A stretch of 63,143 bases of DNA, from the NCBI GenBank assembly GCA_049999805.1, contig JBNGIO010006164.1, forward strand, positions 151,939 to 215,081, in the 5' to 3' direction. This DNA comes from Folioceros fuciformis. Its lineage: Eukaryota. Position numbers and translations under genes: made by a program. The notes below the pieces were generated by a model, which made no database searches, was not told where the DNA came from, and saw only the letters and a list, made by a program, of their open reading frames with translations. Positions 1-63,143 of this stretch are shown here, one piece after another (the first letter of the stretch is position 1; each line of letters begins with the position of its first letter).

Positions 1-387
1 GTGTTGCAGCTTTGCAGAAGAAGGGAAGGGTTATCGTTTGGTGAGTCCTGAAATTGATTGTGGCAGCTCGCTGGTTGCAGGTGTGCAAAATGCAGGAGCC
101 AAGAGGAAACGTGAGGTCCCATGGAGTTTTTTTGCTTCATGAGAGATGCGGATGGCCTGCAGGCTTTAGTACCCTGCCAAAGCAAAACAGAGGTTGTTGC
201 CTGATCGAAAGAGTTGTGCCCTGCAGCTGCCGACCAATCTAGATTGGTGGCGTGATGTACTCGCAGCTGTTTCTAGTGACAGCACCATGAAGAAGGAAAG
301 GGCAGGAGAACTTGTTGTGAACCTTGTCTTGAACTCTGCACAGTCGACTCTCGTCTACGCAAAAGGGGAAGTCTGCTGCTCCACTTC

Positions 388-2351
388 ATGGCTGTCTGGA
401 GCCTTGTAATAGAAGCAGGTAAAGGGCAACAGGATCCGTTGCGCGCACCTGTCTCATGGACCCAACAGATCGTTGGGTTCACCGAAATTCTGGGAAGGAT
501 CCCCGGTCGCCTGACTTCAACAGACCAAGCTTTGGCACACAAGCAGCTTGGGATGGGCACCAGAAAGCCAGCCCGTCCAATGGCATGTCTTGCTGCTGTT
601 GACAGGTCTGCAGGCGTGGAGAGCGGCGTTAGGTCTGAAACCGTGAGCGAGCTATGTCATATTGGTCGGCTCACTGAGGCTGTTGAGGCTTTGGAAGTTC
701 TGGTGCAGACAGGCCCTTGCATTTCCAAATCTCTCTTGTACGTTGTCCTGAAGAAATGTGTAGCGAAGAACGATCTGTTGCTGGGCAGGCGCGTCCATGC
801 TTGCATGGTGAGAGGGGGTAATCAGGCAGACTCTTTCCTGGGCTTCCATCTTCTGCGAATGTATGCTTCCCATGGCAGGTTGCAAGACGCGATGGGTGTG
901 TTTGAGGTGGTTGGCAAACCAGATGCCTTCACGTGGTCTGCCATCATTTCTTCGCATGTGAAGCACGGGCAGGATAAGCAGGCCATACGACTGTATCATC
1001 GGATGCGGAGGTCAGGTGTGGAGCCTGATGGGCATGTCTTTGTGGCAGCCCTTCAGGCTTGTTTAAGGGTTTCAGACTTGAGATCTGGGCAGCAGGCACA
1101 TGCCGATGTGTTGGCCAGTGGTATCGATCCTGATTTACTGCTCGGTAACTGCTTGGTGAGCATGTATGCAAAGTGTAGTAGCTTGGAAGACGCTGAGAGA
1201 GTGTTTGATGGACTTGGGCAAAAGGACGTTGTGACTTGGAATGCCATGATAGTAGGATATTCGCAGCAAGGCAGGGGGCTGAAAGCGCTCCGCCTCCACA
1301 GTGCTATGCAAGAAGAGGGCATGGCTGTACCCACTCGAGTGACATTTCTGGTCCTGCTGCAGGCGTGTGCAAGTCTGGGCAACTTGGCCTTGGAGAAGGG
1401 AAAGAATCTTCATTCGCAAATCAGAGATCGAGGACTTGAAGCTGATGTGGTTCTTGCCAACTGTTTGGTAAAGATGTATGCNNNNNNNNNNCCATGATAG
1501 CAGGATATTCCCAGAAAGGCATGGGCCATGAAGCCCTTCGTCTCTACAGGGCTATGCAGGAAGATGGCATGAATATACCCAATTCCGTCACATTTGTATG
1601 CCTCTTACAGGCATGTGCCAGTGTTGGCACGACGGCATTAGAGACTGGTAAGCACCTTCATCAGCTCATCAGGGAACGAGGATATCAGGCTGATACGTTT
1701 GTAGTACCCGATTGGCATTGCCATACCCGATTCTGTAACTTTTTCGTGCCTCCTGCAGGCGTGTGCGGTTGTTGGGACCCCAGCTGTGGAGAAGGGAAAG
1801 TAGCTTCATAAACAGTTTTGAGAACGAGGATTCGAAGCCGATGCCTTTTTAGCAAACAGTTTGGTGAACATGTATGCAAAATGTGGCAAGTTGGACGACG
1901 CACAGAGACTATTTCAAGGACTTGGTAAGAGGAATGTTGTTACCTGGAATGCCATGATAGCAGGGTATTCCCAGCAGGGCATGGGCCACGAAGCTCTTCG
2001 GCTCTCCAGTGCTATGCCGGAAGAAGGCATGGCTGTGCCTGATTCCGTCACATTTGTGAGCCTTCTGCAGGCATGTGGAAATGTGGCAGCTTTGTACCTG
2101 GGAAGGCAACTAAACGCGCAGATCAAAGCACAAGGGCTTCAAACCGATTTGTCCGTAGCCTCAAGTTTGATTAACATGTATGGGAAGTGCGGAAGCATGA
2201 TTGATGCACATCAGGTGTTTGATGAGTCACCTGAACGAGACGTTGTCGCGCGGAGTGCACTGATTGCAGGCTACACTTCTCAAGGCGATACTGAAATGGT
2301 GTTCGATTTAGTACAGATCTGTACGGGTTGGTGCACAGTTTCGTCGTTGGG
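388..2351 (+). pseudogene. PLS-class PPR gene (WW-cluster type), disrupted
   Basis: PLS triplets (MYAKCGSLEDA, VVTWNAMIAGYSQQG, VTFVCLLQAC) across ORFs 388-1497, 1494- and 1861-. Deletion/frameshift near 1705-1715. In-frame TAG 1801-1803 and TGA 1819-1821. After P2 'FDLVQ' the sequence jumps in another frame to the E+ relic TDLYGLVHSFVVG (2313-2351). N-gap at 1482-1491. Confidence 0.85.
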
Positions 2352-2823
2352 GGTGAGAGTGACCCATGCAGCTTTGCTAAGGTCCCATGTCCGGGCGGTG
2401 GAAAACTGTTTTGCACAAGAGGTGAGGAAGATTATGTGAGTACGGGGGCTCTAAGCATGATACACACGTGGAGGAATCTACATACATTTCGACAAGAGGT
2501 CAGATGACGTAGGTCCATATTATCGCCGGAGGGTAGTCAGCTTTTCCGTTCATCAGATCTTCCTGTGAATTTTTGAGTATGGCCGAATTTTCCTCTTTCT
2601 TTCTTGACAGCCAAGGGCTCTCTAAAGGTTGGACGACCGTAGCACTGCTCGTTCTCGCCATCCTTCTCGAACTCTCTTTGCCTTGAAGACACAACGTTGC
2701 TAAAGCGAATGAGTTGTCAAACAGGGATTGTCCTGGAATTATAACGCCTTAACATGGTTGCCGACTTCTAAGCGGAGGCTGCCTACCCATAAAGCAGAGA
2801 CTTAAGACCAGGGCCTTTCTCCT

Positions 2824-5800
2824 TCATATTGGAACACGTGTCTGCTTCAGCGATGATAAACCCTGCGGACGTTTTTCGTCCCCAACCAGGAAACTGTGCA
2901 CCAGTCCGTGCTCGTCCGTCCACCAACTCTGACCTGGCTGCTTCCATGCCCTGATTCTTGTTCTCCTCGCATGCATCTGCTGTGCCTGATCCCACATCTG
3001 AGACCCGATGTATATGTTCAACATCAATACATGTGCCGTGGTATCTTTTCTATCTAGCTTCACAGATTCATTAAAAGCAAGTTGGCCAATCTCCACGTTG
3101 CCCCACTTTTGACAGGCACCCAACAGAGTGTGCCAAACTGCAGCTTTAGGTTCCATAGGCATTGTCTCTACGAAAGCTAGTGCCTCATCCAGTTGTCCCG
3201 CACGACCCATGAGATCCACCATGCATGTGTAGTGGTCTCCCGTGGGAATGATGCCGTGGTGCCTGCTCATAGTCTCAAAATATTTCCACCCCTTGTTCAC
3301 TAGGCCCGCATGACTACACACTGCTAGCACACTGAGGAAAGTAATACCGTCTGGCAGCATACCATCCTCTCCCATTCTTTGAACGAGGTCGAACACCATT
3401 TCAGTATTGCCCTCGCAGGTGTAGCCTGCAATCAGTGCACTCCAGGCCACCACGTCCTTTTCGGGCAACTTATCAAAGACCTGCTGTGCATCAACCATAC
3501 GACCAGCCTTTCCATACATGTTAATCAAACTTCCAGCAACATACACATCATCTTGAAGCCCTTGTTGCAGAATCTTTGCATGTAGCTGCCTGCCCACATG
3601 CAAGGCTGCAAGGTCTGCACATGCATGCAGGAGGCACACAAATGTGACGGAATTGGGTACAGCCATACCTTCTTCCTGCATAGCAGCGTAAAGTCGAAGG
3701 GCTTCGTGGCCCATGCCCTGCTGGGCGTATCCTGCGATCATGGCAGTCCACGCACCCACATCCTTTTTACCGAGTCTGTCAAACAATCTCTTAGCATCCT
3801 CCAAGCTGCCACACTTTGCATACATGTTCACCAAACTGTTGATTACAAAGGCATCAGCTTGATATCCCTGTTGTCTTATCTGCGTATGAAGATGCTTCCC
3901 CTTCTCCAGCCCTGGAGTGCCCAAACTTGCACATGCCTGAAGGAGGCTCACGAATGTGACGGAATTGGGCACGGCCGTGCCTCCCTCTTGCATAGCACAG
4001 TAGAGACCAAGGGCTTCCTGCCCCATGCCTTGCTGTGAATATCCTGCTATCATAGCATTCCACGTGACCACATTTTTTTGATCAAGCCCATTGAACACCC
4101 TCTTGGCGTCCTCCAAGCTGCCACACTTGGCATACATGTTTACCACACTGCTGCTTACGAACACATCAGCTTGGTGTCCTCGTTCTCTAATCTGCACATG
4201 GAGTTGCTGCCCAATCTCCAATGCTGGTGTGCCCACACTTGCACATGCCTGGAGGAGGTACACAAATGTCGTAGCATTGGCTGCACACATGCCTTCCTCT
4301 TGCATAGCACTGTAAAGACAAAGGGCTTCGTGGCCCATGCCCTGCTGGGAATACGCTGCTATTATCGCAGTCCAGGCGACCTCATTCTTGTCACCGATTC
4401 TGTTGAAGAATTTCTGTGCTTCGTCCAAGCTGCCGCACTTTGCATACATGTTTACCAAACTGCTGGCTATAAGCACGTCACCTTCATGTCCTCGTTCTCT
4501 AATTTGTCCGTGAAGCTGCTTCCCCTTCTCCAATGCTTGTGTGCCCAGACTTGTGCATGCCTGCAGGAGACACAAAAAAGTCACAGAATCAGGCACAGCA
4601 ATCCCTTCATCTTCCATATCACTGTACAGAAGTAGGGCTTCCTGGCCCATGCCCTGCTGGGAATATGCTGCTATCATGGCAGTCCACGTCACCACATCCT
4701 TTTGACAAAGTCCGTCAAACACTCGTCGGGCATGTTCCAAGCTTCCACATTTTGCGTACATGTTCACCAAGCTGTTGCCTACTGACATATCCTTGTGGTG
4801 CCCACTTTGTCTAATTTGTGCATGGAGATGCTTACCTCTCTTCAAGGCTGCTGTCCCCACACTCGTACATGCGTGCAGGAGACACACAAAGGTCACAGAA
4901 TCGGGCACACATCCACCTTCAACTTGCATAGCACTGAACAGCGAAAAGGCTTCCTGGACCATGCCCTGCTGTGCATAGCCTGCTATCATAGCATTCCACG
5001 TCACCACATCTTTGTGACGAAGGCCATCAAAAACTCTTCGAGCATCTTGCAAGCTGCCGCACTTTGCATACATGTTCAGCAAGCAATTCCAACCAAACAA
5101 ATCAGGCTCAATGCCACTGACGATAACATCAGCATGCACCTGCTGCCCAGTTTTCAAGTCTGCTCCTTTCGCACAAGCCTGCAGGACGGCCACAAACACA
5201 TGGGCGTCTGGCTTCACACCGGACCTGCGCATACGATCGTACAGCTGGGTGGCCGACCTGTGTCGTCCATGTTTAACATGCGCAGAAATGATGGAGGACC
5301 ACATGTAGGCGTCTGGTTCGGCCACCAGTTCAAATACATGCATTGCGTCTTGCAGCCTCCCATGAGAAGCATACATCCGCAGTATGTGATTGCCCAGGAA
5401 CGTATCTGACTCATACCCCTTTCTAACAGTGAAAGCATGGACCCGCCTGCCCAGCACAAGATCCCTGTTCACCACACATTGTTTCAGCACAGCGTAAAAG
5501 AGAGACCTGGAAATAAACAGCTCTGTCTGGACCAGAACTTCCAAAGCCTCCACAGCCTCTCTGAGATGGCCCTCGTAACACAGCTTGCTCACAATATCAG
5601 CCGTCACGCCCTTATCTAATCCCCCGTCGGAGGCACAACGCACAATCTGTATATCCTGAGCAGCAAGCTCCGATTCCAACGAAGTTAGATTAAATCCACT
5701 CAAGTTGTTCAACCAGACGATCTCCTGGGACTGTATGAGCCGGAAGCCTAGCGAACAGAAGTTTTTCCTACTTTGCCAGCAACGTGAAAGCTGTCCTGGC

Positions 5801-5838
5801 CAAGCTTGTGGCTGGAAGACGCATCTCCATCTAGACAT
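2824..5838 (-). CDS. PLS-E PPR protein, WW-type PG-box, deaminase absent (E+-like)
   Basis: 1004-aa ORF of PLS triplets, P2-L2-S2, E1/E2, then AWKQPGQSWWTDEHGLVHSFLVGD. No HxE or CxxC. The true start may involve an upstream exon. Confidence 0.92.
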   Translation of the reverse strand: MSRWRCVFQPQAWPGQLSRCWQSRKNFCSLGFRLIQSQEIVWLNNLSGFNLTSLESELAAQDIQIVRCASDGGLDKGVTADIVSKLCYEGHLREAVEALEVLVQTELFISRSLFYAVLKQCVVNRDLVLGRRVHAFTVRKGYESDTFLGNHILRMYASHGRLQDAMHVFELVAEPDAYMWSSIISAHVKHGRHRSATQLYDRMRRSGVKPDAHVFVAVLQACAKGADLKTGQQVHADVIVSGIEPDLFGWNCLLNMYAKCGSLQDARRVFDGLRHKDVVTWNAMIAGYAQQGMVQEAFSLFSAMQVEGGCVPDSVTFVCLLHACTSVGTAALKRGKHLHAQIRQSGHHKDMSVGNSLVNMYAKCGSLEHARRVFDGLCQKDVVTWTAMIAAYSQQGMGQEALLLYSDMEDEGIAVPDSVTFLCLLQACTSLGTQALEKGKQLHGQIRERGHEGDVLIASSLVNMYAKCGSLDEAQKFFNRIGDKNEVAWTAIIAAYSQQGMGHEALCLYSAMQEEGMCAANATTFVYLLQACASVGTPALEIGQQLHVQIRERGHQADVFVSSSVVNMYAKCGSLEDAKRVFNGLDQKNVVTWNAMIAGYSQQGMGQEALGLYCAMQEGGTAVPNSVTFVSLLQACASLGTPGLEKGKHLHTQIRQQGYQADAFVINSLVNMYAKCGSLEDAKRLFDRLGKKDVGAWTAMIAGYAQQGMGHEALRLYAAMQEEGMAVPNSVTFVCLLHACADLAALHVGRQLHAKILQQGLQDDVYVAGSLINMYGKAGRMVDAQQVFDKLPEKDVVAWSALIAGYTCEGNTEMVFDLVQRMGEDGMLPDGITFLSVLAVCSHAGLVNKGWKYFETMSRHHGIIPTGDHYTCMVDLMGRAGQLDEALAFVETMPMEPKAAVWHTLLGACQKWGNVEIGQLAFNESVKLDRKDTTAHVLMLNIYIGSQMWDQAQQMHARRTRIRAWKQPGQSWWTDEHGLVHSFLVGDEKRPQGLSSLKQTRVPI

Positions 5839-6130
5839 ATCCTCTACCCCAGTGAGGTTTTCCCTGCTACATCCATTGCTCCCAGGAGAGCCTGTGTCTG
5901 CGAGGCACCGATCGGTCCGTCAACTGGAATGTGATGCACTCGGACCAGAGGTGCAGATCGCTGGTCACCGGAACCTGCAACTCTTCTTCCGATTTGATAG
6001 AAGCCTTGAAAAATTCCATGCTCTCCTGGTCAGGTCGGTCCGTGAGAAATCAAAGAGGCAACGCAATTCAACGGAACGATTACCACGGAGCAAGGTCTGA
6101 AAAGGCGACCCCGCGTGGCACAGATTGAGC

Positions 6131-6343
6131 AGTGATAATTGGACTCCCTTTGAATGACTTCGTTGCTAAAGGCTCCGAGCTTATAGCCAGTTTCTCACTG
6201 TGGCACACACAAACGGTCCTCCAACTGTGGCGCATGTCCGCCCGCATCCAAAGATGTTTCAGCCCCGGCTGAATTTTGAGATTCCTCCTCCCTCTGACCA
6301 CAAAATTCCGCACCAGTCCGGCCGTGACTGTCCAATGGCCCTG
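6131..6343 (-). pseudogene. Orphan decayed WW-type E+/DYW tail fragment
   Basis: Translation HWTVTAGLVRNFVVRGRR resembles WWTDMAGLVHSFVVGDRK. It continues to CHSEKLAIS, the DYW HxE signature. Confidence 0.7.
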
Positions 6344-6514
6344 CATTTGTGAAGCCACATGCACAGATTCAAGCAAATTGATGTGTCAAAAGCATGGTTG
6401 ATCAAATTTCAGCGAATGTGTCGATATGGGCAGCGGACAATGCTCGAAAGCTGGCAGACATTGGGAAGTGAGTTTTGGACTCCCCTTGGGTTTGTTGCTC
6501 CCTCGCTGTCTGTC

Positions 6515-9500
6515 TCATAGCCAGCTTCTGGGTGTGCCCACACAGAGATGATTCCCCATCCAACCATCAACATGTTTCCGCCAGCAGAAGCGGAATACAT
6601 CTCCTTCATCTCCTGCCCTGGGAACCAGCTGGTTCACCTCCGCTACTCTTTTGAGATGCTTCCTATCCCCGACCACAAAACTGTGCACCAGTCCGGCCAT
6701 GTCAGTCCACCAGCTCTGCCCAGGCCGCTTCCATGCTCTCACTTTTATTCGCCTTGACTGCATATCCTGTGCCTGCTCCCACATCCCGTCACCCTTGTAT
6801 ATGTTAGACATCAACAAATAAGCTGTGGCATCCTGATAGTCTATCTTCACTGCTTCATCGAAAGCATCGCTTCCCACATCGACGTTGCCCCATTTTTGAC
6901 AAGCACCCAACAGCGTGTGCCAAACTGCAGCATTAGGCAATACAGGCATTGTTCGGATCACCGCCAGTGCCTCATCCAGTCGGCCCGCACGGCCAAGCAG
7001 ATCCACCAGGCATGTGTGGTGCTCCACCGACGGGCAGATGCCATACTGACTGCTCATGGAGATGAAGCACTCTCTTCCCTTGTTCAATAGACCCGCATGA
7101 CTGCATACTGTTAATACACTTAGAAATGTAATGCCGTCTGGCTGTGTGCCTTCCTCTCTCATTTTCTGAACCAAGTCGAAGACCACTTCGCTGTCTCCTT
7201 GGCGGGTGTATCCCGCAATCAGTGCATTCCAGGAGACAGCTTCCCTCCTGGATAGCAATACATCAAACACTTGCTGTGCATCAATCATGCTACCACACTT
7301 CCCGTACATGTTTATCAAACTGATAGCTACAGACACATCGACTTGCAGCTCTTGTTCTTGAATCTGTGCATGTACCTTCCTTCCTAAATGCAGGGCTGCT
7401 AGATTTGCACAAGCTTGCAGGAGGCACACAAATGTCACGGAATTAGGAACAGACGTGCCATCCTCTTGCATTAGGCCGTAAAGATAGAGGGCTTCCTGAC
7501 CCATGCCCTGCTGAGTATACCCTGCGATCATGGCATTCCATGTCACTACATCTTTTGATTGCAGTCCGTCAAACACACTCTGGGCATCCTCTAAACTGCC
7601 ACACTTTGCATACATGTGTACCAAACAACTGGCTACAATCACATCGGTATAGAATTCTTGCTCTTCAATTTGTGCATGAAGCTGCCTCCCCTTCTCCAGA
7701 GCTGGGGTGCCCTCATTGGCACATGCCTGCAGAAGGCACATAAATGTCACTGAACTGGGTACAGCGACACCCTCTTCTTGCATAGCACTGTAAAGAAGAA
7801 GGGCCTCCTTTACCATGCCTTGCTGAGAATAGCCTGCAATCAGAGCGGTCCAAGTCACCACGTCCTTCTGACCAAGGTCGTCGAACACTTTTTGAGCCTC
7901 TTCCAAGCTTCCACACTTTGCATACATATTTACCAAACTGTTAGCCACAGACACATTTCCGAGAAGCCCTTGATATCGAACTTGTGCATGCAGCTGTTTC
8001 CCCATGTCCAATGCCAGGGTGCCCACATTTGCACATGCCAGGAGGAGGCACACAAATGTCACAGAATCTGGTACAGCCACGCCTTCTTGTTGCATAGCAG
8101 CGTAAAGTCCAAGAGCTTCCTGGCCCATGTTTTGTTGGGAGTACCCTCCTATTAGAGAAGTCCAGGTCACCACATTCTTCTGATGCAGCCCATCAAATAC
8201 CAGCTGAGCATCCTCCAAGCTGCCACACTTTGCATACATGTTAACAAGGCTGCAACCTACAACTACGTCAGTCTGAAGCGCTTGTTCTCGAATCTGAGCA
8301 TGAAGGTGCTTACCCGTGTCTAAACCCAGGGCACCGACACTTGCACATGCTTGCAAGGCACACACAAACGTCACAGAATCAGGGGTCGTGATGCCTTCCT
8401 CTTCCATAGCACTGAGGAGACGAAGTGCATCCTGGCCCATGCCCTGTTGGGAATATCCTGCTATCATGGCATTCCATGTCACCACGTTCTTTTCACGCAA
8501 TCCCTGAAACACTCTTTGAGCGTCTCTCAAGCTGCCACACTTCGCATACATGCTCACCAAACTGTTGGCCACACGCACATGAGCTTCATGTCCTCTTTCT
8601 CTCAGTTGTGCATGGAGCTGCCTGCCCTTCTCTAAAGCTGGATTCCCCAGGCTTGCGCAAGCCTGCAAGAGGCATACGAATGTCACAGAATCGGGTGCCG
8701 CGATGCCTTCTTGTTGCATAGCACTGTAAAGACGCAGGGCTTCCTGACCCATGCCACACTTTGCATACATATTTATCAAGGAATTGCAAACAAACAAGTT
8801 ATGGCCTAACCCGCTAGTCAATACATCATAATGCAGCTCCTGCCCCGATGACAAATATGCTCCCCTTGCACAAGCCTGGAGTGCTGCTACAAATACATGG
8901 GCATCTGGCTTCACACTCGACCTTCGCATCCGACGATACAATTGGATGGCCTGCATGTCTTGTCCGTGTTTTACGTGAGCAGAAATGATGGAAGACCACA
9001 CGAAGGCATCTGGCGTGACAACCATTGTGAACACATGCATCGCGTCTTGTAACTTGCCATGAGAAACATACATGCGCAGGATGTGGTTGCTCAGGAACGT
9101 GTCCGACTGATACCCCATTTCCACCGTGAGAGCATGCACACGGCGACCCAGAACAAGGTCCCCGCTGTCCACGCATTTTTTAAGAACAGTGTAAACGAGA
9201 GCTGTGGAAATGGAATCGTGTCTCTGCACCAGGATTGCCAGAGCCTCAACAGCATGAGCGAGATGGCCTTGGTGACATAGCTTGTTCACGGTTTCCGCCG
9301 TTACCGTGACGCCCCTTTCGTACCTGCAAAGCTTAGGATCATTTGGGAAGCTTCCATCAGTTTGCACACCCTCTGACGTTGAAGGTACAGGCTTTGTTAC
9401 ACAGGTGTCACATCTGGCGGCTTGGTCGTTTGCCAAACGTTGGTTCGCTGAACTCAGGGGTACACGGGATCTTCCACAGAACCCACCCAGTTGCGCTTGG

Positions 9501-9532
9501 CTTGACCCAACTCTATGGCTGCAGATAGCCAT
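6515..9532 (-). CDS. PLS-E PPR protein, WW-type, frameshifted DYW relic
   Basis: ORF 6515-9610 with first ATG at 9532. PLS triplets, E1/E2, AWKRPGQSWWTDMAGLVHSFVVGD. Out-of-frame ESSLCGHTQKLA near 6520-6555. Confidence 0.92.
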   Translation of the reverse strand: MAICSHRVGSSQAQLGGFCGRSRVPLSSANQRLANDQAARCDTCVTKPVPSTSEGVQTDGSFPNDPKLCRYERGVTVTAETVNKLCHQGHLAHAVEALAILVQRHDSISTALVYTVLKKCVDSGDLVLGRRVHALTVEMGYQSDTFLSNHILRMYVSHGKLQDAMHVFTMVVTPDAFVWSSIISAHVKHGQDMQAIQLYRRMRRSSVKPDAHVFVAALQACARGAYLSSGQELHYDVLTSGLGHNLFVCNSLINMYAKCGMGQEALRLYSAMQQEGIAAPDSVTFVCLLQACASLGNPALEKGRQLHAQLRERGHEAHVRVANSLVSMYAKCGSLRDAQRVFQGLREKNVVTWNAMIAGYSQQGMGQDALRLLSAMEEEGITTPDSVTFVCALQACASVGALGLDTGKHLHAQIREQALQTDVVVGCSLVNMYAKCGSLEDAQLVFDGLHQKNVVTWTSLIGGYSQQNMGQEALGLYAAMQQEGVAVPDSVTFVCLLLACANVGTLALDMGKQLHAQVRYQGLLGNVSVANSLVNMYAKCGSLEEAQKVFDDLGQKDVVTWTALIAGYSQQGMVKEALLLYSAMQEEGVAVPSSVTFMCLLQACANEGTPALEKGRQLHAQIEEQEFYTDVIVASCLVHMYAKCGSLEDAQSVFDGLQSKDVVTWNAMIAGYTQQGMGQEALYLYGLMQEDGTSVPNSVTFVCLLQACANLAALHLGRKVHAQIQEQELQVDVSVAISLINMYGKCGSMIDAQQVFDVLLSRREAVSWNALIAGYTRQGDSEVVFDLVQKMREEGTQPDGITFLSVLTVCSHAGLLNKGRECFISMSSQYGICPSVEHHTCLVDLLGRAGRLDEALAVIRTMPVLPNAAVWHTLLGACQKWGNVDVGSDAFDEAVKIDYQDATAYLLMSNIYKGDGMWEQAQDMQSRRIKVRAWKRPGQSWWTDMAGLVHSFVVGDRKHLKRVAEVNQLVPRAGDEGDVFRFCWRKHVDGWMGNHLCVGTPRSWL

Positions 9533-10141
9533 TGGCACCAAGTCTGGCTGACGGCAGAATAGGTGGAATTCGATGCGTTTCTGTGATGCGAGCTTACGAG
9601 CTTTCTGCACGTCATTCCTGTGCGATGTCCAATAGTCACCTCCATCTGATGACCCGTCTTTTCATTACCAAGCTCGCTCAGCAAACATGTGGTCCGACCT
9701 GCTTGTTCCTTCCACCGAGCAATCTGTGTGCATGTCTACAGCAGAAATACAACAGTCTCCCTGCAACAGAGCTTCCAAAGCGCCAACAGTCTTGTCTGAT
9801 TGAGATGGGCGCCACGACATACCTCCCTCCTCTTCCGTGCCGTTACTACTACGCCCGGTGGTTCCCCCGAAGCCCATGATCCAGCAAGCTCAAGCCGGAG
9901 GTACAACCACCCATCTCAATTTGTTGATGCGCGTACCCATATCTTGATGAGCAAGATGGCCTGATATTCGATACGGAAAGTGCCGTGCTCGTGTCCTGTC
10001 CATTGCCATAAGATTTCCTTGCTGGCGACAGCTGGAGAGCTGGGCTGCTCCGGGGAAGCAAATGCTTGTTAACCTGCCGCTGGCGCATAGCCATCTCTGA
10101 GTACATCGAACAGGGTCACGATGGCCGTCTAAGGCGCAGAA

Positions 10142-12511
10142 ATGTCGCTCACATCCAGGGTAGCTGGGCCTCCTCTGGATCCCAACACGACAAGAGAAAA
10201 TTGGGGGAAGAGATATGAACAGCAGCTGACTTCTGTTGGCGTCTCAGCAACGGCTGACAGCGTCAGCAAACTATGTGAGCAGGGCAATCTCAAGGAGGCT
10301 GTGGAAGCTCTGGGACTTCTGGTGCACACAGACTGTCATATTCCTCAATCTCTCTTTTACCGTGTGCTCAAGAAATGTGTGATGATGAAGGATCTGGTGC
10401 TGGGTCGGCGGGTCCATGCTCTTACAGTGAAAAAGCTGCATGAGTCGGACACCTTCCTGTGCAACCATATCCTCAGAATGTACGCTTCTCATGCCAGGTT
10501 GCAGGAGGCCATGGACGTCTTTGACGTGGTTGCCGAACCAGACGCCTTCACCTGGTCTTCTATCATCGCAGCGCACGTTAAACACGGGCAACCCGAGCAG
10601 GCAATACAATTATATCACCAGATGTGCAGTTCCAGGGTGAATCCAGACGGCCATCTGTTTGTAGCAGCCCTACAGGCTTCTGCAAGGGCAGCAGACTTGA
10701 AAACTGGGCAAAAGCTGCATGCTCATGTGTTGGCCGCTGGGCTTGAGTGTGACATGTTTGTCGGTAACTCCCTGCTGGATATGTATGCTAAGTGTGGCAG
10801 TTTGGAAGACGCTCAGAACGTCTTTGACGGGCTTCCTCGAAAGGATGTGGTAACCTGGAATGCTATGATATCAGGGTATTCCCAGCAGGGCAAGGGTGAG
10901 GAAGCTCTCCGTCTATACGATGCGATGCAACAAGAATGCACGGGCGAGCCTGATTCTGTGACTTTTGTGTGCCTCTTGCAGGCATGTTCAAGTGTGGGGA
11001 TTCCAGCGTTGGAGAAGGGGAAGCAGCTTCATGTACAGATTTCAGAGCGTGGGCTTGACCATCATGTAGTGGTTGGCAACAGCTTGGTGAACATGTATGC
11101 CAAGTGTGGCAGCCTATGGGATGCTCAGGGCGTGTTTGATGGACTTGGGGAAAAGACTGTGGTTACTTGGACGGCTCTGATAGCAGGTTATGCCCAGCAG
11201 GGCATGGGCCAGGAAGCTCTTCGTCTGTACGATGCGATGCAAGAAGAAGGCCTGACTGTACCCAACTCCGTAACCTTTGTGTGCCTCCTGCAGGCGTGTG
11301 CAAGTGTGGGCACCCCAGCTTTAGAGAAGGGGAAGCAGCTTCATGCACAGGTCGGACGTCTAGGGCTTGAGACTGACGTGGTCATCGGCTGCAGCCTGGT
11401 CAACATGTACGCAAAGTGTGGCAGCCTGCAAGAAGCACAGACCGTGTTTGATTGTCTCACTCGAAAGAATGTGGCCACATGGAATGCCATGATAGCAGGA
11501 TATTCCCAGCAGGGCATGGGTCAGAAAGCCCTTAGTGTTTACAGTGCTATGCAAGAAGAAGGCATCGTTGCACCCAATTCAGTAACGTTTGTGTGCCTCC
11601 TGCAGGCGTGCTCGAATGTTGCAGCTTTACATGTAGGAAGGCAACTTCATGCTGAAATCGATGCACAAGGGCTTCAAGCTGATGAATTCGTAGCCATCAG
11701 TTTGATCAACATGTATGCAAAGTCTGGGAGCATGGTTGATGCACAGCAGGTGTTTAATGCATTACCCAAAAGAGATGTAGTCGCCTGGAACGCACTGATT
11801 GCAGGGAATGCACGCCACGGAGACAGCGAAGTGGTCTTTGACTTGGTTCGCAGAATGACAGGAGATGGCATACAGCCAGACGATGTCACATTCCTCAGTG
11901 TGCTCACTGTTTGCAGCCATGCGGGTCTTGTGCACAAGGGGCGAGACAACTTTGAGGTAATGAGGCGACAATACAGCATCCCTCCTAGAGCCGAGCACTA
12001 CACATGTATGGTGGACCTCCTAGGTCGAGCAGGCCAACTCGACGAGGCACTATCTTGGGCAAGATCAATGCCCGTAGTCCCTGACGCTGCAGTTTGGCAC
12101 ACGTTACTCAATGCTTGTCAAAAGTGGAGCAATGTCGAGGTGGGACGCTATGCTTTCCATGAAGCAGTGAAGCTAGACGACAAAGATGCTGCTGCATATG
12201 TGTTGATGTCGAACATATACACGGGTGCTCAGATGTGGGAAGAGGCATTGCAGATGCAGGCTGTAAGGATGGGAATAGGGGCATGGAAGCAGGCAGGCCA
12301 GAGCTGGTGGACAGATATGGATGGAATGGTGCACACTTTTTTGGTTGGGGACAAGACACATCCTGAAAGTGAAGTAATATATGCAAGCCTGGAACAACTG
12401 GTCTCCAGAATGCAGGAAGAAGGATATGTACCACACTTGGATCTGTGCTGGGAGGAAATGTCTGATGCTGGAATGGAAGCTTTTATGCTTTGCAGGAACT
12501 GTTTGTCGTAG
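10142..12511 (+). CDS. PLS-E+ PPR protein, WW-type, stops before HxE
   Basis: 789-aa ORF. PLS triplets, E1/E2, AWKQAGQSWWTD...EGYVPHLD...EAF, then stop with no HxE(x)nCxxC. Confidence 0.93.
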   Translation: MSLTSRVAGPPLDPNTTRENWGKRYEQQLTSVGVSATADSVSKLCEQGNLKEAVEALGLLVHTDCHIPQSLFYRVLKKCVMMKDLVLGRRVHALTVKKLHESDTFLCNHILRMYASHARLQEAMDVFDVVAEPDAFTWSSIIAAHVKHGQPEQAIQLYHQMCSSRVNPDGHLFVAALQASARAADLKTGQKLHAHVLAAGLECDMFVGNSLLDMYAKCGSLEDAQNVFDGLPRKDVVTWNAMISGYSQQGKGEEALRLYDAMQQECTGEPDSVTFVCLLQACSSVGIPALEKGKQLHVQISERGLDHHVVVGNSLVNMYAKCGSLWDAQGVFDGLGEKTVVTWTALIAGYAQQGMGQEALRLYDAMQEEGLTVPNSVTFVCLLQACASVGTPALEKGKQLHAQVGRLGLETDVVIGCSLVNMYAKCGSLQEAQTVFDCLTRKNVATWNAMIAGYSQQGMGQKALSVYSAMQEEGIVAPNSVTFVCLLQACSNVAALHVGRQLHAEIDAQGLQADEFVAISLINMYAKSGSMVDAQQVFNALPKRDVVAWNALIAGNARHGDSEVVFDLVRRMTGDGIQPDDVTFLSVLTVCSHAGLVHKGRDNFEVMRRQYSIPPRAEHYTCMVDLLGRAGQLDEALSWARSMPVVPDAAVWHTLLNACQKWSNVEVGRYAFHEAVKLDDKDAAAYVLMSNIYTGAQMWEEALQMQAVRMGIGAWKQAGQSWWTDMDGMVHTFLVGDKTHPESEVIYASLEQLVSRMQEEGYVPHLDLCWEEMSDAGMEAFMLCRNCLS

Positions 12512-12925
12512 TCGACATTGGACATGCGAATGAATCCCCAGTGTGCAAGCTGACGGGATTGCCAGCCCCCGAGTTGCTCCGTGACAAGCACACGTGTATG
12601 GATGCTGAACAAGTGGCAGGAAGGGGCGAACCATCACATGGAACTACAGGAACTTAAGATGTAAGTCGGTTTGACAGTCCAATTGCTCCCTTTGATCAGA
12701 TGAGATTTGTGTAATGCTCCACCCGTGACTAATTCTTCTGCATTTGATGCTGCAGAAAAACATGGAGACCTTCATGCCCCTCAATGCCAATCCGAATGCA
12801 GGGTCACAGACTTTGTTTGACCTGTGTTTGCAATCGAAACAGCGCCATTTCTCCAATCTTCCTGCATACAGTGTTCACTTAAAGATTCCAATATCAGGTG
12901 TCAAGCAGTGGAAAATGTGAAGTTT

Positions 12926-15900
12926 TCACCCCTCCACCAGAGATGCTTCTTCCTCATCATCAGACACGTCCCATGATGAGTCCAGATGTGGCACATACCC
13001 TTGCTTTTTCATTTCGTGAACAAGCTGTTTCAACCTTGCATAAATGCCGTGACTCTGAGGATGCTTTGTATCTCCGACCAGAAAACTATGAACCTGACCG
13101 TCTCCGTCTGTCCACGAGCTGTGGCCCGGCTGCTTCCATGCCCCGACTGCTTTTCTTCTTGCCTGCATCGCCTGCGCTTTCTCCCATAATTGGACACTGA
13201 CATATATGTTCGACATCAGCACATATACTGCAGAATCTTTTTCATCAAGCTTTACTGCTTCGTGGAAAGCATGGGATGCCACTTCCACATTACTCCACTT
13301 TCGACAAGCACCCAACAGAGCGCGCCAAACTTCAGCTTGAGGCTGCACAGGCATTGTCCTAACTACCGCAAGTGCCTCATTCAGTTGGCCAGCACGGCCT
13401 AACAGGTCAACCAAGCATGAGTAGTGCTCCATGGTGGGAGCGATACCATACTGTGTGCTCATTGTCTCAAAGTATTCTTGTCCCTTGTCCACTAGACCCA
13501 CGTGACTGCAGACTGCTATTACACAAAGAAACGTGATGCCATCTGGCTGCAATCCATCCTCTTTCACTTTGTCAAACAACCCAATGACCAGTTCACTGTC
13601 TCCTAGACGAGTGTATCCAGAAATCAGCGCGTTCCAGGCGACTATGTCTCTTTCCAGCAAGGCATCGAACACCTGCTGTGCATCACACATGCTGCCGGAC
13701 TTTGAATACATGTTTATCAAACTGATGGCCACAGACACATCAGCTTGAAGACCTCGATTTTTTATCTCCACATGCAGCTTCCTTCCCACATGCAACGCTG
13801 CCACGCCTGCACAGGCTTGCAGAACGCAGACAAACGTAACACAATCGGGAGAAATGGTGCTCTCTTGCTGCATAATGTGGTACAGCCGAAGGGCTTCCTG
13901 AAAGTTGCCTTGCTGGGAGTATCCTGCTATGATGGCATTCCAAGTCACCACTGTTCTTTCAGGAAGCCTGTCAAATACGCTCTGAGCATCCTCTAGGCTG
14001 CCACACTTTGCATACATGCTCACTAGGCTGCAACCTACAACCACATCAGCTTCTAGTTCTCGTTCCTCAATCTGCCCATGAAGCTGCTTTCCCTTCTCCA
14101 GGGCCGTGATACCTACACTTGCACAGGCCTGCAGGAGAGACGAAAATGTCACAGAATCAGGAAAATCACTGCCTTTGTTTTGCATAGCGCTGTAAAGACA
14201 AAGGGCTTCCTCCACCATGCCTAGATGGGAATATCCTGCGATCATTGTATTCCATGTCACCACATCTTTCTCACCGAGTCTATCAAATACGCTCTGTGCA
14301 TCCCCAAGGCTTCCGCATTTCGTGTACATGTTTATCAAATTGTTGCCTACGGTCAGATCAGCTTCAAGGCCTTGTTCCTTAATCTGAGCATGAAGTTCCT
14401 TTCCCTTGTCCAGAGCCAAGAATCCCAGAATGGCACATGCCTGAAGGAGGCACACGAATGTCACAGAGGTTGCTCCACCCGCACCCCCTTGTTGCATTGC
14501 AGTGTACAAGGAAAGGGCTTCCTGGCCCAAGCCCCGCTGGCAGTACCCTGCTATCAAAGAGGTCCACGTCACTGCATCCTTTTCCTGAAGTCTGTTGAAC
14601 ACTGTCTGAGCATTCTCAAGACTGCCACACTTTGCATACATATGTACCAGGCTGCCACCTACAACCACGTCATCTAGGAGTCCTCCTTCTACAATTTGTG
14701 CGTGAAGCTGCTTCCCCCGTTTTAAAGCCCGAGTTCCCATACTTGCACAGGCTTGCAGCAGGCACACAAATGTCACAGAATCAGGTGAAACGATTCTTTC
14801 TTCCAACATTGCACTGTAAAGACAAAGCGCTTCCTGACCCATGTCCTGCTGGGAATATCCTGCTATCAAGGCATTCCATGTCACAACATCTTTTTGACTA
14901 AGACTGTCGAAGACAATCTGGGCATCCTGTAGGCTGCCACACCTCACATACATGTTGACGAGGCTGCAACCTACAATCATGTCCCGTTGAAGTCCTTCTT
15001 CTTCGATCTGTACATGAAGCTGCATTCCTTTGTGCAAAGCTGGGCTGCCTAGACTTGCGCATGCATGCAGGAGGCACACAAACGTCACAGCATCGGGCAC
15101 AACCATGCCTTCTTGTTGCATAGCACTATGAAGGTCAAGGGCTTTCTGACCCATGCCCTTGTGGGAATACCCTGTTATCATGGCATTCCAGGTCGCCACG
15201 TTTTTCTGATGGAGTCCATCAAATACTCTTTGGGCATCTTCCAAGCTGCCACACTTTGCATACATGTTTATCAAACTGTTAACCAGTAACACGTTGGCCT
15301 GAAGCCTGTGGTCGCCGAGTTGCGCATGAAGCTGCTTACCCCATTCCAAAGCTGGGGTTCCCATGTTCGCACAGCCCTGAAACAGGCAGACAAACGTCAC
15401 AGTATCAGGTGCAACTTTTCCTTCTTCTTGCATAGCACTGTAGACATGAATAGCTTCCTGCCCCATTCCCTTCTGGGAATATCCTGCTATCATTGCATTC
15501 CAAGTGGCAACATTTTTCTGACTAAGACTACTGAACACACACTGAGCATGCTGAAGAGTGCCACACTTTACATACATGTTTACCAGACTGCAGCCGACAA
15601 CCACATCCATTTGAACTTTTCGTTCCACCATCTCTGCGTGAAGCCGTATCCCCTTGTTCAAAGACGGAGGCCCTAAACTTGCACATGCCTGCAGGAGGCA
15701 GGCAAATGTCATGGAATTGGGTGCCACGAAGCCTTGGTCCTGCATAGCACAGTAAACCTGCAGGGCTTCTTGACCCATTCCCTGTTGAGAGTATCCAGCT
15801 ATCATGGCATTCCACGTTACTACATCTTTTCGAGCGAGTCTGCTAAACACTCTATCAGCGTCTTCCAAGCTGCCACACTTTGCATACATGTCCACCAAAC

Positions 15901-16876
15901 TATTGCAAACAAACAAATCAGAGCCCACACCAGAGGCAACGGCATGAGCATGCACCTGCTTCCCCGTTGTCAAGTCTGCTCCCTTTGCACAAGCCTGCAA
16001 AGCTGCTACAAAAACATGACTGTCTGGCTTCACAAGTGATGTGCGAATCATGAGTTGATAGAGTTGTATGGCCTCTGCAGCTGCACCTTGTCGAACATGC
16101 GCAGAGATTATGGATGACCACATAAATGCATCCGGTTCGGCAACAGAGTCGAACACATCCATGGCATCTTGCAACCTGCCAAGGGAAGCATACAAGCGCA
16201 GGATGTGGTTGCACAGGAACGTGTCCGACTCGTACCCCGCTTCCACGGTGAAGGCATGGACACGGCGACCTAGAACGAGGTCCTTCGTGTCCACACAAGT
16301 CTTGAGAACAGCATACAGAAGAGGCTTCGAAATGCAACCATCTGTCTGCACCAGAAGGCTCAAAGCCTCAACAGCCTGGCTGAGACGGCCGTCATGACAT
16401 AGTCTCCTCACGGTTTCCGCCGCAACAACCCTACCGCATCCTGCAGACCTGTGAGGGGCAGGACCATCCGGCAGGCTGGAGCTGGATGTAGCACCGACGT
16501 GCACATCCAAAGCAGCCAGCTTCTCATCTCCACGGGCTGGCTTGTGATAGTGGCCGTCGTTCAACCAGAGGACTTCATGGAGGCCTCCAGTATCCGGTGT
16601 ATGTGCCCCGGTATCCCTTCCAAGTGTCTGATCCATCAAAACCTGTGGTGGCAAGCCAGATGGTTTTCCAGCCGAACATTGATGTGGACGAGTTTTAACC
16701 TTCCTTGCAAGAGTGCTGCTGGTTCTGCTATAGCTGCTCCAGCTGATGCTGCTAATGACGGACCCGTTGCTCAATAAAATGCATGTCAGTCGCACGATCT
16801 CTCTTCTACCTTTTAACACACCAAATTGTCCGTGTCGGGTCCTCAAACAGGTTCTCCACAGGAGCTCCTGCAACAT
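12926..16876 (-). CDS. Long PLS-E+ PPR protein, WW-type (SSWTD variant), stops before HxE
   Basis: 1316-aa ORF from ATG 16876 with many PLS triplets. Ends AWKQPGHSSWTDGDGQVHSFLVGD...GYVPHLD...EEEASL, then stop. Confidence 0.93.
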   Translation of the reverse strand: MLQELLWRTCLRTRHGQFGVLKGRREIVRLTCILLSNGSVISSISWSSYSRTSSTLARKVKTRPHQCSAGKPSGLPPQVLMDQTLGRDTGAHTPDTGGLHEVLWLNDGHYHKPARGDEKLAALDVHVGATSSSSLPDGPAPHRSAGCGRVVAAETVRRLCHDGRLSQAVEALSLLVQTDGCISKPLLYAVLKTCVDTKDLVLGRRVHAFTVEAGYESDTFLCNHILRLYASLGRLQDAMDVFDSVAEPDAFMWSSIISAHVRQGAAAEAIQLYQLMIRTSLVKPDSHVFVAALQACAKGADLTTGKQVHAHAVASGVGSDLFVCNSLVDMYAKCGSLEDADRVFSRLARKDVVTWNAMIAGYSQQGMGQEALQVYCAMQDQGFVAPNSMTFACLLQACASLGPPSLNKGIRLHAEMVERKVQMDVVVGCSLVNMYVKCGTLQHAQCVFSSLSQKNVATWNAMIAGYSQKGMGQEAIHVYSAMQEEGKVAPDTVTFVCLFQGCANMGTPALEWGKQLHAQLGDHRLQANVLLVNSLINMYAKCGSLEDAQRVFDGLHQKNVATWNAMITGYSHKGMGQKALDLHSAMQQEGMVVPDAVTFVCLLHACASLGSPALHKGMQLHVQIEEEGLQRDMIVGCSLVNMYVRCGSLQDAQIVFDSLSQKDVVTWNALIAGYSQQDMGQEALCLYSAMLEERIVSPDSVTFVCLLQACASMGTRALKRGKQLHAQIVEGGLLDDVVVGGSLVHMYAKCGSLENAQTVFNRLQEKDAVTWTSLIAGYCQRGLGQEALSLYTAMQQGGAGGATSVTFVCLLQACAILGFLALDKGKELHAQIKEQGLEADLTVGNNLINMYTKCGSLGDAQSVFDRLGEKDVVTWNTMIAGYSHLGMVEEALCLYSAMQNKGSDFPDSVTFSSLLQACASVGITALEKGKQLHGQIEERELEADVVVGCSLVSMYAKCGSLEDAQSVFDRLPERTVVTWNAIIAGYSQQGNFQEALRLYHIMQQESTISPDCVTFVCVLQACAGVAALHVGRKLHVEIKNRGLQADVSVAISLINMYSKSGSMCDAQQVFDALLERDIVAWNALISGYTRLGDSELVIGLFDKVKEDGLQPDGITFLCVIAVCSHVGLVDKGQEYFETMSTQYGIAPTMEHYSCLVDLLGRAGQLNEALAVVRTMPVQPQAEVWRALLGACRKWSNVEVASHAFHEAVKLDEKDSAVYVLMSNIYVSVQLWEKAQAMQARRKAVGAWKQPGHSSWTDGDGQVHSFLVGDTKHPQSHGIYARLKQLVHEMKKQGYVPHLDSSWDVSDDEEEASLVEG

Positions 16877-17884
16877 CTCAAGCTCTAAGCCCTTGTCCGT
16901 CGTCTTGGATCACATTCGTCCATCTTCCGCCTTCTCCAAACTGTGCTTTCGGCGTTCTGCGTCTGTTTGAAGTGTCAAGTTTAGGTGCATACTTAGGTTC
17001 ATGAAGATCCAAAGAGGGTTTATGATCCGGTTCCTTTGCACAACTACACTTCCTACCAGAGTTCGTTCGAATGCGAATGTTGTAGGGAGGTTGTGTACGG
17101 CTGGCAGTCACCCCCAGGCCCAAGGTCCGTTGTAGATGCCCGTGACGCCGAGACCTTGAGGAATCCCCACAGGTAGCACCACAGGTTGATGTGGGTGATC
17201 AACCTCTTACCAGGTCCACGTACACTCAAAGGAGTCTACAGTACGTGACATCGGGCGATTCTCGTCACTGCTTTAGAGTTGCAACAGCTCAGGCTGAGCG
17301 ACACAGTCACGGGGCCACAGCCGCAGAGACCGGCCGATACCGACCGTCTTCATTCGGATCGCATTGAGTCGGAGGTGCAAGCTGTAAGGTCAAGCATGGC
17401 GTCCTGGACAAAGGAAGCCTACACACTGGTAAGCTTGCCGTTGTTGAGTGCTTGCTTCTCGGCCCGTAAAAATTCCAATCGCTTCGAAGACCTTGGCATG
17501 TCTTACTATCATCGACATCTCTTCTGCGTTATACGACAGCCGATGCGATCCCTTGGCCCTTGACCGGGCGGGGTGCCCGGGCTTTGCGGCAGGCGCTGCC
17601 TGAGGTGGTGTCTGCACTAAATAATTGCCGTCTTAACTCGAAGGCCAAACGAAACCGAATCGAACCGGGCCGAACCGTTCACGTAGTAAATACATTGATC
17701 GCACAGCGGGCCTTGGCTGGTCGGCATCCGCGGCTGCATCGTGATACGTACATCTATGATATACAAAACAAGAGGTTTGTGGGATGGGATGCAGCAGGCA
17801 AGCAAGAAAGCGATCCAACGTAACGGAAGGCTAGGCTAGGCTAGGTAGCGTCTAGCGCATTCGCATGCTGGCCGATCGCCATAG

Positions 17885-19937
17885 CTAGCCTGGGTACAAG
17901 TGAGCAGGGAGGAGACGTGTAGGTATAGCCACGAGCCCGGACCTCCTGGGCGTGGAGAAATTATACCTCTCCATCATGTCGAGGCGGTGGACGCCCTCCG
18001 GGAGGCTCCAGTCGAACGAATGAAGGAGGCTAGCCAGGGAGCTGGGCGGGAAGTGAGCGCCAGGTTCATGCCGGGGCAGCTCCGGCGGCCGGACCTGAAC
18101 GGCATCACCTCCATGTGCTGCCCCTTGATGTCGATGGGGCTGTCCAGGAAGCGGTCCAGGTTGTAGGTGGTGAGATCCTTCCACTGCCTCTCGTCGTTGG
18201 CGATGCCCCAGGCCTGGAAGATGATCATGGTGCCGGCGGGCACGTGGTAGCCGCCGATGTCGCAGTCTAGGATGGTCTCTCTGGGCACCAGCATGGGGAA
18301 GGGAAGGTGGCGGCGCATGGACTTCTTGACGCAGGCGTGAAGGTAGGGCAGCTGGGCGGGACCGCTGTCGGCCTCCTCCACCATTCGCTCACGGCCCACC
18401 AGGGCGTCCAGCTCCGCCTGCAAGCGCCGCAGGCACTCTGGGTTGTCCATGAGCTCCGACAGCGCCCACTCCAGCGACACGGCCGAGCTCTCGGCGCCCG
18501 CCACTATGGTCTCCAAGGTGACCGCCTTGACGCAGTCGTCGCCGGGGGGCCTGTCGGGGCTTATGAGCAGCACGTCCCATCAGGTCCCGGGCTTCCGGCT
18601 GCTCCTCGCCCCGGCCCTGTGCCTCCTGCAGCCGTCGCTTGTGCTGGTGCTCAATGTGCTGCATGTGGATGTCTATGCTCTTCTTCAGCCGCCGCATGTT
18701 GGTCCGCAATCCCGTCAGCACGTCGACGAAGCCCAGCCAAGGCAGGAAATCCTCCACCGCCACGCTCCCGAACTGGCCAAGCATCTGCCGCACCGGGTCC
18801 AGCCAGCTCATGCTCGGCCGCTGCTCCGGCGGCAGCGACTGGTCCACCGACAGGTCTCTGTCCGCAATGGTTCTGCCCNNNNNNNNNNNNNNNNNNNNNN
18901 NNNNNNNNNNNNNNNNNNNNNNNNNNNNNNNNNNNNNNNNNNNNNNNNNNNNNNNNNNNNNNNNNNNNNNNNNNNNNNGCGTCACTCACCCGCTTCACCA
19001 ACACCGCCAGCTCCTTCGTCCTTACGTGCTTGAACTGTTGGATCCTCCTGGCCGTAAGCATCTCCAGCACCAACAGCTTCTTCATGTTCTGCCAGTATGA
19101 TCCGTATGGCGCCTGTGCTGCAAGTCACAATCATTTGCCCAGGAAGCAAATTGCACACGCAAGCATTAAACATTACGTTCTTGGCGATCCATGACCGGAG
19201 AGGAGAGATTGTTTCATTTCAACATTGGATGTGATTCATTCTGGCTTCACACTCACAGATACAGCTTAATCTTCATATATATGTATGCATTGGAGGAAGA
19301 GATGCCAACCTACCTTGCAGCTCGGTCTCGGTAGCTAGCTAGCTAGCCGGAATGACAAACATTGCATTCATTGACAAACAAATGAAGCGAAAGTCAAAGA
19401 GAGAGAGAGGCATTGGGGTACATGCATGCAGTCACCAATATGGAGAGGACCGTAGGAGAGATACTTGAATGCAGCAGCTTTGGCCGGCCTGGATGACAGG
19501 ATTTTATCGTGCTTCTTGAAGGCCTGTCTGGCGACTTCGGCGTCGGAAATGTAGATGGCCTTCACGCGTCCCAGCTTGAGCAGCAATACGGGCCCCCAGG
19601 TTTTGGCCAGATCCACCATGGCCCGGTGCGGGAGACCGTTGGCCGTGAAGAGGAGGGTGATGAGATTGCCCACGACAGGCCAACCACGAGGTCCCGGCGG
19701 CAGCTTCACAGTGTACTTCTTCCCGCCGCCCAAGCCCAATTCCAACCTGCTCTTGATGAAAGCGAGTAGCAGGCATCCCGAAAGGGCGGACAAGAAGAGC
19801 AGTCCCCACAAATTCCCGCTGCCACCGGCAGCCGCAGCGGACAGGCCTTTGAGCAAAACAGTGGACAGCAGCTCGGATCCCGCAGACCCCTTGTCTTCCA
19901 GATCTGCTTATGCCGCAACAGCTGCAGCAGGAGTCAT
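17885..19937 (-). pseudogene. Cytochrome P450, CYP71-clan-like, disrupted
   Basis: LPPGPRGWPVVGNL hinge, APYGSYW after intron 19435-19118, I-helix AGAESS, heme motif FRSGRRSCPG. In-frame TAA 19910-19908 after ATG 19937. Frameshifts near 18577 and 18050. ExxR changed to KSMR and PERF to LDRF. Spans an N-gap. Confidence 0.85.
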
Positions 19938-21921
19938 GATGCTGGAACTGAGCGCAACGTGCTCACAAGACCCACAATGTCCCTCGGTGGCTGTGTTGCT
20001 GAATCCGAGCTGTAAGCGATGGCCACAGACACGCCTGCTCGGCTAAGCTTGCGTGGCAAGCAGATCGATAATTTTGAGTTGGTACCGACTCCTCTACCCC
20101 AATTGGGGGGGGCGGGCGAGGGCTGGCTGCCCGCAAGTAATCCGACATGATGAATTGATTTTCGGGCGGTACCGGATTACAGGTACAGGCCAGGTGTGAC
20201 ATCACATGGTCTCTTCGCCGCCAGTCGGCCTGGAATTTTAATACTGCACCTTCACAAAAAACGTCTCTTGTTCCTCGAGCCTGCAGGGACCGCCGGCACA
20301 CGTCTTTGCACACACCACGCCATTTGCACACACGCAAAAGCAAAAGCAAAAGCCTGTTAGCAAGCCAAGCCAGGCCACAATAACAGAAACTTGGATGGAT
20401 ACGGCCGGACCACTCAACCCATTTTGGCATGCATGGAATGCGCACACACACAACACAACAGTACACCAGACAATAATTCCTTGGAACCCAGATTTCGTGT
20501 CGTCGAGGTTTCGCACAGAAAAGTACATGAGCCCCTCTGGAGTAACTGTATGATCACCGACAGACAGTCCAAATTCAGGCGGCTCCAAGATCACCCGGAA
20601 CTCACTCCTTGCTGAGCCAACGCAATGTGTCATGCACACGCAGACCAGTCACAGAACATACAGCGGGCACAATGGGTGTCTCGTTGTTTCTCGGTTTCCA
20701 ACCTGAAATGGCCGCAACTTGGAATGGCCCTTCTAGAAACACGGCTACATGCAGAGCTTTTGACGAGCTACCTACCACCAACAGACATAGGTTGACGCGG
20801 TGATGAGATAGGATTGTCACCTTCCACCAATGTTTCCAACAGCCTAGCCTGTTTCTGTTCAGATCTAACCAGGCAAACCCAGCACCAGAACCTGGCAAGA
20901 GGACATGCAAGGAATCGTCACCAAAGCCTTCTTGCCGGAACTGAAAAGATAGGGGAGATCAGAGCGCTGGTGAATGGCTGCTGTACATGTCATGGTTTGA
21001 AATCAATAGGTACACGAAACCATAGTCACGGGGACTCAGGTGTCATCCTGTTTACCTGTAAGGTGTAAGGTGTAAGGTGCCATGGAGTGAGGCATGACGG
21101 AAAATGACCTCCCTCCCTAAACGGGGCATAGTGGAAGTGCCCTTATCACTTGTGGGAGGGGTGGTGTTGGTTCCAATTATTATTTAGGGAAGGCTAATCG
21201 CGTTTGAATTATTTTTGCTTCCAATTTACTGCACCAAAATAGTAGGTTTTACAGGCACTCGTGGCTTATTGAAAGACCATCCTAAGTTCCCATTAAAAAA
21301 TAATTCAATCTTAAACCTCTAAAAATAATTTAATCTGAGGTTCTTCTAAAGTTCTTAGGGTTTAGATAAACAATCTTCTACATTTCCGTAGAAGAGGCAA
21401 CGAAAAAGGAATTTTACTGAGCTTTTGTTGGAAGACGAAGGCCCCCCTCTTCCACATGGAGAATGCCTCTTGCAAAGTCTTCCACACAGGAATTGTGTCC
21501 CGTCTATGTTGGATATCTTCGACCTGGATGCCAACACCTTACTTGTAATATGTAGAGCTTGAACGGGAACTTCCGTTTCCTTTCTAAAGCGCAGCATCAT
21601 CATCTCCCGCTTGGAACAGTACAGTACAAGGCAGACGTCCACCAATCGGGAGTCATTCGCCGCCGTTTCGTTTGGTCAATCGATCCCTGGCCTGCCCTGC
21701 CCTGGCCTGGCCTGGCCTGCCCTGCTCCTCCGTCACTGTCGGGTGGCATCTACTTCAGGCAAGGCAACACGTTGGAACATCCATACATACAAGCAGCAGG
21801 ATCACCCTCCGGTGAGTATTCATCAGAGCCTTCCGTTAATGATATTCATGTGCATGGGAAACTGCATCCTGTACTTTCCACGAACCTGTAGCAGGTGCGG
21901 TGCTCACTGCTCACGCGCTAA

Positions 21922-22050
21922 TCAGCATGTTCTCTTCTCTGCCTCGTGAACATGGCCTGACGCCCCCACCAGACCAGATATATTAATCACCACGCAATTG
22001 TAATGCTCGAGAGTAGGTTCCAAGCCATGCTCTTGTCCGGAGGGTCCCAA
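21922..22050 (-). pseudogene. Isolated degenerate PPR L2/S2 fragment
   Basis: QEHGLEPTLEHYNCVV...GASGHVHEAEK resembles EHGIxPTxxHYNCMVDLLGRSGHLEEAE. Confidence 0.65.
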
Positions 22051-22373
22051 ACACCTTATGTACCTCATCCCAAAATGCTGCTTGAAGGCAAGTGAACGCA
22101 GCATCCATCAGCACAGTCATGGGTGTTTTAATCTGGTGTCCTGCAGGGATCTGCAGGCGAATGATCGTCCAGAACGCTCTTGTAGGACACAAAGGTTTGA
22201 TGACCGATCTACGTATCCAGACCGGTTAATTGCGCAGTCGACTGCAACTGGCCTGTCCAAAATTCTTCTCCCCGAGGACCTCATTGGACTCTACATCACG
22301 GTAGTCAGCCGAAGAAGGGCACTCGTTGTGTTTACCTGCCACCCAACTACAGTACTGAGTTTACTTGTCATCA

Positions 22374-25300
22374 TCAGGTCTGCCCCGTCCCCCCTAGCAC
22401 AAGACTAGATGTGGCACGTATCCTTCGCTCTTCATGTTGCAAGCTTGCTGTCGCAACCTCGCAGGCATGCATACCTTCGCAATTGCGATGCTTTCTATCC
22501 CCAACCACAAAACTATGCACCAGTCCGTCCATGTCTGTCCACCAGCTCTCCCCTGGCTGCTTCCATGCCCCGACTCTTTTCCGAATCCCTTGCATCTCCT
22601 CTGCCTCCTTCCACATCTGGGCACTTATGTAAATGTTCGACATCAACACGTATGCTGATGGATCTTTTTGGTCAAGCGTCACTGCTTCGTTGAAAGCATG
22701 GCATCCCACCTCCACATTCCTCCACTTTTGACACGCACCCAAGAGCATGTGCCAAACTGTGGTATCGGCTGGTATCGGCATTGTCTTTGCCACCATGAGG
22801 GCCTCATCAAGTTGGCCAGCACGGCCCAGGAGATCCACCATACATGAGTAGTGCTCTGCCATGGGAGTGATGCCATAGCGTCCTCTCATATCCTCAAAGT
22901 AGTCTTGCCCCTTGCTCACCAGACCTGCATGACTGCATGCTGTTAGTACACTCAAAAATGTGATACCATCCGGCTGTACACCATCCTCTGCCATTCTGCG
23001 AACCAAGCAGAAAACCACTTCACTGTCCCCTTGACAAGTATACCCTGCAATCAGTGCGTTCCAGGCAACTACATCTTTTGCGGGCAATGCATTAAACACT
23101 TGCTGCGCATCAACCATGCTCCCGGACTTTGCATACATGTTAATCAAACTGATGGCTACAAACACATCAGCTTCAAGCCCTTGCTCCCTTATGTCCACAT
23201 GAAGCTGCCTTCCCAGATGTAAAGCTGCCACATCCGCACATGCCTGCAAGACCGCCACGAACGTCATACCAGAGGGTGCAGCAGTGCCTTCGTTTTGCAT
23301 GCCACAGTAGAGATGTATGGCCTCGAGACTCATGCCCTGCTGCGAATAGCCAGCTATCATGGCATTCCATGTCACCACATCTTTTTGGAAAAGCCCATCA
23401 AACACTCTCTGAGCGTCTTCTAAGCTCCCACACTTTGCATACATGTTTACCAAACTATTGGCTACAAACACATCGGCTTCAAGTCCTTGTTCGCGTATCC
23501 GTGCATGAATCTGTTTCCCATTCTCCAAGGCTGACGTGCCCAAGCTTGCGCACGCCTGCAGGAGACACACAAACGTCACAGAATCAGGTGCAATTAAGCC
23601 TTCTTCTTGCATGGCACTGTAGAGGCGAAGGGCTTCCTGCCCCTTGCCCTGCTGGGAATATCCTGCTATAATTGCATTCCAGGTTACCACATTCCTTTGA
23701 TCAAGCGTGTCAAATACGTTCTGAGCATCCTCTAGGCTGCCACATTTTGCATACATGTTTACTAAACTGCTGGCAAAAAAGTCATCAGTCAAGAGTCCTT
23801 CGTCAACAATCTGTGCATGGATCTGCTTCCCCTTATCCAAGGCACAGATACCAACACTTGCACATGCTTGGAGAAGGCACAGAAATGTAACGGAATCAGG
23901 TGCTGCAATGCCCTCAACTTGCATTTCACCGTACAGAGAAAGGGCTTCCTCACCCATGCCCTTCTGAGAGTATCCCGCTATAAGAGCAGTCCAAGTCACC
24001 ACATTTCTTTCCTGCAGCCTGTCGAATGCACCCTGAGCATCCTCTAGGCTGCCACACTTTGCATACATGTTTACCAAACTGTTGGCCACAGCCACATCAG
24101 CTCCCAGCCCTTGTTCCACAATTTGTGCATGAAGATGCTTCCCCTTCTCCAAAGCTGGGGTACCCACGCTTGCACACGCCTGCAGCAGACAGACAAATGT
24201 CACGGAATTAGGTGCAGCAATGCCTTCTTCTTGCATGGCACTGTAAAGGCAAAGCGCTTCCTGACCCATGCCCTGATGGGAATAACCTGCTATGAGACTG
24301 GTCCACGTCACCACATTCTTTTGACGAAGGCTGTCAAACACGCCCTGAGCATCCTCCAGGCTGCCACATTTGGCATACATGTTTACCAAACTGTTTGCTA
24401 AAACCACATCAGCCTGCAGCCCTCGCTCCTCAATCCGTGCATGAAGCTGCTTCCCCTTCTCCAACGCCGAAATACCCACACTTGCACATGCCTGAAGAAG
24501 GCACACATATGTCACAGGATCAGCTGTAGTGATGCCTTCTTGTTGCATATCAGCGTAGAGCTGAAGGGCCTCCTGACCCATGCCCTGCTGAGCATATCCT
24601 GCCATCATGGCATTCCACAACACCACGTCTCGTTCAGGAACCCCATCAAACACTCTTTGCGCATCCTCCAAGCTGCCACATTTTGCATACATGTCCACCA
24701 AGCAACTAGAAATAAACAGGTCAATCCCAACACCACTGGCCATGACATCGGCGTGCACCTGCTGCCCAGTTTCCAAGTCTGCTTCCCTTGCACAAGCCTG
24801 TAGAGCCGCTACAAACACATGGCCATCTGGCTTAACGCTGGACCTGCGCATCTCTAGATACAGTTGCAGGGCCTGCCTTGCTTGCCCATGGTGAACATGT
24901 GCCGATATTATGGCAGACCACGTGAAGGCATCCGGCTTGGACACTACGCTGAACACATCCACGGCTTCCTGCAGCCGGGCATGGGACGAATACATTCGTA
25001 GGAGATGGTTGCACAAAAACGTGTCCGACTCATACCCCGCTTTCACACACACAGCATGGACTCGGCGACCCAGAACCAAATCTTTCCTCCTCAAACATTT
25101 CTGCAGCACCTCATACAGGAGATGGTGTGGGATACGAATGTCTGGGTTCGCGTGCGCCAGAACTATCAGAGCCTCGACAGCCTCACTGACATGTCCCTGC
25201 TGATATAGTTGGCTCACTGTTCTACGAGTGACTCCACATCCATATCCTGCAGGCCTGTCCTCGGCCTGCAAACTCGAAATGGATGGCCGCGTGCCACGAC

Positions 25301-25544
25301 AACCCAACTGCACATCCAACTGGAACTGGGCATCCACCAAAGCTGGCTTGTACAAGCTGTTCACCAAGACGACCTCGTTGAACACCTCTGTCCTTGCCTT
25401 GTTTGTGACCAGGAAACGATGTTTGAAACAGGAGGAATCCCATAGACAGCCCTCGTCTGCATCAACAACAACAGAGCCGAAGAACGCATCTGTGATTGGC
25501 CGGGCGCCACCTCCACACTTCATTGCATTCAGATCCACATTCAT
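22374..25544 (-). CDS. PLS-E PPR protein, WW-type, tail frameshifted
   Basis: 1056-aa ORF ending AWKQPGESWWTDMDGLVHSFVVGD. MKSEGYVPHL continues in another frame (ORF 22394-22624). No HxE. Confidence 0.93.
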   Translation of the reverse strand: MNVDLNAMKCGGGARPITDAFFGSVVVDADEGCLWDSSCFKHRFLVTNKARTEVFNEVVLVNSLYKPALVDAQFQLDVQLGCRGTRPSISSLQAEDRPAGYGCGVTRRTVSQLYQQGHVSEAVEALIVLAHANPDIRIPHHLLYEVLQKCLRRKDLVLGRRVHAVCVKAGYESDTFLCNHLLRMYSSHARLQEAVDVFSVVSKPDAFTWSAIISAHVHHGQARQALQLYLEMRRSSVKPDGHVFVAALQACAREADLETGQQVHADVMASGVGIDLFISSCLVDMYAKCGSLEDAQRVFDGVPERDVVLWNAMMAGYAQQGMGQEALQLYADMQQEGITTADPVTYVCLLQACASVGISALEKGKQLHARIEERGLQADVVLANSLVNMYAKCGSLEDAQGVFDSLRQKNVVTWTSLIAGYSHQGMGQEALCLYSAMQEEGIAAPNSVTFVCLLQACASVGTPALEKGKHLHAQIVEQGLGADVAVANSLVNMYAKCGSLEDAQGAFDRLQERNVVTWTALIAGYSQKGMGEEALSLYGEMQVEGIAAPDSVTFLCLLQACASVGICALDKGKQIHAQIVDEGLLTDDFFASSLVNMYAKCGSLEDAQNVFDTLDQRNVVTWNAIIAGYSQQGKGQEALRLYSAMQEEGLIAPDSVTFVCLLQACASLGTSALENGKQIHARIREQGLEADVFVANSLVNMYAKCGSLEDAQRVFDGLFQKDVVTWNAMIAGYSQQGMSLEAIHLYCGMQNEGTAAPSGMTFVAVLQACADVAALHLGRQLHVDIREQGLEADVFVAISLINMYAKSGSMVDAQQVFNALPAKDVVAWNALIAGYTCQGDSEVVFCLVRRMAEDGVQPDGITFLSVLTACSHAGLVSKGQDYFEDMRGRYGITPMAEHYSCMVDLLGRAGQLDEALMVAKTMPIPADTTVWHMLLGACQKWRNVEVGCHAFNEAVTLDQKDPSAYVLMSNIYISAQMWKEAEEMQGIRKRVGAWKQPGESWWTDMDGLVHSFVVGDRKHRNCEGMHACEVATASLQHEERRIRATSSLVLGGTGQT

Positions 25545-27007
25545 TCGAACAGCCCACTCGGGTCCCAGCTACGGACACCAAGAGCTTCTGGTAAGGATCC
25601 CGAAATTGGAATAACCCATATCGATGGCACATTGTGAGTCACATTCATGGCTTATTAATACCGCTGCCGTCCTCCTATGTTTTTCGCCTTAAACTAATGA
25701 GTAAGGAAAACAAAGCGCTGGGTCGAAGCCCGGTGCTGCGTCTACAGTACGCATGTATTTTTGGAAGGGGTGATAGGCTGGCCAGTGGTTGACGCTGCTT
25801 ACTTTGCAGAACTCTTCTGCGCGGGCCTCCCACCATACGAACGAAACCAAGTTGGATTGTGTGTGTGATTGGTCGGACTGTACTGCCGCGCGGCTGATGC
25901 AGCCATCGCTCGGCCTAACTTGTTTGAGTCGTCGTATTTGCGTCCTTGCATGCAGGCGGGGGATGATGTGCTGTCGAAGGTGGAGCAATATGACTCTGCT
26001 AGCTCAGAGACGATGGCGGGGAATCCTACTTCGCTTGTTGCCCTGCTTGGAAAGCTTGCTGAAGAAAGCTAGCCAGTGGCACCGACTGCATGTAGACCGT
26101 GCGTGGACGATGCCGCGTGCAAGCTGACCGTGTGTCCGCGCGCTGTTACCCTAAACCCTGAACTCGTGCTTGGCAGGCAAGGTTTTTTCCCTTCAAACAA
26201 GGTTTCTCTTCGTTGGCGAGGTTACAGGGGTACTGTCTGTCATTCAATGTTTTCGTGTGTTCATTTGTCCAGTTGGTACCAGTGTAGTGGTTTTGCAGGT
26301 GAGTATGTAACGCTCGGATGTCTGACCATAACCTGAAGCACCGCCGGATTGTGCTCCAGCCAACCCGGGCGCTACGGGACCGACCCAAACCCTACTCCTT
26401 CTACTCCATGGCTTCACCCAAACCTCTTCGCGCCTTGACTTCTCCTTCTTCATGATATGATAATGACCTGTCAAGGTCCAGTATTAAGGTCTGCAGATAG
26501 TCTGTCTGTTTGTTCCTGTGACTACTCCATCCTCTCCAAAACCTTGGAGCCGAATGTCCCTCCGTCAGAACAACCAAAACTAAAACCCATAGGTTATACA
26601 GGTAAGACGCCCGCATAAACTTCAAGCTCTATATCGACCTTCTCTACCAGTATCAAAGAGAGCCGCGAGCTCTCCTTCCATGGCTTTGATGGAGCCTCTC
26701 TCAACATCTTACGTTTCTTTGGGTGAGGTGGATGAAGATTGGTGTCGTTGTCTTCCTGTCGTAGTTGGCGACGTTTCCTGAAATCGAAAACGACCAAAAG
26801 TGAATAGAAACTTCACTTCAAAATGTTCTGCCTTCCACACGAGCAGTAATGATGCTGCGAGCAAGGAGTGCATCCCACTAAAGCTTGAATACAAGCTTGC
26901 ACATCCTGCACGCAAACACTCCTCACCAATGCTGCGGGTGCAAAGAGTCCGCACGACTCATTAGGGCGCAGATGAAGCATCTTGCAAGGAAGCGACGAAG
27001 GAACGAA

Positions 27008-27076
27008 GGGTGGAGTGGAGTGGAGTGGAGCGGAGTGCAGGGTGGAGTGGAGTGGAGCGGAGTGCAGGGTGGAGTG
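27008..27076. repeat. GGAGT pentamer microsatellite with a 28-nt higher-order duplication, 5' of the PPR ATG
   Basis: GGGTGGAGTGGAGTGGAGCGGAGTGCA-like unit repeated. Confidence 0.8.
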
Positions 27077-27110
27077 ATCGTCACACTGTCGATGTGCCTC
27101 AACTACCGTC

Positions 27111-30100
27111 ATGGCTGCCAGCTTCCTCAACCCAAAGTGGGCTCCTGGGAATGTCGTGAAAATTAAGCAGCAAGACGTATGGGTCTGTGGTGGTCGCAAT
27201 GGTACACCCCAGCTCTGGCTCAGCCCTGCCGTGTCACCTGGTGTGGGGAAGCTCGAAGGACCGGCAGCAGTTGCTGGAGCCAGCTACGGTCATGACGGCA
27301 GAACGCCACAAGAACAGCAGGAGCTTTTGTGGCAGGATTTCTTCTCGGATCCCGCACAGTGGTGGGATTGCAGGCAGGCTAAGAGAAGTCCCCGCCATCC
27401 GGACTTCAGGCACAAGGCCTCCAGGAAAGCCCTGTGGGTAGACAATCCTAGGAACCCTGGCTGGCTGCACGCTCAGCTAGCTGCGTGGGATGAGCAGGGG
27501 CATGCTGGGACCAGCTCTGGCACAGGGAGCCGACCTGGTCACTGGACACACGGAGAGGATATGTCGGAGGTGGATATCTGTCGGAGGCTGTGTGACAAGG
27601 GCCAATTAGGTGAGGCCATTGAAGCTTTGGACCTCCTGGTGCAGAGGGGACTGCGTTTTGATACTGGTCTTCTCTATTCCGTGCTCAAGAGGTGCATCGC
27701 ACAGAGGGATTTGCATCACGGGAAACGAGTCCATGTCCTCTCTGTTAGAAGTGGTAAGGAGACGGACAGGTTTCTGGGCAACCACATCATACGGATGTAT
27801 GCCTCCCATGGCCTGCTGGAGGACGCGGTGAACGTGTTTTCCAGGATAGCTGCTCCAAACACCTTCGCATGGGCTTCCATTATCAAGGCGCATGCGGATC
27901 ATGGACAGCCTGCGGAGGCCGTGAAATTGTATCGCCAGATGCGGCGGTCGACCATGGAGCCTAACAACCATATATTTGTGGCAGTCCTCAAAGCCTGTGC
28001 TTTGGCGGGAGACCTGGCTTCCGGGAAGGAGGTGCACACCGATATCCTGGAGAGTTCTCATGAACCCGACATGTTTGTTGGCAGCTCCTTGCTGGATATG
28101 TATGCAAAGTGCGGCAGTTTAGAGGATGCTCGTGCTGTGTTTGATGATCTGCCCGTGAAAGATGTGGTGACATGGACTGCCATGATCGCAGGGTATGCTC
28201 AGCACGGACGAGGTCAAGAAGCGCTGGATCTGTACGCCTCCATGCAGCACAACGGCTTGTTACCAGCCAATCACGTCACGTTTGTGTCCCTTCTAAAAGC
28301 ATGTGCCGTTGTGGGTGCTTTGCATCAAGGCATGCAGCTCCATTCGCTGATTCGTAAAAGAGGGCTGGAGAATGATGTGGTCATTGGTAGCTGCCTGGTT
28401 GACATGTACGCGAAATGTGGGAACTTAGAGGACGCTCGAAAGGTTTTTGACAACCTTCCCACTAGAAGTGTGGTGACATGGAATGCCATGTTTGCAGGGT
28501 ATGCGCAGCATAGTCTTGGTCAAGAAGCCATTGATCTCTATGCAAGCATGCAGCAAGAGGGCAAGACACTACCTGATCGTGTTACGTTCGTGTGCCTCCT
28601 CAAGGCTTGTGCCAGCGTCAGGGCTCTGCACCAGGGGAAGCAGCTGCATTCTAGGATTCAGGAAAGGGTGCTGCACACGGATATGGTTGTGGGAAGCTGC
28701 CTGGTTGACATGTATGCCAAGTGTGGGGACATCGAGCTTGCTCGCAGGGTCTTTGACGAGCTGCCCAGGAGGGATGTTGTTACATGGAGCGCAATGATTG
28801 GAGGATATGCCAGTCATGGCCGTGGGCACGATGCTCTTGATCTGTATGCAGTTATGCAAGAGGACGGCGTGGATCCAGCCAATCACATCACTTTCGTGTC
28901 CCTCCTGAAAGCATGTGCGATTGCGGGAGCCTTGCAACAAGGAAAGCAGCTTCATCTGCAACTTGAACAAAGAGGACTCGAAACTGATCTGGTTATTGGC
29001 AACTGTCTCGTTGACATGTATGCAAGGTGTGGAAGCTTAGAGGATGCACGCAGAGTTTTTGACCGGTTATCTTGTAGGGACGTGGTAGCTTGGAATGCGA
29101 TTCTTGGAGGCTACTGTCAGCAGGGGCTTGGTCAAGATGCCTTGGATCTTTATGCAAGTATGCAACAAGAGGTGCTGTCTGTGGGTAATCATGTTACGTT
29201 TGTCTGGCTCCTGAATGCATGTGCCAGTATTGGAGGTTTGCATCAAGGAAAGCAGCTTCATGATGTGATCCAAGACAAGGGATTAGATTCCGATGTGGTT
29301 GTCGGCAACTGTCTGGTGGACATGTATGCAAAATGTGGGAGCTTGGAAGGTGCTCGTAGAGTGTTTGAAACGTTGGCTGTGAAAGATGTGGTGACATGGA
29401 ATAGTCTGTTGAACGGTTATGCTAAACATGGGGATGGCCACAGGGCAATACAGTTTTTCGAAGAAATGCGGGAGGAAAGTGTAGAGCCGAATGGCGCCAC
29501 CTTCATTTCTTTGCTGGTAGCGTGCAGTCACAAGGGGCTGGTGAAAGAAGGCCAACGCTATTTTGGGATGATGGAGGAGCAGGGCATCGAGCCAACAGAC
29601 CAGCATCATAACTGCATGATTGATCTCCTTGGGCGGTCAGGGAATTTGGAAGGTGCTGAAAAGTTGTTGCAGTCTGTGCCTTTTGAAAATGATGTTGTAG
29701 GATGGACATCTTTGCTGAGTGCGTGTAAAAGCCATGGAGATGTAGAGCGTGGAAGGCGATGTTTTGAACGTCTGGTACGTTTGGAGCCTCAGACTGCAGC
29801 TGCTTACGTGCTCCTGGGGAATATCTATGCAAACGCAGGCATGTGGAGTGACGCAGAGGAAATCGAAAGGTTGAGAAAGTGCGCAGGTGCGTGGAAAAAG
29901 CCTGCAAAGGCTGGTATCGAAGTGAACAACAAGATGCACGAGTTCACTGTAGGAGACGAGAGACGTGACGTTGCTTCGAAGTTATTGAGCATGAACGTGA
30001 GGGTGCAGGATGAAGGCGGGCACGTGCCTTTGACTGAGCTGGTTCTGAAAGCAGTTTCGGAGAGTGAAAAGGAAGATGCATTGTGTGGACATGCGGAGAA

Positions 30101-30299
30101 GCTGGCATTAGCATATGGCCTGCTCAACACCCCGGAAGGGACAACTCTAGTGGTCACGAAGAACCTCCGCATGTGCAATGACTGTCACAGCGCCACCAAG
30201 ATTATGTCACACCTTGAGCAGCGCCAAATCATCGTAAGGGATGCACACCGCGTGCACTGCTTTGTGGATGGCTCATGTTCATGTGGGGACTGGCATTGA
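27111..30299 (+). CDS. PDF-motif + PLS-E-DYW:KP PPR protein (candidate U-to-C editing factor)
   Basis: 1062 aa. N-terminal LWQDFFSDPAQWWDCRQAKRSPRHPDFRHKASRKALWV, PLS array, WKKPAKAGIEV, GHAEKLALAYGL, CNDCH, C-terminus CSCGDWH. Confidence 0.95.
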   Translation: MAASFLNPKWAPGNVVKIKQQDVWVCGGRNGTPQLWLSPAVSPGVGKLEGPAAVAGASYGHDGRTPQEQQELLWQDFFSDPAQWWDCRQAKRSPRHPDFRHKASRKALWVDNPRNPGWLHAQLAAWDEQGHAGTSSGTGSRPGHWTHGEDMSEVDICRRLCDKGQLGEAIEALDLLVQRGLRFDTGLLYSVLKRCIAQRDLHHGKRVHVLSVRSGKETDRFLGNHIIRMYASHGLLEDAVNVFSRIAAPNTFAWASIIKAHADHGQPAEAVKLYRQMRRSTMEPNNHIFVAVLKACALAGDLASGKEVHTDILESSHEPDMFVGSSLLDMYAKCGSLEDARAVFDDLPVKDVVTWTAMIAGYAQHGRGQEALDLYASMQHNGLLPANHVTFVSLLKACAVVGALHQGMQLHSLIRKRGLENDVVIGSCLVDMYAKCGNLEDARKVFDNLPTRSVVTWNAMFAGYAQHSLGQEAIDLYASMQQEGKTLPDRVTFVCLLKACASVRALHQGKQLHSRIQERVLHTDMVVGSCLVDMYAKCGDIELARRVFDELPRRDVVTWSAMIGGYASHGRGHDALDLYAVMQEDGVDPANHITFVSLLKACAIAGALQQGKQLHLQLEQRGLETDLVIGNCLVDMYARCGSLEDARRVFDRLSCRDVVAWNAILGGYCQQGLGQDALDLYASMQQEVLSVGNHVTFVWLLNACASIGGLHQGKQLHDVIQDKGLDSDVVVGNCLVDMYAKCGSLEGARRVFETLAVKDVVTWNSLLNGYAKHGDGHRAIQFFEEMREESVEPNGATFISLLVACSHKGLVKEGQRYFGMMEEQGIEPTDQHHNCMIDLLGRSGNLEGAEKLLQSVPFENDVVGWTSLLSACKSHGDVERGRRCFERLVRLEPQTAAAYVLLGNIYANAGMWSDAEEIERLRKCAGAWKKPAKAGIEVNNKMHEFTVGDERRDVASKLLSMNVRVQDEGGHVPLTELVLKAVSESEKEDALCGHAEKLALAYGLLNTPEGTTLVVTKNLRMCNDCHSATKIMSHLEQRQIIVRDAHRVHCFVDGSCSCGDWH

Positions 30300-30549
30300 G
30301 TTCTGCAGATGGCTCAAGTGTTGAGAACGAGGATGATTGCAAAGCACGGTGTGGACACGGCTGGGATTCCACGGCAAAAGCCAAATGATTGGTTTGTGGT
30401 GTGTAGCCATTGCGGGCAGTTCAAAAAACTAGGCAAGACATCAGTCACTAAGGACTAAATGTGACATCGCAACAAATTTGTTGAGCTCAAGGCCGACGCC
30501 TTCTAAGTTGCTCGCTGGCAACGAAAACATTTTGTGTAGCCGCCGAACC

Positions 30550-31475
30550 TCATGGGGATGTCTCGAGCCCGGCAAGGGAGTCCTCGACCGCCTGCATGGC
30601 TAGCTGAATCTTGCCCGGAATGATGCAATCAAAGGGGGGCTGAGGATCGTACTCCATGGTGAGCTGGCAAGCCCTGGCCTTGCGGTCGCCAGCGAATTTT
30701 GCACAGAGCGTCAATCCGAAGTCAATTCCAGATGATACACCTGCGCATGTGGAGACCTTGGAGTTTTCCTACAGCGCACCACCAGTGACTGGTAAGTAGG
30801 GTTTGTTCATTCTAACCAAAGGGCATGAAGTCATGTAGCGTAGCACAGTATTGCTGTTCTCACCTCATCCACCCACACGATGCGCTGCGGAACGTAAGTG
30901 GCTCCGTATTCAGGTCTCTGGATTTCTTCCCTTGCTATCCAATGTGTGGTGGCGTTGGCCCCTTTGAGCAGCCCTGCAGCTGCCAGGATCAATGCTCCTG
31001 TGCACACAGACGTGGTGTACTTGGATGTCTGATGGGCCTGCAATTGCCATATTGTTGATTGCCTGAGATGTCAATTTGTTGAAGGAAACAGCAGAGTTGA
31101 CATTTTTGCATCCCTGAGACGTTCGTTTGTTGAAAGAAACAGAGTTGGTCAGTCTAAACTCACCTTCTGTACCCATTCGATGATGGGCTTCCATTGCCCT
31201 TCGCCCCACTTATAGGCTAAGGAAGTTTCGTACACAATCAAGCCTCCAGGAACAAGGATGACATCCGGGTTGGGCAAGGTTCGGTATGATTTGGTTGCAG
31301 TGAGGTGGATCATCTGGCTGTCAGACGTGTATTGCTGGCCCTCCTCGGCACCTACCAGATACACTTGCACGCCTTCCAGCTGCCACAGAGATTCGTAAGG
31401 CCCAATTATGTCCAGAGCTGTGAAGCCCTGGAACAGAGGGATGCCCACGCTTGACACCTTGGCACTGTCGCCCAT
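30550..31475 (-). CDS. DJ-1/PfpI family protein, isocyanide hydratase (InhA)-like, 3 exons, 234 aa
   Basis: Exons 31475-31164, 31037-30864 and 30768-30550, all GT-AG phase 0. Motifs LDIIGPYE, LVPGG, SVCTG, ATTHW, AGVSSGIDF, QLTMEYDPQPPFD. Confidence 0.88.
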
Positions 31476-31589
31476 CGTAGTGCTCTGCGAATTGCTGCAG
31501 CCTGTGCAGAAGTTGGGAAGGAGTGAAATGGGATTGGAAAGTCGTAGAATGGAGCGGAATGGATTGGGGATGCCAGGGGGTCGGCAAAC

Positions 31590-31598
31590 TTTATATAT
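31590..31598 (-). promoter_or_regulatory. Putative TATA box of the DJ-1/PfpI gene
   Basis: ATATATAAA on the minus strand about 115 nt upstream of ATG 31475. Confidence 0.45.
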
Positions 31599-31853
31599 CC
31601 ATCCCTACCAGCCTTCCTTATCCTTCGTATCGTGACGGAGTCATATCCTGACGAAGTCCCATCCGAAGAAGCATTCCTGGCTAATCACTGACTGTCCCGC
31701 TCCCGTTCCCTTTCCAGAGAAGAGACGCAAAAGTACCTTGCATTATTGGTGGACACGGAGAAAGACGGCCATCACTGTGGACATGGACGCCCTCCAGTTC
31801 GTACTTTCATCCTTTGCAAATTCTTGTCAGCGCACTGCCAACTTGCTTCCAAG

Positions 31854-31941
31854 CTCCGTCGATTCCACGGCATCTCCGTCGATTCCACGGCATCTCCGTC
31901 GATTCCACGGCATCTCCGTCGATTCCACGGCATCTCTGTCG
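31854..31941. repeat. 20-bp tandem repeat, 4 copies plus a partial copy
   Basis: CTCCGTCGATTCCACGGCAT head-to-tail with no spacers. Confidence 0.95.
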
Positions 31942-32116
31942 TATGAGCAATGGTACGCGCATACCGACTTTTGAAATGTATAAGGCGCAGTGTCAACACG
32001 TGAACAAACTTGGATCTCGAGAACTCCTCATCGGTACCCAATTGGCCTTTAGGAACCATAAAATCATTCCTATGGCCGCCCTTGACAGTTTTCTATAGCC
32101 CCTGTTGAATCTTGGG

Positions 32117-32652
32117 CAGGTAGAGCAGACTTGGAGCCACCTCAGCCTCCCATGTGGATAGAGTGTTCGTACCGTCTTGGAGTGCGTTCCCTTCCTTGTA
32201 CTACCAGGGATGGTGGCAAGCAGAAGGGGCCAGAAGAGGTTCATACGCTCGTGTAAGATGACGACACGGGTCTGCAATTGGCAGCCCTGCGGCTGCCAGC
32301 ACCGAGGTCCAGTGCACTCACAGACATTATGTACCGGCATGGCGTGCTTTGATGTCCTGTCCTCGTGACCTGCCAACGTGTACGCAATCCGAAACTTGCG
32401 TCGTAGACGAGCATGTAAAAGTTGTTGACAGGACGCTTACACGATTGCTCCGGGAAGCTGTGAGCAGCTTAATTACTCAATTCCTCCCTCTCGGACCCAT
32501 AAGGTGAAGGCCTCTTTTTCCGGATAACTCCCCTGCTCCTTACCTTTTTGTTGATTCCTATCCCATGGCCACCTTGAAAGTTCCTGTCACCTGTTCAACA
32601 TTGCTTGACCAGGTAGAGGAGACTTCGAGCCACCTCAGCCTCCCATGTGGAT
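32117..32652. repeat. 43-bp dispersed direct repeat pair (32117-32159 and 32610-32652)
   Basis: CAGGTAGAG(C/G)AGACTT(G/C)GAGCCACCTCAGCCTCCCATGTGGAT, two mismatches. Confidence 0.85.
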
Positions 32653-33218
32653 GGACAGTCCTTCCTTAGGAGCGCGTCCAACAAGGAAGGTGTGAGCGAG
32701 CAGCACAAAGGTGAAGGCCCCGCCGTTTCTCCCCACAACTCCCCAACCTTTTGTTGGTAACCTAAATCACTAACGAGAACGAGGACCATGTCGTGCATTT
32801 GCCAAGTTGTGGTAGGTCACATCTGCTGGCTCTGAGGGTGGGCATTGTGCCGTCTCTGACTCTCCTTGGCACCCACCCAGAGTTTGCAAGCCCTGATGCA
32901 GAGCCGTGCTTCAGTTGCCACCTTCGCGTCGCGGTAATTCCGTTGCACGACTTGGCACTGGAAGAAATCGGACTCGAGCCAAGAGCCAGGATGTGGAGCC
33001 TCCAGTGCAGCATCCTCATCTAGCTAGGCTAGCATCATAAGCTACAGTTAGGCCTCCCAGGTCAAGGAGTGGCAATGGAGGTATATGGTCCGGTCAATAC
33101 ACGCGTGCCACACACATTCACAGTTTTCATAGTCGTCAACCCACTCCAACTCACCAATCCATGCCCCCCCCTGCCGAGTATGGATGGACATGTATGCACC
33201 CACGTGTCAAAGCCTTGC

Positions 33219-36200
33219 TCACGCCCGATCCCCACACGAACAGGAGCCATTTGCAAACCGGTGCACACGGTGGGCATCCCTTACAATGATCTCTCGCCTC
33301 TCCAGGCGTGACATTATCTTGGTGCTCCCATGGCAGTCATTGCACATACGAAGGTTCTTGGTCACGACCAGAGTTGTGCCATCTGGAGTGTTTACAAGGC
33401 CGTATGCCAATGCCAGTTTCTCCGCATGTCCACACAATGCATCTTCCTTTTCGCGGTCAGACATGCTAGTCTTGAGCACCAGCTCCTTGTGTGGCACATG
33501 GCCTCCTTCTACCTTCAGCCTCAGATTCATGCTCCTCAACGTTGAACCAATGCCAACCCTGTCTTCCCCCACAGTGAACACGTGCACCTTCTTCTCCACT
33601 TCAATGCACGCCTTGGCAGGCTTCTTCCATGCACCTGCGCACTTCCTCAATCTTTCCACTTTCTCTACATCCGTCCACAACCCAGCATTGGCAAACATGC
33701 TCCCCAAGAGAACATACGGCGACGCATCTTCAGGTTCCAAGCACACAAGGCGTTCAAAACATCTGCGAGCTCGCTCTAGGTCACCGTGGATCTTGCAGGC
33801 ACTCAGCAACGATGTCCATCCCACTGCCTCGTTGGTGAGGGCCACAGATTGCAGCACCCTTTCTGCTTCCTCCAGGTGGCCCGAACGGCCCAGAAGATCA
33901 ACCATGCAACTGTGATGGTAATCAGTGGGCGCAATACCATGCTCCTCCACCATCGTTTTAAAATGTTGTCGTCCTTCGTTCACCAGCCATGCATGACTGC
34001 ACGCAACCAAAAGACAACTAAACGTAGCTTCGTTAGGCTTCACCCCCTCCTCTACCATCTCTTCAAAACACTTCAAAGCCATATGCCCATCGCTGTGTTC
34101 GGCATACCCATTCAGCATGGCATTCCAAGTCGTCACATTTCTGCTAGGCAGTCTATCAAACACCTGGCGGGCGTCCTCCAGGCTCCCACACTTTGCATAC
34201 ATGTCCACCAGGCTGTTCCCCACAACAACATCACCCTCCAGTCCCCTTTCCCGAATCAGAAAATGCACAAGCTTCCCCTGATGCAAAGCGCCTACGCTTG
34301 CACACCCTTTCAAGAGCCACATGAATGTGACGAGATTGGCTGGGATGATGCTCTCCTGCTGCATACCTCTGTAAAGCTCCAGGACTTCTTGTCCACAACC
34401 GTGCTGAGCATACCCTCCAATCATGGCGTTCCATGTTACGACATCCCTTTTCGCCATTGCGTCGAACACTTTGCGAGCATATTCTAAGCTACCACACTTT
34501 GCATACATTTCCACCAGGCAGTTACACACAACAATATCTAGTTCGAATCCTCTTTCCTGAATCAGGGTATGCAACTGTTTTCCCTGCTGCAATGATCTCT
34601 CACTGGTACACGCTTTCAGGAGGCACACAATCGTGACTTGATTAGCTGGAGTGACCCCTTCCTTCTGCATGCAAGAATAAAGCTGAAGGGCATCTTCACC
34701 CCGCGAATGTCGCACATATCCAGCAATCATGGCAGTCCACGTCACAACATCTCTTGCAGGCAATCTGTCAAACACCGTCCGAGCATCCTCGATGCTCCCA
34801 CATTTTGAATACATGTCCACAAGGCAGCTGCCAATACCAACCTCAGCTTCCAGTCCATTTCGCTGGACCAGAAAATGGAGGTGCTTACCCTGATGCAGAT
34901 CTCCCACACTAGCACACGCATTTAAAAGGCACACAAAAGTAACTCGGTCCGCTGGAGTCATGCCGTTCTGCTGCATCCTTCTAAACAGGTCCAGGGCTTC
35001 CTCACCAAACCCACGCTGAGAACATCCTGCAATCATAGCAGTCCAAGTGACCTCGTTCCTTACTGATAACCTTTCAAAGACAACGCGCGCGTCCTCCAAG
35101 CTCCCACATTTGGCATACATATCCACCAGACAGCTGCCAACAACCACATCAACTTCCAACCCCTTTTCCTGGATCACCAAATGGAGATGTTTACCAGACT
35201 GCAAATCTCCGATGCTGCCACAAGCTTTCAGAAGACCAGCATATGTAAAGTGATTTGCAACATTGGGGGCCCCTTGCTCCATAGTTGCATAAAGTTTCAA
35301 AGCTTCCTGGCCAAATCCATGCTTAGAATACGCTGCTATCATGGTATTCCAAGTCACAACGTCCCGGGTGGCCATCAGGTCAAAGACTGCGCGAGCATCC
35401 TCCAGGCTACCACATTTTGCATACATGTCCACCAACGAGTTGCTAACGAATATGTCTGGTTCACATGCGCCAACGACAATATCATCATGGACATGCTTTC
35501 CAGTAGCAAGATCCCCTGCAATCGCACATGCTTTGAGAACTGCCACAAAAATATGATTATTAGGCTTCACAGCGCAATGTTGCATCCGTCCATAAAGGTC
35601 GATGGCTCGAGTAGGCTGTCCATGATCTGCATGCGCCTTGATAATGGAAGCCCAGACGAAGGAGTTTGGCAAATCCAGGTTGGTCAGGACTTGCGTTGCT
35701 TCTTCCAACATGGCATGAGAAGCATACATTCGGATAATGTGGTTGGCCAGAAAAGAATTAGCCCCATGCCCGCTTCTCAAAGCAAGGAAATGAACACGCC
35801 TGCCAAGAGGCAAACTTTTGTGCCCTGTACACCTCTTGAGCAGGGTGTAGAGAAGACATGTGTCAACATAAGCTCCTTGCTGCACTAGGCATTCCATAGC
35901 TCCAATAGCCTCAATCAGCTCTCCCTCCTCACACAGTTTACTCCAGGTTTGGATCTGCTTATCTCGTTCATACCTCCTCACCAACCTGCAAATGTTAGCA
36001 CCAGGAGGCAACATTGAGGAGGAAGAGACAGGTGATCCAGCTGCCAGTTGAGCATCCAGCGTGGCTAGCTTCATCTCCAGCCAAGCAGGATTGTAGCGGT
36101 TGTTTAGCCACAGGGGCTCCTTGGTCACCTTATGCCTGAAGTCGGGATGACGAGGACTCTTCTTGTCCTGCCTATTGTCCCACCACTCGGCCGGATGTGA

Positions 36201-36419
36201 GAAAAACTGTTGCCACAATTTCTCCTGTCTATCTTTCAGTGAGGTCGTCCGTTCACTGCCATTGTCTGCACAAGGACGTGCTCTTATGTCACACTGCCCT
36301 GCACTGCCTGGTGTGAGTGGGTGAGGGTGGAAAGAGCAGGATAAGGCTCCGACCTGCAAAGCAACCTCTTCCTGTAGTGGTGGCATCCCTCCACTGACGA
36401 GAAGCGGCTGGAGAGCCAT
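33219..36419 (-). CDS. PDF-motif + PLS-E-DYW:KP PPR protein (candidate U-to-C editing factor)
   Basis: ORF 33219-36446 with first ATG at 36419. LWQQFFSHPAEWWDNRQDKKSPRHPDFRHKVTKEPLWL, WKKPAKACIEV, GHAEKLALAYGL, CNDCH, ends CSCGDRA. Confidence 0.95.
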   Translation of the reverse strand: MALQPLLVSGGMPPLQEEVALQVGALSCSFHPHPLTPGSAGQCDIRARPCADNGSERTTSLKDRQEKLWQQFFSHPAEWWDNRQDKKSPRHPDFRHKVTKEPLWLNNRYNPAWLEMKLATLDAQLAAGSPVSSSSMLPPGANICRLVRRYERDKQIQTWSKLCEEGELIEAIGAMECLVQQGAYVDTCLLYTLLKRCTGHKSLPLGRRVHFLALRSGHGANSFLANHIIRMYASHAMLEEATQVLTNLDLPNSFVWASIIKAHADHGQPTRAIDLYGRMQHCAVKPNNHIFVAVLKACAIAGDLATGKHVHDDIVVGACEPDIFVSNSLVDMYAKCGSLEDARAVFDLMATRDVVTWNTMIAAYSKHGFGQEALKLYATMEQGAPNVANHFTYAGLLKACGSIGDLQSGKHLHLVIQEKGLEVDVVVGSCLVDMYAKCGSLEDARVVFERLSVRNEVTWTAMIAGCSQRGFGEEALDLFRRMQQNGMTPADRVTFVCLLNACASVGDLHQGKHLHFLVQRNGLEAEVGIGSCLVDMYSKCGSIEDARTVFDRLPARDVVTWTAMIAGYVRHSRGEDALQLYSCMQKEGVTPANQVTIVCLLKACTSERSLQQGKQLHTLIQERGFELDIVVCNCLVEMYAKCGSLEYARKVFDAMAKRDVVTWNAMIGGYAQHGCGQEVLELYRGMQQESIIPANLVTFMWLLKGCASVGALHQGKLVHFLIRERGLEGDVVVGNSLVDMYAKCGSLEDARQVFDRLPSRNVTTWNAMLNGYAEHSDGHMALKCFEEMVEEGVKPNEATFSCLLVACSHAWLVNEGRQHFKTMVEEHGIAPTDYHHSCMVDLLGRSGHLEEAERVLQSVALTNEAVGWTSLLSACKIHGDLERARRCFERLVCLEPEDASPYVLLGSMFANAGLWTDVEKVERLRKCAGAWKKPAKACIEVEKKVHVFTVGEDRVGIGSTLRSMNLRLKVEGGHVPHKELVLKTSMSDREKEDALCGHAEKLALAYGLVNTPDGTTLVVTKNLRMCNDCHGSTKIMSRLERREIIVRDAHRVHRFANGSCSCGDRA

Positions 36420-39298
36420 TCCAGCCACCACGAGCGTCTGGTGCACAGCTTACCGTGAAAATCCACGACTTATCATTACAGAATGGGTACCTCACCCAAT
36501 TACCCAGCTCTCGCCCCTTTGGCTCATGGACAAGTCGTGGTTGGGGCCCAATTTCGACTCCTGAACGGAGAGGAAGGTGCTGCAACCTACTCCATGCTCC
36601 TCCTGCACTCCCGTTCCCGTTTGCATTGGGCCATCGTCAGTTCGTGTGCAGCGATTATGCCCACACCTTACAATGGGTGGGTAGCTCATGCGTGATATGT
36701 ACAATCTTTCTGTCTATATTTCTAGACTTGCTCGCACTTGACGTCCATTGCAGAGAACTCTATATAGATGTTGGTGGTATGGAATGTTTCCTGTTAGTGA
36801 CTAATTCCAAGGAACTCTAGAATTCAATCTATAATCCTAGCTAACACTTCTGGATCATGACTAAAAATATTTTCTATCAATCCCTCTCCGAAATGGTCTT
36901 GGTTAGTCTAGCTTTATTCGTGAGTAGCTCATATAATGGCAGCCTTGAAAGGATGAGAATGAACTTGCCCCAAAGTTTAGGATCTACGTTTATGTAGGGC
37001 TTTCCACATTGAGCTCATTTCTCACATACACATTGTTGCCTACTATAAATTTTCAAAGTAGGTCAATCTAAATCCTGAAACATATTGTTATTTTCACATC
37101 CTCAAGAACAAGGAACAAGGAGGAGGAGCCATCTCCAAGTCTTCAGCTACCTTCTTTCAACACCTGGCTCCTAATTCTCAAGCCTCAAAGAAAAATTTGT
37201 GTGACACACAACATGACAACATTGGTACAGACAAACTAACCCATATGATTAAGTGTATTATTAAGTGCACCGCTATACATGTGTTAGTGCATAAATTCAT
37301 TTGCCTTTGCATGACTGTCGCGTAACATTGATAAACGACTTCAACAACAAGTTTTTGTAGCTTTGTTGTAACACAAATAGAAGACAATACAACCAGTAGC
37401 AAACAGAAGATAGAGCTAGGGCACAAAATGTTTTGTATAATTTGTTTCAATGCAAGCTTAACTTGCAATTGTGGAGCTAGGGTACAAAATGTTCTTTGTA
37501 GTTGTGGAGTTGTGGAGGAGATTGCAAGAGATGACGCAAAATCATTCATGCTACATAGATGGCATAATAATGTGAGCTCCACTTGTAGTTATCAAACGAG
37601 GGCACAAAATGTTTCTTGTTGGTAATGAAACACAACATAACATGGTAGTATTCCAAACACAATACTCCTTCACTCAAGTCTTGCAATGAAGTATATACTT
37701 AGGTAAGCCACGAGATGTGGTAGTACTTATGTGGTAAGTACTTCCTTCGAAGCCAGAGATCTAGGGGAGACAATCAAGCCCTTGGCATACGCTTTCTTCA
37801 TCGAAATCATAAGTTATCCACCTTAACAATCAGAAAACCTACGGCCATAAAAGAGAATCCCCATAAAGATCCCACTAGATTAAGCACTAAACAAAGTGAT
37901 TTCATATGCAGTAAAAATCTTGGCTAATTCCTCAAAGTTGGTCACTCCAGTAAACCCATAAATCATAGGACACCCAAACAACAATATTCCAGATGGAAAT
38001 GCACCTAAAACAAAAAAGCCCTAGAATTTGGCACGCGCTTTCTCGTTCGAGACCACAAGTTATCCACCTGAACGTCAAGACAATTAAGTAGCTCATGGGC
38101 TGTGCACATATGCTGTCATCGCAAAGCCCTAACCCAAATCACGAAACAAAAACCTGTGGCCCACACAAAACACAGCGAGCGCCTGTGTCAGATGAGAACG
38201 GTGAGCCCATGAGCACAATAAAACGCACCCACTGGGCAAACTTTGCTTTCCACAAAGGATGAACAATTTTTGGCTTTCTCTGCTGAATCGAAGGTTTGGT
38301 GTAGAGCCTGAAGCTGCAGGCCTGACGACCCAATCTGTCGAACACCTCTTCAAATAATACATACACTAGGAAAATTTTGGAGAAGCTGCTTGAGAGTCAG
38401 TCAGTAGGCAGCGTCTCCCTTTTGACTTCCCATCATCTTACCCATCCCATCTACCGACATTCGATTGGAAGTCTTGCAGACAATCCTAGCAGTCTATGAT
38501 ACAGTATGGATGCCCGTTACTTCGTCCCTCGACTCATTTTAAGGATTGCTGTGAAACAAGGTCGTGATCAGGCTGGTGTAAAACCATGTCCATGTTCGCG
38601 ACATCCATCCAAACCTCCTCACAGTCGAACAGATCAGCTCATCATCAAATTCATCTGTCAAATGCTTGATCCATTTCAGTCAAAACCTTAATCAAGAAGC
38701 TAGCCAAAGCACATCTCTGACGTGAGATTGATGATACAGCACCACAACAACCAACACGCCTATCTCAGAAAACTTGGGATGGACTTCACAACAAGGCTTG
38801 GGAGAGAGGAGAGTGGCCAAGGAAGGAAGGAGCTGCTCACTATGACCCAACCACTCAACTTCACGGTAAGTATTGCATGTGCCCTCATCCCACAAATGGG
38901 CCATAGCCTGTGCACTACACAGCCGCCGACTTGACATTTTAAAACTAGGAAAGTGACCCAACATACACACATATAAAAACCTCGAGGCACTACAGAAGTC
39001 AGTTGAAGCGGTTTGCAAAATCTTCTCAACGTGGACACACAAGTACTAGGGCTACCTGGACCATTTCGGAAGCAAGGCTGACACAGGACCAACAACGGGA
39101 TATTAACACTGTATGCCGTGTAGCCAGTGCTGTGCGCTTACCATGACAGCATCCGCCTTTCAGCTGGCAAGCAGCCCCTTGCATGTGCTCATCCTCTTCG
39201 CAGGAGTTCTTGAAATACAGCCCCGTTTGAATAATAAGAATGATGTGTGCTGCTGTAGAGACAGCCACGGGAAATGCAACAGGGGGCTCTCCCTCTCA

Positions 39299-41776
39299 TC
39301 ATCGAATGTGGGTTCTACCCATCGCCCCCACACCAGCATCTCTCACGGCACTCTGATACACAAACAAGGCATTACACTTGTGTGTCATACGGATCACCTA
39401 TTGATAGACACAAGCAAACCAGACTCACCTGAGACCTTGGGGAGGGAAACACATTCCAGAAGCGAAGCGTCTCATCTCCCGCACCAGTAACAATGGTCTG
39501 CCAGCCACAAGACACACTTTGGATCAGAAAGCTGTTGTGACAGGTACAGACACAGGTACAGGCCGACCAGAGTATCAAAAGAATACAAGCAAAACCAGGT
39601 GAGAAGGCATTCACCTGTCCGTCTGGAGAGATGGCCAAGTAAAGTACCCTGTAAGTGTGCCCTGTAAGCGTTGCAAGCTGAAACAAGAGAGAACAAGGCA
39701 TGCAATCAGCTAACAGGAAAACTCGTCATGCTTCTTTATGTCCACCCCGTATTCAACAGTGCACTACAGCCTGTTTGAACAGCAGCATCAGCGAAAGTAG
39801 AAAACGAAGTGTTAAGAGGACCAACTTTTGACATGGACGGATATCTCCATACGATTATTTGATTCTGGGAGTAGCCGTGAGTGCTTACAAGTTCATTCAC
39901 GTTCTTGGACCAAACTAGGTTACAAACCTGCCAAGTCAAACATCGTCACAGCCCATCACTCGAACAACACGTTGGCACCAGTTTGACTGTTTCTCAACCA
40001 CCACAGAGGGCAATTCTGACTGCTCAATCAACACACCTGACTGCCAGTATCGACGCACGTGAAGGCACCAGAGTTTGTTGCAGTATTCCAAAATCGGATG
40101 CAGCGATCTGCCGTACCACCACCAGATGCCAAGACTCCATGCTGGTGAGGTGACCAAGCAATTGCTTTCACGGCTGCTGTATGATCACTGAATTTCAATA
40201 CAGGCTGTGTGGATTGCATGTTCCACACATACAACTGATTATCATTGCCACCAGAAGCCAGTTCACGGTCATCATAAGACCATTTCAACCCACAGACCTG
40301 CATAACATCCACTACCAGCTGTGAGGCTAAATGCCACAAGTGCTTCAAAAGTTCCGGCCTACATTCTGGTTCGTTCCTCCCCCCCCTGGTAGATCAGGGT
40401 ATAATACGACTCTTGCGATGCAAAACAAGGACTGTCGGGCAAGAACAGAGGGGGCCCTACCTCGGACTTATGGCCGACCAGTCTACTGACATAGTCTTCT
40501 TGCACTCGCACATCCCTCTGGAAGATACTCCGGTCTCGACTCCCCGAAGACAAGATGTTTGAGCTCCATGCCAACGTCCCAACCCTGGTACGATGCCCAG
40601 CCATAGTCCTCACTTTCCTGCAACGAGTTGCATCCCAAATCTGCAGGTCACACTACGACTTCAGCTAAAATATCTAGCTTGAGAAATCATTCAAAGAGAG
40701 GGAGGGTGACCAGTATGATTTAGCTACACCTACCTGTACTTCCCCGAGTGTGGTGCCAACAGCTAAAAACGTTCCCCTTTGAGTCCAGCCAACCGAGCAG
40801 ACGCCATCGGTTGGCCCCAAATTGCAGAGCTTGGTCACCTGTTTGTTTGTTTGAAGGGATCAGCCCTCAATCAAGTGAACTTGACCCTTTGCAACTGCTG
40901 CAGGGGCTGCAAGAATCACAGCGGAAGACGAACTACCTTACCTGGCTGGTGCAAGCACTCCAAAGGTACACACAAGTCCCCAGGCCCACTGCCAACACGT
41001 TATGCGAAGACCAGTCAACCAGATTGAGATAGAAGTCATCTTGGAGAGCTGGAGCATCGAGAACCTGCTTCAAGAAGGCATCCAGAGCTTGGTACCAGGG
41101 ACAAAGGAGGCAGCAGTGGTGGTGGTGCTGCCTTGCACACGCAAATTCTTGCTAGTAGTCAAGAAGAAGAACTGACCTTGTAGGGAGACCTGGCAATCTT
41201 GCGCGGCGTCTTTCTTGGGCTGGTAATGGATCCAGCAAGCGCCCCATCCAGCCCGACCGGCGAGAGCGAAAAGGGGGACTCGGGCTTGACATGCGTGGTC
41301 CCACCATGCCTGTCGTTTTTGAACCTCAACAGATTGCCTGGACTGAGCGGGCTAGGTCTGGGATCCCGCGGTGTCAGGCTGGTCACCCTCTCAGGAGTGG
41401 TCGGAGACAAAGCGCCCGAATCCATCCCGAAGAGCTCCGTCCTGAGCAGCATGGAGTAGGCGGCAGCCCCATCCTCCCTGCTGTCGTTGATGTGCCCGAA
41501 ATTGGATCCCGAAGACGACTTGTCGATGAGCTCGAAGCCTGTGAGGTTGGAGCCCGACCGGCTCGGGATGAATCGGTCGCTGTAGGAGGTAGCCGAGCTG
41601 CGCGTGGAGACAGAGGAGGATGAGGCGAAGAGCGGGCCGGCTGGGTGGCGCGATATGTGAAGGTTCTCCGTGTCCAGCCGCCGAAGTGACTCTCGGAACA
41701 TCTGCGAGGGCAGGTTCAGTGCCGGAGAGCGAGCTGACCCCGCCCTTCTCTCGTCCGCGGGTGCACTGGGATCCAT
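39299..41776 (-). CDS. CCS52: APC/C activator Cdh1/Fizzy-related (CCS52), multi-exon WD40 protein
   Basis: C-box [68 protein letters not shown]. Last exon [17 protein letters not shown] gives the IR tail. GT-AG introns. Confidence 0.95.
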
Positions 41777-42741
41777 TCCTTTGTCTTTCCAGCAACCATG
41801 TCACTCCTTTCCGCACACTCCATACCGTAGCCGGACTGCCCCGCTCGTCACCATAGCCGTCGCAACAACCCAGAACGACCTGACCTGACTTGACCGGCCT
41901 GCACAAGCTAGGACTTTTGGCTCCTGCTCTTCCCGTTTACATACAGCAGCGCCAACGCCAGAGAATCCGGTCCGCTGATGTTCTCAGCAGCAACGCTATC
42001 GCCCACAATGTCGTGGTCGCCTCGTTAGATGACAATGTCCGGGCTCCAGAGATACACACGTACCAGCCCGAGGATGAAAAGACGCAAACGGGAGAGACAC
42101 TTCCAGATGGAGAGTCAGACAGACATCTAGGTGTGTAGTAGCCCTGCTACTGCATCTTCGGTTGCCCTACCCGCTCTTGTTACCTTCCCTCAACCGCACC
42201 TTGGCAGGCAAGGAAGGCAACGGATTTAAACCTCCTGTCCCATGGCCTGTTTCAACTTCCTTCCAGCTCAAGCCAGCTTGAGCTTTCCACAGGTTACACT
42301 AGCTTAGGTGTGTACGCAGCCTAAATACCCCCCTCGGCTTTCACCTTCCAGTGCAGTGTGCACTGTAGAAGGCAGAAATTTGAACTGAGTGCGGGGAAAC
42401 CGAACAAAGCAAGTAGATTACCCCTCGTTGCTGCTTCTGTGCACACACATCTAGCCACGCTGACATGCAGAAGTGGGCGGCAACCGCGACATGGACTGCA
42501 AGCTGATTGATCGGCTAGCTCTGTCAGGAATGTCCTTTCTCCTGCTGGGCGCCGTTTCAAGTCACGCCATCGTCTTGGGTGTTCCTGGGCTGGCGGCAGC
42601 TGGTTGGAAGTACGTTGCCCGCCTGCGCCCACAAATTCTTGCCAAATCTTCTGGTTGAGGCTGGGTGAGATTTCACGCAAAGCGCCGGTTCAGATAGATT
42701 TCTTTGGCGGGTGGGTTTCGGGGAGGATTGTTGTCTCTGTC

Positions 42742-45342
42742 ATGCATCGCAATCGCAGTGTTCAGTTCGGAGAGTCTCGTCTCCAGCAAGGTAGATGTGA
42801 CGGTGGATGCTTGCTTAAGAAAAAGGCCGCGGGTGGAATCCTGCGCTTTCGGGCAGTGGGTTGCAGCAGCCCTCCATGCCTGAACAAGAGGAGCAACGGA
42901 GAAGGCGAGCGAGTTAGAAACACGTCCCAGTTTCCACAAACAGCCGTTGTGAAGAGGCTTTTCAGGTGCGAAACCGTACAAGAAGCATTGCAGGTGTTTT
43001 ACGGTTTACCCAAACGGACTGTTCTCTCGTGGACAGCGATCATCGCAAGGTATGCCAGGAGTGGGAAGTACAATGAGGCGCTTGGGATGTATCGCCGAAT
43101 GCGGCAGGCAGGTGTGAAGCCCAACAAGTTCACTCTTGTCACCGTCCTGAAAGCTTGTAGCAAATTGGCGAACTTGAAAGAAGGCAAGCGTCTACATTTC
43201 CACCTCCTCAATCTCAACCGCCAGCTAGACCTGGTGGTGGGCAACACTCTGATTAGTATGTATGCTAAGTGTGGTAGCCTCTCGGATGCACGTGGGGTTT
43301 TTGACACTTTGTGCCAACGTGATGTTGTGTCATGGAATGTGATGCTTGCCGGATATGCTCAGCAACAGCGAAGTGAGGATGCTCTCAGACTGTACAGCCT
43401 AATGCAAGAGGAAGGTATTGTGCCAGATGATCGAACGTTTGTTAGTGTACTCAAAGCCTGTGGGAGTCTAGCAGCAGAGGAGGAGGACACGCTAGTAGAG
43501 GGGCTAGCGGTGAAACTAGAGTCCCTATGGAAGGGCAAGGTTGTGCATGCTCAGGTGGTGAACATGGGATACCAGGTGGACTCGTTTGTCAGCAGCACGG
43601 TCATTCACATGTATACAAGCTGTGGATGCCTTGTCGATGCAGAGCAGGTTTTTGATTCATTGCCTTGTCGAAACACAGTGTCCTGGAATACAATGATTGC
43701 AGGGTACACACAGCATGAACAAGCGGAGAAGGCTTTGCATCTGTACAATCAAATGGAGGATGAAGGTGTGAGACCAGATAATCGTACCTTTGTTAGTGTT
43801 GTCAAAGCCTGTGGCATCCTTGCAGCTTCTGACGAAGTTTTGTGTGTGGATGGCCAGTTGGTGAAGTTGAATGCACTCCGCAAGGGCAAGCAGACACATG
43901 CTGAAGCTCTTAGCGAGGGATATGAGTCGGACATTTTTGTGTGCAACACGCTGGTTGACATGTACTCCAAGTGTGGTAGCATTTTGGATGCCAGGATTGT
44001 GTTTGACACTTCGCCTGACCGCGATGTTGTGACATGGAATGCAATGATTGCAGGGTGCACCTTGCAGGAACAGGGTGATACAGCTCTCCAATTGTATGGC
44101 CGGATGGAGGGGAGTGGCGTGAAACCAGATGATCGCACATTTGTGAATGTGCTCAAAGCCTGTGGTAGCCTTGCAGTTGTTGAGAAGGAGACTGTCATTG
44201 ATAGAGTATCGGTGAGAGTGAACACCCTACACAAGGTTAAGGAAGTACACCATGACGTTGCCGGACGTGGATATGGGTCAGACATTTTTGTTGGCAGCAC
44301 TCTGCTACACACGTATGCCAACTGTGGGAGCATTGCCGATGCGCAGCGTGTTTTTGAAGTTTTGAAATGTCACCATCATGTGGTGGTATGGAATGCTATG
44401 CTCGCAGGATACAACCTTCAGGAACAGGGGGCGAAAGTATTGGAACTTTATGGCCGAATGCGAGAGTGCGGTGTGACACCAGATGAGACCACTTTCCTTT
44501 GCATTCTCAAAGCCTGCAGCAATATGGGGGCTTTGAATATGACTGCACAAATCCACCGTGATGTTTTGGAGTGTGGCTTGGGGTGGAGCCTGTCGGTGAG
44601 AAACACACTCATCCATGCGTATGGCAATTGTGGGAGCATGAAAGATGCTCAGAAGGTGTTCGTGTCGTTGTTGCACAAGCGAGATACTGTGTCCTGGAAT
44701 GCCTTGATTGCAGGATACGCTAGACAAGGTGATTGTGAAGGGAGTTTGAACTGTTTTGATGGAATGCGACAGATGCAGATGAGACCGGACGGAGTCACTT
44801 TTGTTTCTCTCCTGTCTGCATACAGTCACAGCGGTGTGGTTGAGACCGGCCTGGAATGCTTTTTGACCATGACTAGGGAGCATGCCATAACTGCGGCAAC
44901 TGAACATTATGTCAGTCTGATTGACCTTCTCGGCCGCGCAGGTCTCTTCAGCCAAGCTGAACACTTGATGTCCACAATGCCGACTGTTCCTCACTTAAGT
45001 GTGTGGTTGTCACTGCTTAGTGCCTGTCGTAAACATCACAATGTAGAGCTTGGGAGGAGAGCTTTTGAGCACGTAGTTTGCTTGGATCCGAAAAGAGGTG
45101 GCGCATACATGATGATGTTCAACATCTACACCCAAGCTTATATGTGGGATGCTGCTAAAGAGATTGAGGAGCTGCGAGTGCAGGCGGGTGCACCTAAAAA
45201 ACTAGGTCAGAGCTGGATCGAGTGCAATGAAGAGGTAGTGATGTTTGCTGCAGGTGACAGAAGCCATCACCAAACTCCTCAGGTGTACGCAAGGTTGGAA
45301 GAACTGAGTGTTGAAATGAAGGAAAGGGGAATCGACCTGTGA
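42742..45342 (+). CDS. PLS-E+ PPR protein with long (LL) L motifs, no deaminase
   Basis: ORF 42604-45342 with first ATG at 42742 (5' exon structure uncertain). Three 51-aa L motifs. Tail KKLGQSWIE...MKERGIDL*. Confidence 0.88.
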   Translation: MHRNRSVQFGESRLQQGRCDGGCLLKKKAAGGILRFRAVGCSSPPCLNKRSNGEGERVRNTSQFPQTAVVKRLFRCETVQEALQVFYGLPKRTVLSWTAIIARYARSGKYNEALGMYRRMRQAGVKPNKFTLVTVLKACSKLANLKEGKRLHFHLLNLNRQLDLVVGNTLISMYAKCGSLSDARGVFDTLCQRDVVSWNVMLAGYAQQQRSEDALRLYSLMQEEGIVPDDRTFVSVLKACGSLAAEEEDTLVEGLAVKLESLWKGKVVHAQVVNMGYQVDSFVSSTVIHMYTSCGCLVDAEQVFDSLPCRNTVSWNTMIAGYTQHEQAEKALHLYNQMEDEGVRPDNRTFVSVVKACGILAASDEVLCVDGQLVKLNALRKGKQTHAEALSEGYESDIFVCNTLVDMYSKCGSILDARIVFDTSPDRDVVTWNAMIAGCTLQEQGDTALQLYGRMEGSGVKPDDRTFVNVLKACGSLAVVEKETVIDRVSVRVNTLHKVKEVHHDVAGRGYGSDIFVGSTLLHTYANCGSIADAQRVFEVLKCHHHVVVWNAMLAGYNLQEQGAKVLELYGRMRECGVTPDETTFLCILKACSNMGALNMTAQIHRDVLECGLGWSLSVRNTLIHAYGNCGSMKDAQKVFVSLLHKRDTVSWNALIAGYARQGDCEGSLNCFDGMRQMQMRPDGVTFVSLLSAYSHSGVVETGLECFLTMTREHAITAATEHYVSLIDLLGRAGLFSQAEHLMSTMPTVPHLSVWLSLLSACRKHHNVELGRRAFEHVVCLDPKRGGAYMMMFNIYTQAYMWDAAKEIEELRVQAGAPKKLGQSWIECNEEVVMFAAGDRSHHQTPQVYARLEELSVEMKERGIDL

Positions 45343-45623
45343 TGTACCATCCCTCACCACAGTTTCAAGAATTGTAGCATTTGCAGGTCCTCGGTACAGT
45401 GTAATGAGACGAGAGGTGCTTCCCCCAGTTGACATCGCACCATTAAAAGCAAACGTCAAATCCAAGCCATGCCAGGGAGACGTGGTGATGTTTCCGAGTA
45501 TGTATGTAGGTGTGTGTGACTTCAGCAAAATTATGCCAGCACCATCAAAGTTTCATCATCGCTTTGTCAGGTGTACGCCTATATACATTACAATGTCAGT
45601 CAGAACTCCTGCCTTGAGCTGGC

Positions 45624-48078
45624 TCAATGAACCAGAGGGAGTAGACCCCATTGGTGCAGTAGACCTTGCCCTGTAGTCACCTCCAACACCAGCAGGCCCA
45701 ACACAGCCAGCATTGCCACTCGACCATTCCATGTCTCTGCACTTTTGGTCCAGCCCCATTCCCACACAGCCACAGGCGCTGGTAACTCCCTCCGCAGCGC
45801 ATCATACGTAGCGAGCAACTGCTCCACACTAGCCAGAGGCACCAGCGACTGCACGTATCACACTCACCACATCATTCATTTGAAATTCTTTCCTGGACAC
45901 AAATCTTAGAAATCAATGACAACATCCACAAAAGAAATAAAAACGTGCAAAGCACGGCAACATAGCAAAGGCACCTGACGCGCTTCAAGATTGGATACGG
46001 CCATGGCTCCAACGTAAGGGAGAGCCTCTATGACTGCATCTGCAAGGTCGTCGATGAAAGTAGGGTCACAACCTAGGGCTGGAACTCTGCCCCAGTTCAC
46101 GATTCCCGATTCAATTGCGAGCTCCCTGTACTCCATGTCGATCTCCTCCAGAGTTTCAATATGCTCACTCACGAAGCTGGTTGGCAGGCGGGGAAGGAAA
46201 CTCTTGAGTCCACGTAATACATCATAGCTAAAGTCATGGACGAGAAGCAAGGTTATTGAAAACGCTTTGCTGTTACACAGCACATCCACCAACCTTATGG
46301 GTACTGCCAGTAAACTCTTGGCTCCTCTCTTGCCCAGCATCCTAATGGTCTCATCCGTATAGGGCTTCAACCACTCAACAGGCCCCACCCTACTCTGCAT
46401 CACAAAGACACTATTGTCCTTGAGTTCCCAGCCATCACCTACTGAACATAGCCTGCAGCAGCAAATAACAATGCTCGAGGCTCTCGTGCGGGTCATACCT
46501 GATAAGCTAAAGTGTGCTCACAGGTTACTCCTCGCGTTTGCAATTCTGTCATGATAAGATCCACGCATTCCTCCATCTCCGCTTTGTAAGGATCGCCAGC
46601 TTCTTCAACATAGGAGACTGGCACGCCATGAGCGCTGAAAAATATGTTCACCTGCCATCATCTCCCCGTCAATGGAGCTTGCAACACTAAGCTTCTTCGG
46701 CCAAGACACAACACTCTTCTCGGTCGAGTTGCTCTGACCATCCTGCATGTGCGTAGCGACAACATTTAACTTCCAAGAGACAATGCGAACCTCATCAGGT
46801 CTTTCAAACTTCCTCAACTCCTGTTGTATTAAAGTTGCCATGGACTGCACATATCCTTCTCGCTGAAACCACGATGGGATAACCGTATGCTGCATGTTGA
46901 CAAGGTACTCGTCCTCCCTGAGAGGAAGTGTACAGGAACGAGGTTAACTAACAGCAATCTCCCTGCAGCTGTCACTACACTTATTACATGCAAGAATGCT
47001 GGCACCCTCATCATCCTCTGACCTGAAGATACTTTCCAGCAACCGGAGACTGGAGCCACTAGTAGATATGGAGAATTGGGGGTACAGAGGCAAGACCACC
47101 AGCCGAGTGATCCCATCCCTCTTAATCTGCAAAAGTCACACGCAAGTCTTCAAAATTTGGGATAAGATGCGTCCCGGGCTTCATAGCAGGCACTGGAATT
47201 GCAGCAAACCCACCACAAATGAGTTGCTCGACGCAAACTAGCCTACTGCCAAACCTGCTCAATCGCCTCTTCAGTGAATGGATGCCAATAGCGCATTCCC
47301 ACATAGACGTGGGCCTTCACATCCTTCCTGGCTAACGCTTCTCTGAGAGCTTCAGCCTGCAGAGGAGGCGAAACAAGAAAGGTTGGATCCTGAATGCGCA
47401 GCAGGCTACGCATTTCAGGTTGGATTCACATGATGCAGGAAAAGACAAGCGACCTGCTCGTTTGTTATCTTCCGCAGAGGCGAGCCTCCACCGATGGCAG
47501 CGTAGCCCTCAGCGCTTTTGGGAGCTCTCAGAGTGGAGATGAAGGACGCAAGTGGGCGCTGCATGAAGTTGAATAATCTTGGCAACCGAATGATATCCTG
47601 CATACCACAAAAGCTGTTGCACACGTCAATTATACACACCAGCTTCTGGAACAAAGAACACGGTGAGCGGGGAACAAGTGTTCAAGCTCACCGGATCCGC
47701 AAACAAGTTGTACAAGAAGGGCTGCACATCCTCCAGCGATTCAGGCCCGCCCAGATTCAGCAACAACACTCCCACCCGCTCAGCCTTGTCCTCCTCAATC
47801 TGGGCACCACCCACGGCCTCCAGCACAGAGTCCATGGACGACGCCGCTGCTGGTAGTTGAGGCCTCCTGCTCTCCTTCCAGTGTAGTCGAGCGAAGGAGG
47901 AGGCAGTGTGGGGTATGCACCCCACTCTGGCGTGGCTCCTGCCGCCGTGACCCACAACGCCATCGCCTGATGCTGCCTGCTGCACCGCGCTCGTGGTGGT
48001 GCGAGAAGGTAGCCGGGCCAGGCCTAGGCCCAGTGGTGGGTGGTGCTTGATATTGCTCCCCGGACAAATGCGTGCCAT
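45624..48078 (-). CDS. FC2: Plastid ferrochelatase with C-terminal CAB domain, multi-exon
   Basis: [79 protein letters not shown] motif [11 protein letters not shown]. Canonical GT-AG introns. Confidence 0.95.
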
Positions 48079-51000
48079 CGCTGTGGCAGGCAGGGCGAAG
48101 ACCAAGGCACGCACGGTGAAGGCAGCGACCAATCCCCACTAGGGTTGAGCCACACAATCCTTAGGTAGTGACAGCAGCAGCAGCATCTGCGTCTCCATGC
48201 CTGCCTTTGCTCTCTCGCAGGCGGCGGTTGCACAAGCGTTTACGATACACTACTGCCTGCTGCATACGAGACTGGGCTAGTACGTAATAGCTAGTGGTGA
48301 ACCCAAGGAGGCACACGACACTGCCTGCTGCTGTTGCTGGTCAGCAGAAGCACTGTGCCTCTTGGGCTGCCTGTCCTCCGACTGCTGGCAGTCGTCCGCT
48401 CTGCTTTCTTCCTTCCTTCTTTCCTGCCTTCCTTCCTCCGTGCCCTCCTTCCTTCCGTCCGCTCTCGGTGTCCCTCTTTCCTTTCCGTTGATCCCCGCCA
48501 CAGACTTGGGACCGCCACATACGCCGTTTAATAGGATGAAAAGTTGGATAAATCTGCCAACAATCCCAAAAGAGACCCAAATACATGCATGGTTACCAAA
48601 CAGATCACGATCCATGCGGTTTCCACAGGAAGGAGCAGTCAAGCCTCGGCATGCCGCAGGATGGGCGAACCTGCGACGCAAGACGGCGGATTGTTCACCC
48701 TACTTGTTATGCTTTGCTACAGGTGTGACACTGTGTGCCAGTATGGCCAAGTACGAGGGCAAATTGGAGACGAAGGGAGCAGCCTGGGCTAAGCAGAGCA
48801 GAGCCGATGTGGGTGTAGAATGCGACAGTCGGTCGGCCCGGGGGATCCTTCTAGGGTGCTGCTGCGCTTCTGTTTCGTTTACCATTGTTCAACAAACAAC
48901 AATACAGTGTCGTGCCGACGTTGACCCAACAGCTTTGTAGACCCAAGTGCCAACTGCAGGCGCAGGCGGCACAACGCGCGTGAGTACTCAGCATGTTGCC
49001 AGCGCGTCCTCCAGGAAATGGGGCAGTTGGTGTGCGTTCCCCCACCTCATGATCCATTCTCCTCTCCCGACACACCTTACTCCTCCACTTCACGCACTTA
49101 AGCAGCAGCAGCCTTGTTTCTACACTGCCTAGTAGACTTGCATGAGGCCAGCCTGACCTCCATCCTCTCGCCTGCTCATTCTCGAAGTTGAAGGTGCAAG
49201 CTTCACATTTTTTAACGGAGTCATGTCATGCACCTCTTGAAAAATGGGTTATCCATAGCAAATTGACGCACAATCAGAGCAACACCGTAGTTAAACATCC
49301 CCAGTCTAGATGAGGTGCCCAGAGGGAGTGGATGCCCATGGCCTTTGGTGCAAGTAGCTTAACCAGTGGCGCACGCCCACCACGGTGTAAAAACCAAACA
49401 AAGGGGTGTACATGGGGTGCTTACGAGATCTGGGTGCCTAGAGTGAGTGAACGGCCTTGCATCGGTGCAACTGGGTCAGGCGGACATGCCTTGTTGGATG
49501 GAGGGCACTTTGATAGGGAATTGTGCATGGAAAACTCCACGACTCCTCACACTTGTTTGTTGATAAATTGTAGACCCCCAATTGCAAGCCTGAACTGTAC
49601 CTTTGACAGTTGTGTAACTGTTTCATTGCTGTTGGTTTATGGCCAACGTAACGAGCTCAGGCAGGAGAAAGGTTAAGGAAGCTTGATGAGCTTGGCAGAC
49701 GCGACAGGATATCGCAGATTCTCAACCTGTGGGACGGACTCAGTTATTTCACAGCAAGCTCCAGCAGTTGTCAGGTACTGAGGAAGCTCCTACAGCCCAC
49801 AACACAACACAAACTGGTGGACAGCTTGCACACTTCACGTATCTACACAGCGAAAAACCCTCGTCATGTGGGACGCTACCAATTGCGAAGAGCAATGCCC
49901 AGGCCCCCATTGCCAGTGTGCTCTATTCCAATGTATTCACATGAGAGCATCGGCCATGCTTTGTGATCCTGGGCTCGTTACCTCATCTCACCCTGGAGAC
50001 ACGTCATGTGTCATTGAATCGTACCTTACCGAGGTCAATTGATGTATTCACTCTAACCCTAACCCTACTTCAGAGAACTTAAGAGCAGACGAGCGTTTCG
50101 TCAAACACGGTTGCTGCCCGCCCTCACAACATACGAAGTACATATGTACTTGGCACAGGATATTCCACACCAATAGGACAAGCCTAGGCCCAGCCAGGGT
50201 TTAGGGCATGGGCATTTGCGGCAAGCCACAGTACTGTACTGTGGTATGGATTCGTCGCCTGCACCAATCCATTCGATCAGTCTACAGTGTCTACAGAGGC
50301 ATCCGGATACCTAGTGAAGAGTCTACTGATTAAGGAGGACGAGGGTTCCGCACTCTTAGACTTTTATTTTCATCACTAACAGGTACCCTAAATCCATATT
50401 CAATATCACAGTTATTGCTCTTTGAAAAGCCATAAAGTTACAAAGCCAACAGTGTTGAACAACACTCCACACATTTAGTCTTGTTCCTTTCTTTCTAAGG
50501 AGTCCACACTTCTCCTAAATTTCTCCTATAATTTATGAGCATATAACCTTGTGTTACTTAATCAGATCATCATTATATAAAGTGATTTAGATGGTACCAC
50601 AAGACAACCAGCCAGCCTACCCTATTGGAACTCAGCCCTCAACCTTGGCCATGAAAACATACAAAAATGTACCTCTTAGTACCAAGGAGCTTTAAGACAA
50701 ATCACGAGGATGATAGCAACTTTGAAACCGATTATATTCTGGGCATCAATCATCACAAAGTCTTGGAGGACATGCCATTGGACTTCCTTTCCTCCCCAAA
50801 GTGTACTCAATAGCCTTTGCCTACACCTAGCCCATTGTGCAAGATGTGTGCATAAACATGATGTTCCCACTCCCACTCTGACTCCCATTGTTGGTTTATC
50901 TCGACCATGGACAAAAAATGAATGAGGTCACACCTTGATTGTCAGTCAATTAGTCAATTACTATCTGTCTTCTCTGTAATGTGATAAAGTTTAGAGTTTG

Positions 51001-51120
51001 TTTCTCATACTCAACATGGAACTTGTTGTTCTTTTGTGAACTTTATATGGTAGAAAAAACCATTGTTCACTTTTACGGCAATGCATGCAGTGCAAAGAAA
51101 AGTCCCTCCCCATACGGTTA

Positions 51121-51310
51121 AGAAGACAAGTCTCTAGGGAAGATGTCTGAAATATCAAGGAAGACAATTATGCAGTGGAGATGACTGCAATGCCAAAAAG
51201 ATAAGTCTCTATTGAAGATGTTTGAAATGATAAAGAAGACAAGTCTCTAGTGCAAATGTCTAAAATCACAAGGAAGACAAGTCTCTACTGGAGATGTATG
51301 AAATGACATA
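51121..51310. repeat. Degenerate tandem repeat of about 38 bp
   Basis: Recurrent GAAGACAAGTCTCTA...GA(A/G)ATGT(C/T)TGAAAT, about 5 copies. Confidence 0.7.
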
Positions 51311-51550
51311 GAAGCCACTCCCCCTTTTGCTCTCTTCCCCTCCTTTGGACACCATGAAACTATGTGATTGTCGCCATCCCCTACACCAAGGGATTGAGGA
51401 GATGCTCGGAAGGAGAAAAAGACTTGCATTACAAGGCTACAAGGCTAGGTACCCGTACTGCACATTTTATGATAGTGGAGTTTTATCATTTTATGATATT
51501 TGTCAATCTGTGCATCACATATTTGTATGTTGTCACAGCATACCAGTATC

Positions 51551-51563
51551 AGGGTTTAGGGTT
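51551..51563. promoter_or_regulatory. Telo-box-like element upstream of NSE1
   Basis: AGGGTTTAGGGTT about 230 nt upstream of ATG 51790. Confidence 0.45.
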
Positions 51564-51789
51564 CTAAAGACGTTCCGTTCCGTCCCACTGTCGAGAATAA
51601 TGTTGGAGATCCCTGAAGCAAACAAACCCGAGCTGGACACGACACACGACCTTGAAGGCTCGCTGGGATAGAAATAAAAGCGCGGTGAAAAGGTGGATGC
51701 AACGCAAAATAAAACACCGATCAGTGAGCGCGCCAAGAGCGGCTTCCTGGGTGCCGTGGAGCAAGCAAAGGTGGCACGGATTGACAGCC

Positions 51790-52970
51790 ATGGGGAAGGG
51801 CCAGCTGGATAAGAGGCATCACGCCTTCTTACAGGCGCTCATGACTCGAGGCCCGCTTCCTGAGGACGAGGTTGCCTCGTTGCACAGGGGCCTCTTTCCA
51901 GGGGACACTGGTGTGGCTCTCGCTGCCCCTTTCCTTCTCTTCTTCCTCTTTGCTGCTCCTGCGTGCTCACAATCGCTCTCGTGTGCTGGAATTTCAAAGA
52001 GGAACTCCTCGCTGTTATGGGCGCCATCAACAAGGAGCTGGACTTGGTGCAAATGGAGCTCAGATGGGCCAGAGACCAGAACACCGGGGTGATGAACTAC
52101 GGCCTGGTAAACAAGTTGAGCAACGCGCAGGCGAAGCTGGGCACGCGCTATTCCTGCGCGCAGATTCTTTTCTTCAACTCACTGGTACATCATTCCTCTT
52201 TCCCTCTTCCGCAATTTCCCTCAAGTTTTGCCTGGCCTGCCTGAGAGGAACCTTGCTCGACGTGCACGACGTGCAACATCTTCTGACATCATCATATACT
52301 CCAACAATGTGAGTGCAGGTGGAGGCCATCCTCCAAAATCCGTCTGGGGAGGTTTCAAGTACAGAGGTGTTCAATCTTCCACTCCTGAATCAGGTGACAC
52401 GCAGGATCACAACCTTCCTTCTTGCCGCTGCTTCTCAGCACACGCAAGGAGCTGATGTAGCTGTGCCTTCAACTCTGCTAGGCGGAGGCTGGTGTGAAAT
52501 TGACATTCGCTGAAACAGACAAGACCTTGAGGGATTTAAGCCGAGACAAGTGGCTGGACCGCAGGGATGACGGCTCTGTGTGCTTGGGTGTGAGGTCCTT
52601 TTTGGAATTTCGAACTGCGTTCAAGAATTTCGATGTGCCCTACTGTGCAGTTTGTCACGAGTCTGCAGTCAAGGTATGCAAAATCCCTTCCCTTCTTTCC
52701 TGCTGTGCACCTTAACGTGCTCGAAGGCTTAATCTTGTACAACTTGAAGCAGGCTCAGCCGTGCAGGAACGACGAGTGTTCTGTCAGAGTCCATTCCTAT
52801 TGCGTATCCATGATGAGAAAAAGCAAAAAACGGCTGGTTCGTCTTTTCTTCCCTTGTTTGCACCAATTTGTCCTTCTCAACCAATGTCCTTTGCTCACCC
52901 AACTCGTCCTTGTTGGATTGAATAGGTATCTCCAGTTTGTACAGGATGTGGAACAGAATGGCAAAGTTGA
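51790..52970 (+). CDS. NSE1: Non-SMC element 1 (SMC5/6 complex RING subunit), multi-exon
   Basis: HHAFLQALMTRGPL, INKELDLVQMELR..RDQ..G...YGLVN, KLGTRYS, LGVRSFLE. RING variant CAVCHE...C...C...HSYC...CTGCGTEW. In-frame GT-AG joins, stop TGA 52968-52970. Confidence 0.88.
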
Positions 52971-53073
52971 AGACATATACATACGTCCCTGCCCTGCCAT
53001 GTCCACAAAAAAGTGCCCAGTGAAAACATCTGAGCGCAGGCTGCCGCGGAAGAGAGAAGACACAGAGACCTGC

Positions 53074-55884
53074 TTAATGGTGATCTCCGCAAGAACAAAA
53101 CCCATCCACAAAATGGTGGACACGGTGTGCATCTCTGACGATGATTTCTCGCTTCTCTATTTTCGACATTTTCTTAGTGCCGTTGTGGCAGTCATTGCAC
53201 ATCCTTAGATTCTTCGTGACCAACAAAGTTGTACCATGTGAAGTGTTTAGGAGGCCGTAAGCCAAGGCCAGTTTCTCCGCGTGTCCGCACAATCCGTCAT
53301 CGTGCTCTCTGCTAAAACCTCCCTCCGTCACCACCTGACCATGCACTGCTTTGCCTTGTTTGTCTTCTAACTTCTCACCTACACTGCTCATCTTGGAGGA
53401 AACGTCATCCCTTTCCTCCCCAACAAAAAAAGTGTGAACCCGATAGTCTACCTCGATGCAGGCACTTGCAGGCTTCTTGCAAGCACCTGCAGTCTTTCTC
53501 AGCCTTTCTATCCGGTCGACATCCCTCTGCCTTCCAGCTTTAGCATAGATATCGGCCATGATCACGTATGCTGCTGCATTCTGGGGTTCGAGTTTCACCA
53601 GTTGCTCAAAACATCGCCTTCCCTTGGTAGTATCGCCATGACTTTTGCAGGCACCAAGCAAAGTCGTCCAACCTACAACGTCGTTTTCGAACGGCATGGT
53701 GCATAGCATGTTTTCTGCCTCTTCTAGATGGCCTGACCGCCCCAGAAGATCCACCATGCAGTTATAATGAACAGCTGTGGGTACGATACCGTAACGTTCC
53801 TGCATAGTTTTGAAGTATTGCTGACCTTCTTCCACCAATCCCGAATGACTGCATGCAACCAAAAGACACACCAAAGAGGTGTCATTGGGTTCGACTCCGT
53901 GGTGTTGCATCTCTTGAAAGCACCAGAGTGCCGTCTGCCCGTCGTTGCTCTGGCCATATCCATTCATCAGAGCATTCCATGTCACTACATCTTTGGCAGG
54001 CAATCTATCGAAAAGTCTACGGGCGTCCTCCAAGCTCCCACATTTTGCATACATGTCCACCAGACTATTGCCAACAATCACATCCCCTTCAACTCCCCTT
54101 CTCCGAGCCTCATCATGGAGCTGCTTTCCTTGTTGTAGAGCTCCCACACTGGCACATACTTTCAGGAGGCACACGATTGTAACGTCGTTGCCGGGTGTCA
54201 TGCCCTCCTGTTGCATGCGTGTGAACAGGGACAGTGCTTCTTGAGCATAACCATTGTGAGCATACCCTGTGAGCATGGCTGTCCAAGTCACCACATCTTT
54301 CGTCTGCAAACCGTCGAACACATTACGAGCATGCTCTACGCTGCCACATTTCGCATACATGTCCACGAGGCTGCTTCCAATGACTAGATCAGGTTCGAGC
54401 CCTCTTTGCTGGATGTGAGAGTGCAGCTGCTTGCCCAGATGCAAAGCCCCAGTGCTGGCACATGCTTTCAAAAGGCACGAAAACGTGACATAATCACCTG
54501 GAGTCATGGCTTCCTCCTGCATCATTGAATGAAGAGTGAGGGCCTCTCCAAAACGCCCATGCTGAACATAGCCTGTGAGCATGGCATTCCATGATACGAC
54601 ATCTTTGATCTGCAAGCTGTCAAACACTCTACGAGCATCCTCCAGGCTGCCGCATTTAGCATACATGTCTACCACACAATTGGCAACAAGGGTGTCAGTT
54701 GCAAGACCTCTTTCTTCGATTTGACGGTGCAGGTCGCTGCCCTCACGTAATGCCCCAGTGCTGGCACATGCATTCAACAGGCACACAAACGTTATCCGAT
54801 CGGCTGGAACCAGGCCCTCTTTTTGCATACTTGCATACAGGGAGAGGGCTTCTTGAGCCATTCCCCGCTCAGCATACCCTGCAATCATTGCAGTCCAGGT
54901 CACCACATCCCTAGTGAGGAGACTGTCAAACAATTTGCGAGCATCCTCCACGCTCCCGCATTTTGAGTACATGTGCACCAGGCAGTTTTGGACAAACATA
55001 TCCGGTTCAAGTGCACTTCGCAGAACGTCAGCATGAACCTGCTTCCCAGATGACAGATCTGCTGCTCTAGCGCATGCGTTGAGGACCGGCACAAACGTAT
55101 GATTGTCTGGCCTCACACTGGACTGTCGCATGTGGCGGTAAAGTGCAATGGCCTGCACAGGCTCTCCACGTTCAACATGTGCCAACATGATGACAAACCA
55201 GGAGAAAGCGTTGGGTGCGGGCAACTTGTGGAAAGCCTGCAAGGCCTCTTGTAAGGTGCCATGAGAAGCGTACATGCGAAGAAAGTAGTTGGCCAGCAAT
55301 GTCCGCGACTCATACCCGCTTGCTATAGCGATGGCATGAAGCCGCCTGCCAAGCTTGAGATCCCTATCCGCAAGGCACCTCTTGACAACACGATAGAAAG
55401 GATATGCAGGAACATAAGATCCTCGCTGCACCATAAGGTCCAACACAACTACCGCCTCCTCCGTAAACCGTCCTTCCTCACCCCATTCGCCCCACTTCAC
55501 ATCAGCCCCAGATGGCAAAAAGCTTCCCACTCTGCCACAGGTGAGGAGGGGGGACTGTCAAACACACACAAATTCTAATGGTCCCGTCCCGACAAATTCA
55601 TTCACGTCCGTTAGCAACCGAATACAAAAGCAACATGTTCCGAACCTGCTGCTAAATCCCTCACAGCCAACTCTTCCGCTCACACACTCCTCCGCTGAAA
55701 ACTGGTAGGCATGCAGAGAAGCAGGCGGCCCGGATTTGCGTTGCTCTGCTGTGCTTCGAAGCGACGACACACGTCTGCACCAATCCTCCAAAGCCAGAGG
55801 GCTGCTGCGCTGCTGACAGACCTTGCCTTCAACCAGGCTCCGGGCACCGACATGGCCGATCATCAATCTGCCTAGCCCCTTCAT
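53074..55884 (-). CDS. PLS-E-DYW:KP PPR protein (candidate U-to-C editor) without PDF motif, 2 exons
   Basis: Main ORF 53074-55530 has CKKPASACIEV, GHAEKLALAYGL, CNDCH and ends CSCGDHH. Exon 1 (55884-55646, ATG) joins in frame through a GT-AG intron at 55645-55532. Confidence 0.9.
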
Positions 55885-57629
55885 TCACGCTGCCGCTGCC
55901 ACTGCTGAGGACAAACATCCTCCTGACACCGAAGGCCCGTTCTTGCGAGGGGATCCTCCAATGTAGATGGATGGAGGAAACACTCCATGGCTAACTACAC
56001 TACTTACATACTTGGATGTGCATATATACAAGCCATCATGGCTTGCCAATTGCCTCTTTCGAGGACTCACACACTCATTAACCTCGGTTTATGTACCTCG
56101 GTTTATGTAGGAGACGAGAGGAAACCTTGGATCACCTAGAGTGCTAGTATTAGTGCACTTACGGAGTGACAAAGACCTACCCATGGAGCTACACACATGG
56201 GCTTGGTACGGCCGCAGGCGCTCACCCAATATCAAAAATTCAGTCCATCGTCAATTTTCTTGCTCACCATCAAGTTATCAGCAATACGCGTGTGGTATGA
56301 AATCACTGCATCACATAACAAGAATTTGCACATTGTCCCAAGCACACCAAGCAAGTGGACATCCTAGCTTGCCCTACACACTTAGAGCAAGCTATTGGTG
56401 GAGCAGCCCCTCTATCCCCCTTCATCAGCAATGGAGGATCCATGGCACCTAAGCAACAGTGAAAACCAAAAACTAGGTCCTAACATGTTCATGATATTTG
56501 CGAACACATTTACAAATGGATAGATCTCAGTGGTTAGCAAAGCAATCACATGGTCAGAAAATCCAACACCCAAAAACTAAGACAAGAGCATCTCCTCCAA
56601 CCAAAAGATAAGCTGTAGAATAGATTTCAAAGGAATATGTGGGCAAACTCACTTTCTGAGCCATGTAGCAATAGGCAATCTTCCCAAAGGCACCAAGGTA
56701 AGCAAGGAGTCAACCAAGGAGAGGGCTAAGGAATCAACAGGAGGGGGAGGGGATGCAAGCTTACAGTGAAGGATCACCAAGTTGTTTGAGGTATAAGAAG
56801 AGAAAAAGTTAAGACAAGCTATCTTGGAGGTGCAAATCTTGAGAACCAGGTGTTGCACAAGGAATGCATTACGGGACACAATTTTTCTTACTGGCTGCAA
56901 CTTGGTGCCAAAGTAAGCCAACATCCTCTTAGCATCTAAGGAGCCATCAATTCCATCAATGCACGGCTTTAAAAAATTGAAGCCATGCTCTAGCCCGCTA
57001 GGTGGCAACCAAGTGTAAATGATGCTTTATCACATACATACATACATACATACCAAAGTGTACGTATGTTATCATTTATACAGATCATTAAGATTTGTCA
57101 TTAGCCTTTTCTAAGGACTTGCAAATGTGCTTAACAACCAAAGAGCAACTTACCGAATGTTCAGCTCAGCAGATTGACAAGACAAGATCAGCCCTTTACA
57201 ACGCCATCAAGCAAGCAAACAAATCATCCGGCTTTGCACATTGTCACCATATGTGCAGGTCTTGGTGGCAAACTAGCCGGCATTCCAGTGGTGTGCTGAA
57301 CCTTCACCCTGCCTTCATACACCCTGCCTTCATAGCCACCTATCAGGGATCATAAGCCTACATTTGTGGTTCCGAATGATAGGTGGATCTAGGTGCCAAG
57401 CTAGCTGCTGCAAACTAGAAAACGCCCAATTCGTAAAAACAACAAGAAGCATCACCAAACAAACTACTAGGTCAAGTACCTGTTGAGTCATGGCGGTATG
57501 AGGTAGAGACAAGGGGATCTAAGCCAGCAATGGAGCAAGGCATTCCATGCACTTGTGTGTTTATATGCTGGGCTAAGAGATGTGTCAACCTAATTTCCTA
57601 GTTTATGGCAGGGACAGTTAGTGTGCCAC

Positions 57630-57700
57630 CTAGCCTTGCTGCCACAATAATGTTTGTGGGCTTGCTAGCCTTGCCACCATAATAATGTTGGTGGGCTTGC
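57630..57700. repeat. 35-bp tandem duplication
   Basis: CTAGCCTTGC..CCA.AATAATGTT.GTGGGCTTG twice. Confidence 0.75.
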
Positions 57701-57788
57701 TTGCGCTGAGAAATCAACCCATTCATAGAAGTGTGTCTAAGAGACAATGGCGTCTTGTCAGTTTAGCATTAGAAAAAGCCTTTCATGC

Positions 57789-57892
57789 GGCTAAGATTAT
57801 GAGCCATCAAAGACATTGGGCTAAGATTATGAGCCNNNNNNNNNNAGCCATCAAAGACATTGGGCTAAGATTATGAGCCATCAAAGACATTG
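57789..57892. repeat. 30-bp tandem repeat spanning an assembly gap
   Basis: GCTAAGATTATGAGCCATCAAAGACATTGG copies flank the N-gap 57836-57845. Confidence 0.9.
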
Positions 57893-57914
57893 TAGGTGTG
57901 CAGAGATGAGTGCC

Positions 57915-58123
57915 CTGAAAGGGTCACCTTGGTAATTACTGAAGAGTCACCCTGATAATAATCACTGAAAGGATCACCTTGGTAATCAGTAATCAGGGAA
58001 AGGGTCACCCTGGTAATCACTGGAAGGGTCACCCTGGTAATCACTAGAAGGGTGGTAACCATTGAAAGTAATCATTGAAAGGGTCACCCTATAATCACTG
58101 AAAGCGTCACCGTGGTAATCACT
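57915..58123. repeat. Degenerate 24-bp minisatellite, about 8 copies
   Basis: Consensus GAAAGGGTCACCCTGGTAATCACT. Confidence 0.85.
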
Positions 58124-59251
58124 CATTGTGTGCCCGCTCATTCAGGTCTGGACAGTATTTTTCAGCTCATTGATTGCTATTTATTGGTACATGTTATGTA
58201 TGTATTGGTTTAGGAACCGCTTCGTTTTCATTGGCCATGGCACCTTAAAACAGACATGTACAAAATGTATGCACATGGGGCTACCAAACGGGAACACCCT
58301 CTTCACCTACTTGGCTTGCTGACTACCAGCAGCCCAGCTACACAGCTGCCTACATGTATGTATGCACGTATCTCAAGAAGAAACGACAGGGCGCACCTCT
58401 CTACATCGCATATTAGGGCAAGGTCCAACCCGAGCTTACACCCTTGCACGAGTTCATGAAGCGAGGCGAAGCCAAGCCAAGCCAAGTGAAGTGAAGTTAA
58501 GGATGCACCACCAGCGACGGCCGGGATGGATGTCACTTCCCATTCCCAACCAAATGACATGACAGGGCAGACATTACCGCCTGCCTCCTCATTCTTGGCT
58601 TACTACTAACCCTCAGCTTCATCCACTTGAATAAGGAGAAAAGCTCCCGAGGCGCCCACCACTGTGTACAGCGGCTATTTCCTACGCCTTTTGGTCAAAA
58701 TCTACTACGACCGGATCGCATGACACCGGCTGGTGACCACCCTCCTGGTACTGTACAAACCCTCTTGCACCTGACTCCTCGCCCAACAGTCGCACCTGGC
58801 TCCTCGCCCGAAAGGTTCATGAAGGTGACCATTGCCCATAATTGCAGCAGGAGAGCATTGAGCCTGGGATTCGCCGCAGGCTCCATGCGGCGCTCAAGTG
58901 AGACAAGGCAACACTTTTCAACATCAACAGGATGCAGGATCCCTCAAACTTCGAGCAAACAGCCTGACTGGCTAGGCTAAGCTGCTGACCAGTTTTCACG
59001 CTTGTAACCAATTAACAATATAAGCTAAAAAAACAGTCGCTACACCCTAGCCAGCTGCGACGCGGATCTTCATGGGTCTCCGCCATGCACCGGATCACTC
59101 CGCTGGTGTAGCAAACCTACAACTGGTGGCACGGGCAGGCATACACAGCTGCGACGTAGAACCAGGATCCACAATTTTTACCATTCCGGAGCTCGCAGCT
59201 TAGTGACAGGGCAGGGGCACACAGCCGCTGTACAATCAACACAAGCTGGCC

Positions 59252-60449
59252 TCAATCCAGCTCTTCATGCCGTGCCCGCGAGAGAAAGCTGTCATCGTGC
59301 TCTTCGGGTACGGATGTCTGACCACTGCCACCAGAGTTGCCAGTGCTTGCAGCCGTGTTCCCATTGCCCCTGCTAGTGCTGGCAGTTTCCCCATCGCTAG
59401 GAGGGGAGGTCCTGAAAGGCCAGGGGAGATGGAAAGATATGCGCCGACCGGAGGCTGCACCTGCTCCTGTTGCTCCACCACCACTGTTGGTGCCCGTTGA
59501 CACACCAGGGCCGCCACCAGCCACCCCTGTAGATTGAGACGAGTCAGAAGTCACGCCCTGGAATCCGCTTGGATGGCCGCTCAGAAATGTAAAGCCAGTA
59601 TTCCCTGCCGCCAGACCCTCTCCACCAGGAGCTGTACCAGGCCCCATAGCTTGCTGTTGGGCGGCCCTTGCCTGATTGTAATCAGGATCGTCCGTAGGCA
59701 TCTCATACCGACAAACTGGGCACGAGTTGTGCTGGGACAGCCAGGGCAGAATACACTCAGCGTGGTACATGTGCTTGCAGGGCATTTGTTTCACGTCACA
59801 CCCAAGATCAAACTCCTCCTTGCAAACTGCACACTGAGCTGCATCTGTCCCAACATGCTCCTTTTGAATCTGAATGGTAGGCATAGCATCTATGGCTGAC
59901 TTGGATGCTGGAGGTGCACCATACCTATTAGGGTCATTCTCAGCCAACTGCTGAATAAGCTGATCCAAGCCTGGTCNNNNNNNNNNNNNNNNNNNNNNNN
60001 NNNNNNNNNNNNNNNNNNNNNNNNNNNNNNNNNNNNNNNNNNNNNNNNNNNNNNNNNNNNNNNNNNNNNNNNNNNNTCCCCTCTGGCCCTCCTGCATCGA
60101 AGCCGGCGGGCTGGATCTGCTGTAGGACAGCGGACATAGCTTCCAGCACCTGCCAAAATCCGGGCTGGCCACCCTGAGGAGCCCTCGCCCTGAGTCCCGC
60201 CCCTTGGAAGGGCCCCAACCCTGGCATACGTCCTGGATCTGCTCCGCTGTCTGCTCTGCCCGGGCCGCCGTCTAGATCCGCGGCATACACATCGAGCCCG
60301 GGGTGTTGCACATCCCCACTCTCCGTCTCCTCGAGAAAGCCCTCATGACATATGGGACAAGACAACTCCGCACCTGGAGGCAGAGGCCCTAACCTGACGG
60401 TGCGACGACACTGATGGCACCAGTAAGCCGTGCTTTGCGCAGAAGACAT
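59252..60449 (-). CDS. RING-H2 E3 ubiquitin ligase with N-terminal zinc ribbon (RING1/RNF126-like)
   Basis: YWCHQC...CPICHEGFLEE, GLDQLIQQLAENDPNRYGAPPASK, CAVCKEEF...MPCKHMYHAECILPWLSQHNSCPVCRYEMPTDD. An N-gap lies inside the gene. Confidence 0.92.
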
Positions 60450-60678
60450 TTGGGCCACACGCCAAAGCCAAAACGCCTCTCCCCTGCCGCCACAGCACAA
60501 GACTCTGGTCGGCTTACACAACCCTGGTCACTCCCGCACAAGGTTGTCAGAGGCAGCAGGCTCAAAGATTGCTGGTGCGCTTGCTGCCAGAGATCATTCC
60601 TTCCTACTACCAAGTTCCCCAACACTCGTTTCTATCTCCGCTGCCTCTGCTGCCTCTCCTGACTTCGTCTCTTTCTCC

Positions 60679-60740
60679 TTCTGCTGCTGCTACTACTGCT
60701 GCGGCCTTTGCTGCTGCTGATGATGATGATGCTGCTGCTC
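60679..60740. repeat. Compound trinucleotide microsatellite (CTG/CTA/GAT) 5' of the RING gene
   Basis: CTGCTGCTGCTACTACTGCTG...GATGATGATGATGCTGCTGCT. Confidence 0.8.
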
Positions 60741-63143
60741 CTTGTGTGTCTCGTGCTTCTACAGCAATCACACCACTCTCAGTATACTTCGGGCAACAAC
60801 GCCGCTCACCACCTTCAACTCACAAATTCGATTCAACAGGTGACCAGCCATGCCAAACACACATCAGCCATTCACCGCATGCACCAATGGTTGCCCGCAG
60901 GTGGAGGAGGTCCAGGTCCCAGGTCCCCCTTCACGTAACAATCGCCTCACTACTTCCACTCCTTCGCACTCAGGGCTTTCCAACTTAACGTATGGCTGGG
61001 GTGGGTTCCGTTTAGGGTTCCCATTCAAAACTTTAATGTATACGGATAGATGAAAAGTTCTCAATGGTCCGAAAAAACGATCAGGCGTAGCAGCCTGTTA
61101 GCAAAATCGAGTGAGCGGGGCATACGGAGATACAAGCGATAGAAAGAAGCGTTAGCAACTTAGAAGTGAGAAAAGAACCAAATACACACTAACACTCGCC
61201 TTCTAAGTTGTCCACCGTTCTTAAAAAAAGCATTGACTCGCAGCTCTTTAGATCAGCCAGATCAAACAAAAATAATGAGAGACGACTTCCCAAGGTCTTT
61301 GCTTAAGGATGGAGTTTATTGCTCTCTCTTTGTTCTCCTCTTGAAATAGCTTTATTAGTATCCGAATGACAAGCCCATAGTGATTTGGAAGGACCCATGC
61401 GAAACCAGCAAACAAAACGGATTTGCACGAGCTGCCTATGTCTCAGAGTTATCTCAAAATGTTTTAAAGCTACCAATAGAGACTTGTGAGAGAATGAGTT
61501 GAAAATGAATACCCTCAAGATTGTAAGAAGAGAAGAAGGTAAGACATTATATAAAGTGTTCGATTCTGGCTCTCCTTAGAGACTTGAACAATATGAATTT
61601 AAGAAGAAAGCCCTCAAGGTTATAAGGAAAAAAAAGCAAGAGAGCAAACAGTGATAATGCACCCAATTGAGAGTATGGAGAGATTGAGAGTGTGTTGACT
61701 AAGTTGAAAATGACGGCCCTTGAGGTTATGAGAAGAAATGAAGACAAGAAGTTATAAAGCATGGAAATGCCACTAAGAAGAAGAGAGACTAAGGCTTTGT
61801 GAATTGAAAGTGAAGGCCCTCAAGACTATCAAAAAGACATAATTAATTATAAAGAGTCCCAGTGAGATTGGCAAGACACGAAATTGAAAGTGCAATCGCA
61901 TCAAAAGAAAAAAAGATAAGAACCTATAAAGTCTTCAAATGACATTGTTGGAAGATATATTTCAATGAGCTTAAGTATGTGAAAGGACTAGAAACAATGC
62001 AAAGGAAAATTAATCGAGCACATTGCATGTTTACCATCACATACTATTGAAGAAAAAGTCTCCTTATTTTCTATGATTGAAAAAGAGATGGAAAGTCCCA
62101 TCTACTCTAAAGATAGGAACAATCCGAGCATAGCCAAAGGCCAAAAGAGGTACTATCCCCTTCAACCATACTACCTACTGCTCCCAAAATGTCATGATGT
62201 GGAATAACAAAAGGCCTACCTACCACAAATGTCAAAGAAGCCACTTAACCTGTGCTTATTGTTGTTTTAAAAACCATGTTGGCCAATGCTTTTTACAAAG
62301 CAATGGATACTTATTGTCGAAAGAAGGCCATGTCGTGCAGCAACCGCATAGCTGCATGCCTACCTAGCCTATCCACGAAGCTAAGTATCTAAGCAAAAGC
62401 CTGCCTGTGATATCCTTGGCCTATGGCCTAAGATCAACAACCTAGCCACAAATTGTCCTTGCCCTATGACCAAGAGCAAGGCTACAATAAGGGATGGGTC
62501 TGCTTAAGAGAGGCAGGCCCAGGGCCGCAAATAGGTAAAGTCAAGATGGAAAATTCTCCCAACCTGACAATGCAACAGATGACATGAACCTCTAGGAGAC
62601 AAAGACACAGCAGGGGCGAAGTATGGCGGTCTATTAGAACAAGACAAACATCAACAATCCGAGAATACATGGCTGGGTAGCCCATATATATAGGCAAAAT
62701 CCCTAAGAACTCTCAATGAAGTGCTTCCTCGCATCGATGGTAGGCACTTTATAATCCTACTTCTCCTTGGCCTTTGGTCTATTCTATTATCAAATAATAA
62801 CCATGGCCCCATGCGTCTTAAGAGCAAGGGGGATGAAAATATGCCCGTCTTGCGGAGGAGAATACTTATGGACTTTGACACTTGCACAACCCTCCACCGC
62901 CCATCCAGGGGGGGTTGGTGACATAAGACTTGATATAGAAACTGGAGAAGGCGCAACAGTTCTACTAAGGTAACATGGTCACCGCGCAAAACAAGAAGAA
63001 AGAATTTTCAAATGCAATATAAGGGTCACCGATTTGAGATAAGTTCAAAATATGAGCTAAATCTTTATCCAATGCTATATCCACAAACCTATGAACAAAA
63101 TCACGAGATCTCACAGGAACACCCAAGACGCGAAGTTCCTCTC

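Follow-up and report, generated by a model that had tools for sequence, protein, structure and literature searches.

The locus

The DNA analysed here (the window) is a stretch of 63,143 nucleotides from Folioceros fuciformis (contig JBNGIO010006164.1, positions 151,939 to 215,081 of the forward strand). Its list of open reading frames includes an uninterrupted, stop-free frame of 1062 amino acids on the forward strand (27111-30299), here called W1, which encodes a protein of the PPR-E-DYW:KP type. The customary picture of a PPR editing factor is a transit peptide followed by a PPR array and then the E and DYW domains, and in W1 Pfam finds tandem PPR motifs (15 stretches), an E motif (E_motif, aa 875-933, 5.5e-13) and a DYW deaminase (DYW_deaminase, aa 970-1061, 4.4e-35) in the order of a PLS-class editing factor. 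No Pfam family, SSB included, matches the first 196 residues, and the rest of the protein has matches to PPR, TPR, E and DYW families alone. Ahead of the array lie aa 73-127 (bases 27327-27491, forward strand), with the translation LWQDFFSDPAQWWDCRQAKRSPRHPDFRHKASRKALWVDNPRNPGWLHAQLAAWD, which carry the Pro-Asp-Phe (PDF) motif that is the subject of this analysis.

27111..30299, + strand: whole W1 coding sequence, PDF-PPR-E-DYW:KP, 1062 aa plus stop (ORF list; Pfam)
27111..27293, + strand: aa 1-61, presumed organellar presequence, disordered and non-conserved (pLDDT <50; pN 0.55)
27300..27500, + strand: PDF domain of W1 (HMM envelope), with the core of the preliminary description, 27327-27491, inside it (HMM, BLASTP, pLDDT, dN/dS)
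27513..27554, + strand: aa 135-148, disordered, non-conserved linker from the PDF to the PPR array (pLDDT <50; dN/dS 0.915 for aa 133-160)
27558..29732, + strand: PPR (PLS-type) helical repeats, about aa 150-874 (Pfam; pLDDT; dN/dS 0.151)
29733..29909, + strand: E motif, aa 875-933 (Pfam PF20431, 5.5e-13)
29898..30296, + strand: DYW:KP domain of 133 aa, KPAKA through the terminal DWH (Pfam 4.4e-35; KP box at aa 930, HAE, CNDCH, K88)

The C-terminal domain has no PG box, which is replaced by a KP box (KKPAKAGIEV, aa 929-938). It contains GHAEKLA (HAE, not HSE) and CNDCH, and ends in GDWH, so that the terminal triplet is not DYW; measured from KPAKA it is 133 aa long, with a lysine at position 88 (in VTKNLRMC). 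As far as the excerpted papers go, a DYW:KP domain is recognised by a KP box that replaces the PG box, by HAE within the zinc site HxE(x)nCxxC and by an end other than DYW (PMC9478123), together with a length of 132-133 aa and a conserved Lys88 (PMC11845758). The candidate and designer U-to-C editors described there resemble W1 in their PLS-type PPR repeats, E motif, 133-aa KP domain, HAE, CxDCH, Lys88 and non-DYW end. They differ in that the same excerpts present no N-terminal accessory domain for either natural or designer KP proteins, the latter having only tags, whereas W1 has a PDF motif before the array. W1 is thus assigned, from its sequence, to the nuclear PLS-class PPR proteins whose C-terminal domain is DYW:KP (U-to-C type). 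The preliminary description had placed the PDF segment and an intact HAE/CNDCH DYW:KP domain in a single reading frame, and the ORF, the Pfam matches and the positions of the boxes bear this out.

The window also holds a paralogue, W2, which is 62% identical to W1 over 1003 aa (tblastn). Its PDF is 56% identical to that of W1 over a 76-aa segment.

33219..36419, - strand: W2, inverted (tail-to-tail) relative to W1, 1066 aa, PDF-PPR-E-DYW:KP (tblastn; Pfam; KP box, HAE, CNDCH)
36045..36248, - strand: PDF domain of W2 (HMM, 89.2 bits, i-E 3.5e-29)

The W1 and W2 copies are the only real matches to the PDF HMM when the window is scanned in all six frames; a third DYW:KP gene (53074-55434, - strand) has no PDF. 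Two further hits were taken as noise, one at 41216-41365 (weak tblastn, E 0.2) and one at 453-524 (HMM, 2.3 bits). A reading frame at 31149-31475 on the - strand, which by eye looked DJ-1/PfpI-like, was dropped, Pfam giving nothing at E<=1e-5.

Transcript evidence

Three sequencing runs were compared as contigs, their kind being unrecorded, and window stretches without cover in them carry no meaning. A contig of one of these, X1 (record 2; RNA or DNA unrecorded), spans 27073 to 28029, the PDF segment included, without a break and with no differing letters. The same contig skips a stretch within the PPR coding region.

28032..28191, + strand: 160-nt GT..AG stretch within the PPR coding region, skipped by one X1 contig (X1 record 2)

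Because the contig depths are uneven (3.4, 14.6 and 675.9) and the skipped stretch has GT..AG borders, X1 is probably RNA, and the PDF segment may accordingly be kept in the mRNA. By computation, removal of 28032..28191 shifts the W1 frame and would truncate the protein to a 341-aa product.

Homology to the OSB motif

[quoted passage not shown] 2006. In the six-frame scan the segment 27300-27500 reaches 85.4 bits (domain i-E 5.5e-28) against a PDF HMM built on 187 instances of the motif, a sequence match that lies far above chance. In BLASTP the W1 motif matches both PDF copies of a named OSB, the 'organellar single-stranded DNA binding protein 3 [Euphorbia peplus]' (P0058), one at 46% identity over 68 aa (E 2e-18) and the other at 43% over 54 aa (E 8e-13). 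A profile made of only two sequences, the motifs of W1 and W2 (A1), reaches 898 proteins at E<=1e-3 in an exhaustive HMMER search, with 395 at E<=1e-10 and 38 at E<=1e-30, and matches an OSB3-like protein of Chenopodium quinoa (P0009) at 6e-58. The exhaustive search was required because word-indexed searches yielded zero matches with W1 aa 55-135 at near lengths, and three proteins with A1 at longer lengths.

Among the best 150 A1 matches, 71 have an OB-fold followed by C-terminal PDF copies, and Pfam SSB stands above its curated cut-off in five of ten sampled matches. Another 65 of the best 150 are PDF-only proteins, with up to 10 copies and neither OB-fold nor PPR, and PPR proteins with an N-terminal PDF make up 14 of the best 150 representatives. 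PDF-only arrays also occur in a dinoflagellate record and in a marine protist transcript, which casts doubt on the stated confinement of the motif to green plants. A Pfam model for the motif was not found: P0004, with 10 PDF copies, and P0007 are both without a precomputed family. PF26713 was rejected as such a model, being present in 33 homologues without the motif, missing from eight that have it and missing also from P0008, which has three PDF copies.

In the parts of the OSB literature drawn on here (PMC6963530, PMC4166229, PMC13393729) the motif of OSB1-4 has the same length as in W1, about 55-65 aa, and W1 keeps every one of its invariant residues (W, WWD, R, P-D-F, W). The Pro-Asp-Phe signature of W1 has around it the expected W..FF..P..WWD.R..K and LW positions. 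The setting differs, since in OSBs one to five PDF copies lie C-terminal to an OB-fold/SSB-like domain, as far as these papers are excerpted, whereas W1 has a single copy, N-terminal to the PPR array, and no OB-fold. By Pfam and by this layout W1 is outside the OSB family proper; a 2026 survey of that family demanded OB-fold and PDF together, and its available text does not mention pentatricopeptide proteins. On the combined sequence evidence, aa 73-127 of W1 are almost certainly a true homologue of the OSB PDF motif, and the earlier identification of the segment as OSB-type is upheld by the profile, the HMM and the BLASTP matches to a named OSB3.

Conservation and predicted fold

The W1 motif keeps all seven invariant and all nine near-invariant columns of an alignment of 31 OSB-like, PDF-only and PPR-linked motifs (A2). 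In a further alignment, A3, the invariant positions are W74, W84, D86, R88, K91, P97-D98-F99 and W109 in W1 numbering. The conserved positions in A2 are mostly aromatic and basic (W, F, K, R, H), and conserved residues of these kinds are typical of single-strand binders. Between W1 and W2, a comparison that spans a duplication with saturated dS, dN/dS is 0.156 for the PDF and 0.151 for the PPR array, as against 0.915 for the linker (aa 133-160). In aa 1-66 there are only 12 identities among 60 aligned codon pairs (pN 0.55). The PDF is under purifying selection as strong as that on the PPR array, and both of its flanks are near-neutral.

AlphaFold models point to the same boundaries. A fragment of aa 55-145 has a mean pLDDT of 82.8, with blocks at or above 90 across fragment residues 11-70, and shows a helix, short strands and a helix, that is, a small alpha/beta module. 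A model of 330 aa has a pLDDT under 50 for aa 1-61, of 85-97 for aa 62-134 and again under 50 for aa 135-148; the PPR helix pairs begin at aa 153, and the array stands above 93. The PDF is thus predicted to fold on its own, flanked by a disordered presequence and a disordered linker of 14 residues, and it probably remains in the mature protein as a module of its own. A structural relative from which more could be learned was not found: a PDB sequence search with A2 gave no matches at E<=1, Foldseek against the PDB had no match at E<=0.001 (its best E was 3.8, and its weak rows include a few WW-domain entries), and a wide VIA-align search reached a best Z of 3.5; none of these assigns a fold.

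Could the motif nonetheless be without function in the mature protein, either cleaved with the transit peptide, bypassed by way of a downstream start, or retained as a decaying relic of a fusion? The PDF lies near the N-terminus, directly behind the disordered leader, the next in-frame methionine (Met151) falls downstream of it, and many KP-type relatives lack it. Set against this are the dN/dS of 0.156, low as in the PPR array over a duplication with saturated dS and between near-neutral flanks, the retention of every invariant column, the confident and autonomous predicted fold, and the conservation of the motif across ferns, lycophytes, mosses and liverworts. Loss of function in any of these ways is accordingly highly improbable.

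Distribution of the fusion

The preliminary description had implied that the fusion was unique, which W2 already contradicts, as do the 120 closest PPR homologues, 34 of which have an N-terminal PDF. Nor is the special link to U-to-C editing that it had implied supported, given that among these 120 the motif occurs in 16 of 40 PG-type proteins and in 16 of 67 without a DYW domain but in only two of 13 of KP type. Two PDF-PPR proteins, P0267 and P0287, are of KP type like W1 and W2. The sources include a lycophyte (Diphasiastrum complanatum), mosses (Sphagnum compactum and S. jensenii), liverworts (Calypogeia fissa and Riccia sorocarpa) and ferns (Adiantum capillus-veneris, Ceratopteris richardii and transcripts of Pteridium aquilinum). 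Some Diphasiastrum proteins have up to three N-terminal copies. Examples of deposited records are the following.

KAJ7568880.1: PDF-PPR protein, Diphasiastrum complanatum
CAM6033764.1: PDF-PPR protein, Sphagnum compactum
KAI5076972.1: PDF-PPR protein, Adiantum capillus-veneris
KAH7429238.1: PDF-PPR protein, Ceratopteris richardii
KAL3675360.1: PDF-PPR protein, Riccia sorocarpa

The deposited proteins share with W1 a leader, one to three PDF copies, a short linker and a PPR array, which E and DYW domains may or may not follow; unlike W1 and W2, most of the named ones are of PG type, with a DYW end, or are without a DYW domain. Their entries are titled 'hypothetical protein', 'Uncharacterized protein', 'unnamed protein product' or 'Pentatricopeptide repeat-containing protein', and in none is the PDF annotated. 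Monophyly of the PPR-linked motifs is compatible with the data, in that it is not rejected (p-AU 0.42). The preliminary description had not recognised a published PDF-PPR-DYW architecture, and the literature search found no account of such a fusion, or of PDF-PPR proteins in general, although the supplements of PMC13393729 and of the KP papers might list PDF-bearing proteins other than OSBs.

Possible roles of the PDF motif

What might a PDF motif do on a PPR protein? The preliminary description had offered a tether to nucleoids or R-loops, the melting of RNA and action on ssDNA as candidate mechanisms. The reading put forward, tentatively and at slightly less than an even chance, is that it is an accessory ssDNA or nucleoid anchor on a PPR editor that edits co-transcriptionally. 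The PDF would be a sequence-independent grip for single-stranded nucleic acid, held by a flexible tether at what is inferred to be the 5'-facing end of the PPR array. It would keep the factor on the ssDNA of organellar nucleoids, in transcription bubbles or in replication or recombination intermediates, from where the sequence-specific array would meet the RNA during its synthesis and the DYW domain would edit it co-transcriptionally, the PDF remaining accessory and outside catalysis. Second-hand accounts in excerpted papers fit such a grip, in that the PDF of AtOSB1 alone is said to suffice for ssDNA binding (PMC6963530) and OSB1 and OSB2 to prefer ssDNA over dsDNA or RNA (PMC4166229). That tethering to ssDNA or the nucleoid is what the PDF actually does is, taken by itself, possible but short of probable.

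Several points count against this reading. Designer KP editors that have no PDF are reported, in the excerpted PMC9478123, to edit U to C in E. coli and in human cells, so that the PDF is not required for catalysis; natural KP proteins have activity yet to be demonstrated according to the excerpted PMC11845758. Since the PDF is also absent from 11 of the 13 KP-type homologues and from the third DYW:KP gene of the window, it is dispensable for editing as such. The frame-shifting skip in the X1 contig and the searches that turned up no informative structural relative weigh on the same side.

The ligand could instead be RNA. Here the PDF would bind ssRNA, not DNA, and hold the transcript on the 5' side of the PPR footprint, where it might increase affinity or on-rate or prevent the region from folding, as RRM and other add-on domains do in other PPR proteins. 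PPR arrays bind RNA with their N-terminus toward its 5' side, and an N-terminal PDF on a disordered linker of 14 residues is therefore predicted to sit beside the RNA. The very high local concentration of RNA next to a PPR-bound transcript means that the PDF could in fact act on RNA, whatever its preference for ssDNA when isolated. The occurrence of the motif on PG, KP and DYW-less proteins alike would suit a generic aid to RNA handling, and the up to three copies in some Diphasiastrum proteins suggest avidity for a long single strand. However, the relayed preference of PDF proteins for ssDNA over RNA (PMC4166229) runs the other way, and all the invariant OSB-type positions are kept, which gives no hint of an adaptation to RNA. 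An RNA grip is a serious candidate, if a somewhat unlikely one.

Alternatively, the PDF might be a docking or oligomerisation module that joins OSBs, other PDF-PPR proteins or nucleoid proteins without itself binding nucleic acid. A scaffold is compatible with the long tandem arrays that carry no other domain (the 65 PDF-only proteins described above), and AtOSB2 is reported in the excerpted PMC6963530 to be a tetramer. The reported sufficiency of the AtOSB1 PDF for ssDNA binding in that same source argues against it, as does the aromatic and basic character (W, F, K, R, H) of the conserved positions, and docking alone is distinctly unlikely.

Going beyond the proposed anchor on W1, PDF-tagged PLS-PPR proteins might as a whole be an old, unrecognised class of RNA-processing factors in organelles that predates the split of bryophytes, lycophytes and ferns. 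Its members would be anchored to nucleoid ssDNA and would couple editing in either direction to transcription, the anchor having been lost in seed plants as other helpers took over. This wider proposal is, on balance, unlikely. If it were true, a bolder corollary would be that DNA itself might now and then become the substrate of a DYW deaminase anchored to ssDNA.

Significance

The PDF is regarded as characteristic of OSB proteins and of the maintenance of DNA in organelles, and the PDF-PPR protein is a new combination of already known parts. The accessory domains of PPR proteins that are listed in the excerpted text of PMC9459714 are RRM (PPR4), LAGLIDADG (OTP51), SMR, NYN/PRORP, CBS and SAP, with PDF not among them. 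Such proteins are like W1 in uniting a sequence-specific PPR array with a generic nucleic-acid module, but those in that text are mostly P-class, whereas the PDF of W1 is on a PLS-class editing factor. The designs of programmable U-to-C editors use only PLS and DYW parts, and an accessory single-strand grip may alter their efficiency or off-target behaviour. The motif also gives a testable handle on the place and time of editing, that is, whether it occurs at the nucleoid and co-transcriptionally or free in the stroma or matrix. Finally, the conserved PDF, under selection, that many PPR proteins of the editing type carry in seedless plants joins two fields that have been studied apart, the surveillance of DNA recombination and RNA editing.

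Domain architecture of the PDF-PPR-DYW:KP protein

By all the sequence criteria tested, the gene W1 encodes a PPR protein of the PLS class and DYW:KP subtype, which carries at its N-terminal end a PDF, the motif of plant organellar ssDNA-binding OSB proteins.

27111..30299, + strand: W1 coding sequence, a single open reading frame without stops, 1062 aa
27327-27491, + strand: PDF core of W1, aa 73-127, translation LWQDFFSDPAQWWDCRQAKRSPRHPDFRHKASRKALWVDNPRNPGWLHAQLAAWD
33219..36419, - strand: W2, a paralogue of 1066 aa with the same layout, tail-to-tail with W1

Within W1, Pfam recognises 15 stretches of PPR repeats. It also places an E motif at aa 875-933 (5.5e-13) and the DYW deaminase domain at aa 970-1061 (4.4e-35), and matches no family in aa 1-196. 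The C-terminal domain, 133 aa when counted from KPAKA, contains HAE and CNDCH, has Lys at position 88 and finishes with DWH; in two papers, HAE, a CNDCH-type site, Lys88, a non-DYW end and a KP start are features that divide DYW:KP (U-to-C type) from DYW:PG (C-to-U type) (PMC9478123, PMC11845758). The preliminary description of the segment, the reading frame and the DYW:KP domain was accurate, with coordinates, translation, Pfam and KP features all in agreement.

Relationship of the motif to OSB proteins

A profile of A1, the alignment of the W1 segment with the matching W2 segment (56% identity), was run against 1.84 billion representative proteins and matched 898 at E<=1e-3, 395 at E<=1e-10 and 38 at E<=1e-30. 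Named matches include P0058, 'organellar single-stranded DNA binding protein 3 [Euphorbia peplus]', and P0009, 'protein OSB3, chloroplastic/mitochondrial-like [Chenopodium quinoa]'; with BLASTP both PDF copies of P0058 align to the W1 segment, one at 46% identity over 68 aa (E 2e-18) and the other at 43% identity over 54 aa (E 8e-13). Home-made OB-fold and PPR profiles were used to sort the 150 best matches by context: in 71 the PDF copies come after an OB-fold, another 14 are PPR proteins, and the remaining 65, PDF-only arrays and short fragments, contain neither. Pfam SSB lies above its curated cut-off in five of ten mid-sized matches sampled and below it in two more; the PDF motif is without any Pfam model, as judged from Pfam on W1 and the PDF-bearing matches. 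In a 31-sequence alignment that mixes OSB-like, PDF-only and PPR-linked motifs, the 7 invariant and 9 near-invariant columns are all conserved in W1. Profile search, BLASTP to a named OSB3 and invariant columns thus agree with the OSB identity first proposed for aa 73-127, and on this homology the segment is a genuine OSB PDF motif. The W1 product is nevertheless, on its predicted domains, not an OSB protein: Pfam finds no OB-fold in it, and its PDF sits N-terminally, whereas OSB-type matches have the OB-fold before the PDF.

Some PDF proteins are unusual. Three A1 matches, P0059, P0053 and P0002, are odd long proteins, one of which, KAF6142360.1 of Kingdonia uniflora, has 12-13 PDF copies. 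Of the other two, KAF9616283.1 of Coptis chinensis has a kinesin motor besides its OB-fold and 3 PDF copies, and CAA0829756.1 of Striga hermonthica (1063 aa, named ICR2) has an OB-fold with 3 PDF copies; both look like gene models merging an OSB with its neighbour. PDF-only arrays are found in P0007, a 534-aa EukProt record of the dinoflagellate Cladocopium sp. with 6-7 copies, and in P0026, whose cluster includes an MMETSP marine-protist transcript. These two may be at odds with a published statement that the motif occurs in green plants alone (PMC4166229), contamination or algal-derived genes being the alternative.

Selection and predicted fold

Synonymous divergence between W1 and W2 is saturated (dS ~1.3-1.8), so that the duplication is old and the dN/dS ratios are rough.

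Divergence of W1 and W2 by region (dN/dS, rough values)
PDF, aa 73-127: 0.156
PPR array: 0.151
E motif: 0.10
DYW domain: 0.107
Linker, aa 133-160: 0.915
Leader, aa 1-66: 12 identical residues among 60 aligned codon pairs, pN 0.55

Loss of purifying selection on the PDF would have counted against the proposed fusion; rough as these ratios are, that of the PDF is close to that of the PPR array. That the PDF is removed or without function is accordingly given very little credence here. An AlphaFold2 model of aa 55-145, made with the 31-sequence alignment, has a mean pLDDT of 82.8 with blocks of >=90 across fragment residues 11-70, and its predicted elements are a helix, short strands and a helix. 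In a 330-aa W1 model built with 24 PDF-PPR sequences, pLDDT is <50 for aa 1-61, 85-97 for aa 62-134 and <50 for aa 135-148, with PPR helices from aa 153 at >93. The modelled N-terminal layout is therefore one of a disordered leader, a small autonomous domain, a short floppy linker and the repeat array. A role for such a domain as a protein-docking module is regarded as improbable.

Distribution and origin of the fusion

How widespread is this combination? Of nine long A1 profile matches run through Pfam, seven are PPR proteins with an N-terminal PDF, one of which, P0122, has E, E+ and DYW domains. With the A1 HMM an N-terminal PDF is found in 34 of the 120 closest full-length W1 homologues.

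Sources of the 34 PDF-bearing homologues, by source name
Diphasiastrum complanatum: 24
Calypogeia fissa: 3
Sphagnum jensenii: 1
Adiantum capillus-veneris: 1, weak match
JGI records: 3, partial motif
Logan records: 2

Further PDF-PPR representatives come from Pteridium aquilinum (two assembled transcripts), Adiantum capillus-veneris, Ceratopteris richardii, Riccia sorocarpa and Sphagnum compactum. Among the 120 homologues, the 18 seed-plant proteins (12 Cryptomeria, 6 with Ginkgo-style 'Gb_' ids) all lack a PDF. W1 is one case of a widespread, apparently unannotated PDF-PPR architecture in seedless land plants. The fusion first noticed in W1 is real and its identification was right, but it was framed too narrowly: W2, ~3 kb away, and the 34 homologues share the PDF.

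Nor does the special tie to U-to-C editors that had been drawn survive. DYW classes of the 120 homologues were assigned by script and then corrected by hand (P0203, P0271, P0229, P0265 and P0290 to PG; P0204 to KP), and the PDF is present in 16 of 40 PG-type, 2 of 13 KP-type (P0267, P0287) and 16 of 67 proteins without a recognisable DYW site, counts that are lower bounds, as some contig-derived proteins may be N-terminally cut. The PDF-PPR architecture is not peculiar to U-to-C editors.

On a FastTree of 187 motif instances, the PPR-linked state changes 11 times, against a mean of 47.9 and a minimum of 41 in 300 label shuffles, a clustering inflated by relatedness; the nearest neighbours of the W1 motif (P0108, W2, P0008, P0074, P0070) are all PPR-linked. 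In an AU test on 32 of 55 PPR-linked motifs (most of the Diphasiastrum expansion dropped) with a random 35 OSB and 18 PDF-only instances, holding the PPR-linked motifs together is not rejected (lnL difference 6.3, p-AU 0.42). A single old fusion passed down to bryophytes, lycophytes and ferns would fit the motif trees, the 60-column alignment being too short for proof.

The searched literature, which excluded subscription papers, the primary OSB paper and closed supplements, contained no description of the fusion, in line with the original remark that no PDF-PPR-DYW architecture was recognised. None of the papers found on the PDF motif is about PPR proteins, with co-mention of pentatricopeptide only in a general review; searches with PDF motif strings returned no relevant paper. 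Organellar single-stranded DNA and DYW were not found together, and OSB with DYW appeared only in an unrelated localisation study. In the parts available, a 2026 OSB family survey retained only proteins with OB-fold and PDF and made no mention of pentatricopeptide proteins (PMC13393729), and a 2022 Physcomitrium PPR review gave RRM, LAGLIDADG, SMR, NYN, CBS and SAP as add-on domains, PDF being absent (PMC9459714). Databases label PDF-PPR proteins as hypothetical, uncharacterised or merely PPR-containing. The novelty is the architecture; the component parts are known.

Transcript traces and neighbouring genes

A 2119-nt contig of X1, a contig-level sequencing run, has no letters differing from the window; it spans 27073-28029, the PDF segment included, and resumes at 28190-29325. 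None of the runs that cover this stretch is catalogued as RNA. The 160 nt passed over correspond to 28032-28191 (+), with GT..AG bounds once a 2-nt ambiguity is allowed. Because of this skip and the ~200-fold depth difference between neighbouring X1 contigs, we infer that X1, a run of unrecorded kind, is likely RNA, which weakly supports the presence of the PDF segment in a transcript. The skipped stretch encodes a canonical PPR motif, and its removal is computed to shift the frame, giving a 341-aa product made up of the leader and the PDF, roughly four PPR motifs and another 34 residues that are foreign; the skip may be an exonic intron giving a non-productive isoform, or a deletion allele. 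Directly upstream of the W1 start codon, 27000-27072 (+) is a short tandem repeat rich in GGAGT/GGAGC, and since it is masked as repeat the 5' end of the contig is not exactly placeable.

Another X1 contig (30071-30770) covers the last 230 nt of the W1 coding sequence and then extends downstream, at a depth of 675.9 versus 14.6 for W1, a sign that a heavily represented transcript may lie next to W1, in the interval between the convergent KP genes. The ORF at 31149-31475 (-), between these genes, has no Pfam match.

Ten PPR ORFs are densely clustered in ~55 kb (388-55434).

27111-30299 +, 33219-36419 -, 53074-55434 -: complete DYW:KP genes
388-1497 (cut by an N run), 2824-5838, 6515-9532, 10142-12511, 12926-16876, 22374-25544, 42742-45342: seven PG-box-type ORFs
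25684-25833, +: U12 minor-spliceosomal snRNA gene (Rfam RF00007, 95.1 bits, E 1.5e-17, full length)
59252-60097, -: RING-H2 zinc-finger ORF, broken by an N run (Pfam zf-RING_2, 3e-13)

All seven PG-box-type ORFs end within, or just past the start of, the DYW region. A six-frame scan of the window with the 187-instance PDF HMM matched only the W1 and W2 copies, and found no PDF in the third DYW:KP gene or the seven other PPR ORFs. The U12 gene lies between two PPR genes, ~1.3 kb upstream of W1, and the RING-H2 ORF is the only non-PPR protein gene recognised.

Proposed role of the PDF

In PPR proteins the array has its N-terminal end towards the 5' side of the RNA that it binds, with the DYW domain at the edited base. 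At this end the PDF would act as a sequence-independent single-strand grip, and the reading we tentatively prefer is that it tethers the factor to the nucleoid or to ssDNA, bringing the W1 product to nascent RNA. The main rival, somewhat less probable, is that the PDF grips RNA itself. In accounts relayed second-hand in two papers, the PDF of AtOSB1 alone is enough for ssDNA binding, and OSB1 and OSB2 favour ssDNA over dsDNA or RNA (PMC6963530, PMC4166229). Catalysis does not need the PDF: designer KP proteins that lack it carry out U-to-C editing both in bacteria and in human cells (PMC9478123). Whether as tether or as RNA grip, the mechanism of the PDF in PPR proteins is directly testable.

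Follow-up and report, generated by a model that had tools for sequence, protein, structure and literature searches.

An OSB-type PDF motif is conserved at the N-terminus of two DYW:KP-type PPR editing factors encoded in Folioceros fuciformis

PPR editors are usually viewed as a targeting peptide followed by a PPR tract and E/DYW domains, and the PDF motif as a hallmark of OSB proteins in genome maintenance. The window analysed here, a stretch of 63,143 nucleotides of Folioceros fuciformis (GCA_049999805.1, contig JBNGIO010006164.1, positions 151,939 to 215,081 of the forward strand), raises the question of whether a PDF motif at the start of a PPR editing factor is a maintained part of that protein or a mere passenger, and whether such fusions constitute a family. 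A first-pass annotation had proposed that the gene referred to here as gene B is the second of two PDF-PLS-DYW:KP genes, that the fusion is a family, and that the motif is under selection. The coordinates of all features are collected in Table 1.

Judged by its sequence, gene B is an intact nuclear gene encoding a PPR RNA-editing factor of the PLS class with DYW:KP hallmarks. Its reading frame runs from an ATG at 36419 to a stop at 33219-33221 and encodes, in this order, a presequence, the PDF motif, a linker, a PLS PPR tract with 9-12 stretches of tandem P/L/S repeats recognised by Pfam, an E motif and a DYW:KP domain. The peptide quoted in the first-pass annotation was found as given, plus four further residues, inside this gene, together with every part expected of a second PDF-PLS-DYW:KP gene (PDF, PLS tract, E motif and DYW:KP hallmarks). 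The divergent N-terminal presequence is presumed to be an organelle targeting peptide. In the DYW domain, a KPAKA box replaces the PG box (33609-33623 in B, 29898-29912 in A), HAE and CNDCH provide the HxE and CxxCH zinc ligands of the deaminase, and the protein ends in DRA. In A and B, and likewise in the window's third KP gene, the active site reads HAEKLA, with Ala and not HSE, and the C-terminal triplets of all three differ from DYW. Both A and B also have a Lys at position 88 of their last 133 residues, a numbering inferred by counting from the C-terminus, in the context TLVVTKNLRMCN.

Table 1. Positions of gene B, its paralogue and related features in the window (aa, amino acids)
Feature	Coordinates	Strand	Details
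Gene B	33219..36419	-	uninterrupted intronless ORF, 1066 aa + stop
Gene B presequence, residues 1-61	36237..36419	-	20% identity to A, dN about 1.0
Gene B PDF motif, profile envelope	36042..36248	-	E 6.4e-27, 329-instance PDF profile
Gene B PDF core, residues 68-122	36054-36218	-	translates to LWQQFFSHPAEWWDNRQDKKSPRHPDFRHKVTKEPLWLNNRYNPAWLEMKLATLD
Gene B fast-evolving linker, residues 123-160	35940..36053	-	between PDF and first PPR-like helices
Gene B PLS-class PPR tract, residues 161-877	33789..35939	-	Pfam PPR_2 1.3e-92, PPR 1.3e-90
Gene B E1/E2 region, about residues 878-932	33624..33788	-	Pfam E_motif residues 878-939, 8e-13
Gene B DYW:KP-type domain	33222..33623	-	Pfam DYW_deaminase residues 973-1064, 2.2e-33
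Gene A, paralogue, architecture as B	27111..30299	+	1062 aa; C-terminus DWH; 62% identity to B over 1003 aa
Gene A PDF motif	27309..27503	+	profile E 5.5e-25, 82.3 bits
Frameshifted PDF remnant (DPTDRWVHRNSGKDPRSPDFNRPSFG)	459..539	+	5' end of PPR gene 388-1497, profile E 0.012
Decayed in-frame remnant, PDF C-terminal half (FRLIQSQEIVWLNN...)	5644..5775	-	PG-type PPR gene 2824-5838
Decayed remnant (HEVLWLNDGHYHKP...KLAALD)	16484..16576	-	PPR gene 12926-16876; blastp E 2e-4, 45%/31 aa
Decayed remnant (EVVLVNSLYKPALVDAQ)	25305..25394	-	PPR gene 22374-25544; weak blastp E 6e-3, 35%/31 aa
Third DYW:KP-type PPR gene, without PDF	53074..55434	-	KPASA, HAEKLA, CNDCH, ends DHH

The OSB literature describes the PDF motif as about 50 aa long with a conserved Pro-Asp-Phe signature (PMC6963530). 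With some 50-60 residues, many of them aromatic or basic, it is a module that the literature searched reports from OSB proteins only. In gene B this signature is present as P92, D93 and F94, with the flanking W, WWDNR, HK and LW residues. Across 40 aligned PDF sequences, 7 columns were invariant and 10 more were conserved at 90% or above, the conserved residues of B being W69, F73, P76, W79, W80, D81, R83, K86, P92, D93, F94, H96, K97, L103, W104, P111 and W113; all signature residues are kept in both A and B, in agreement with the first-pass annotation. When the PDF profile was run against all six-frame ORFs of the window, the motif of B scored 88.4 bits, and B is indeed slightly closer to the OSB consensus than A, as had been claimed (WWDNR vs WWDCR); apart from A and B, the remnant at 459-539 was the sole match below E 1. 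A phmmer search with 71 aa of B returned 774 matches at E<=1e-3, of which 289 reach E<=1e-10. Many PDF matches are named OSB1, OSB2 or OSB3 by their sources. An SSB-like OB domain was found in 74 of the 150 phmmer matches listed, and in 10 non-PPR top matches scanned with Pfam SSB, five scored above the cut-off and two more below it. By these sequence criteria, we regard the PDF of gene B as a true homologue of the OSB PDF. Pfam returned no family with the 55-aa peptide, and the PDB gave no match by sequence at E<=10 for the motif. A word-index search likewise found nothing when B residues 55-125 were compared with proteins of about the same length as B, which reflects a limit of the word index, since exhaustive and profile searches did find relatives. 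Because the PDF is absent from Pfam, domain surveys and PPR-specific annotators overlook it.

On the other hand, A and B are not themselves OSBs, since their proteins gave no Pfam SSB match at E<=1; the PDF module alone is in common. Its position also differs, being N-terminal in gene B (residues 62-125 of 1066) and C-terminal in OSBs. An AlphaFold2 model of the 88-aa PDF segment has a mean pLDDT of 83.5 and a pTM of 0.65, and the motif may fold on its own as a small alpha-beta-beta-alpha unit held by a flexible tether. With this model, Foldseek gave no clear match (best E 3.9), VIA-align reached a best Z of 4.1 with none of 48161 chains at Z>=5, and the ESM Atlas offered no usable match for the PDF. 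These results of the fold searches indicate neither a new fold nor a lack of relatives.

Genes A and B lie tail to tail, with a small spliced DJ-1/PfpI-like gene between them, and the motif occupies the same relative position in these convergent paralogues (residues 73-127 in A, 68-122 in B), as the first-pass annotation had noted. Its further observation that transit and linker sequences look unrelated was borne out: A and B are 20% identical over 60 codons of the presequence and 26% over 31 of the linker, against 59% over the 61 aligned codons of the PDF (36 of 61 positions identical vs 20 of 91 in the flanks, Fisher p 6e-6). When dN was computed region by region, the PDF (0.27) matched the PPR tract (0.26), with values of 1.0 for the presequence and 1.23 for the linker, so that the motif does not diverge as fast as its flanks. 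The corresponding dN/dS was about 1 in the linker and about 0.13-0.15 in the PPR tract, ratios that are rough because the two paralogues have reached saturation in dS (1.2-2.0). A contig of run X2, from a related organism with about 91% nucleotide identity, shows 12 non-synonymous and 4 synonymous codons among the changes listed for the presequence, and 5 and 7, respectively, among those for the PDF; residues 78-104 have no non-synonymous change among those listed (core vs presequence, Fisher p 0.016). Taken alone, the non-synonymous to synonymous contrast between these orthologues is not significant (p 0.12). We consider the PDF to be constrained because its dN resembles that of the PPR tract, its flanks are nearly free to change and no non-synonymous X2 change is listed in its core. 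These substitution patterns thus indicate that the motif is under purifying selection in A and B while its flanks drift, and the proposal of a selected motif, as opposed to a passenger, is upheld.

Other PPR genes of the window would show the fate of the motif if it is not maintained, since four neighbouring PG-type PPR genes appear to hold decayed or frameshifted PDF remnants. The one at 459..539 is out of frame with the ORF of its PPR gene. The three in-frame remnants were recognised by weak pairwise matches and by position, and the profile search (E<10) misses them in genes 2824-5838, 12926-16876 and 22374-25544; the remnant at 5644..5775 matches the PDF of B at a blastp E of 1.4e-4 in a single comparison (36% over 44 aa). 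With the PDF of B as blastp query, no remnant was seen in genes 6515-9532 or 10142-12511. The profile also gave no match near the third KP gene, whose ORF begins within the first PPR-like helices. The decay in these four neighbours, the third KP gene without a PDF and the lack of a seed-plant PPR protein with a PDF among the matches listed argue that PPR proteins in general tolerate the loss of the motif.

The contigs of four sequencing runs were also compared with the window; the kind of run was guessed, and their depth and gaps say nothing on expression. One contig of run X1 covers 27073-28029 without a single difference, spanning the presequence, PDF and first PPRs of gene A, and an X1 contig shows two GT..AG-type joints in the neighbouring gene. 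The X1 contigs give a weak hint of transcription, with no listed run recorded as RNA. The PDF of B lies outside every contig piece listed.

The fusion proved to be a much wider family than the first-pass annotation had supposed. PPR proteins made up 14 of the 150 PDF matches listed from phmmer and 52 of the 120 from the profile search, and among the matches listed we counted at least 62 distinct PDF-PPR cluster representatives from seedless land plants, in at least five genera. The named sources are Sphagnum spp., Diphasiastrum complanatum (49 representatives and 48 locus tags among the matches listed), Ceratopteris richardii, Adiantum spp. and Pteridium aquilinum. The ORF identifiers of the latter resemble those of transcript assemblies. 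PDF copies lie near the N-terminus in all 52 PPR proteins listed, one of which (P0205) adds a second set at 631-743, and most of these lycophyte and fern proteins have two or three PDFs in tandem, as compared with one in A and B. A full DYW domain is present in 11 of the 52; all 11 end in DYW and are PG-type, as is the Sphagnum protein P0100. An N-terminal PDF followed by a PLS PPR tract is thus, judging from the protein sequences, a widespread architecture in seedless land plants. Within this broad PDF-PLS family, the PDF-PLS-DYW:KP family rests on two genes, as the combination with DYW:KP occurred only in A and B among everything listed.

The PPR-linked PDFs form a sequence group of their own, with SPRHPDF and NPxWV variants, and a jackhmmer search with the SSB domain found no PPR-linked match. 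In a free tree of 155 PDFs over 69 columns, 5 of 152 branches were starred and 19 of the 20 PPR-linked PDFs fell into one cluster of 32 rows, with an SH-aLRT of 19. A single origin of the PPR-linked PDFs was not rejected by the AU test (p-AU 0.896), and the constraint fits better than the free quick tree by 34.7 log-likelihood units. Only this test and the clustering of labels bear on the question, the free tree being without a supported clade, and we would not go beyond saying that the alignment is compatible with one origin.

What might the motif do in an RNA editor? A PPR tract lies on its RNA with the N-terminus facing the 5' end, and the PDF may therefore be seated immediately 5' of the PPR footprint. 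In that place it could act as an auxiliary binder, a sequence-unspecific clamp for single-stranded nucleic acid that raises affinity or keeps the editing site unfolded, while the PPR tract would set specificity and the DYW:KP domain would do the chemistry. Taken as a whole, a conserved OSB-type PDF on a KP editor, serving as a single-stranded nucleic-acid clamp that aids editing, is in our opinion the best explanation and a reasonably probable one. Alternatively, the PDF may have kept a preference for ssDNA and tether the editor to the nucleoid, coupling editing to transcription, for example by way of the strand displaced in transcription bubbles or R-loops, or via OSB-coated ssDNA. In OSBs, ssDNA binding is ascribed to the PDF (PMC6963530, PMC4166229, PMC6451138), and AtOSB1 and AtOSB2 are reported to favour ssDNA over dsDNA or RNA (PMC4166229), a preference that a DNA tether fits better than an RNA clamp. 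The two or three tandem PDFs of the lycophyte and fern proteins, resembling OSB arrays, and the long, fast-evolving linker would also suit a tether. However, the analysis does not distinguish binding to DNA from binding to RNA, whole OSBs were used to measure the preference, and the PPR-linked PDFs with their own variants may have shifted in specificity. We therefore see the nucleoid tether as rather unlikely.

A role apart from nucleic acids, in which the PDF would promote oligomerisation, dock onto OSBs or further components of the editosome, or direct the protein to a site within the organelle, appears improbable to us. The motif directly follows the presequence, AtOSB2 has been reported as a tetramer (PMC6963530), and most of the conserved residues, being aromatic, could build a hydrophobic core or an interface; nevertheless, the PDF of OSB1 alone is described as sufficient for ssDNA binding (PMC6963530), and A and B have kept every signature residue. 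Still less credible is a functionless PDF, whether carried along neutrally in A and B or produced by an error of the assembly or gene model. Gene B is known here from sequence alone and neighbouring paralogues let the motif decay without losing their ORFs, but the PDF has the dN of the PPR tract, 4-5x below that of both flanks, both ORFs are uninterrupted, and the in-frame architecture is common to two paralogues, the contig of a related organism and the 62 representatives from at least five genera. The passenger reading is thus largely refuted. Extending the clamp or the tether further, the PDF might be a functionally required and hitherto unrecognised accessory domain of a large and ancient class of organelle RNA editors in seedless land plants, which we offer only as a tentative idea.

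If this idea holds, the PDF of OSBs would count as a mobile module for single-strand binding, common to genome maintenance and RNA editing. It might then help natural U-to-C editors to work efficiently and could be added to synthetic PPR editors. The PDF-PPR proteins link two fields between which the literature searched shows no citations. That the PDF raises RNA affinity or editing efficiency, or localises editors to nucleoids, is a directly testable idea, with a bearing on how lineages with heavy editing cope with so many sites and on better C-to-U and U-to-C designer editors.

Among known systems, A and B resemble the PPR-DYW:KP proteins, which are candidates for U-to-C RNA editing in hornworts, lycophytes and ferns and with which they share the PLS tract, the E motif, KP for the PG box, HAE for HSE, CxxCH and a C-terminus other than DYW. 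KP in place of PG and the active-site Ala are given as DYW:KP features in PMC9478123, and the conserved Lys88 of the 132/133-residue domain in PMC11845758. The ends DRA, DWH and DHH are close, though not identical, to the hornwort variant DRH (PMC9478123), GRP being another described from hornworts; this likeness would by itself point to a hornwort. U-to-C conversion is shown in passages of these papers for designer KP proteins only (PMC9478123, PMC11845758), and for A and B such activity is predicted from their hallmarks. A and B have a PDF upstream of the PPR tract, an extra N-terminal domain being unmentioned in the relevant passages of the same two papers. With OSBs, they share a PDF with all signature residues, and both are presumably organelle-targeted nuclear products. 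In OSBs, by contrast, an SSB-like OB fold precedes the C-terminal PDFs, of which there is at least one, and the proteins act on mtDNA or ptDNA recombination, whereas A and B have no OB fold and place an N-terminal PDF before an RNA-editing apparatus. The PDF-PLS proteins of Diphasiastrum, Sphagnum, Ceratopteris, Adiantum and Pteridium share with A and B the N-terminal PDF, the PLS repeats, the E motif and, in some, a DYW domain, and their PDFs fall into one group with the PDFs of A and B; these entries are mostly named 'hypothetical protein', most have two or three PDFs, and none of those listed is KP-type. We found no description of a PDF-PPR fusion in the papers searched, and the main text of PMC13386178, which catalogues RRM-PPR, MORF-PPR and RanBP2 Znf-PPR fusions, has no occurrence of 'PDF' or 'OSB'. 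The PDF-PPR proteins are like these catalogued fusions in that hallmark organelle nucleic-acid domains are joined to PPR tracts.

[quoted passage not shown] Its frame is intact, and a profile built from 329 PDF instances and run against all six-frame ORFs of the window finds its PDF at E 6.4e-27 (88.4 bits) and that of its paralogue, gene A, at E 5.5e-25 (82.3 bits). The motif does lie at the same position in both genes, which stand tail to tail with a small minus-strand gene in between (see table), and the proteins share 62% identity over 1003 residues. By Pfam, each carries numerous PPR repeats together with an E motif and a DYW deaminase domain. In both DYW domains KPAKA replaces the canonical PG box, and HAEKLA, CNDCH and a lysine at position 88 of the last 133 residues are also present. 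Such features (KP box, HAE, Lys88, C-terminal triplet) are described as telling DYW:KP from DYW:PG, and designer KP proteins as having U-to-C activity for which Lys88 is required (PMC9478123, PMC11845758). Carrying these hallmarks, A and B are, by sequence, candidate U-to-C editors.

Features of the window discussed in the text
Feature	Position	Strand	Details
Gene B	33219-36419	-	ATG at 36419, stop 33219-33221; uninterrupted frame, 1066 aa
PDF of gene B	36054-36218	-	residues 68-122; translation LWQQFFSHPAEWWDNRQDKKSPRHPDFRHKVTKEPLWLNNRYNPAWLEMKLATLD
Gene A (paralogue)	27111-30299	+	1062 aa; peptide matching B's PDF at residues 73-127
PPR gene	388-1497	+	
PDF remnant	459-539		frameshifted DPTDRWVHRNSGKDPRSPDFNRP; profile E 0.012
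PPR gene	2824-5838	-	PDF remnant: C-terminal half, in-frame; pairwise blastp E 1.4e-4
PPR gene	6515-9532	-	
PPR gene	10142-12511	+	
PPR gene	12926-16876	-	PDF remnant: C-terminal half, in-frame; pairwise blastp E 2e-4
PPR gene	22374-25544	-	PDF remnant: C-terminal half, in-frame; pairwise blastp E 6e-3
PPR gene	42742-45342	+	
PPR gene	53074-55434	-	third KP-type gene
DJ-1/PfpI-like gene	~30071-31883	-	between A and B; exon 31152-31475, Pfam 7.7e-5, below cut-off
ORF	59252-60097	-	broken by run of N (59977-60076)

The N-terminal peptide of A and B, which matched no Pfam family, is by sequence homology the OSB PDF. This motif of about 50 aa takes its name from conserved Pro, Asp and Phe; published work assigns the ssDNA binding of OSBs to it and reports that in OSB1 it suffices for binding (PMC6963530, PMC4166229, PMC6451138). 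An exhaustive phmmer search of 1.84 billion representatives with 71 residues of B (36036-36248, minus strand) matched 774 proteins at E<=1e-3, of which 289 reached E<=1e-10 and 23 reached E<=1e-30; many were hit in several stretches (up to 13). Among the 150 matches listed, 74 have an SSB-like OB domain on the N-terminal side of the repeats, 14 have PPR repeats, and 62 have neither, being mostly fragments of 102-300 aa or PDF-repeat-only proteins. Pfam SSB exceeded its curated cut-off in five of ten high-scoring non-PPR matches scanned and fell below it in two more; in the search with a second profile, described below, many non-PPR matches are labelled by their sources 'protein OSB1, mitochondrial', 'OSB2, chloroplastic' or 'OSB3'. 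Seven residues (F73, W79, D81, R83, P92, F94 and W113 in B) are invariant in a 40-PDF alignment, and ten more positions are conserved at >=90%.

AlphaFold2, run with a 40-sequence alignment on the 88-aa segment 35997-36260, confidently predicts a small domain (mean pLDDT 83.5, pTM 0.65) in the order helix 61-74, strands WWD (79-81) and FRH (94-96), helix 114-126. No solved structure was alike by sequence, and none gave a clear fold match to this model. Some matched proteins have unusual architectures: Coptis chinensis P0062 has three PDFs followed by a kinesin motor domain, and in Striga hermonthica P0035, annotated as 'Interactor of constitutive active ROPs 2', three PDFs go with an SSB match that misses the cut-off (23 vs 26 bits); both may be merged gene models. 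In Kingdonia uniflora P0005 (1160 aa), 12 PDF repeats were detected.

Between A and B, the PDF is kept (59% identity) next to a presequence and a linker described at first pass as unrelated, and indeed only 20% and 26% identical; the PPR tract shares 62% and the DYW domain (residues 973-1066) 81%. Identical residues number 36/61 in the PDF vs 20/91 in the flanks (p 6e-6). The corresponding dN is 0.27 for the PDF, close to the PPR tract (0.26), with 0.13 for the DYW domain, about 1.0 for the presequence and 1.23 for the linker. The dN/dS ratios, which are rough as dS is saturated (1.2-2.0), likewise place the PDF (0.16-0.30) below the linker (about 1), with the PPR tract at 0.13-0.15, the DYW domain at about 0.10 and the presequence not estimable; the dN contrast is independent of dS. 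A less saturated comparison used contigs of X2, a sequencing run from a related organism (~91% nucleotide identity), on gene A. Among the differences listed, the presequence has 12 non-synonymous and 4 synonymous codons, the PDF 5 and 7, and residues 78-104 no non-synonymous change; as 303 further differences lie outside this list, it may be incomplete. This orthologue comparison bore out the contrast of core vs presequence (Fisher, p 0.016) but not that of N:S (p 0.12). Judged from these substitutions, the PDF is under constraint in A and B.

None of the sequencing runs listed is recorded as RNA. In the DJ-1/PfpI-like gene, however, a contig of a second run, X1, has two joints, across 30768-30862 and 31037-31162, whose ends read CT..AC (GT..AG on the minus strand), so X1 includes spliced, cDNA-like sequence. 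That gene and gene A, on opposite strands, overlap at their 3' ends, over the final 228 nt of A. An X1 contig also equals the window over 27073-28029 and 28190-29325, spanning A's presequence, PDF and PPRs, which hints at, without proving, transcription of A together with its PDF. The 160 nt of A's PPR tract skipped in this otherwise identical contig (28030-28189) lack GT..AG ends and are not a multiple of 3; the assembly probably collapsed PPR repeats here.

The claim that the fusion is a family holds for PDF-PPR proteins. Pfam was run on 10 of the 14 found by phmmer, and a second profile, made from 14 PPR-linked PDFs and searched among longer proteins, scored 8000 candidates, 935 of them at E<=1e-3. 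PPR repeats are present in 52 of the 120 matches listed, with PDF copies near the N-terminus, mostly two or three in tandem; P0205, with a second PDF set at 631-743, is probably a merged gene model. Pooling both searches yields at least 62 distinct representatives from the matches listed, a broad family spread over seedless plants. Diphasiastrum complanatum contributes 49 of the 52 (48 locus tags), plus further clusters; other sources are Sphagnum fallax, S. jensenii, S. tenellum, S. troendelagicum and S. compactum, the ferns Ceratopteris richardii, Adiantum capillus-veneris and A. nelumboides, and Pteridium aquilinum (two EukProt ORFs, ids resembling transcript-assembly ids). No seed-plant PDF-PPR protein occurs among the matches listed, where OSB matches are mostly angiosperm. 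All 11 of the 52 with a full DYW domain end in DYW (PG type), as does P0100 of Sphagnum compactum; the DYW:KP version has so far been seen, among the matches listed, only in A and B.

The PDF tree (69 columns) has little resolution, with 5/152 branches starred, and places 19 of the 20 PPR-linked PDFs within one 32-row cluster; nine of its other 13 rows are fragments of 110-169 aa whose architecture is not visible. In a reduced tree of 94 PPR-linked and OSB-confirmed rows, the PPR/OSB label needs 5 changes vs 18 in shuffles (0/500 as low), the row nearest to the PDF of A is that of B and vice versa, and both belong to a starred group (SH-aLRT 97) made up of 10 PPR-linked and two OSB rows. A tree constrained to keep the 20 PPR-linked PDFs together as a single clade was not rejected (p-AU 0.896) and exceeded the free quick tree by 34.7 log-likelihood units. 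The sequences are compatible with one ancient PDF-PPR fusion without proving it.

At least ten intronless PLS-class PPR genes are packed into the window (1-63143). Four of them near A and B retain only a wrecked PDF; the three in-frame remnants were detected by pairwise blastp only, not by the PDF profile, and the genes bearing them, which have complete C-termini, are PG-type. These decayed copies suggest that the local cluster derives from a PDF-bearing ancestor, the intact motif being left only in A and B. The profile search of window ORFs found no PDF in the third KP-type gene, whose ORF starts inside the first PPR-like helices; it has no presequence, its stop-to-stop frame reaches only ~45 codons upstream of the first ATG, and it may be 5'-truncated or have a missed exon. 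Several PG-type members stop soon after the PG box (truncated DYW). The broken ORF near the window's end has a cysteine/histidine pattern that, we presume, resembles a RING-H2 finger.

We infer that the PDF may serve as a tethered single-strand binder in the editor: as a separate, flexibly attached domain, it would bind single-stranded nucleic acid without sequence specificity. In PPR-RNA complexes the N-terminus of the PPR tract lies towards the RNA 5' end, so an N-terminal PDF would touch the transcript immediately 5' of the PPR footprint. This contact could add affinity or hold the site single-stranded, while specificity would come from the PPR tract and the DYW:KP domain would act on the target U. 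The strongest alternative is a PDF that retains the preference of OSBs for ssDNA over RNA, reported in PMC4166229, and would tether the editor to the transcribing nucleoid. A purely protein-protein or sorting role has a lower probability, and a neutral passenger or artefact is largely excluded, since the PDF evolves about as slowly as the PPR tract, as expected of the selected motif first proposed.

The papers searched on PDF/OSB, PPR and DYW (main texts) describe no PDF-PPR protein, and those listed for Diphasiastrum and PPRs include neither such a paper nor one naming Diphasiastrum. A 2026 OSB evolution paper, which demanded both OB fold and PDF for inclusion, never mentions PPR, pentatricopeptide or fusion, and the main text of a 2026 kingdom-wide editing-factor survey cataloguing domain fusions (PMC13386178) never mentions PDF or OSB. 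The large seedless-plant PDF-PPR family thus appears undescribed in these papers. The C-terminal triplets, DWH in A and DRA in B, are similar to the hornwort 'DRH' variant named in PMC9478123, which suggests that the window may come from a hornwort. Sequence comparison supports A and B as PLS-DYW(:KP) editing factors with an OSB-type PDF module.
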